From the NCBI RefSeq assembly GCF_964355755.1, contig NC_092675.1, positions 925,812-989,811 on the forward strand: DNA of 64,000 nt, in the 5' to 3' direction. A program made the translations under genes and the position numbers. The DNA is from Antedon mediterranea (Eukaryota > Animalia > Echinodermata). Below the pieces are notes generated by a model. The model saw only the letters and a program-made list of their open reading frames with translations. It was not told the origin of the DNA and did no database searches. Positions 1-64,000 of this stretch are shown piece by piece; position 1 is the stretch's first letter; each line of letters opens with the position of its first letter.

Positions 1-755
1 GAAGTATGTCAAATAATTATTCATCACTGTTGTATTGCTTTTTAACAGCTTAAGGCAGCTTGTAACCTTTTGACATTGAGACTACCCTTATAAACTATCC
101 TTATGAACATCCAATGAATACAGCTTTACTAACAGTTTACCTGGTTAATACTAATAAGTAGCATATGTTTAATGATCAACCACATCCTATGGCTCTGTTG
201 TCATTCTACCTTCATTACTGTATTTAACAACCTTTTAATTTAGTGTGGTTCTGCTGAATAACAGTATACACCAACAAATGTTATTTTTCTGTTATACTTT
301 ACTTACTTAGTCCAGGACATGCCCAAACTTATATCACTAGATTCCTCAATAATTTCCCATATGCCATTGTGACAGCCAGTTCTTCTCTCTGCATACCATT
401 ACCAGGTTCCATCTCTAGTACATCGATGTATGTTTTGTGTTATATTTTACTCAAAAAACTCCAGTATCCATTTTTTCTTGTAGATCAAAAATCAAAAAGT
501 TTAACTACCACTTTAAAAAAAAATATTTTAACGTATATGGGCCAATAGGTCCTCGGTAAATCAAATGGAGCTGGCCAGTTGCACCGGTTCTTCCTCAGGT
601 TTTGAAAATTGCAATGCAGAAGAAAGGAAATTTTGGAGCCCTCTATTTCAAAATCCTGGACCAGTTCTGAGTTATTTGGCATAAGTTAATGTCTTGGATT
701 CTTTTTAATTATTTGACAATTCTAAATGTGGTTCACCGTATTCCATCGAAACTAA

Positions 756-911
756 AACTCTGTCTACACTATCAAACTAGTTTGACAGAAAAAGTGTGTA
801 TGGTAGTGATATGCCCAAATATGGTAGTGATGTATGACATCATCATGTCCATATGGGCACATCACATTTTTTTTTTGTTACATAAAGATTGATGATAGTG
901 TAGACAGAGCT
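756..911. mobile_element. Short Tourist-like MITE, family with TIR AGCTCTGTCTACACTATCAAA (copy 1)
   Basis: Starts aactctgtctacactatcaaac and ends gatagtgtagacagagct (inverted). The same family recurs 5 more times in the window. Confidence 0.75.
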
Positions 912-1805
912 TATAGCAGTACAGTACGCATATAAATCAGTTTTTTATTTGTTGGGACTTTTGTTTTAGTTTTCGTTTCATTGGAGATGTAGAAATTGAA
1001 ACTCAATTTTTGTTTTCAATGCTGAAATTAAAGGGTAATTTTTAAATCCAATTGAACTCTCACTATCAACATTGTATGCTTGATTCGCACTAATTCTTGA
1101 TGTATGAATGCTACACCCTTATCTATTTAATTGCTTTAAATCTTCAAAAGCGGGGGCCCTTACAAGAGATACTTCTTTATTAATGATTTTCTCTAAACCG
1201 CTAAATGGTAATATTTTAATATATGAAGTGTGGTTATAACAAGTACATAAATTCTTAGTATTTAGTCCTGTTACTTTAAAGTCATTTCCTTTTCCTTTTT
1301 ATTCAGTATCTCATGAATATTGATGAGTGTTTATTTATTCAAAGCTTACATGGTTCACAGAGAAGTAGTTCAAAAAGATAAAAATACTTAACCTCTATGA
1401 AAATTGATTTTATTTTTTGAATAAAAAAAATTTCTTAAAAAGTGTAAGTTCAGATAGTTCTTTTGTTTTTGAATAATTATGCATAATACAATATTGATTT
1501 TTCATGTATTATTTACAAGAAACTTAAAATATAGTTACTAAATATAGTACTATACCATTTTCCCAATTGTTCAGTGACATATTTTCTTTAGTTTGATATT
1601 CAACGTAGATTTATGCATGTTATGTTTTGAGTTGTTTTTTTATTTATGGATATGATTGAAACTGTATTTTAAGTAGGCCTGTAGTAAATGCTTGAATAAA
1701 AAAATCAAACTTGGTGCTTTAGAGATTGGTCCCTACTACTAGGGAGTAGGGAGAAAAGCATTCTATTTGTGATAGTACAACTATTATGTGCACTATTGTG
1801 AATAA

Positions 1806-2807
1806 GGGCCTGTTTCTGCTGCAACTGCTCAAAATACGGTATAAAAATACGGTATAAAATACGGTATTTTTTATACCGTATTTTTTAGTACCCCGTTTCT
1901 GCTAACAATACTTCTTGGGTGGTCGTGTTAAATTTCATCTTTTTTACCCAAATTGCCATTCATTTATTTGGTCGATAATTAAAAGTCGCAATAAAGGAAG
2001 TTTTACGTCTCACTTTCAACAGCCTAGCCCTAGTGATAGAGATGTTGTGAGAGCACAGAAAACATCGTAATGGGGACAGTTAATTCGTTCCCTCCCCGAG
2101 TTATTGTATTTTGCAATGTTGTACTGCTTTCGCAGGCTCTTCAGCTTTGAGTTTACTTGCTTTGGAGTCAAGTCTATTCCATACTCCTGCTTTATTTTTT
2201 TAGAAATGTCTTTATAATGTGGTTGTCCCTTTTATTAGTTGGCCAGACATTTTAGCTTCCCCACACACATTTATTTAGTAAAACTGTGACGTCTTCGCTC
2301 CACATTTTCGCCGAATATATCTATACACGTGTGTAAAGCAGCTGACAGCGACAGAAAATAAAAACATGAATGTTGACCTTTTGTCATGTAAAAAAAAAAT
2401 ACGGTATTTTTTATTGGCAGCAGAAACGGGTACAAAAAAAACGGTATAAATTTGTAAATACCGTATTTTATCCACAAATTTTGTGGGGAAAATACGGTAT
2501 ACAAAATACGGTATATTTTTTATGAGCGCAGTTTCTGCTGCCAAAAATATACCGTATATATACGGTATTCAAAAAATACCGTATAATATACGGTATTTAG
2601 TTGGCAGCAGAAACAGGGCCTTATTCTCACTTCATCATTATTGTTTCAAAATTAAATAATTATCTTAACCAACAGGAAGTTTAGCTTGTACTATACCTGT
2701 AAATGTTTTCAAATAAAGTAATATTTAGTATTACAGGTAGTAATATGGCATATACCATTATTATAAAAAGAGTATCAAGTATTCTAGTTGGCAGCAGAAA
2801 CAGGGCC
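1806..2807 (-). mobile_element. Non-autonomous PIF/Harbinger element with Myb/SANT relic and duplicated right TIR
   Basis: Left TIR gggcctgtttctgctgcaact follows TAA. Right TIR agttggcagcagaaacagggcc ends at 2620 (then TTA) and again at 2807 (then TAA). Subterminal aaatacggtat repeats are present. Confidence 0.8.
2050..2305 (-). pseudogene. Frameshifted Myb/SANT-like DNA-binding domain relic (Harbinger second ORF)
   Basis: Manual translation across two frameshifts gives MWSEDVTVLL/INVCGEAK.../HYKDISKKIKQEYGIDLTPKQVNSKLKSLRKQYNIAKYNNSGRERINCPHYD, which fits the Myb/SANT-like (trihelix) pattern. Confidence 0.7.
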
Positions 2808-3288
2808 TAAGTCTATTTCTATTTATATTTTTACTATAGTATAATAAAATTTAACAGTGAGTGAGCTGGTAGTATGGTTCATTGATATGATACAATTTTA
2901 TCTTTCCTAATAATATTTTATTCAACACATTAATATATGATTTTTTTTACCTTGACCTAGAATATCTGTCTAATACAATAAATATACCTTTTTTTTTTGT
3001 GGAATTATGGTTGTCAGGGCAGTTACAGTTTGTTAGGGAAAGTTGTCTCTGAGAATGTATTCAAACCTCTTGATGGTAAGATCAATCTACTACTGTGCAA
3101 CAATGATCGTCTTTCACCAAACTGATAAGATACAGATCATGGTTTTCAAACATTTCCATGATAAAATGATGTAGCAGTGATTTTGCCACCAAAAAAACAG
3201 GATATAGAACCAGTGTAGGATGTCAGCAATTAAGTGTATGACGTAAACACAGTAAATTCTCTGACAATCACACATCCTTTGGATTTCA

Positions 3289-3625
3289 AAACTGTCTGGT
3301 TGCCCAAACTGTCTGGTTGCCCAAAGTGCCTGGTGGCATAAACTGTCTGGTTGCACAAAATGTCAAACTGTCTGGTTGCACAAACTGTCTGGTTGTCCAA
3401 ACTGCCTGGTGGCCCAAATTGTTGGTTACCCAGACTGTCTGGTTGCCCAAACTGTCTGGTTGCCCAAACTGTCTGGTTGCCCAAACTGTCTGGTTGCCCA
3501 AACTGTCTGGTTGCCCAAACTGTCTGGTTGCCCAAACTGTCTGGTTGCCCAAACTGTCTGGTTGCCCAAACTGTCTGGTTGCCCAAACTATCTGGTTGCT
3601 CAAACTGTCTGGTTGCACAAACTGT
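3289..3625. repeat. 17-bp minisatellite (aaactgtctggttgccc), about 19-20 copies
   Basis: Directly visible. It explains the repetitive ORFs at 3114-3670. Confidence 0.95.
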
Positions 3626-5179
3626 TGTAAAAATCATGACATGCAATTAATAACAAATAGCTTTGGATAGCTAGTTTAAAATAGATATTTCATGTTTGAT
3701 TTAATAAAAGCAACCCATAAGTATGTCTTTCAGTCTGCTACTAGTTGGTTTGATTTATGAATAAGAAATGACATATGAATGAATGAATATTGTAAGCGTT
3801 TTTATTTGTACTGTATATTATAACATGACTTGCATCTAATACAAATAAGCCTAGTGGATTTGTGTTTTATACCAGCTTTTGTAGGATCTCTACATTCCTA
3901 ACTTAGGCCTATTGCATCACCTGGATATTTGTTCTTCCTCACTGCATTTATGAGGCTAATAACATAGGTTTTGAATTTAGGGTAAGCCTTGCTAGCCACA
4001 AAAACAAATTAATAAAACCGACTGGAAAAGAATGTCCATAATTCCAAAACAATTATTGTCAATTCTCATTTTAATGAATGTTTAATGCTGTTATAAAAAT
4101 ATGTTTGTTTTAAATATAAAATAAAACGTGTCTGTCTAGTGTACATACATTTTAGTATTGTCGTTTTTAATAGCATCCTACTGTAGTATTAAACCATGGT
4201 GGAATTATCTTATTTTATGTGTACATTGTTCAATTGAAGAATTAAAGAAACAGCTTTTACTTAAACATTTCATTTTACTGATGCTTCATATCTCACTTGT
4301 ACATCTCAGACAAGTTTACTTCTAGGTTGGTCCTCATTTTATGCTCTGTATTGTTCGTATGACATTAGATGAAATATGATGTTGAATTTGATTATCCACT
4401 AGTTGGTTTCTTGTAGGCCTACTGATATTAGGTACTAATAGTAATGTCAGGGTCATTGCAGCCTATACATCTAGGTAACACAGCAGGGGATCAAATATAG
4501 AGGAAGCTGTCTCTGTTGCCATCGGCAACTATTTCTAAAGGGCATCCATGTAGATGGTAGATGACTGTGAATGACGCAAAGGTCATAACGCTAACATGGA
4601 TAAGGTTGAATAATGTTATTCTTGCACTTTTGTCTATCAAATGAAGGATTTAGGTTTAAATATGGTTGCCCACCCTTACTTACTAGCTACTAAAAAGTTT
4701 AACCTATAAATATCCAATTGCGGATACAGGCCAAATCACTGCAATTTGGTGTAACCAAACTTACTACTAAAACTTGATTCGATGTTATGTTCAGGTTATA
4801 GGAGTGTTGTGTTAATGTTGAAGGAGTTATAATCTTGAGGGAGATAGGTCTTACAAATGTTGAACTTGTAACATAATCAAAACTAGTATTATGGATTGTT
4901 CTAACATAACATTTTTCTGTAGTCGAATTATTAGTTATCCGCATTCAGCGGATAACTCCTTGTAACTGTCCTGTTTCATCATCTTTTTAGTTATCCGCAC
5001 ATGGCAGTGTGCGGATAACTCCTTGTTATTGTATGGGATCTTTTTTTTTTTCTTTTTGGTTATCCGCAACGAAGTTGCAGGATAACCTCTTGTGATTGTA
5101 CGAAATCATCAACATCAACTTTTTATTAGTTATCCGCACTTGGCGGATAACTCCTTGTTATTGTATGGGATCAATATTT

Positions 5180-8100
5180 GGTTATCCGCAACGAAGTTGC
5201 AGGATAACCTCTTGTGATTGTACGAAATCATCAACATCAACTTTTTATTGGTTATCCGCAACGAAGTTGCAGGATAACCTCTTGTGATTGTACGAAATCA
5301 TCATCAACATCAACTTTTTATTTCTCTTCTTTCTTTCTGTATGATTTTTGTGGAACGCTTTTCTCGAAAACTTGCAAACATAACATTTTGTAACTTTCTC
5401 AACATATCGTCATGCACATGAAGATGTGCAGCGAAGCTTTTCATGATGTTTACAATTGCGCAACGTGACCTACGCGCGATTTAACGATTTTGTCGTATTT
5501 AACATAGCTCGACAACCAAATAACATTTCAACTTGAAACTTTGCAAAAGTTTAATTTATATCATGCGCTAACTTTCTGTTGAAAAAAAATTGCGTGTTTT
5601 ACATAAAGTTACGCGCGCACGCGCATATAAAATTTCAAAATGCGCAAAATTAATTTATAATCAACTTTCTACGCGTTTCATGTCGTTTTAAGCATGTCAC
5701 AAATTCCCACGCGTGCGCACATTTTTACGTGTGCGGTGCGCACGTAGCATTGAAAACGTATTTTTTTCGCGTGATTTATGTTGTTTCAGCTTTTTCAAGT
5801 AATTTTACCAAATTTTAAACAATTTCGACTTAAAGATACGTCATACGAGCACGTCGAATTGGACAATTGGCGCGCGTTTTTTATTAAAAGGTTAAAAAAT
5901 TCGTTTAAAATTTGCCTTTTTTTAAACAGTCGTAATTTTTAAACTAGACGGTCAACTTTTTGTGGATGGCATATTCTGGAAGTAGATGAGTTGTAGATAT
6001 CGAATCAGGTAGTAATATGGCTAACTGGACATTCTGACGTCATCGTATGGCCACACGAATATAAAATTTAGGATTTTTGTATCTTTCGTCATAGCTCATC
6101 ACATTGAATAGAGCGCATCTCCACTTATCCGTTTTCCATTTTCACCCCGATTTTGATATTGTCTAGGTCAATCAAGTATCTTTCGCATGAGTTGAAAATA
6201 TTTTAATTTTTTTGACGTCATCATGCCTAAAAATTTAAATCACGTGTGGCATTAATTTCATCTTTACAGTAAATTTTAATCTGTTATAGCTCGTAAGAAT
6301 AAAATGTGATAATCACGATTAAAACTTTTTCTGGAAGCTATTGGATTGTAGATACGAAATTATGTAAAAATGTTGCCAATCGGATGTTGTGACGTCATCA
6401 TATGGCTAGTTAAACAAAAAAGGTCGTATTTTCATCTTTTGCGTCATAATTCATTACATTTAAAAGAGTGCGCATCAATATTTCACGTATTCAAATTTCT
6501 TCTACACGCTAATACGTTGTTGCTGAGAAAATTTCCTTTCGGAATTGCTACCTTCGCGTTTCATTTTAAAACCGTCAACATGTTAAAAATTGCAATAAAT
6601 AGCGGGTCCCGTAATTTCACCTCTTCTACACTGTATGTGATATGGATACAGATACTGTGTATACTATATATGAATTTAAATAATAAAATTCAGCAATAAC
6701 AACATATCATATTCTTCAGTTCAGGTCATAATGCCAACGTGAACACTTCCTTTTGTCCTTAACCTATCCTCTTAATGTTAATGTTGCACCACTTGCGCGG
6801 CGGATAACCAAACTCGTCAAAGTGACGAGTTACATGTCTAGTTTCTCTTCTTTCTTTCTGTATGATTTTTGTGGAACGCTTTTCTCGAAAACTTGCAAAC
6901 ATAACATTTTGTAACTTTCTCAACATATCGTCATGCACATGAAGATGTGCAGCGAAGCTTTTCATGATGTTTACAATTGCGCAACGTGACTTACGCGCGA
7001 TTTAACGATTTTGTCGTATTTAACATAGCTCGACAACCAAATAACATTTCAACTTGAAACTTTGAAAAAGTTTAATTTATATCATGCGCTAACTTTCTGT
7101 TGAAAAAAAATTGCGTGTTTTACACAAAGTTACGCGCGCACGCGCATATAAAATTTCAAAATGCGCAAAATTAATTTATAATCAACTTTCTACGCGTTTC
7201 ATGTCGTTTTAAGCATGTCAAAAATTCCCACGCGTGCGCACATTTTTACGTGTGCGGTGCGCACGTAGCATTGAAAACGTATTTTTTTTGCGTGATTTAT
7301 GTTGTTCCAGCTTTTTCAAGTAATTTTACCAAATTTTAAACAATTTCGACTTAAAGATACGTCATACGAGCACGTCGAATTGGACAATTGGCGCGCGTTT
7401 TTTATGAAAAGGTTAAAAAATTCGTTTAAAATATGCCTTTTTTTAAACAGTCGTAATTTCTAAACTAGACGGTCAACTTTTTGTGGATGGCATATTCTGG
7501 AAGTAGATGAGTTGTAGATATCGGATCAGGTAGTAATATGGCTAACCGGACATTGTGACGTCATCGTATGGCCACACGAATATAAAATTTAGGATTTTTG
7601 TATCTTTCGTCATAGCTCATCACATTGAATAGAGCGCATCTCCACTTATCCGTTTTCCATTTTCACCCCGATTTTGATATTGTCTAGGTCAATCAAGTAT
7701 CTTTCGCATGAGCTAAAAATATTTTAATTTTTTTGACGTCATCATGCCTAAAAATTTAAATCACGTGTGGCATTAATTTCATCTTTACAGTAAATTTTAA
7801 TCTGTTATAGCTCGTAAGAATAAAATGTGATAATCACGATTAAAACTTTTTCTGGAAGCTATTGGATTGTAGATACGAAATTATGTAAAAATGTTGCCAA
7901 TCGGATGTTGTGACGTCATCATATGGCCAGTTAAATAAAAAAGGTCGTATTTTCATCTTTTGCGTCATAATTCATTACATTTAAAAGAGCGCGCATCAAT
8001 ATTTCACGTATTCAAATTTCTTCTACACGCTAATACGTTGTTGCTGAGATAATTTCCTTTCGGAATTGCTACCTTCGCGTTTCATTTTAAAACCATCAAC

Positions 8101-8362
8101 ATGTTAAAAATTGCAATAAATAGCGGGTCCCGTAATTTCACCTATTCTACACTGTATGTGATATGGATACAGATACTGTGTATACTATATATGAATTTAA
8201 ATAATAAAATTCAGCAATAACAACATATCATATTCTTCAGTTCAGGTCATAATGCCAACGTGAACACTTCCTTTTGTCCTCAACCTATCCTCTTAATGTT
8301 AATGTTGCACCACTTGCGTGGCGGATAACCAAACTCGTCAAAGTGACGAGTTACATGTCTAG
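5180..8362 (+). mobile_element. HINE-like element C2 (head 5180-5249, body 6842-8362), host of C3
   Basis: C-type head and C-type tail. Confidence 0.8.
5250..6841 (+). mobile_element. Intact HINE-like element C3
   Basis: Uninterrupted from ggttatccgcaacgaagttgcaggataacc to gcggataaccaaactcgtcaaagtgacgagttacatgtctag. Confidence 0.85.
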
Positions 8363-8378
8363 TTTTTTCTGTATTATT

Positions 8379-11300
8379 AGTTATCCGCACTTGGCGGATA
8401 ACTCCTTGTTATTGTATGGGATCAATATTTTTTTCTGTATTATTAGTTATCCGCACTTGGCGGATAACTCCTTGTTATTGTATGGGATCAATATTTTTTT
8501 CTGTATTATTCTTCTTTCTTTCTCGCTATTTTTGTGTAGAGCGTTTCTCTAAAATGTGTAAACATAACATTTTATAACTTTGACAACATGTGGGCATTTA
8601 CGTGAAGTTGTGCACCTCCTATTTTTGAATTACGTCAGAGTTGCGCAACGTGACTTACGCGCGATTTTATGATTTTTTATGATTGATCATAGATTAAAAA
8701 CTAAAAGTGATTTTTAATTGACACTTTGTGAAAGTTTAATTTATATCATGCGCTAACTTTCTGTTTGAAAAAAATTGCGTGTTTTACACAAAGTTACGCG
8801 CGCACGCGCATTTAAAATTTCAAAATGCGCAAAAATAATTTCTAATCAACTTTCTACGCGTTTCATGTCATTTTAAGCATGTACAAAATTACCGCGCGCG
8901 CGAAAAATATTACGCGCACGGTGCGTATAGAGCATGAAAATCATGTTTTTTTCTCTTGAATTGTGATTTTCCAGCCTTTCCTAGTCATTTTCAAAAAGAT
9001 TGACATCATTTCAAATTAAAATTACGTCATACGAACACGTTGATTTAGCCCATTTGCGCGCGTTTTAGTTGAAAAAGTTACAAAATGTTGTCAAAATTAT
9101 GCCTATTTTGAATGTTTTATAGCTTCTCAGGATCAACGATTACCCCTAATTTTTTTAACTTAATATGTAAGCAGATATGTTGTAGATATGAATTCATGCA
9201 GAATTTTTACCTCACGGATGTTGTGACGTCATCATATGGCCACACGAATGTAAAATATAGAATTTTTTTGTCTTTCGTTATTGCTCATCACATTCAATGG
9301 AGCGCATCACGCTTATACGTATTTCTTTTTCTCCGAGATTTTAATATTGTCTAGGTCAATCAACTATCTTTCGCATGAGATAAAAATATTTTAATTTTTA
9401 TGACGTCATCATGCCTAAAAATTTTAATTACGTGGGTCATTAATTTCATCTTTACAGTAAATTTTAATCTGTAATAGCCCGTCAAAATAAAATGTGATAA
9501 TCACGATTAAAACATTTTCTGGAAGCTCTTGGATTGTAGATATGAAATCATGTGAACATTTTGCCAATCAGATGCTGTGACGTCATCATATTGCAAGTTA
9601 AATAAAAAAAGTCGTATTTTCATCTTTTGCATCATAGTTCATTATATTTAAAAGAGCGCGCATCAATATTAAACGTATTCAAATTTCTTCTACACGTTAA
9701 TATGTTGTTGCTGAGATAATTTGCTTCCGAAATTGCTATCTTAGTGTTTCATCTTGATACCGTCGCCATGTTACAAATTTGAATAAATGGCGGGTCCCGT
9801 GATTTCACCTATTCTACACTGTATGTAACATGTATACAGATTATACTGTTTGCATGTATATACTATATGACACAAAATTGACAGAATTCAGCACTAACAA
9901 CATATCATATTCTTCAGATCAAGTCATAATGCCATAATTTTTTCTCTGTGCAATATTCTAACGTATGACGTGCACATGGCGTTTGTCGTGCGGATAACTA
10001 ACTCGTCAAAGTGACGAGTTACATGTCTAGTTCTTCTTTCTTTCTCGCTATTTTTGTGTAGAGCGTTTCTCTAAAATGTGTAAACATAACATTTTATAAC
10101 TTTGACAACATGTGGGCATTTACGTGAAGTTGTGCACCTCCTATTTTTGAATTACGTCAGAGTTGCGCAACGTGACTTACGCGCGATTTTATGATTTTTT
10201 ATGATTGATCATAGATTAAAAACTAAAAGTGATTTTTAATTGACACTTTGTGAAAGTTTAATTTATATCATGCGCTAACTTTCTGTTTGAAAAAAATTGC
10301 GTGTTTTAGACAAAGTTACGCGCGCACGCGCATTTAAAATTTCAAAATGCGCAAAAATAATTTCTAATCAACTTTCTACGCGTTTCAAGTCATTTTAAGC
10401 ATGTACAAAATTACCGCGCGCGCGAAAAATATTACGCGCACGGTGCGCATAGAGCATGAAAATCATGTTTTTTTCTCTTGAATTGTGATTTTCCAGCCTT
10501 TCTTAGTCATTTTCAAAAAGATTGACATCATTTCAAATTAAAATTACGTCATACGAACACGTTGATTTAGCCCATTTGCGCGCGTTTTAGTTGAAAAAGT
10601 TACAAAATGTTGTCAAAATTATGCCTATTTTGAATGTTTTTTAGCTTCTCAGGATCAACGATTATCCCTAATTTTTTTAACCTAATATGTAAGCAGATAT
10701 GTTGTAGATATGAATTCATGCAGAATTTTTACCTCACGGATGTTGTGACGTCATCATATGGCCACACGAATGTAAAATATAGGATTTTTTTGTCTTTCGT
10801 TATTGCTCATGACATTCAATGGAGCGCATCACGCTTATACGTATTTCTTTTTCTCCGATATTTTAATATTGTCTAGGTCAATCAACTATCTTTCGCATGA
10901 GATAAAAATATTTTAATTTTTATGACGTCATCATGCCTAAAAATTTTAATTACGTGGGTCATTAATTTCATCTTTACAGTAAATTTTAATCTGTAATAGC
11001 CCGTCAAAATAAAATGTGATAATCACGATTAAAACATTTTCTGGAAGCTCTTGGATTGTAGATATGAAATCATGTGAACATTTTGCCAATCAGATGCTGT
11101 GACGTCATCATATTGCCAGTTAAATAAAAAAAATCGTATTTTCATCTTTTGCATCATAGTTCATTATATTTAAAAGAGCGCGCATCAATATTAAACGTAT
11201 TCAAATTTCTTCTACACGTTAATATGTTGTTGCTGAGATAATTTGCTTCCGAAATTGCTATCTTAGTGTTTCATCTTGATACCGTCGCCATGTTACAAAT

Positions 11301-11552
11301 TTGAATAAATGGCGGGTCCCGTAATTTCACCTATTCTACACTGTATGTAACATGTATACAGATTATACTGTTTGCATGTATATACTATATGACACAAAAT
11401 TGACAGAATTCAGCACTAACAACATATCATATTCTTCAGATCAGGTCATAATGCCATAATTTTTTCTGTGTGCAATATTCTAACGTATGACGTGCACGTG
11501 GCGTTTGTCGTGCGGATAACTAACTCGTCAAAGTGACGAGTTACATGTCTAG
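8379..11552 (+). mobile_element. HINE-like element D2 (head 8379-8444, body 10031-11552), host of D3
   Basis: D-type head and D-type body. Confidence 0.8.
8445..10030 (+). mobile_element. Intact HINE-like element D3
   Basis: agttatccgcac ... gtgcggataact 12-bp subterminal inverted repeat, 3' hairpin, CTAG end. Confidence 0.85.
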
Positions 11553-14500
11553 TTCTTCTTTCTTTCTCGCTATTTTTGTGTAGAGCGTTTCTCTAAAATG
11601 TGTAAACATAACATTTTATAACTTTGACAACATGTGGGCATTTACGTGAAGTTGTGCACCTCCTATTTTTGAATTACGTCAGAGTTGCGCAACGTGACTT
11701 ACGCGCGATTTTATGATTTTTTATGATTGATCATAGATTAAAAACTAAAAGTGATTTTTAATTGACACTTTGTGAAAGTTTAATTTATATCATGCGCTAA
11801 CTTTCTGTTTGAAAAAAATTGCGTGTTTTACACAAAGTTACGCGCGCACGCGCATTTAAAATTTCAAAATGCGCAAAAATAATTTCTAATCAACTTTCTA
11901 CGCGTTTCATGTCATTTTAAGCATGTACAAAATTACCGCGCGCGCGAAAAATATTACGCGCACGGTGCGCATAGAGCATGAAAATCATGTTTTTTTCTCT
12001 TGAATTGTGATTTTCCAGCCTTTCCTAGTCATTTTCAAAAAGATTGACATCATTTCAAATTAAAATTACGTCATACGAACACGTTGATTTAGCCCATTTG
12101 CGCGCGTTTTAGTTGAAAAAGTTACAAAATGTTGTCAAAATTATGCCTATTTTGAATGTTTTATAGCTTCTCAGGATCAACGATTACCCCTAATTTTTTT
12201 AACTTAATATGTAAGCAGATATGTTGTAGATATGAATTCATGCAGAATTTTTACCTCACGGATGTTGTGACGTCATCATATGGCCACACGAATGTAAAAT
12301 ATAGGATTTTTTTGTCTTTCGTTATTGCTCATCACATTCAATGGAGCGCATCACGCTTATACGTATTTCTTTTTCTCCGAGATTTTAATATTGTCTAGGT
12401 CAATCAACTATCTTTCGCATGAGATAAAAATATTTTAATTTTTATGACGTCATCATGCCTAAAAATTTTAATTACTGTACGTGGGTCATTAATTTCATCT
12501 TTACAGTAAATTTTAATCTGTAATAGCCCGTCAAAATAAAATGTGATTATCATGATTAAAACATTTTCTGGAAGCTCTTGGATTGTAGATATGAAATCAT
12601 GTGAACATTTTGCCAATCAGATGCTGTGACGTCATCATATTGCAAGTTAAATAAAAAAAGTCGTATTTTCATCTTTTGCATCATAGTTCATTATATTTAA
12701 AAGAGCGCGCATCAATATTAAACGTATTCAAATTTCTTCTACACGTTAATATGTTGTTGCTGAGATAATTTGCTTCCGAAATTGCTATCTTAGTGTTTCA
12801 TCTTGATACCGTCGCCATGTTACAAATTTGAATAAATGGCGGGTCCCGTAATTTCACCTATTCTACACTGTATGTAACATGTATACAGATTATACTGTTT
12901 GCATGTATATACTATATGACACAAAATTGACAGAATTCAGCACTAACAACATATCATATTCTTCAGATCAGGTCATAATGCCATAATTTTTTCTGTGTGC
13001 AATATTCTAACGTATGACGTGCACGTGGCGTTTGTCGTGCGGATAACTAACTCGTCAAAGTGACGAGTTACATGTCTAGTTTCTCTTCTTTCTTTCTGTA
13101 TGATTTTTGTGGAACGCTTTTCTCGAAAACTTGCAAACATAACATTTTGTAACTTTCTCAACATATCGTCATGCACATGAAGATGTGCAGCGAAGCTTTT
13201 CATGATGTTTACAATTGCGCAACGTGACTTACGCGCGATTTAACGATTTTGTCGTATTTAACATAGCTCGACAACCAAATAACATTTCAACTTGAAACTT
13301 TGAAAAAGTTTAATTTATATCATGCGCTAACTTTCTGTTGAAAAAAAATTGCGTGTTTTACACAAAGTTACGCGCGCACGCGCATATAAAATTTCAAAAT
13401 GCGCAAAATTAATTTATAATCAACTTTCTACGCGTTTCATGTCGTTTTAAGCATGTCAAAAATTCCCACGCGTGCGCACATTTTTACGTGTGCGGTGCGC
13501 ACGTAGCATTGAAAACGTATTTTTTTCGCGTGATTTATGTTGTTCCAGCTTTTTCAAGTAATTTTACCAAATTTTAAACAATTTCGACTTAAAGATACGT
13601 CATACGAGCACGTCGAATTGGACAATTGGCGCGCTTTTTTTATGAAAAGGTTAAAAAATTCGTTTAAAATATGCCTTTTTTTAAACAGTCGTAATTTCTA
13701 AACTAGACGGTCAACTTTTTGTGGATGGCATATTCTGGAAGTAGATGAGTTGTAGATATCGGATCAGGTAGTAATATGGCTAACCGGACATTGTGACGTC
13801 ATCGTATGGCCACACGAATATAAAATTTAGGATTTTTGTATCTTTCGTCATAGCTCATCACATTGAATAGAGCGCATCTCCACTTATCCGTTTTCCATTT
13901 TCACCCCGATTTTGATATTGTCTAGGTCAATCAAGTATCTTTCGCATGAGTTAAAAATATTTTAATTTTTTTGACGTCATCATGCCTAAAAATTTAAATC
14001 ACGTGTGGCATTAATTTCATCTTTACAGTAAATTTTAATCTGTTATAGCTCGTAAGAATAAAATGTGATAATCACGATTAAAACTTTTTCTGGAAGCTAT
14101 TGGATTGTAGATACGAAATTATGTAAAAATGTTGCCAATCGGATGTTGTGACGTCATCATATGGCCAGTTAAATAAAAAAGGTCGTATTTTCATCTTTTG
14201 CGTCATAATTCATTACATTTAAAAGAGCGCGCATCAATATTTCACGTATTCAAATTTCTTCTACACGCTAATACGTTGTTGCTGAGATAATTTCCTTTCG
14301 GAATTGCTACCTTCGCGTTTCATTTTAAAACCATCAACATGTTAAAAATTGCAATAAATAGCGGGTCCCGTAATTTCACCTATTCTACACTGTATGTGAT
14401 ATGGATACAGATACTGTGTATACTATATATGAATTTAAATAATAAAATTCAGCAATAACAACATATCATATTCTTCAGTTCAGGTCATAATGCCAACGTG

Positions 14501-16388
14501 AACACTTCCTTTTGTCCTCAACCTATCCTCTTAATGTTAATGTTGCACCACTTGCGTGGCGGATAACCAAACTCGTCAAAGTGACGAGTTACATGTCTAG
14601 TTCTGTATTATTCTTCTGTCTTTCTTCCTTTTTTTGTGAGCCCTGTTTCTCTAAAATGTGTGAACAGAACATATCATAACTTTGTCAACATATAGATATT
14701 TACGTGAAGTTGTGCACCTCCTATTTTTGAAAAACGTCAGAGTTGCGCAACGTGACTTGCGCGCAATTTTATGAATTTAAATGATTGATCATAGATTAAA
14801 AACCGAAAGTCATTTTGTATTGAGACTTGGTGAAAATTTAATTCATATCAAGAGTCAACTTTATGTGGATTAAAAATGGCATGTTTCACACAAAGTTACG
14901 CGCGCACGCGCATTTAAAATTCTAAAATGCGAAAAATCAATTTCTAATCAACTTTCTACGCATTTCTTGTCATTTTGAGCATGTCAAAAATTCCCACACG
15001 TGCGCAAATTTTTACGCGCGAGGGGCGCACGTAGCTTTAAAAACATACTTTTTTCGCGTGATTTATGTTTTTCCAGCCTTTTCTAGTACTTTTACCAACT
15101 TTTAAACAATTTCGACTTAAAATGACGTCATTACGAGCTCGTCGAATTGAATAATTTGCGCGCGTATTTGATCAAAAAGCTAAAAAAAACGTCAAAATTA
15201 TGCCTTTTTTTAAACAGTCGTAGTTTCTAAACTAAACGGTGAAAGTTATTTTTATTACATATTATGGAAGTTGATGAGTTGTAGATATCAAATCATACAT
15301 TAATATGGCTAACAGGACATTTTGACGTCATCGTATGGCCACGCGAATATAAAATATAGGATTTTTGTCTCTTTCGTTATTGCTCATCACATTCAATGGA
15401 GCGCATCACGCTTATCCGTATTCCATTTTCTCCGAGATTTTAATATTGTCTAGGACAATCAACTACCTTTCGCATGAGTTAAAAATATTTTAATATTTGT
15501 AACGTCATCATGCCTAAAAATGTTATTTACTTGGGTCATTAATTTCATCTTTACAGTAAATTTTAATCTGTTATCGCTCGTAAGAACAAAATGGGATAAT
15601 CACGATTAAAATGTTTTCTGGAAGCTATTGGATTGTAGATACGAAATCATGTAAACATTTTGCCAATCGGATGTTGTGACGTCATCATATGGCCAGTTAA
15701 ATAAAAAAAGTCGTATTTTCATCTTTTGCGTCATAGTTCATTACATTTAAAAGAGCGCGCATCAATATTTCACGTGTTCAAATTTCTTCTACACGTTAAT
15801 ATGTTGTTGCTGAGATAATTTCCTTCCGAAATTGCTACATTCGCGTTTCATTTTGAAACCGTCAATATGTTAAAAATTTGAATAAATAGCGGGTCCCGTA
15901 ATTTCACCTATTCTACACTGTATGTGATATGTATACAGATTATACTGTGTATACTATATGACACAAAATAACAGAATTCAGCAATAAAAACATATCATAT
16001 TCTTCAGTTCAGGTCACAATGCCATAATCTTTTTCCGTGTGCAATATTCCAACGTATGACGTGCACGTGGCGTTTGTCGTGCGGATAACTAACTCGTCAA
16101 AGTGACGAGTTTCATGTCTAGTTAGTTATCCGCATTCAGCGGATAACTCCTTGTAACTGTCCTGTTTCATCATCTTTTTTTTTTTTTTCTGTATTCTTCT
16201 TTCTTTCTGTCATTTTTGTGCAGAGCATATCTCAAAAACGTGTAAAGTTAACATTTCATAACTTTGTCAACATATGGGCATTCACGTGAAGTTGTGCTTT
16301 TTTATTTTTGAATGACGTCAGAATTGCGCAACATGACTTACGCGCGTTTTAACGAATTTCGCGTATTTAACATAAATCAAAAACCATA

Positions 16389-19300
16389 CTAGACATGTAA
16401 CTCGTCACTTTGACGAGTTTGGTTATCCGCCGCGCAAGTTGTGCAACATTAACATTAAGGGGATAGGTTGAGGACAAAAGGAAGTGTTCACGTTGGCATT
16501 AGGACCTGAACTGAAGAATATGATATGTTGTTATTGCTGAATTTTATTATTTAAATTCATATATAGTATACACAGTATAATCTGTATCCATATCACATAC
16601 AGTGTAGAATAGGTGAAATTACGGGACCCGCTATTTATTGCAATTTTTAACATGTTGACGGTTTTAAAATGAAACGCGAAGGTAGCAATTCCGAAAGGAA
16701 ATTATCTCAGCAACAACGTATTAGCGTGTAGAAGAAATTTGAATACGTGAAATATTGATGCGCGCTCTTTTAAATGTAATGAATTATGACGCAAAAGATG
16801 AAAATACGACCTTTTTAATTAACTGGCCATATGATGACGTCACAATATCCGATTGGCAACATTTTTACAAAATTTCGTATCTACAATCCAATAGCTTCCA
16901 GAAAAAGTTTTAATCGTGATTATCACATTTTATTCTTACGAGCTATAACAGATTAAAATTTACTGTAAAGATGAAATTAATGCCACACGTGATTTAAATT
17001 TTTAGGCATGATGACGTCATAAAAATTAAAATATTTTTAATTCATGCGAAAGATAGTTGATTGACCTAGACAATGTCAAAATCGGGGTGAAAATGGAAAA
17101 CGGATAAGTGGAGATGCGCTCTATTCAATGTGATGAGCTATGACGAAAGATACAAAAATCCTAAATTTTATATTCGCGTGGCCATACGATGACGTCACAA
17201 TGTCCGGTTGGCCATATTAATACCTGATCCGATATCTACAACTCATCTACTTCCAGAATATGCCATCCACAAAAAGTTGACCGTCTAGTTTAGAAATTAC
17301 GACTGTTTAAAAAAAGGCATATTTTAAACGAATTTGTTAACCTTTTCATAAAAAACGCGCGCAAATTGTCCAATTCGACGTGCTCGTATGACGTCTCTTT
17401 AAGTCGAAATTGTTTAAAATTTGTTAAAATTACTTGAAAAGGCTGGAAAAACAGAAATCACGCGAAAAAAATACGTTTTCAATGCTACGTGCGTACTGCA
17501 CACGTAAAAATGTGCGCACGCGTGGGAATGTTTGACATGCTTAAAACGACATGAAACGCGTAGAAAGTTGATTATAAATTAATTTTGCGCATTTTGAAAT
17601 TTTAAATGCGCGTGCGCGCGTAACTTTATGTAAAACACGCAATTTTTTTCCAACAGAAAGTTAGCGCATGATATAAATTAAACTTTTGCAAAGTTTCACT
17701 TTAAAATGTTGTTTGGTTTTTGACATATGTTAAATACGAGAAAATCGTTAAATCGCGTGTACGTCACGTTGCGCAATTGTAAACATCATGAAAAGCTTCG
17801 CTTGACGACGTTACATAAATGTCAAAATGTTAACATAGTTAACAAAATGTTATGTTTGCAAGTTTTAGAAAAAAACGTGCCACAAAAATCATACAGAAAG
17901 AAAGAAGAACTAGACATGAAACTCGTCACTTTGACGAGTTAGTTATCCGCACGACAAACGCCACGTGCACGTCATACGTTGGAATATTGCACACAGAAAA
18001 AGATTATGGCATTATGACCTGAACTGATGAATATGATATGTTGTTAGTGCTGAATTCTGTTATTTTGTGTCATAGTATACACAGTATAATCTGTATACAT
18101 ATCACATACAGTGAAGAATAGGTGAAATTACGGGACCCGCTCTTTATTCCAATTTTTACCATGGCGACGGTATCAAAATGAAACACTAAGATAGCAAATT
18201 CGGAAGGAAAGTATATCAGTAAGCACATATTAATGTGTAGAAGAAATTTAAATACGTAAAATATAGATGCGCGCTCTTTTAAATGTGATGAACTATTACG
18301 CAAAATATGAAAATATGACTTTTTTTATTCAGCTGGCCATATGATGACGTCACAACATCCGATTGGCAAAATGTTTACATGAATTCGTATCTACAATCCA
18401 ATAGCTTCCAGAAAACGTTGTAATCATGATTATCACTTTTTATTCTGACGAGCTATAACAGATTAAAATTTACTGTAAAGATGAAAATATGTGACCCAGG
18501 ATATTTACATTTTTAGACATTATGACGTCATAAAAATTAAAATATTTTTAACTCATGCGAAAGAAAATTGAATGACCTAGACAATATAAAAATCAAAGTG
18601 AAAATGAATAACGGATAAGTGGAGATGCGCTCTATTAAATGTGATAAGCTATGACGAAAGATACAAAAATCCTATATTTTATATTCGTGTGGCCATACGA
18701 TGACGTTGCAATGTCCGGTTAGCCATATTAAAGCATGATCCGATATCTACAACTCATCAACTTCCAGAATATGTAATAAAAATAATTTTTACCGTTTAGT
18801 TTAGAAACTACGACTGTTTAAAAAAATGCATTATTTTGCCGAATTTGTTAACTTTTTCATCAAAAACGCGAACAAATTATCCAATTCGGCGTGCTCGTAT
18901 GACGTCATTTTAAGTCGAAATTGTTTAAAAGTTGGTAAAATTACTAGAAAAGGCTGAAAAAACATAAATCACGTGGAAAAAGTATGTTTTTAACGCTACG
19001 TGCGCACCGCGCGGGTAAAAATTTGCGCATGCGTGGGAATTTTTGACATGCTCAAAATGACAAGAAACGCGTAGAAAATTGATTAGAAATTGATTTTTCG
19101 CATTTTAAAATTTTAAACGCGCGTGCGCGCGTAACTTCTTGTAAAACATGCCATTTTTTGTGCAAAAAAAGTTTGCCCTTGATATGACTTAAATTTTCAC
19201 AAAGTGTAAAAAAAAAATTACGCTTGGTTTTAAATCTATGATCAATTTAAAAAAATCATAAAATCATGCGTAAGTCACGTTGCGTAACTATGACGTAATT

Positions 19301-19554
19301 CAAAAATAGGAGGTGCACAACTTCACGTAAATGCCCATATGTTGACAAAGTTATGAAATGTTATGTTTACCCATTTTAGAGATACGCTCTGCACAAAAAG
19401 TGAGGGAGAAAGACTGAAGAATAATGAAAAAAAAAAAAAAGACACAGGACAGTTACAAGGAGTTATCCGCTAAATGCGGATAACTAAAAATAAAAAGTTG
19501 ATGTTGATTTCGTACAATCACAAGAGGTTATCAGCAACTTCGTTGCGGATAACC
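16389..19554 (-). mobile_element. Inverted HINE-like element C4 (head 19554-19486, body 17909-16389), host of E1
   Basis: Reverse complement of the C-type head and body. Confidence 0.8.
17910..19485 (-). mobile_element. Intact inverted HINE-like element E1
   Basis: On the minus strand it reads agttatccgcatttagcggataact ... hairpin ... tctag. Confidence 0.8.
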
Positions 19555-20877
19555 AATAACAATTTAAATTGAAACTTAGCAAAAATTTAATTTATATTCT
19601 GCGCTAACTGACTGTGGAAAAAAAATGGCATGTTTCACACGAAGTTACGCGCGCACGCGCATTTAAAATTTAAAAATGCGAAAAATCAATTTCTAATCAA
19701 CTTTCTGCGCGTTTCATGTCATTTTGAGCATGTAAAAAATTCCCACGCGCGTGCGTATTTTTACGCTCGTGGTGCGCACGTAGCGTTGAAACAATTTTTT
19801 TCGCGTGATTTAGGTTTTTCCAGCCTTTTCTAGTAATTTTACCAAGTTTTAAACTATTTCGACTTAAAATCAGGTCATACGAGCCCGTAAAATTGGATAA
19901 TTTATGTGCGTTTTTTATGAAAAAGTTAAAAAATTCATCAAAATTTGTCAAAATTATACCTTTTTTTAAACAGTTGTAGTTTCTAAACTAAACGGTAAAA
20001 GTTGTTTTTATTACGTATTCTGGAAGATGATGAGTTGTAGATATCGTATCATGCATCAATATGGCTAACCGGACATTATGACGTCATCGTATGGCCACTC
20101 GAATATAAAATATAGGGACTTTTTCTCTTTTGTCATAGCGCATCACATTTAATAGAGCGCATCTCCACTTATTCGTTTTCCATTTTCACCCCGATTTTGA
20201 TATTGTCTAGGTCAATCAACTATCCTTTGCATGAGTTAAAAATATTTTAATTGTTATGACGTCATCATGCCTACAAATTTAAATTACTTGTGCCTTAAAT
20301 TTCATCTTTACAGTAAATCTTAATCTGTTATAGCTCGTCAGAATAAAACGTGATAATCATGATTAAAACGTTTTCTGGAAGCTATTGGATTGTAGATACG
20401 AATTCATGTAAACATTTTGCCAATCGGATGTGGTGACGTCATCATATGGCCAGTTAAATAAAAGAAGTCGTATTTTCATCTTTTGCGTCATAATTCATTA
20501 CATTTAAAAGAGCGCGCATTAATATTTCACGTATTTAAATTTCTTCTACACGTTAATATGTTGTTGCTGAGATAATTTCCTTCCGAAATTGCTACATTTG
20601 CGTTTCATTTTGAAACCGTCAACATGTTAAAAATTGCAATAAATAGCGGGTCCCGTAATTTCACCTATTCTACACTGTATGTGATATGTATACAGATTAT
20701 ACTGTGTATACTATGACACAAAATTGACAGAATTCAGCACCAACAACATATCATATTCTTCAGTTCAGGTCATAATGCCATAATCTTTTTCTGTGCGCCA
20801 TATACCAACGTATGACGTGCACATGGCGTTTGTCATGCGGATAACTAACTCGTCAAAGTGACGAGTTACATGTCTAG

Positions 20878-22394
20878 TATTATTCTTCTGTCTTTCTCCC
20901 TCACTTTTTGTGCAGAGCGTATCTCTAAAATGGGTAAACATAACATTTCATAACTTTGTCAACATATGGGCATTTACGTGAAGTTGTGCACCTCCTATTT
21001 TTGAATGACGTCAGAGTTGCGCAACGTGACTTACGCGCGATTTTATGATTTTTTATGATTGCTCATAGACTAAAAACCAAGCATAATTTAGTTTTGACAC
21101 TTTGTGAAAATTTAAGTCATATCAAGTGCAAACTTTTTATTGATTAAAAATGGCATGTTTTACAAGAAGTTACGCGCGCACGCGCATTTAAAGTTTCAAA
21201 ATGCGTAAAATTAATTTTTAATCAACTTTTTACACGACTCATGACATTTCGCGCATGTCAAAAATTCCCACGTGCACGCATTTTTTTACGCGCGCGGTGG
21301 CCACGTACCGTGAAAAACATCTTTTTTTCTCATGAATTATGTTTTTCCAGCCTTCTAGAGTAATTTTACCATTTTAAAACCATTTGTGACTTTAAATTAC
21401 GTCATACGAGCACGTCGAATTGGAAAATTTACGCGCGTTTTTGATCAAAAAGCTAAAAAAATCGTCAAAATTATGCCTTTTTTTAAACAGTCGTAGTTTC
21501 TAAACTAAACGGTGAAAGTTATTTTTATTACATATTCTGGAAGTTGATGAGTTGTAGATATCAAATCATACATTAATATGGCTAACAGGATATTTTGACG
21601 TCATCGTATGGCCACACGAATATAAAATATAGGATTTTTGTCTCTTTCGTTATTGCTCATCACATTCAATGGAGCGCATCACGCTTATCCGTATTCCATT
21701 TTCTCCGAGATTTTAATATTGTCTAGGTCAATCAACTACCTTTCGCATGAGTTAAAAATATTTTAATATTTGTAACGTCATCATGCCTAAAAATGTTAAT
21801 TACTTGGGTCATTAATTTCATCTTTACAGTAAATTTTAATCTGTTATCGCTCGTAAGAACAAAATGGGATAATCACGATTAAAATGTTTTCTGGAAGCTA
21901 TTGGATTGTAGATACGAAATCATGTAAACATTTTGCCAATCGGATGTTGTGACGTCATCATATGGCCAGTTAAATAAAAAAAGTCGTATTTTCATCTTTT
22001 GCGTCATAGTTCATTACATTTAAAAGAACGCGCATCAATATTTCACGTGTTCAAATTTCTTCCACACGTTAATATGTTGTTGCTGAGATAATTTCCTTCC
22101 GAAATTGCTACATTCGCGTTTCATTTTGAAACCGTCAATATGTTAAAAATTTGAATAAATAGCGGGTCCCGTAATTTCACCTATTCTACACTGTATGTGA
22201 TATGTATACAGATTATACTGTGTATACTATATGACACAAAATAACAGAATTCAGCAATAAAAACATATCATATTCTTCAGTTCAGGTCACAATGCCATAA
22301 TCTTTTTCCGTGTGCAATATTCCAACGTATGACGTGCACGTGGCGTTTGTCGTGCGGATAACTAACTCGTCAAAGTGACGAGTTTCATGTCTAG
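20878..22394 (+). mobile_element. Headless HINE-like body (E-type 5' part, B1-like 3' part)
   Basis: Full body and tail, but no unmatched head upstream (9 heads versus 10 tails on +). Confidence 0.7.
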
Positions 22395-24774
22395 TTTTTT
22401 TTCTGTATTCTTCTTTCTTTCTGTCATTTTTGTGTCTCGCGTAACTCAAAAACGTGTAAACATAACATTTCATAACTTTGGCAACATGTGGGCATTTACG
22501 TGAAATTGTGCACCTCCTATTTTGAATGACCTCAGAGTTGAGCAACATGACTTACGCGCGTTTTTACGAATTTCGCGTATTTAACATAGATCGAAAACCA
22601 TATAACAATTTATTATGAAACTTAACAAAAGTTTAAGTTATATCTTGCGCTAACTTACTATGGGGAAAAAATGGCATGTTTCACACAAAGTTACGCGTGC
22701 ACGCGCGTTTAAAATTTCAAAATGCGAAAAATCTATTTCTAATCAACTTTCTACGCATTTCATGTCATTTTGAGCATGTAAAAAATTCCCACGCGCGCGC
22801 ATTTTTTTACGCGCATGGTGCGAACGTAGCGTTGAAAACAATTTTTTTTGCGTGATTTATGTTTTTTCAACCTTTTCTAGTAATTTAACAAACTTTTAAA
22901 CAATTTCGAATTAAAATTACGTCATACCGGCACGTTGAATTGGATAATTTACGTGCGTTTTTGATGAAAAAGTTAAAAAATTTGTCAAAATTCGTCAAAA
23001 TTATGCCTTTTTTTAATCAGTCATAGATTCTAAACAACGAGGTGAACTTTTTTTTAATTACATATTCTGGAAGTTGATGAGTTGTAGATATCGGATCATG
23101 AATCAATATGGCTAACCGGACATTGTGACGTCATCGTATGGCCACACGAATGTAAAATATAGGATTTTTGTCTCTTTCGTTATTGCTCATCATATTCAAT
23201 GGAGCGCATCACGCCTATCTGTATTCCGTTTTCTCCGAGATTTTAATATTGTCTAGGTCAATCAACTATCTTACGCATGAGTTAAAAATATTTTAATTTT
23301 TATGACGTCATCATGCCTAAAAATTATAATTAACAGGGTCATTAATTTCATCTTTACAGTAAATTTTAATCTGTTATAGCTCGTAAGAATAAAAAGTGAT
23401 AATTATGATTAAAACGTTTTCTGGAAGCTATTGGACTGTAGATACGAATTAATGTGAACATTTTGCCAATCGGATGTTGTGAAGTCATCATATGGCCAGT
23501 TGAATAAAAAAAGTCGTATTTTCATATTTTGCGTCATAGTTCATCACATTTAAACGAGCACGCATCCATATTCTACGTATTCAAATTTCTTCTACACGTT
23601 AATATGTTGTTGGTGAGATAATTTCCTTCCGAAATTGCTATCTTAGTGTTTAATTTTAATACCGTCGCCATGTTAAAAATTGGAATAAACGGTGGGTCCC
23701 GTAATTTCACCTATTCTACACTGTATGTAATATGTATACAGATTATACTGTATATACTATATGACACAAAATAGACAGAATTCAGCACTAACAATATATG
23801 ATATTCTTCAGTTCAGGTCATAATGCCATAATCTTTTTCTGTGTGCAATATTCCAACGTATGACGTGCACGTGGCGTTTCTCGTGCGGATAACTAACTCG
23901 TCAAAGTGACGAGTTTCATGTCTAGTTTTTGTTTTCCTTTCGGTGGTAGTCAAATTAGTTCATCATACTGTAATGTAGAATAATTAAGTGACTTTATTTA
24001 TATATAGCTTTTTATTAGTGAACAATAATTTCACTGTTAATATACAATTTAATTACAATGAAACACTTTTTATTTTACTTTCAATTCTGAAATTGAAACC
24101 GAAACTTGACTGGGGACTATACAGTAATTTAATGTTATTGATTTCTAACAAACCCTTTAATTATTAGATCATAGTAAGTAAGTAAGAACTTAATATAATT
24201 AGCATACAGTACTTGCTACAGATTTGCATAGTAGTATACTGGTACCCCTCCCCTCCCCCCTCTTCCATTTCCTCCATCTACTAATTAGTTCCATAACTTT
24301 CCATTTGACATGGCTATTTCGCTGTCGTATCATAGGGTACGTGTATGTAGTTGCTGTCTGCTAATCGTGGTCGTGTATTTTCATTGGTTAAGGTTAAAAT
24401 CACTGATGCATCACTGGATTAGCGTTATGAAATCTACCCTCTCCCGCTAGAGTTATTAACGCCACTGGCGCGGAGTAACAGCTCCCTAACGCTAATCCGC
24501 GGCATGGTTCAGACACAAAAATATGTACGCCGCTTACATAACTCCACTGTAACTCCGTGAGTCTGAACATACCCTTAGTCCTGGACTTAGTGTACCTATT
24601 ATTTATTATTAGTATTCACATAATAATATATAACCCTCTCTATTTTCTATGTCAAGGACATTCTATTATGAATAGATTTAACAATAAAATTCAATATTCT
24701 TTTTGTAGTAGACTTACAAATCTAATGTTTAAGGTAAATTAAATTCATTAATTTTAAACGAATGATTTTTTTTA

Positions 24775-24943
24775 ATTAATTTACACAGACAAGCGGTAAG
24801 CGGAAAATCGCGTAACAATTGTCCCACGTAAATTCTGTATCTATCCTGAGCGGAAACCGCCTGTCCGCTCCGCATTGTGTGTACAATCAAAGGAATAACA
24901 TAGATTCTATATTTTGGTTACCGCTCGTCTATAAATTGGCCCT
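24775..24943. mobile_element. Degenerate small Tourist-like MITE
   Basis: The right end ttaccgctcgtctataaattggccc+TTA is inverted relative to aatttacacagacaagcggtaa at the left. The left terminus is eroded. Confidence 0.45.
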
Positions 24944-25056
24944 TATAGTATGTCTATTAATAAAATTAGAGAAAATAAACCAGTTTTGAAATGATCTTAG
25001 TTGGATGATTTAGTGACAATTTACCTTTATACATACACACTTTAAGCAAGATGTAA

Positions 25057-25811
25057 GGTCGTGTTTATACAACACCCTAAATTTGAACACGGCTTTAATT
25101 TTTAGCGTGTTGTTCGAACCGAGGTCAACCCACCTTAACGTTTGCTGTTATACTAGAAATCACGATACCGTGTTGTACCGGAAGTTTCATCAACACGCAG
25201 TGCATGCTAGGATAAAAGGTCAAATCGTTGATCGCTTGAATTGGCTGGGTTGTTGTCAACAATCATCGTCGCCTCCTCCAGTCCTCGCTGTCCGATGTAT
25301 TCGCGCGGTTTTTACCATTTTCATTATTGTATTCGTTCACGTTTGCATTGTTGTTTATTTTGTTCTCGGTTCATTTAAATTAATAAAAGTTATTTTAAGG
25401 GTTTCATTGTTTCATCTATACACTATGGAAGAAGATGCCATTTTTGCGATGTTATTTCTTATTCTGTTTGGAGTGGGAAACGATAGAGGCCTACTACCAC
25501 TACGAGTTGGCCCCACTTAGGCTAGGCGTAAGACGTGGTAGGAAGATGATTGCTGGCAGCGAAGCAGCAATAAATGGGCCCAATCTTGTTAGCAACGGCG
25601 CATGACATGATTGATATTACGACCTGTTTTACGAGAGGTAAAAATATACCCTGAGGACACTTCCAACACGGTAACGGCGACCGGGAATCCACCAAATTTT
25701 AGGATTCAGCCTTTTTTGCAATTAAAATCTCATTACACGGAATCTCTTTACAACACACTTCTCGTAGGCGTGTAGAATATGCGTGTAATAGCGTGTTGTA
25801 TAAACGCGCCC
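25057..25811. mobile_element. PIF/Harbinger MITE
   Basis: TIRs ggtcgtgtttatacaacac / gtgttgtataaacgcgccc (17/19 match), with TAA on both sides. Confidence 0.85.
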
Positions 25812-28800
25812 TAAGATTAAAAGTACATAGCAACAAATACATTAGCAACCTTGTTTCATGACGCAGTAAGTGGCTACACAGCTATTGAGTCCAACAGTCA
25901 TTTTACAAATGATCAATTGTTTTAAGAGCCTGGTAGAACTGTTTGACTCATTAGATGAGTAGTATAGTGAAAACAATTTGTACAATTGTAAAAGACTTTA
26001 TCTGCAATTACAGTACTCTACAAAAGAATAATCTTGTTCTATATTTGATAAAACTATACCACTGAAACTACAGTTGTAGGTTGAGAATTCAAAGTGTACT
26101 AATGCTAAAGATTTGTATAAGTCTTTTCCTGACCTCAGGCAGTAACATATTTTCCATGACAAAACATATTGACAAAGGTACAAACACAACCTACGGTTTA
26201 ATCATTTCAATAAGTGTTGCAATGAAAGGAGCATTTACTACAGTAACTGAGATTAGTGGTTCTGTAGCTATTGTTAGTATCTTGTTGCTTAAGAAAACCA
26301 AAGATGAAAAAGGTGGGGGAGGGAACAAGTTACAAATGTTTTACATTTTTCTTGAATATTATAGTAATAACAATCACCTTTCTATAACATTATAAAATGC
26401 ATTCTTTGTTTTAGGAATAAACTATACATACAAAAATAATAAAGTTAAAGCACAACAAAAATAATAACAAATCATAATGTAAAAATCAAAATACAAATAA
26501 AACTGATTTAAGTTCACTAAAAAGTTATACTATAATATATTAAAAGTTTTTTCAAAGAAGGGTTTTATCAAAACAATCAATCTCAAATACTTCTTTCACG
26601 GAGCCTGGTAAAACATTAAAACTTTATAACAGAACGTTAGAAATCAATAATTTTTAGTTGTGTAACACATGATTATTATTATTATTATTACACAGATTAT
26701 TATAACATGAAGATTACACAGAAAACTAAACTATATAGTTTACCTACATTTCCTGAAATATTACCTTTACAGTTATATCTACGTTCCCTATGCAAGATAG
26801 CCTTTGTCAGTTTCGTCAAGACAACAAATCAAACAGCAACTACTCTATTAAATGCATGTTCCACCATCTTCCTTCATTCAACACCGTCGTATAAATCAAT
26901 ATTTAGTTGAATGTCCAACTGTGTTTTGTGATGATATTTGTGAACAATACTATAATCCCATATGCTCCACCAGGCCACAGATATCTGAACATGTTATGTA
27001 ATGTATGATACAATCCTCTAATTTCGTAGCCACAGTTAATAAAAGTATCTTCAATCTGGCTAGCATAGCAACGTAAATTAATTTTATTTATTTTAAGTTA
27101 TTTGTAAACATCACTTTTCTAGTTATTTTATCATTGATTTTCAAATTTTATCAGTGTATTTTTAATAAATTCAGCCTGATATTACTTTGATGCTATTAAA
27201 TAGAATAAATGAATTAATTTAAATAGCAAACGTGTACATCTTTATTCCTTAGAGATTTAGAGGGCAGGCTTCGTATTGTGATTGAACGCAATGATCTCTT
27301 CAAAATATTGTATATTTTAAATTCATAATTAACATAGAAAATTCCAATTCAAATAGTCACAATAAATAACAAACAATAACAAATTATGAAATAGAATTAT
27401 GCAATTAGATCCTTTATTACTCAGTGATAATTAGCCACAAAATCCCTCAATGAAATACAAACATCCTGATAGGATGACATCACACATATAGTGACTTAAA
27501 TACTCATTCATTGACTTTTGATGATTTTTCCGCTGCCGTCGCTTCAAAGGTTGTTTATTGAATGGTTGTTTTCTCTTTACTCCAAAGGAAGACCATCTAT
27601 GTTTCCTGTTTCCTGCTCTTTCTGGCAGATTCTTATGTTTTAAAGCATGACTCCATGTTTAAAGTAGTAAAAAACAAAACATATTTAAGAACACATTACA
27701 AATGAATACAAAGTTACAACCTAGAAAAAGTTAAGCACCGCAAGATATATTCGAAATAAACATTTCATACTGATGTGATACTATAAAAAAACAATACTCA
27801 TCAATTAACAAAACCAATTTTTTTTTTTTTTTTTTTTTTTTTTGGAAATAGCACATACAGTAATTGTAGTGACGATTTTACTCCATACCAAAATATACTT
27901 TTTTTTTTATTATTTTGGTTCAGGGTTATGTAAAAGCATGACAGCGGGATCAAAATATGTAATAATTACAGATTTGTTTTTAAAACTATAAAATAGATCA
28001 TTTACGGTAGTGTTATAAAATCTATTTATCAATGTTATCAATGATAGTGTTATACTTGGTAATGTGATGTCAGTCAGTGATGTCACAAGCAAGTGACGTC
28101 TTCATATGCATCATCAAAACTGTTTATTTTTATGAATTTTATTGTCATTTGTTTATAATTATGCTCAATAATTATGACGTGTAGAAATGAATTTGGAATG
28201 AACTTTTGAAAGTGTCTGTAAATGTGTACTATTTACACTTGCATATTATTCATAATGGTTATTTGTAAATGGTCATGCTTTAACACAACAATTGACAGTA
28301 TGTCAAGTTGTAGTAGAGTAGTACTGTAAATACAAAATTTAATCTATGATGTTGAAGTTTCTTAAGTATTACTTTGTCATAACCCAAACTGAGATCAGCA
28401 AATGACAGTAAAAAGTACATCAATTTACCATACAAAATCATGTCAATTAATGTAATTATAAAGCTATTGTGCATACCACAGTTTGACTGATACCACAAGT
28501 AAAGTCATTAGAATGTTTATTCTGTGCTTATATTATATGCCCACATTTTGGGAATAATCCCAGGGTGGGCTTCTACAGAACCTTTCTTTATGTTTAGGTA
28601 TGTATTATAAAATATTTAATGAATCGATCATTCAATATTAAGAAATATTATACTTCTGATTATGATATATTATAGGCCTACAACATCTGATTCTTTTGAC
28701 TTATGCCAGATGTAGTCAGTCATAAATAATGTCTATCATTATTATGTTAGTAATGCATGTGTTTATATTTACAAGACTTTATTAATTAGAACTACTTTGT

Positions 28801-30811
28801 ATGATTAATTCTAATTGTTGGGCTTTAATATTTTCATGCTTTACAAAGTAAGAACTTTGGCTGGCATAAATTGCACATTCTAAGAAGATGATCAATTCAT
28901 TTATGGTGAAAATTGAAAACATTTCCTGGAAATTGTCTCAGATTTTACACCCTAATAAAAAAGAATTGGAGTGGTTGTGAAATCTAGGAAAGAAATGAGA
29001 TTCCATAAAACTGTATTTTGAATACAGTATTTAGGAAAACATAAAGCAATGAGATCACACGGCATATGGATAACTTCCGGTTGTCATGGGTGAAGTTTAA
29101 TTTTCTTTTCTGATGTTCTATTAATAAATCAACCCACGTACGATGTAATGGTGACCTGCTTCCCTCCACGCTTCCTCATATTGTTAAGACAAACCCTAAA
29201 CAAGATCAGAATCTTTATACATTGTCATTCAACAGCTTAAAAAACTAAAATATCAACATATTAGAACTTCTCTTTTGAGGCAAACCTATTAAGAGGACAT
29301 CTCTATTTAGGAGACACTTTCCCATTAAATGAACGAGGGACAATAAACTCCTATTCAAGGGGAATTCCTAGTGTAACAGGAGGATACTATATGTTGGGTT
29401 CGCAAGGCGTTATTTTAAATATCTAACTATTAATTAATTAATAATAATAAGCAAGTTTCCCAATTTAAGTACAACATTGAAAAGGAAAAAAAATGTAAAA
29501 AATAAGAAAAAAAAAACATTGTATTGATTAAGTTTTGTAATTCAATGTTCAATTGTTAGATTAAAACAAATTTATATCACTTTATCCTTAAAATAAATAA
29601 TATAATGGAAATTTATATACAAAAATTATTTAAAAATAATTGATTTTTTTTACAATTTTTCACCTTCAATTGGTTTATTACTAAAATCCCTGGCATTAAT
29701 TCTCTATTTACTAGTGGAGGTGGAAATGTAATTAATTTAGATTTAAACAGTGATATGATTTGAAACCGCAGCTTCTGTCGTTGAACATCTACTTAAATAT
29801 TCAAACCACATATTATATCTTCTCGAAACACTATCAAGTTACAAGATAACGCTTGCCTATCTGCTTATTAAATCCATTACATTACCAATCGCCTCTTTGA
29901 GAATTCTAAAAAGCATTACGAGCTGTATTTTGAGCATGCTCAGATCGATGCTTTATTCCATGATTGCAGAATATGAGAACAGATGGTTAGTATACATACA
30001 AGCCTAGCCTGGAAATATTCGCATCTGGCATCCTTTTGTTAGAGGCTTTGGCTGCACGCGCCATTGACAAGTTGGCAAGGAAAGGATCCCAATGCCTTTG
30101 TTATTATTTCTTTTATTCTGTAATCATTCAGGTTAATTATTCAAAGTCAGTGTATACTAAGGACTTAAATGATTCCCTCTGTCCCTGTACATGAACATGA
30201 ACATGAATTTATACAACACTATAGCTGAGAACACCATCCATACCTAGTTACAATTGCTGTACAGTAAACTACAAACTGATGAGTAGCAACTAATATCACT
30301 GATTTTATTCTTTTCTACACTTTCTTTGCATCAGTATAAAAATGTTGGATATTTTCAAGAATAATTGGTAATTCAAATTACTGCTAACTTGTTTGTTAAT
30401 TAAACAGTGTTTAGATCCAATTACAGAATCCTGTGAAGGCTTTACCAAATTAAGATTTATAAAAATAAATTGCAATCAACCTGTGAGATTTTACACGGTG
30501 TTTGATATATCTGTTTTTTGTTTGTACAGAACTAAAAATACTCTGTTTTATCTTGGTGTATAATGGCATATTGTACATTGTAAACATACTTTAATTTGAA
30601 ATAAAGTGGATTATAGTTTTATCAAGGAAACAGTATGTACAATATGGTTCAAGGTTCATTGGGTTCAAGGTTCAATGTGGGTTAAGATTTATGGTACAGA
30701 CATGTCCTGTATTTTGCCTTTTATAGGTCAGACCTTACACCTCCAGATGTTATTCTACTTTACTATGTTATTGATTGTAGAGTATTTAATAGTGAGACTT
30801 TTTAGCTTTTA

Positions 30812-31504
30812 GGGCCTGTTTCTATTGAAAAATAAAAAAAGAACGTTTTTTTGGAAACCGGTTTCGGCTGTTGTTTATAAATAAAGATCGCGTTGCAGCT
30901 CAATTTTTACTCCAATAAAACCGGTTCCGTCCATATGCGTTCGTTATGAATGACGTCATTATATACACCACAATGCAGTTCGTTAGGAGGAAGCGCGATT
31001 GGATCGAGGTCATGTTTACTTTTTTTCGCATAGCGCGATCCCCAAGAAATAGCATCCATTTCATCATAGAAGGGGGAATTATTACCTCATCTTCTTTCCT
31101 TCACATATTTTTTACGAACCTTGTAATGGCATTGGTCAACATTTTTTAGTTAAATAAAATACTCACTATCTAGAGAAATAAAAATGACTTAGGCCTAGGT
31201 CCTATCGCGCGAGTTTGACTGCGAGTTGACCGCAATCGTCCCAGTGCAGCAGACTTCAGAGTTCAGTTTTTGGGGTCAAATTGAGACCGCGATTGTGTTG
31301 CAGCTAAAAATTGCTCCGCGGAAACCGGTTTCAGAACGGTTCTTTGCGATCGAGACCGCAATCAATTGGGGTTTTTGAAACCGTTTTTAAGATCGGTCCT
31401 TTTTTGTGGTTTTTTGTGGGGACCCATTTCTGCTGGCAAGAAAAAACGGTTCTTGAAAAGAACGGTATTCAAAACCGTATTCTCTGCTCTTTAGAAACAG
31501 GCCC
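30812..31504 (-). mobile_element. PIF/Harbinger MITE related to the 1806 element
   Basis: Perfect 13-bp TIR gggcctgtttcta with TTA duplication on both sides. A minus-strand relic reads SPFYDEMDAI/LGDR (end of a Myb/SANT-like domain) at ~31030-31080. Confidence 0.85.
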
Positions 31505-34500
31505 TTAGTTGTACAATATTTATAAACATGATAGATTAATTATTGTTTAAGCAAACAGCATGAGATTTATATATTGTGCTGTTGTAACCTGTGGCAGAAG
31601 CTCTATGTTTGAAACTCGCAGGAGGATGTGTATGTGTGGCACACATCATGGTATACCTTTAGTGAAGTTGGAAACCAACTCAAAACTTGTTCAACATTAT
31701 TGAAAAAGAAAATCATTTAAAAAAAAACATACTTTACAAACGTTTTATCGACAATAATCATTAGCTAAAGCATCAAAATTAAATTCATCATTGCACGTAC
31801 TGTAATTAGGAAATATAAGTGGGTAAATTGCAACTTGGGTTATGGCATCACTATCCATCTTGTAGGTGCTCTTTGATCTTTGATGTAAGGTTACCTGTAA
31901 AGGTCGTATTTATATGTAAGGTCAACTCTTTGTACATCTTCTTCTCTCTAGTAGCAACATTTTGCATTGCATTATCTGTCAAGGACAGTGCTATAAATTA
32001 TATACAGAAGGTTAATACTGACAATCATTTCCTAGTATTAATACTACCAATATTGATTATAATGCATTTTGTTGCTTTTACTCTATTGGTGTATTGTTAA
32101 AATTAACATATTAGCAGCAATAGAATAACACTATACATGTTGATATAAACACGCTTTAGAATTGTATAATAATTATATACTCTGTTGGTTTTTGTAGTCT
32201 GTTGGTTTTCAAACATTTAAACAAATCAGTCTTTATAATAGTTATTACTGATTTTATTCAATTTGGTTTATATTTTATGCATGTAAAATTGTAATGTCCC
32301 AGATAAAGCTGGGCGAATGTAATATTAGAAAGCTGAATTTGGGGTATTGTTTCAGAGCTTTGTTAAAGGTGGGCTAAAATATTGACCAGAAGTGGGGTTA
32401 TATCTGAATCTTACAATACAGTATATTTAAGGGTAGTTTAGGATTTTAACTGATTTGTTGAGTACAGGTGGTGTGTTTATAGCTTATATATGATGGTACA
32501 TAGACAATGATGTATCCCTTTGTAGTATTACATTTTAAACTTCTGAGGGTACTATTTTGATCTAAGTGTCACTTGACTATAGGGGTATTTTAGGCTTGAA
32601 GAAGGGTGTAGGAAAGTTATTTACATTTTACTACTAGTAAGTTATCACTCTACAACAAAATGAAAAATGCACTATCTTTAAATCGTAATTGTCAGTGGCC
32701 AAACAATAAATGTCATTGTTGCAAGGAACATACACACATAAAACAAAATACATGAACATACAGTATACACATATTTATGAATTACAATAGTACTGTCTAT
32801 AAACGTTGTCTTGGTCCAGAATTTTTGGTTGGTTTCAACAACTACAAGAAATTTGTTAAAACTATATAATTATAATATAATTATTATTTTCCCTTTCAGT
32901 ATTATTATATATGCTTTTCTAATGATTTTTTGCTTTTACTCTGTAAAAGCATTATATAAATTCTTTAAAATGTGTACTGTACGTCATATGATTCTCTTTA
33001 ACAGGCAATTCTCAGAAATATTATCAAATTTTTTTGTTTATATCTTTATACTATCTAAAATTTGATGATTTGAAATTTAAGATATAGAAACACATCGAGA
33101 GCAATTGAGGAAGGAAAAACATTAATAATAATAAATAATGTACATCAAACTAAAAGAATAATAATAAAATTTTATTGCAAGAACGTTTTACGATAACTAT
33201 TACTTAATAGCTACAATAATTTCCATTGTGTTGTGTGGTTATTTTAAAGGTGACTTTCTGTTAATTGATTTTAAATGTACTTGGAAGATGTTTTACATTA
33301 CAAACAAATCCAATTACAGGTCGAAATTTTAAAATAATCCAGTATACTTTATATTATTTAAAGTGCGTTCTGTACATAAACAAAATACATATTTACAATT
33401 GATAAAAAATGTTTTGCTTGTATCTATATTATAGGTATATTTAATAGATATATAATAGCTTGCATATTTAATTTTTTTTATGATTTTATCAAAAATAATT
33501 ATATTATAATTTGTCTATTCTTGAAATATGTAAGATTTTGTAAACAAAGTAAACACATGAGAATAAAAATGTATAATTTATTGTGAAATCTATACTATTC
33601 AGAAAACAAATTATTATGTGTATCCCATATATTATAATATTAATACCAGTATTTAAAACAATTTAAGATATACAGTATACCTTTTTATTTATTTAGAAAT
33701 TAAATGTTATTGTCTTAAGGCCAATGAATGATGTTATGTGATTCATTACAATGCACTACCCACTGCAAACAACAGTTGAGTGACGTCATACCAACGTAGG
33801 CCTCAAATCCTGGTTTAATTTGAAATCCTTTAGAATGAAAGCCTGATGACGTAAGACCTTTGATAGCAATAGGAAGTTAGCCTGGTTGTATCCAGGTGTT
33901 GATACTTATATCACATTATGATGCTTGTTGTAAATGTAAGGTTTTTATCAGTTGGCATTTTCACTGCTAAAAAGACATGAATTGATGTGTGTGGACACGT
34001 GTATAAACAAAATAAACCTTTTTACTTTTTCATTTATTGTTTATATTGTATTGCTTTCTTCTTTCTAGTCTAGATAGGAGTTATGTGATTACTGAAGCTA
34101 TTGTAGTACCTGCTAATTGATATATTCCCTTATGGAATGGAGTTTCATTGAATATTTTTAAACAAAAGTGTCTTTGGTTTTATAATATTTCAATACAGTA
34201 CAAATCAGTTATAATAATATTGTACAATAAAATAATGATTTTTTAATTAATAATAAAATATTCCTTAAAACAAAGCTACCCAATTTTTATAGAAAAAGAT
34301 TCATCAGATTTCAATCAAACATTTAAGAATAATTTATTTTAAGGTGACTTGTTTTAGTATTCCTGACAATAGTAGACAACGATTTTGAATACATATCTTA
34401 ATTATTATACAACATAATTTGTCTGAATTTATTAACCTGTAGAATCTTAATAATTGATGATTGATAACTAAAAAACATATTTCTTTTGTTATTTTAATAA

Positions 34501-36429
34501 ATTTTGAGAACAAGAGAAAGGGAAATAAAATGGAGTAGACACACGTCTCAATTGTACATGTTATAAATACACTACACAAGTATCAATTCTACCTTTTATT
34601 ACCGTGCCACAAGTTTTATTCATTATTGAACTCATCTGATCAACATAACAATGAATATAAAAATCCAAAATGCTTTTCCTGATTTAGTAAATGTAGTAAT
34701 TTTATGGTCGATTTGCTTACTACGATTTTGAATTTGCATAATGGAATAACTCGTACTAGTAGCAGGTATATCATGAGAAGAATACACTACAGGCAATTGT
34801 ACATATATTTGAATAGGAACTACACACTTGGTTCGTTTTTGTAAGTGACAAAAGCTTACATTGTCACTTTTATTTTGTTAATGCTATGACAAATGAAAGG
34901 AATCACAGAAAAATGTGGACTGTATTTCTGTCATAGCAAATTAATCAATTTCAGGGTTTCATAAAATAATAAATTGATGTTTTTTCTTTTCTGTGAATCA
35001 GTGTTATGTAAAAAAAATCTATTTTTATATAGGCCTAATACATAATAAAAAAATCTATCATATTTTAGTCAAGGAAGAGTGAAATTACTGTACACTCTTT
35101 CACACTAATTTCACTCTTACATGTTTTAATCTATTTGTCTTATCAGTTTATAAACTTTAACATTTTATGGTTCAATAATAATTTCTTTTCTTACTAATAC
35201 CACCATAGAGATATCTCTATGATACCACTAAATGATAGCTTGGTTAATGTTGTCTTGTAGTTGACAAATAAACAGAAAACCTGCCTTAATAAAGTTATAT
35301 AGTATAATATTAAAATATGTATGGATTATCAGAAAAATTATATTTATTTGTAATGTTATAGTAATACAAATAATAAATCAAAAGAATATTTGTAAATTCT
35401 ATAGAAATAATTTTGTCATCTATTATATAAAAATTAGGGTAATTTTTAACAAAATTAAGGGGAAATGGCAACTAAAACATAAAAAGAAATTACAGAGTTA
35501 GCCAAATCAATTACTAAACAAGTTCTTGTTAGCATTTGTTATTGGTCAATACAATTGTGCTGTTGTCATACCTAAATGTTATTGCGCAACAATTGATAAC
35601 AAGATAATATTATGAAACATTGTGTGTGAACAACAAAACTGACTAACATAATAATTTTCAACACTAGAATTTTCTTGATTTTTATGGATTGTTGTAATAA
35701 ACGCCCACTTACTCTTCTGTTCAGTCATTAGTGAAAAATAGAAATAGAGTTTATTATTCATGATAGTTTTAGAAAATCACATATCACATCAAAATTTATT
35801 TTAAAACTTATTAGATAAATTATTAGTAAATTTATATGACACATTTGTGTTGCGAAATATAGTTGGAAATATTTGTTCATATTTCATCTACTTCTTCTTA
35901 TACTGTATATCCTATTGAATACTGACAACATACACTGACATGTTTTATTATTTTCACTTCATTTCCAACTATATTTTTTGTTTGAGAAACATTATTTCCA
36001 CAGATCTGCACCTAGCATTTACAGTACTAATTCACTCAATTTTTTTCAATTTCTAGTGGAGGAATTATTTTCTTCCATGGTTTAAGGAACAAAGATTCAG
36101 TCTTTTTGATTTTACCACTTTTAGGAATTGAGGCCACTTACATTACAAGGTTCTTTATGTGGAATTCTGAAATCAAGGATAGTAATCCAAAATGTCTATT
36201 TTTTATGTTAATATGTGGGGCAATAACAATTATATGTACTAAATAATTCTATTAGAATAGATTAAGGCAGTTTTTTGCATTGTTGACAATTTTTGAATGA
36301 TACTTTAAGTAATCACTGTATATTTTATTGTTAAATAATTTCCTAATTACACAGTTGAGCTTTCAATTTGTGTGTAAAAAATACTGGTAGCACTAGAAAA
36401 AATGTTAAAAACCAGAACTTGTACTAGTA

Positions 36430-37055
36430 CAGGTCACAAGCCTATCTAATAGAGTCATGTTGCTTTAGTTGACAGCCAGCCAATCAGATCATAGGATAGA
36501 TCAGTTGAGGTCACAAAGGTCAGACTGTCATTGAGTTGGATTTCAGGTTTTTTTTTTGTCCCAAGGTCCAATTAGAATAAAGCAGTCTTCAGCCAGTTAA
36601 TCTGATCATTCAACCAGGAGTTGTTCATGTGGTAAGAAGCGAGCTTTATGCATCCACTCTCTCTGTTATTGATTTCTGTTGAGAGTTACGTAGTAGCTGC
36701 ATGGTAACTGAATCTAATACATAATACTATATTGGATTTATCTAGCACATTTTCTTCTCTGGATTTCTTAATGTGTTATCTGCTTTCCTGCAAATTATGG
36801 ATAATTACACGGTGTTAAATAACGGAACCAAGGGTCAGAAATAATATATTAGTGTATGCATACATTCATTGTATTGTGAGACTATCTTTATTGTAAACCT
36901 TAATGTACGGTCCAGCTGATTGAGTATACTTAACACTCTCTGTTTATTGTTGTGTTTTATTTGAGCAAAAGATTACATTCTTTTCTTGCCGATTTTTTTC
37001 TCTGGATATTCTTATTACCTGTCCTGGTTGGATTTATAATGTATTTTCTGAAATT
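36430..37055 (+). promoter_or_regulatory. Candidate internal promoter and alternative first exon of ZMIZ1
   Basis: CCAAT box agccaatcag (~36478), perfect AGGTCA-caa-AGGTCA (36508-36522), ATG at 37039 and consensus donor GTAAGT at 37056. Motif-only evidence. Confidence 0.3.
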
Positions 37056-37702
37056 GTAAGTATATTTTAATGTTTTATTGTTGAATGTACAGTACATTTA
37101 TATCTATAAAATTCATATAAAACAAATCAAATATAATTATAAGTTGGGCGCTGAACATGAAAATAAAAAATGACTTTACTTTTTAAAGAATAACATTAAC
37201 ATTATTATTGAATATTATTACTGTATAGTATTTGCAACCATTTTTGGAATACCCATTTATGATAACTTTGTTCATCATAAACATGGTTACTAATAAAATA
37301 AATTCATTGTATATTTGTTGTGGATACTGAAAAATGTGAGAGATAATGTCCTCATACTGTAGTAGGTGGCTTTTGATTAGTGACATTATACCTATAGGCT
37401 ATAGTGGGTACTAATTATGCCATGCTACTTTTTGTGCACATGCTGGGATGTACTTCCTTACTCGTTTCCTTGGCACAGTTTTGGTAGATTCTAGGTGCAG
37501 ACCAATTGCGTAACACTGGAGGAAAAGGCCCCTGGTTTAGCACTGCTAAGGGGCCCTCAACGCTCATAGCCGTTACGACACTGCCAACACCATTCTCATT
37601 CTCATTGTCGATATATCATATCGAAAAGCTCCATATTATTGATATTCCAATCAATCCTATTGGTGTTGAAAAGAGGTTCTAATATAGTTTAGAATCAATA
37701 AT

Positions 37703-37962
37703 TGTGTTATCCCTTGCTGTGTGTCCTTTTGCTGTGTTATCCCTTGCTGTGTGTCCTTTTGCTGTGTTATCCCTTGCTGTGTGTCCTTTTGCTGTGTTAT
37801 CCCTTGCTGTGTGTCCTTTTGCTGTGTTATCCCTTGCTGTGTGTCCTTTTGCTGTGTTATCCCTTGCTGTGTGTCCTTTTGCTGTGTTATCCCTTGCTGT
37901 GTGTCCTTTTGCTGTGTTATTCCTTGCTGTGTTATCCCTTGCTGTGTGTCCTTTTGCTGTGT
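37703..37962. repeat. 30-bp minisatellite (tgtgttatcccttgctgtgtgtccttttgc) made of two related 15-mers
   Basis: About 8.5 copies, directly visible. Confidence 0.95.
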
Positions 37963-38446
37963 ATCAAAGAGGTTCATTATTCTGTTCTTGGAGAATGTAG
38001 ACATCAATCAAAGATAATAATTTAGATATGTTTCTTTGAATCAATAAAACAAATATTCTAGCTAGTGGAAAGAAAACTGATTCAGAGATATGATTGTGAC
38101 TGTCTGCTAACAGTTCAAAGGTCATATCATTTAAAGCACCACTATAGTCCAAGTCCTAGTATTAAATATCGTCAAACTATAAAGCGCAAAGTGCTTCGTT
38201 TGACATTTATTAATTAATATGTCTTAATTGCTATTAAAATCTTGCCATGCAATGGAAATAAAAAGTCTATGAAACCTGATTTTCTTTCATTGGAATTGAA
38301 AAACTATTATTTATAGGTCAGTGTTTTTTTTAACTATAGCTATACAGTACATGCTTTTTGTACATACACAATGTTTTTACAATGTGGTGAAAAAAATTAA
38401 TTTGTATTTTTTGTATGTCTTAACTTACAAACATTACAAAGCTTAA

Positions 38447-39070
38447 AGACCCCTTCCCTGCAATTTTGGACGTTTTTTGGAAAATAATACATATATCACT
38501 TTAAAAACATTAAACCATGTCATTCCTTGTCTTAAATGTACGTTTTATGGTAAATTATGATAAAAAGTGAGAAACAATGCACTACCTAAGTAGCTCGCGG
38601 CGGTCGACCTCTCGTGGATAGTCTTAGGCCTAGCCTAGCTAGGCTTAGTTTTGTAGGCCTAGCTGGTAAACATCGGTAACGTACGAACATCATACACTAG
38701 CTATATACCTAGCCTGACGTTGTATAGTTGCTGCATTAATTGTCTTTCTATTTTTGCCAGACTCCGTTGATACAAATTGGGGAAAACCCGGTATTTTCGC
38801 TGAAAAGTTAGGAGTCTTCCATTTGTTTTGGCCTCACGATCAATCGAAAAGTGGGCGAATTACAGGTGAAAAACAAAAATATCAATCCGCGCGCAATGCA
38901 TTTTGGGATTTATAGCGGGCCGCTATAATTATTAGAATCGACTTATTTTTCACATTTTTAACCGTTTAAAGACGAAAAAAGTTATCGCAATAGGACCATA
39001 TAGTATTATTTTTACATTAAATATAGTTTGTGCTCTTAAATTAGATCTAAAAAACGTGGGGAAGGGGGCT
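38447..39070. mobile_element. Kolobok-like MITE
   Basis: TTAA on both sides, AG...CT termini, TIR agaccccttccc / gggaagggggct (11/12 match). Confidence 0.75.
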
Positions 39071-42000
39071 TTAATATAATATCACTAGGCACTAGTGAAG
39101 GATTCCTTTTTAGACTCCACAAATATGAAACAAACTACAGTACAGTTAGTGCCACTAAAATAAACTGACATCTGCACTTCTCACAAATTGCTCAGCTTTG
39201 TGATAGCTTCCTTGACTAACAACATTTCTGTATTTGATGTAATCACAGCATTATAGTATAATACTATATTGATGAATTCTAAATAACCTCTAAAGAAGAA
39301 CCTTCTTGAATTAACAGGTTTTAGTTAAAGATACTTTAGAGAATTTTTTAAATGTGTGACTTTTATTATCTTAATTCTTCTAGCACTTAAGTTTGTATAC
39401 TTAATTCAAGTCTGTACTCTTTTTAAGTTTTCATGATAAATTCCATACAGTAGTAGGTCTACAGAAAATAGAATATTTTACAGAAGGAATCCAATATGTT
39501 CACAAATTTGTGTGCTTTGTATTGTTAGCAGTTGAGCAAGTTGCTTTCTGAACACTTTAAGTTGGCTTCATTGTTCGGTACAAGTGAAGCATTGTATGAG
39601 CTTTTTGTCTGGCTCTTCAATGGGCTGGAGCTAGTCAATTAATTCAGGTTCTTGTAACAGAATAGAGAACAAACCACAAAGATACCTCTGTGATTGTTAG
39701 GTAAACAATGAATTTACACTCAAGGAAGTGATCTATAACAAATCAAATGGTAATATTATTTAATCAATTTGTTGTATAAATATATTAATTCATATTAATT
39801 GAACAATTAGCATAATTGATATCAATAATTTAAAGTTAATTATTTATTTTTAATCTATTTTTTAGTTGAAAGTTCGCCTCAGTAAACATTGACTTTGAGT
39901 GGTCAATTAATAGGTTTTCACTGAGTTGGAAGTGGTCAGTTTTGGTTTAATTTTGAATCAAATTATGAAGTAATGTATAGTTTGTTCATTCACTGTTTTT
40001 TCCAAAACATTTTCTATAGAAAAAGACTGTCTCTGTCAATTTAAGGTAAATATCTATATTGCAGTTCTGGAAAAGCTGAATTAATGTATTTCAGTAAAGG
40101 ATGAATTTGGGCCTACACTGTATAGTGAAAGGGTTTGCTATGTTTTTTGGAGGTTTGCGGGGGTTTGCGGTGTTTAGCAATACTGGGGGTTTGCGGTGTT
40201 TAGCAATACTCATAGTGAAATGGTTTTCAGAAAATAAATTCTATATATTCTTTAAATACATTTCACTAGTACTAGTAGTGTACAATAGTATTTTTTCCCT
40301 GGTACTGTAATTTATCATAATTTTATATTGAAGTAGCTCGTGGAAAAGCTCATTCATTAAACAAATTACCTATTAAACGTATAACGTACGGTACATTAAT
40401 TTATAATTTGTAATGAGTAAATCAATGTATAAATAATCGTTTGCTATTCTGTGTGAATAGTATTATATAACTAACTGATATTGTCAATATTGGCCTGAAC
40501 TGTTGAACTATAATTGCATAAATCACCATAGGATACTAAAATTGTAATGAGGACAAATAGAAACTACTACATGAAACAACTAACTGTATGTCATCATCAT
40601 TTTTTAAGAGTGTATACAATATATTCTTTGAATAATCACATTTTCCTTCCTTACTTACTCCAGTAAATAGGATGATCATTCATATGTATATTTTTTTTAA
40701 TGATTATTTAAGAGATTTGTTTTTTAGTAATATGACAGTATTTTATTCAATAAGAAATGTATAAACAATGTACAGAGTGAATCGTGTATTAATGTTCAGT
40801 AAATATATGTGCAAGATATTGAAACAAATTAGATAAAAATAACTCAAATTTATTATTTATAACTACACTTGAATAAGTTTATAATTGTACCATATTGTTA
40901 TTGTTACTCCTCCTTGGTTTATTAGTAGTGATGTTTGATTTGTTTTCACACTGTGAGTATGGTACAGCTTATTGATTATGATATTTTACATGGGTTTAGC
41001 AACTGGAGATTTCAATACATTTCGACTTCAGGGGACTTATGGACATCTACTAATAGTACATAGTATGTAATTGTTAAAACACATGAACTGACTTCTGAAT
41101 GTTTTAATGTCCCTACAAACATTAATATGTCATTTTGACAGATGTTGATTGCTGTCACTACTGTACAAACGTTATTGTACATGTGGTCTCTTTAAAGTTA
41201 CAGTAACTGAGTACCGTACCACTACCATCCAATGTGGTTTACTATGTTGTTTAGCTTTGAACCTTTTGCAACTCAGTTTGCAGTTTTAGTCCTATTATTA
41301 AAAGCATCAGTATGTTTATTTTACACTTATTTTGTATGGTGCAACAGTGCGAGGTTATGCAAACTGATATTAATATGTTTAGTGCAATTATTTTGTAATT
41401 TTTATAAGATAGAATGCTGTAAAGTAAAGTACACTAGTTAAACAAATTCCTGCTTTTGATAGTGCACACAGGTGACACAGGAAACACTGAGGCTATCTGA
41501 TTAAGTTGTGTTTGTATAGAAAGAATGCAAGAATGGAACCACAATATTAGTTCTTGTCTATAAAGTGTGCTCACAGATTCTAAGTGATAAAGATTTTCTA
41601 ACACAATAACCTTTATTCAATGGTTGAAATAGGAACATATCAGATTCTGCTGTCTAACCTTTTTGTTGTACACTTGACAATTGTTTGCATGATATAGAAG
41701 GTGTGTGTATATTAACCTTATCGTTCCAGTCATCAAATAAAACACCAAACTATGGCATTGTTGCTAGGGCGTTATTCTAGCCGTTTACAATAGATTCTTT
41801 GATTAAATTCTTTGATTGCAGATTGTGAGTGAGCGATTATTAGAGAATTATCGTCTAAGTTCCATAATTAGATAGCAGTTAGTCCCTTATTGTTGATAAA
41901 CTTTAATATTCTCGTATTTTATTACTACTATGGTAGTTATAATTTAGATGTTACAACTGATAACAATTCTTTTTAAATTTATACAATGTCATACTCAACT

Positions 42001-42486
42001 CTGAATTTGTTGGGGTTGATTCCATTCTTGCTTGTCCATATTCTGAATTCTGTACTGTATCGCTTGTTTCCATTGCTGATTTACCTTTTTATTAGCTTAC
42101 AATAATTGTTATTAGTGCATGTGATATATGCAAATCTTTGCTTTTGTCAAATAGTGAGTATTATATAATTTAAATCAATATTTAGTATTTAAAAATATAT
42201 TAACAGATGTTTTACAATTATTTACATAAAACAGACAAATATTTACTGTTTGAAAACCCGAAGATCTACCAATATTAGATTTAAGTAATAGTAAAACCAC
42301 CAGCTGTATGAAACACATTTGGTGGGATTTATTTAGACATTAATAAATATGTCATCAAGAATCCCCCTTTTTTGTCAATGTACAGGCTACAGTACATCAA
42401 AACTTGAAAATAATAGTTTTCAATAAATAATCTCCATGCTATGAATAAGTAATGTTATGACTAGTAAAGTTAGGTTTGGTATACCA

Positions 42487-42624
42487 TGTGTTTCCAAAAG
42501 ATGTTTTTGACATTTTTGGTTGTGTTTCCAAAAGATGTTTTTGACATTTTTGGTTGTGTTTCCAAAAGATGTTTTTGACATTTTTGGTTGTGTTTCCAAA
42601 AGATGTTTTTGACATTCTTGGTTG
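42487..42624. repeat. 34-bp tandem repeat x4
   Basis: Unit tgtgtttccaaaagatgtttttgacatttttggt. Confidence 0.95.
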
Positions 42625-44111
42625 TAGTGCACCTTCTGGAGAATAGCATCATTTTATGCCACATTTAGTCTTAATCTTTTAGTAACTTTGGTTTTAAGAA
42701 TCTTGTAATTTAATTTATGGCAGCACTCCTCATATTTGTACAATATCAATTGATTTTATCACACTAATACTCTTTAGCTTACAAACGCGTCGCACAAAAG
42801 CAACGAAATAAGTTAAATGCTGTAGGGGATGTTGTTAACCATCGCTTAAAGCTATGATTGCTTACATTCGTATACATGTTTGATTATCCAGTGTTCCGTC
42901 TATGGCGCATTGTTTGCGGTGTGACGCCCTGAAATTACTCTAATTGATTTCTTAGCAGTGTACTTGTTAAATGATAGGCAATGCATCATTTAGGTTCCGT
43001 CAATACAAATTATGCATACGTTGACGCATTAACATTTAGTAGGCATGTATACCCAAGACTAAATATTATACTTAATATTTCTCCATTATGTCTTAATTAA
43101 ATGTATTCTAAACAAAGACCTATTATACTATAATTATAAACAAACATGAACATTAAACTAATTAGTTCTTGATATTAATTAGTACAAATGTGTAGCTATT
43201 TCTATAATATTGTTTTTAACTATGGTAGCAGACAGCTTTTCTTTTGTTTACTAAATTGAATATGTATTGTTACATAGGGTGTTCACACATTAAAATGCTG
43301 GTATGTTGATTGCATTGTATAAACATAGCTTGTTTATAGGAAACTAAAAAACAATTAAAAATTAAATTCTACAAGACAGAAGATGTTTAATTTATTTGAT
43401 TGTAAATTGTGATCACTTTTGGTACTGCTTCTGTGGTGAGGACTTGTATATGTTAGGATTTGATTTGATAACAGTACAGTCACCTATCACAATTTGACTG
43501 ACCTCTTGGACTGATTGTATGGTAATGCCTGATTTCCAGAAGGCCTTTACTGTATGCATTTAAAGGAAGAATTTGTGAGCTTCAGGAATATTTTGGTGGT
43601 TTGTTGAGAGTTTATATTTTTATAGTTTGTGGTTTGCTGTACTCATGACTGAAGGAACATTTCTACTTGAACATCAGACCACCATTGGCTAACCACTTCC
43701 CAATTTAATTTATTTAAATTCTTTGCAGTAATCAATTTGTCATCCTCATATGTCAATAGCTCATATACTACTGTGTTTGATTTATTGATTCCTGGGTGTA
43801 TTGGGGTTTTTTGGTGTTTTTTTTTTTTGTTCTTTTGAATAGAGAACATTTGTAGTTTTTAGTAAAATACAAAATCTGTATAACTACATGCCTATTACAG
43901 TTCTGTAATATTCTTTCTCCTCAAGATGGTTATTTAAGGGTGTGGTACTTGTGTGGCTGCCATACAACATTACCCAACCATTTCCACCCACCCCGCACAA
44001 TTTCATCTTTAATATCTTATTCGATTTTCTGAACTTAAAACATACATTAAAATGAATAGATATACGGTATATATGTTTACTAAATCATTACATTTTTTAA
44101 AATCTTTGCAG

Positions 44112-52463
<8,352 letters not shown>

Positions 52464-54920
52464 AAATTCCTACGCTGGCTAAACTGATTAAAAAAGAGAG
52501 TACTTTTTGGTGCTGGCCAAATACGTGTTAAATATATTTTGTATATTGTAAGCGAATCATAAGCTCCTATGATGACTTAAATGATCATAATGGCAAGAGC
52601 CAGATGCATTCTATAGATGGTAATTATACGAGGTGGATGTCAATAATGTTTTGCTGAAAAAAAATTGACAGACAATTTAATGATACTGCAAGCCACCTCG
52701 GATTCTGGACATGTGTATTTTTGTGTTTTTTTTCGCAAGGTGCTGGCATTCCCACCTATCTTTTATTGCAAGACAATATTTGTTCATGGGATGATTTGAG
52801 TGATAGATTTGGCTGTTGATTCTGTTAACCATAACAATATACAAAAGAGCAGATGGACCTTTCATCAGGCATCAGGCCTAGAAATGTAAAACTTTCTCCT
52901 AAGCATATTGAGCTTAGTCCATCATACTATTCTAGGCCTAGTAAGCTAATACAACCTCCCAAGCCTACACATTGAGAGACATTTGGCAAGGCTTGGCAAG
53001 CCAAGACTGGTTTGGAAAGCTTCTTGACAGACGATATTAGCTGATGTGGTATTTGACTAGCTTGGAACTACCGAAGCTTGTATTTTATCCCTTTATCCTA
53101 CCTTGAAGATCCTCAACTCCTATTTATTGACAAGCTTCCATTGTATTCTAGTGTGTTGTGCTGGAAATCTAAATACCTGTAAATGCAGGTGAACAATTTG
53201 ATAATGAGAGATGAAGAGTGAGAGCTGTGTAAAAAAAGATAATTAAAATTTGTATGTTATAGTCTTCAATATGACAGTGTAAATTGTAATCTATTTATTG
53301 AAAAAAAATGTTTCAACTTGACAATATGGTGACATTTGACATGATTGACGAGGTCGTTAACATCTTCCTGCCAGATGCAATATGGGTAATTTGTATCCAT
53401 TACGAATCTGTCACGTAGAAGATGCTGTAAATTAATTGTAATTTAAGATGCATTGTTGATAGCTGTACTCAAATGACCTTTGACATAGACGGGACATAGA
53501 GATTTTGCTCTCTATATTGACGATATGTTGTAGTTTTTGTGAATTTTGTAGCTCATATAAATTATAATGAAAGAATTAAATATTTTCCAGGAAAAAATAA
53601 TATGAAATCTGTTTTGAAAACGTTGACGGTAATTTAAAATTGTTAAAAAGAAAACTGAAATTTATGTATTTTATAAACAAAACAATTAAAAATAGAACAA
53701 AAATTATTGTTATACCGTAGTCATTTTGAAAGCATCTTTTTTTAATCATGGTAAATTAGACACTGTATAACATTTATCATTACGATGTCCAGTCATGGTC
53801 ACGATGTCCAGTCATGGTCAAAAGAAACCAAAAATAATGATTTCATATTCATTTTTGAATAGAAAATATTTGGCAAAACATGTATACAGGTACTTTGAGA
53901 ATTTGTCTTGTTTTAAGAAAATGTGTGGCACCTATTTTGTTTTCAATCAATACAGTATGTAGAAATGATAATAGATAATGTCATAATCAGTAATGTACTA
54001 GGCTCAACTCAGAAACTAAAAAATAAACAAGAAGAAACTCCCACTTTCCCCATCATCTCATTTAATCATTACAGAATATTTTTGTCATGGTATAGTTGAT
54101 GTAATGTTAGTATTGAAAATGAAAAGGCCAAACAAATTAAGAAATATATTTTGGTGAAAATATTGAAGTAGAATCCACTGTGGTTGTGTATGTGTTTTAC
54201 CATGCATGACCTGTATGTAGAGATGACATGGAGGATGATTTGGCTTTGTCGTTTTAAAATACACAAACAAACACAGCACCTATGAAAAGTTTACATTAAA
54301 GTGTGACAAACAAACAAAAACATGTTGCTAAAATATATATAATGTTGCTGGTGTAATTTAAGTGCTTGTGTAAGCCTACTTGTCCAAACATGTTTTATTT
54401 ACAGGTCTGGTTATAATGTTGTACCTTCATTAGCTCATTTACTCAATTAGAGTTTAATTCTTAAAGCAGTCTGAATGTCCAAAGACAAGATTTTTGTTTG
54501 TAGATTTGTTTTAAGCAAATTCTGGAATCTTCCATTATATTCATAATTTAATGTGTTACCATAATACCTCAATTGGTGTTTTGACCTACTTTGGTCCCTA
54601 ATTAGAATTACTTTAGACCACAATGATTGTAGAGGGGGTCTATTGAGAAAATCTTGAGTTAACCATTTGGAGCAAAAAGATGTTTTTGAATATTTTTAAA
54701 TATTAATTTTATCTTTATTGGGTTATTACAATACAATTTGACTACCTCTTTTTTTTATTTTTGCCTTTCATTTTCAAATCTTGAATGAGTACACTAAAGT
54801 TAAATGTATCTGATAATGTATTGGGTGATATTGTCAGACCCAAGAATATTTTACTCTTGATACAAACAAAACAAAAAAGTGATGATAAAGCAAATTCTGA
54901 TTAATTTATACGCATCGTCA

Positions 54921-55034
54921 GTGTTAACGCACCCTCCTGATTGGTTGACGCACCATGCAGATGGGTTAACGCACCCTCCAGATGGGTTAACGCACCCTGC
55001 AGATGGGTTGTCCCATAGGTTGTCCCATAGGTTG
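54921..55034. repeat. 21-bp (gggttaacgcaccctccagat) x4 followed by 12-bp x2 tandem repeats
   Basis: Directly visible. Confidence 0.85.
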
Positions 55035-56239
55035 TAGGAATAAGACAAACATGGACGCCTCACGGTACCATCATGCCGCCCTCCATGGCCACTTGCCAAA
55101 TTATTAAATCATCTTATTTTAGTTATATAATTGTTAATTATTTTTGTAACATTATTTTATGGCTTTCTATACTTTGTTATACCATTATATTATGTAATAT
55201 GACTATTACTTTTTTTTCTTTACTTAATACATTTTGTAATGTAAAGAAGAAAATAGCAACTAGGTTTATTTTCTTTTCACTTTGTTACTTTCACAATTGT
55301 TTTTATTTTGTTGTTTAGTTAAACCACTGTTAAAATCAAAACTATTTATCTATGAAAATATATTGATATAGTTACTAGTAGTTAATTATAGTAGTTTAAA
55401 TTCTACTATTAAATATCTGAAAACTATTGCTCCTTTAAAAATTAATTTAAAAAAAAAGAATTTAAGAATTACCTTGACAACAATGAGTGAGCACAAACGG
55501 GGTACACACAACTGTAAACAATTGTGGTACAGTACTGTATACATTTGTTTAAAAATGCGTTATATCAGTTTACCATCGTTAAGGGTAGAGATAGTTAATT
55601 TTTTTATTAAACAAAAGTCCACAACTGACAAATCAGTATTATATGATTATTATTATCGATCATGATTCATATTTTTTTAAATAAATATAAATTGTTTTAT
55701 GCATTAGACGCAATGTCATGATTTTGTGGAATTTCAGGATCAAAGTGATTTTTGTATAAAGGTTATCATTTAAGGTTAGTTCAATAACCTTAATTTGTAG
55801 AGCCAAAAAGTAAAGCATTTATGGTTGAAAATACCTTGTAATTAACAAAATGTAAATTTGTACTTTTTTGTTTGGTTACTTGATTGTATAATGGATGTTT
55901 TGAATAATGTTTGTTTTTTCTGTAAACTACATCCATCCCCTCTCCCTCAGACATATTTGAAGTATTATACAGGTTATGTTTCATTCTGTAGAAACGTCAA
56001 TAATGATTATTTAACTTGTAGAATATTTTGTTCTTAGAGTATTAATTAAATTGCTCATGATGAGCAGTTGGTAAAACAGAACCTTGTCTTGTCATTATTC
56101 GTACAATGTGTTCTTATTTAATGACCAATATAAAGTCATGGGCAAACCAGGATGAATTCAAGGGGTTTTCAATGTCTGAAGAGGTACCCCTGCAACTGAG
56201 TGCCATAACAGTAGACAAACTAGGCCAAAACTAGAATTT

Positions 56240-56770
56240 TGTCATGTTACGGAAACTACTAACTTCAATCTACGTAACATTGCTTGCATTCGAAAGTATC
56301 TGTCAAAGCGTACTACCGCTACACTAATAAATGCCTCAGTCACTTCTCGCCTTGACTATTGCAACTCTTTTCTTTGCCGTACTGAAATCTTTAATGAATT
56401 GACTTCAATGTCTCCAGAACACTGCTCCACGCATTCTAACACTTACAAGAAGATCCTTCCTCACACATATCTCCTATTGACTCCTACTAACATTTAAAGC
56501 GCTAATTCTTAAACAAGCTACTTATCTTCTCCCTCCTACATCTCTCTTGCTTTTCTTCGTTCAGATGATCAAAACCTACTGGTTGTTCCTAGAACAAACA
56601 CCAAATCCTATGCACAAAGCTTTATTTTATGTTCTCTGCTGCTTTTCTTTGGAATTCTCTTCCTTATTTATCTAATACAAGCACCTTTGATTTTTACTCA
56701 TTTTCTCCTTCTCCTCCATCTGGACACTATTGAGTAAAAAGTGCGATTTTCAAAGTACTACTCCTCCCTT
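56240..56770 (+). mobile_element. 5'-truncated degenerate L2-clade LINE (ORF2 C-terminus)
   Basis: Translates to FNLRNIACIRKYLSKRTTATLINASVTSRLDYCNSFL, LQCLQNTAPRIL, LRSDDQNLLVVPRT and LWNSLP, typical of the L2 post-RT region. Confidence 0.85.
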
Positions 56771-57076
56771 ATTCGTTGTAGTATTGAGCTGGGATTTCGC
56801 ATGAATATACTAAAGGCACATGTCCTCAAAGCTATAGAGCCGGATTTTTCATTTTCAAACCAGATGCAGCCATAAGACGTCTCGAAGATTGTACCATATA
56901 GTCGTATTTGGTAGGTTATTGATGTGTATGTGACGTCACATCCCGTCTTATGACGTCATTACAGCTTCATTTGCTGTACACCGAGTATCGCACATTCGTG
57001 CTTATTTGTTAATTAATTTGTTTAAATAAAAAGCCACAATGTGTGACACACACCACAGCGTTATGTAGTTATATGC

Positions 57077-57149
57077 GGCTTCTTGGTGTAGTGGTTATCA
57101 TGTTTGCTTAACACGCAGAAGGTACCTGGTTCGAGCCCGGGCGAAACCT
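57077..57149 (+). tRNA. tRNA-Val(AAC)-like gene, probably a pseudogene
   Basis: A box tggtgtagtgg, anticodon arm tttgc-TTAACAC-gcaga, B box ggttcgagccc and an oligo-T terminator. Two acceptor stem mismatches. Confidence 0.7.
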
Positions 57150-57363
57150 TTTTTTAAAACTTTATGGTGAAAAGTACTGTATACGCAATATGATAATTAT
57201 ACACAGTATATCTTATTTTTATTATTTTTTAAAATACTTATTTTGCGTAATCGGTAATTATCACTTTTACACATGTTTATTTTGCTTTGTGCTTATTACC
57301 ATATTTATTTGTAATTTAAATGGATTAAAAAACTTTCTGTAACCCACATTTTTAGTGTAAGTA

Positions 57364-57435
57364 GGTTTGGTAGTGTAGTGGTTGTCAAGTCTGCTTAACA
57401 CGCAGAAGGAACCGGTTCGAGCCCTGGCGAAACCT
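57364..57435 (+). pseudogene. Second degenerate tRNA-Val(AAC) copy
   Basis: ggtttggtagtgtagtgg...tctgcTTAACACgcaga...ggttcgagcc...gaaacc, with stem mismatches and a 1-nt deletion. Confidence 0.7.
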
Positions 57436-57624
57436 ATTTTTCTTTAACTTTATGGTGAAATAACTGTATACTGTGTCTGTATACAGCTTCTTTCGCTGTA
57501 CCCCGAGTATTGCACATTCGTGCTTGTTACTTTGGTTTAGTTGATACTGGTGCTATACAAATACCTAAATTATTATTAATTATTAACTCTTTATCATAAA
57601 CTACTCCATGCATTCTAAAACGAT

Positions 57625-57705
57625 AAAACTTTATGTGACAACAAAATGTGATGTGCCCATATATGGACATGATGATGTCACATTACTACCATATTTAGTC
57701 ACATC
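57625..57705. mobile_element. Fragment of the AGCTCTGTCTACAC MITE
   Basis: Internal sequence matches the 60757 copy (aatgtgatgtgcccata..ggacatg..gatgtca). Confidence 0.6.
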
Positions 57706-57979
57706 TTGTGGCAGCTACACAATATAATAAAAACACTTGACAACACTAGTTATTTTTCTCATGTATTATTCACTACTGACAAATCATTTACAGTTTAATA
57801 CAAAGTATTCATATTTCAATAGATATTATTCTTTTAAAATAAATCATAAATTTTTACGTTTTCAAATTAAATGTATCACATCATTAAAGTCACTAAAATA
57901 AATTCTATAAATAAACGTATGAATTATGATTTGTTAAATTGGTCTTAAAAGGTAAGAAATGTTTGCAATAATATATTAT

Positions 57980-62800
<4,821 letters not shown>

Positions 62801-64000
62801 GTACATAAACTAATACGATAAAAGGGATATTATTATTATTTGAGATTTGAGGTGAACAGAATATTATAGTAATGTATATAAACTTTATCACTAGCCTATT
62901 TTTATGACATTGTTATTACTATTAATTTGCAATACATGTACTTAAAAAATAAGTTTCTCAATTGTTTGCATCTAAATATCTTGACAAAGTATTATAGTAT
63001 AATAATATAATATAATAAACCATAAAGTTTTTAATGAACTCTGTTCATACTATGGAGTAAAAATTACTCCATGGTTCATACTTGCTGGTAATGGTAAGGT
63101 TCAAGGCTATATGTTAGTATAATATAGTATGTCTTTTTTGTTTAGCTTCAGAAATGTTTGGCCTACCAATTATTAGGAAGTTATAAAGAATTTAAATTCC
63201 GTTATTAAAAAAAAAAGATAATAAAAAGTTACAATAGCTTTACTTCCTAGAGGCCAAATCTTCCAGTAAATGTTAATTTATTTTTTATAGTTAATTTTAT
63301 TCAGGGTATGGTTTGTTAATTCCTGAATTTTTTTCTAAAAAAGGTTTTAATTACTAACATTGTTAATCATAATAAAACGTTTCAATAAAAGGTTATTAAT
63401 AAGAGTATTATTTTGATTTTAAGTAGCAAACGTAAATGATATCCTATATCTCTATTGCAACATTCAGTGACCTGGCAAGTATGCAAGCTTATTATGCGAG
63501 TCAGCCTTAGGTCACCTAAGAACAGCATCTGAAGCGCACCCGATTGGATAACTAAAACCAGGTATTCTATTGATGATGAATGCAATTAAAAAGTGGCTAG
63601 GGTCCAATTACAAGTGATTTACTACTGTATATATATGCAGTAAGGGCAAATATTTTTTTTAAAAATGTTAGTTTCACGTTTTCAACATTTTTTACAAGGG
63701 GGTGGACCAAATAGTTTATTAGATTTTAAAAACCAGTGATGTCTAAACACCGAGTCAGATAGAATAAGACCTAAAATGTTGATTAGTTTGTCCACCTTCT
63801 AATATATTAAATAACTACAAAAATGTAACTTTATCATTAAAATCATTCAAATTTTTCATTTTATGAACATTATACATCGGTTTAAAATGATTGTAATAGA
63901 ACACTTTTATAAATACCTAGTTATGTCATGTTAATGAAAATGAGAAGAAACTACTATAAAGGTGGGAGATTTCCAGGAAAGAAAAAAACAAGTTTAGTAA

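Follow-up and report, generated by a model that had tools for sequence, protein, structure and literature searches.

A six-deep nest of non-coding transposon copies and its possible growth by insertion behind resident 5′ ends

Non-coding elements of the HINE and HLE2 groups are recognized by subterminal inverted repeats of 11-13 bp, a 3′ stem-loop, a T-rich target, and the lack of a target duplication, as stated in the portions of PMC4067079, PMC7492417, and PMC11417382 available to us. According to the same portions, HINE/DINE-1, the oyster Cg_HINE, and HLE2 elements share with the elements studied here a nested 5′ inverted repeat and, following the 5′ end, a stretch of simple sequence, whereas the latter differ by a fixed CTAG placed 29-30 bp past the repeat and by lacking a central tandem array. 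Target choice by Helentron-type elements is so far known merely as “T-rich”, and deep self-nesting of HINE/DINE-1/HLE2 elements is not described in the available text of these three papers.

The closest described case is FoHeli of Fusarium oxysporum, in which the first 31-85 nt are repeated and self-insertion was proposed as the cause (PMC5148889, as far as its accessible sections go). FoHeli is also HLE2-type with asymmetric inverted repeats, and its target, TNAT^A, resembles the TTAT^[T/A] seen here if a single T is taken as the element start. The multi-head FoHeli copies in those sections have one 3′ end, with one nested example, whereas here the bodies are in place and balanced to depth 6. 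Insertion of one copy near the 5′ end of another has thus been suggested before, for Fusarium Helitrons; the present locus is a deep and clean example of behaviour known in part. Since that proposal is already in print, the value of a single locus is limited. Its junctions record both order and position and so permit a direct test of end-guided integration. If integration is end-guided, this would explain multi-5′-end Helitrons, mosaic subfamilies, and the 1.5-kb pseudo-tandem arrays that repeat annotation calls satellites, and it would offer a high-copy element a way to spare genes.

Other systems share single features. The Phytophthora proto-Helentron, likened here by features, has a 5′ TT, a 3′ CTAG, and short inverted repeats and inserts between A and T (as do 6/11 of our elements), but this oomycete element is autonomous, measures 14 kb, and carries its stem-loop 5′ (available parts of PMC4067079 and PMC11417382). 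Multiple termini are common to our locus, to maize Helitrons, where they are attributed to nesting and later transposition from an inner end (PMC3288121), and to Xenopus HelenXT233, which has two left ends (PMC11417382); for neither do the accessible portions of these papers report landing at a constant distance behind the head. For oyster, PMC12628747 cites multi-5′-end arrays and nested Helitron parts, nesting has been invoked in Paramecium (PMC13085455), and the portions available of PMC13286980 and bioRxiv 10.64898/2026.02.10.705023 hold nothing on self-insertion. In the literature searched (main texts, few subscription journals), we came across no report of an HLE2 nest that has several levels and a fixed insertion position.

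Nest structure and element class

The window (the whole stretch of 64,000 nucleotides analysed) is animal-type DNA of ~33% GC, rich in introns. The elements are confined to positions 4931-23925, and the remaining 45 kb have no BLAST similarity to them. A motif scan of this region, with RGTTATCCGC as head core, gave 11 heads and 12 tails. On the plus strand, heads of types A, B, C, D, C, and C are stacked with core starts at 4933, 4989, 5058, 5128, 5180, and 5250, followed by D and D at 8379 and 8445 and by A at 16124; the two minus-strand heads are at 19554 and 19485. Tails end at 6841, 8362, 10030, 11552, 13079, 14600, 16121, 20877, 22394, and 23925 on the plus strand and at 16389 and 17910 on the minus strand.

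Units were cut out in silico as TT[AG]GTTATCC...CTAG, innermost first, which yielded 11 elements of 1578-1594 bp and one headless body of 1517 bp, named X (Table 1). The host re-formed for 11/11 headed units, base-exact except for the length of T runs, and all 11 restored elements begin with TT, end with CTAG, and lack a target duplication. The resulting structure is A1[B1[C1[D1[C2[C3], D2[D3]]]], A2[reversed C4[E1]], X].

Table 1. Coordinates of the nested elements, of example features within one intact copy, and of neighbouring features (positions in the window).
Feature	Position	Strand	Segments and description	Insertion
A1, outermost	4931-23925	+	head 4931-4986, body 22395-23925; restored 1587 bp	genomic TTA^T
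B1	4987-16121	+	head 4987-5055, body 14601-16121; adjoins A2 5′ end	56 bp into A1
C1	5056-14600	+	head 5056-5125, body 13080-14600	69 bp into B1
D1	5126-13079	+	head 5126-5177, 14-bp piece 8363-8376, body 11553-13079	70 bp into C1
C2	5178-8362	+	head 5178-5247, body 6842-8362	52 bp into D1
C3	5248-6841	+	intact, level 6	70 bp into C2
D2	8377-11552	+	head 8377-8442, body 10031-11552	66 bp into D1
D3	8443-10030	+	intact, level 6	66 bp into D2
A2	16122-20877	+	segments 16122-16388 and 19557-20877	56 bp into A1
C4	16389-19556	-	head 19488-19556, body 16389-17909	267 bp into A2, reversed, TTA^T
E1	17910-19487	-	intact	69 bp into C4
X	20878-22394	+	headless body	
D3, example 5′ end	8443-8469	+	TT and hairpin with the inverted repeat as 5′ arm; D head fold -10.6 kcal/mol	
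D3, example post-head tract	8490-8535	+	pyrimidine/T-rich, landing zone	
D3, example 3′ end	9988-10030	+	subterminal repeat that stops 29 bp short of the 3′ end, then 9-bp stem-loop and CTAG	
Myb/SANT-like DNA-binding domain fragment	2019-2231	-	PF13837, E 4.6e-10	
Minisatellite	3289-3625		period 17	
Minisatellite	37703-37962		period 30	
Minisatellite	42487-42625		period 34	
Minisatellite	47556-47919		period 18	
ZMIZ gene exons	46101-52236	+	Pfam, near 49-50 kb	
Glutamate dehydrogenase gene exons	59803-62781	-	Pfam	

A last-in-first-out parse paired the types of 9/9 plus-strand heads and bodies with a maximum depth of 6, compared with 3/9 for a first-in-first-out parse. The type labels were typed by hand from the motif and tail scans; three of the nine pairings (C3, D3, and A2) are contiguous anyway, and that of B holds by definition. 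For the seven separated plus-strand bodies, 2/1260 label orders fit (p = 0.0016). The link between head and body types is anchored by the uninterrupted C3, D3, and E1 and by the start of A2, B being without an anchor, and the counts of heads and bodies are equal for each type (C 4/4, D 3/3, A 2/2, E 1/1).

A six-deep nest of 11 non-coding transposon copies plus one headless body is thus confirmed as real at this locus. Excision and stack parse agree with the original prediction, which had described stacked heads followed by bodies closing like brackets over six levels and had proposed the inside-out excision as a check. Its growth by ~1.55 kb per insertion holds as stepwise nesting, with the unit size corrected to ~1.59 kb by excision; its bracket parse is consistent with the excision and is not unique, because one body is headless and allows alternatives.

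In all restored units (11/11), a perfect asymmetric inverted match of 12-14 bp links base 1 to a stretch whose last base lies 29-30 bp from the 3′ end. Head and tail co-vary, C heads with TTGG going with CCAA tails and the others with TTAG going with CTAA; since 54/110 cross-pairs also match over 12 bp, this match discriminates just C from non-C. A 5′ hairpin overlaps the subterminal repeat (stem of 10-14 bp, -9.6 to -14.6 kcal/mol, in 6/6 heads folded), and a stem-loop with a 9-bp stem follows the right repeat in the two tails folded, A and C, its motif being found in 12/12 tails. The element boundary is ambiguous by one T: read as T..CTAGT, 9/11 headed units lie at T^T, the usual insertion point of HLE2/HINE elements, and the other two at T^A; read as TT..CTAG, six lie at A^T and five at T^T. 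The same ambiguity is remarked for related elements in the accessible parts of PMC4067079, PMC7492417, and PMC11417382.

Compared with canonical Helitrons (HLE1), the 5′ end is TT rather than TC and inverted repeats are present, the 3′ CTAG being common. A search of the bodies for periods up to 500 found no central tandem array of the DINE-1/Cg_HINE subtype. Three frames of at least 90 aa occur in the nest, none with a Pfam match; the Rfam search gave no match, and the Pfam scan of 116 window frames returned no Rep/helicase or AP endonuclease domain of a partner. The anatomy (inverted repeats, 5′ hairpin, 3′ stem-loop, T-rich site, and no target duplication) corresponds to the HINE/Helentron-like type initially recognized, and supports classing the elements as non-autonomous HLE2 (Helentron/HINE-like); membership in Helentrons proper would require an autonomous partner that encodes Rep/helicase and AP endonuclease and has the same termini. 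D3 (element positions 738-905 and 1092-1261) and C3 also contain a degenerate internal duplication with a period of ~355 bp, ~69% alike.

Landing sites and the proposed mechanism

The landing zone had been predicted at 50-70 bp inside resident copies. At this locus, nine of the 10 nested cuts lie between 52 and 70 bp from the host 5′ end (Table 1), all nine in host orientation, C4 being the sole exception. These nine tract cuts sit 25-39 bp behind the hairpin, at sequences that differ across subfamilies. Every cut site has 9-13 T per 16 bases, and all six A^T insertion sites are TTA^T. This motif occurs nine times in the tracts of the elements, with four uses, and 281 times elsewhere in the elements, with one use.

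Under six T-rich rules, the tracts contain 3-29% of the element sites, giving a probability for at least nine of 10 cuts of 1e-4 to 1e-13, where the stricter rules were chosen after the sites were seen and the values are too small because three sites were each used twice and the cuts are not independent. Among equally T-rich sites of the whole window, the tracts make up ~9%, yet they received 9/11 insertions (P ~2e-8, uncorrected for the choice of window). On a genome scale, a rough chain model with independent hits, site density taken from the window flanks, and six assumed pairs of copy number (1,000-16,000) and accessible size (50-1,000 Mb) predicts 1.5e-12 to 1e-3 depth-6 chains per genome from T-rich preference alone. 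Since this preference predicts at most 0.001 stacks per genome, strong attraction to the site is needed; one depth-6 chain would require a per-copy tract hit rate of 0.16-0.29.

The bracket structure, the termini, the lack of target duplications, and the cut positions and orientations can be read directly from the sequence; head guidance and mobilization in trans are our inference. The nest was probably built as copies landed 52-70 bp behind resident 5′ ends, with a head-guided transposase cutting the T-rich tract. The copies would be mobilized by an HLE2-group Rep/helicase protein encoded elsewhere. This transposase would dock on the resident head, whose terminal inverted repeat the enzyme has to recognize, and would cut the tract just behind it. 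HUH nucleases cleave single strands (PMC4778049, in its available portion), and the hairpin, lying beside the T-rich tract, could make available the single strands they need. Each insertion supplies a new head and a new tract; therefore, the target would renew itself. Head guidance is favoured because the distance from the hairpin stays similar while the cut sequence varies, and because only one of the many TTA^T sites that the elements hold outside the tracts was hit. Two landings speak against it: the D2 site is 14 bp behind the C2 tail and was near a head only if D2 arrived first, and C4 landed outside the tract and reversed.

The strongest alternative, which we rate as rather unlikely, is that the post-head tract is simply the best T-rich match for the enzyme, the head being irrelevant and a local hot spot or local tolerance aiding accumulation. 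HINEs do prefer T-rich sites (PMC4067079, PMC7492417, as their accessible text has it), which agrees with the T content of every cut site here and with the repeated hits at homologous sites. Furthermore, the letters preceding heads are T-rich and end in A in at least 23 contigs of run X7 and at least 10 of run X8, two runs that with X9 form one sample, from which the window possibly comes. The cuts could be explained by a narrower sequence preference, because no other part of the elements is as T-rich as the tracts, which by the strictest rule hold up to 29% of sites. This reading has to face the excess of insertions over the tracts' share of equally T-rich window sites, the genome-scale expectation, and a cut sequence that changes with the subfamily while the distance stays similar.

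Extending head guidance beyond this locus, we propose tentatively that animal HLE2 transposases may target resident left ends in general, cutting ~25-40 bp behind the hairpin, as a self-targeting safe-harbour strategy. If so, a large share of new insertions would go into old copies, nests would arise while copies diverged by a few tenths of a percent, and heads and bodies would be reshuffled into new subfamilies.

Relationships among the copies

The bodies most alike are not adjacent. Among C-type bodies, the non-adjacent b2 and b6 are 99.8% identical vs 98.6% for the adjacent b1 and b2, and among D-type bodies the corresponding values are 99.5% (b3 and b5) vs 98.9% (b3 and b4). This, together with the equal head and body counts, argues against simple tandem duplication. 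Rolling-circle concatemers would yield a head-body order, and the only contact of tail and head, between the B1 tail and the A2 head, joins different subfamilies. Both processes had been dismissed in favour of nested insertion from the order of the heads; excision, stack parse, and the differences between copies bear this out.

C1 and C2 differ at 3 positions, D1-D3 mutually at 8-16, and C3 at 21-22, C3 being the C-type outlier in head (an additional ATC) and in body alike; A1 and A2 have a common head, yet differ at 175 positions. The outer D1 carries fewer private changes than the inner D2 and D3. Since dating by divergence fails to track the nesting order, the differences mostly reflect the donors, and the numbers for D1-D3 and C3 indicate that most incomers came from different donors rather than by local copying from a neighbour as main source; C2 alone could have been copied from C1. 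Local hopping was not observed for Helraiser in the available part of PMC4778049. From the C1-C2 differences, the five copies within C1 arrived inside at most 0.35-0.55% divergence, barring gene conversion. Subfamily bodies at 14601-23925 are also mosaic, the nearest neighbour changing along A1, A2, B1, E1, and X, a pattern suggesting recombination or head-body swapping.

The headless body X starts within a tract, and its last 961 columns are 99.1% like the B1 body; upstream of them there are ~100 differences, and the 5′ part of X is E-like or distinct. Most simply, X would be a 3′ read-through: in another nest, copying of A2 would have continued beyond the A2 terminus as far as that of its host, and bypass of the 3′ end is demonstrated for Helraiser (PMC4778049, available part). 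Otherwise, the B head could belong to X, with the body at 14601-16121 as the read-through, or the head of X may have been lost through slippage within the stack. The nest is six deep under the first two options and seven deep if a head was lost.

X also bears on an explanation that we consider improbable, in which part of the depth comes from ready-made composites moved whole, or from separate duplications of heads and bodies followed by recombination, so that the number of targeted events is overstated. The near-identity of X and B1 (99% over ~960 columns), the tandem repeats formed by the D head (66 bp, exact) and the C head (70 bp, near-exact), and the few differences between C1 and C2 would fit it, and multi-terminus Helitrons moving as units are reported in the accessible portions of PMC5148889 and PMC3288121. 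Against it are the equal head and body counts per type and the distance between the most similar bodies; composites would themselves require self-insertion into the tract somewhere. A mis-ordering of this repeat-rich region by the assembler is very improbable, as the copies each have their own variants, base-exact junctions, and consistent head-tail pairing, although no read or contig was found to cross the stack and the best run covers 0.73 of the sampled words of positions 1-10000.

Family members in sequencing runs and neighbouring features

The family is abundant, with 15,636 contigs of run X7 aligning to one intact copy at a median summed depth of ~1.35 million vs ~300 for single-copy variants. 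The depth ratio by bin, 800-16,000, is not a copy number, and overlap between contigs inflates it. The same family occurs in 450 contigs of run X2, which belongs to a different study and carries a different organism code.

Among the best 15 of 104 joints, one leads from a D tract to a head start (depth 421) through a linker absent from the window, and none has the tail-to-tract orientation. Among the best 24 of 192 loose-end rows, CTAG-TT is followed by the tract consensus CTTCTTTCTTTC in 16 run X7 and 2 run X2 contigs, with an agreement of 0.58 over 30 letters and with identical junctions collapsed by the contigs; the window itself has three junctions with tract sequence after CTAG-TT. In the same best 24 rows, a variant tail continues into long flanks (median 143 letters) in 15 run X7 contigs, from which it follows that solitary copies exist. 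As evidence of self-nesting outside the locus, the contig data are only suggestive.

A subfamily with another 3′ loop, CTCGTCCGTAGTGACGAG, absent from the window, is seen in runs X7, X9, and X2, and another has an altered spacer ahead of CTAG (both among the loose-end rows listed). Run X3, with a third organism code, holds a single contig of 1594 bp, 81-89% alike over body parts and identical in the last 31 bp, which is either a copy from a relative or contamination. Four matches to the tail pattern, two in metagenomes, two in prokaryote genomes, and none at viral loci, are taken as chance because they lack BLAST similarity to the elements.

Around the nest, the ZMIZ and glutamate dehydrogenase genes are convergent. 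The Myb/SANT-like fragment is, we assume, possibly a remnant of a Harbinger-type transposon, and the frame at 56180-56497 (+), with no match in the Pfam search, looks to us by motif like the tail of a LINE reverse transcriptase. Four minisatellites were found (Table 1), the one with period 18 comprising 20 perfect copies. Palindromes of the form TGACGTCA, which we take to be CRE-like, number 2-4 per element vs 4 across the remaining 45 kb of the window, and the nest contributes 36 such sites ~22 kb upstream of the ZMIZ-like exons.
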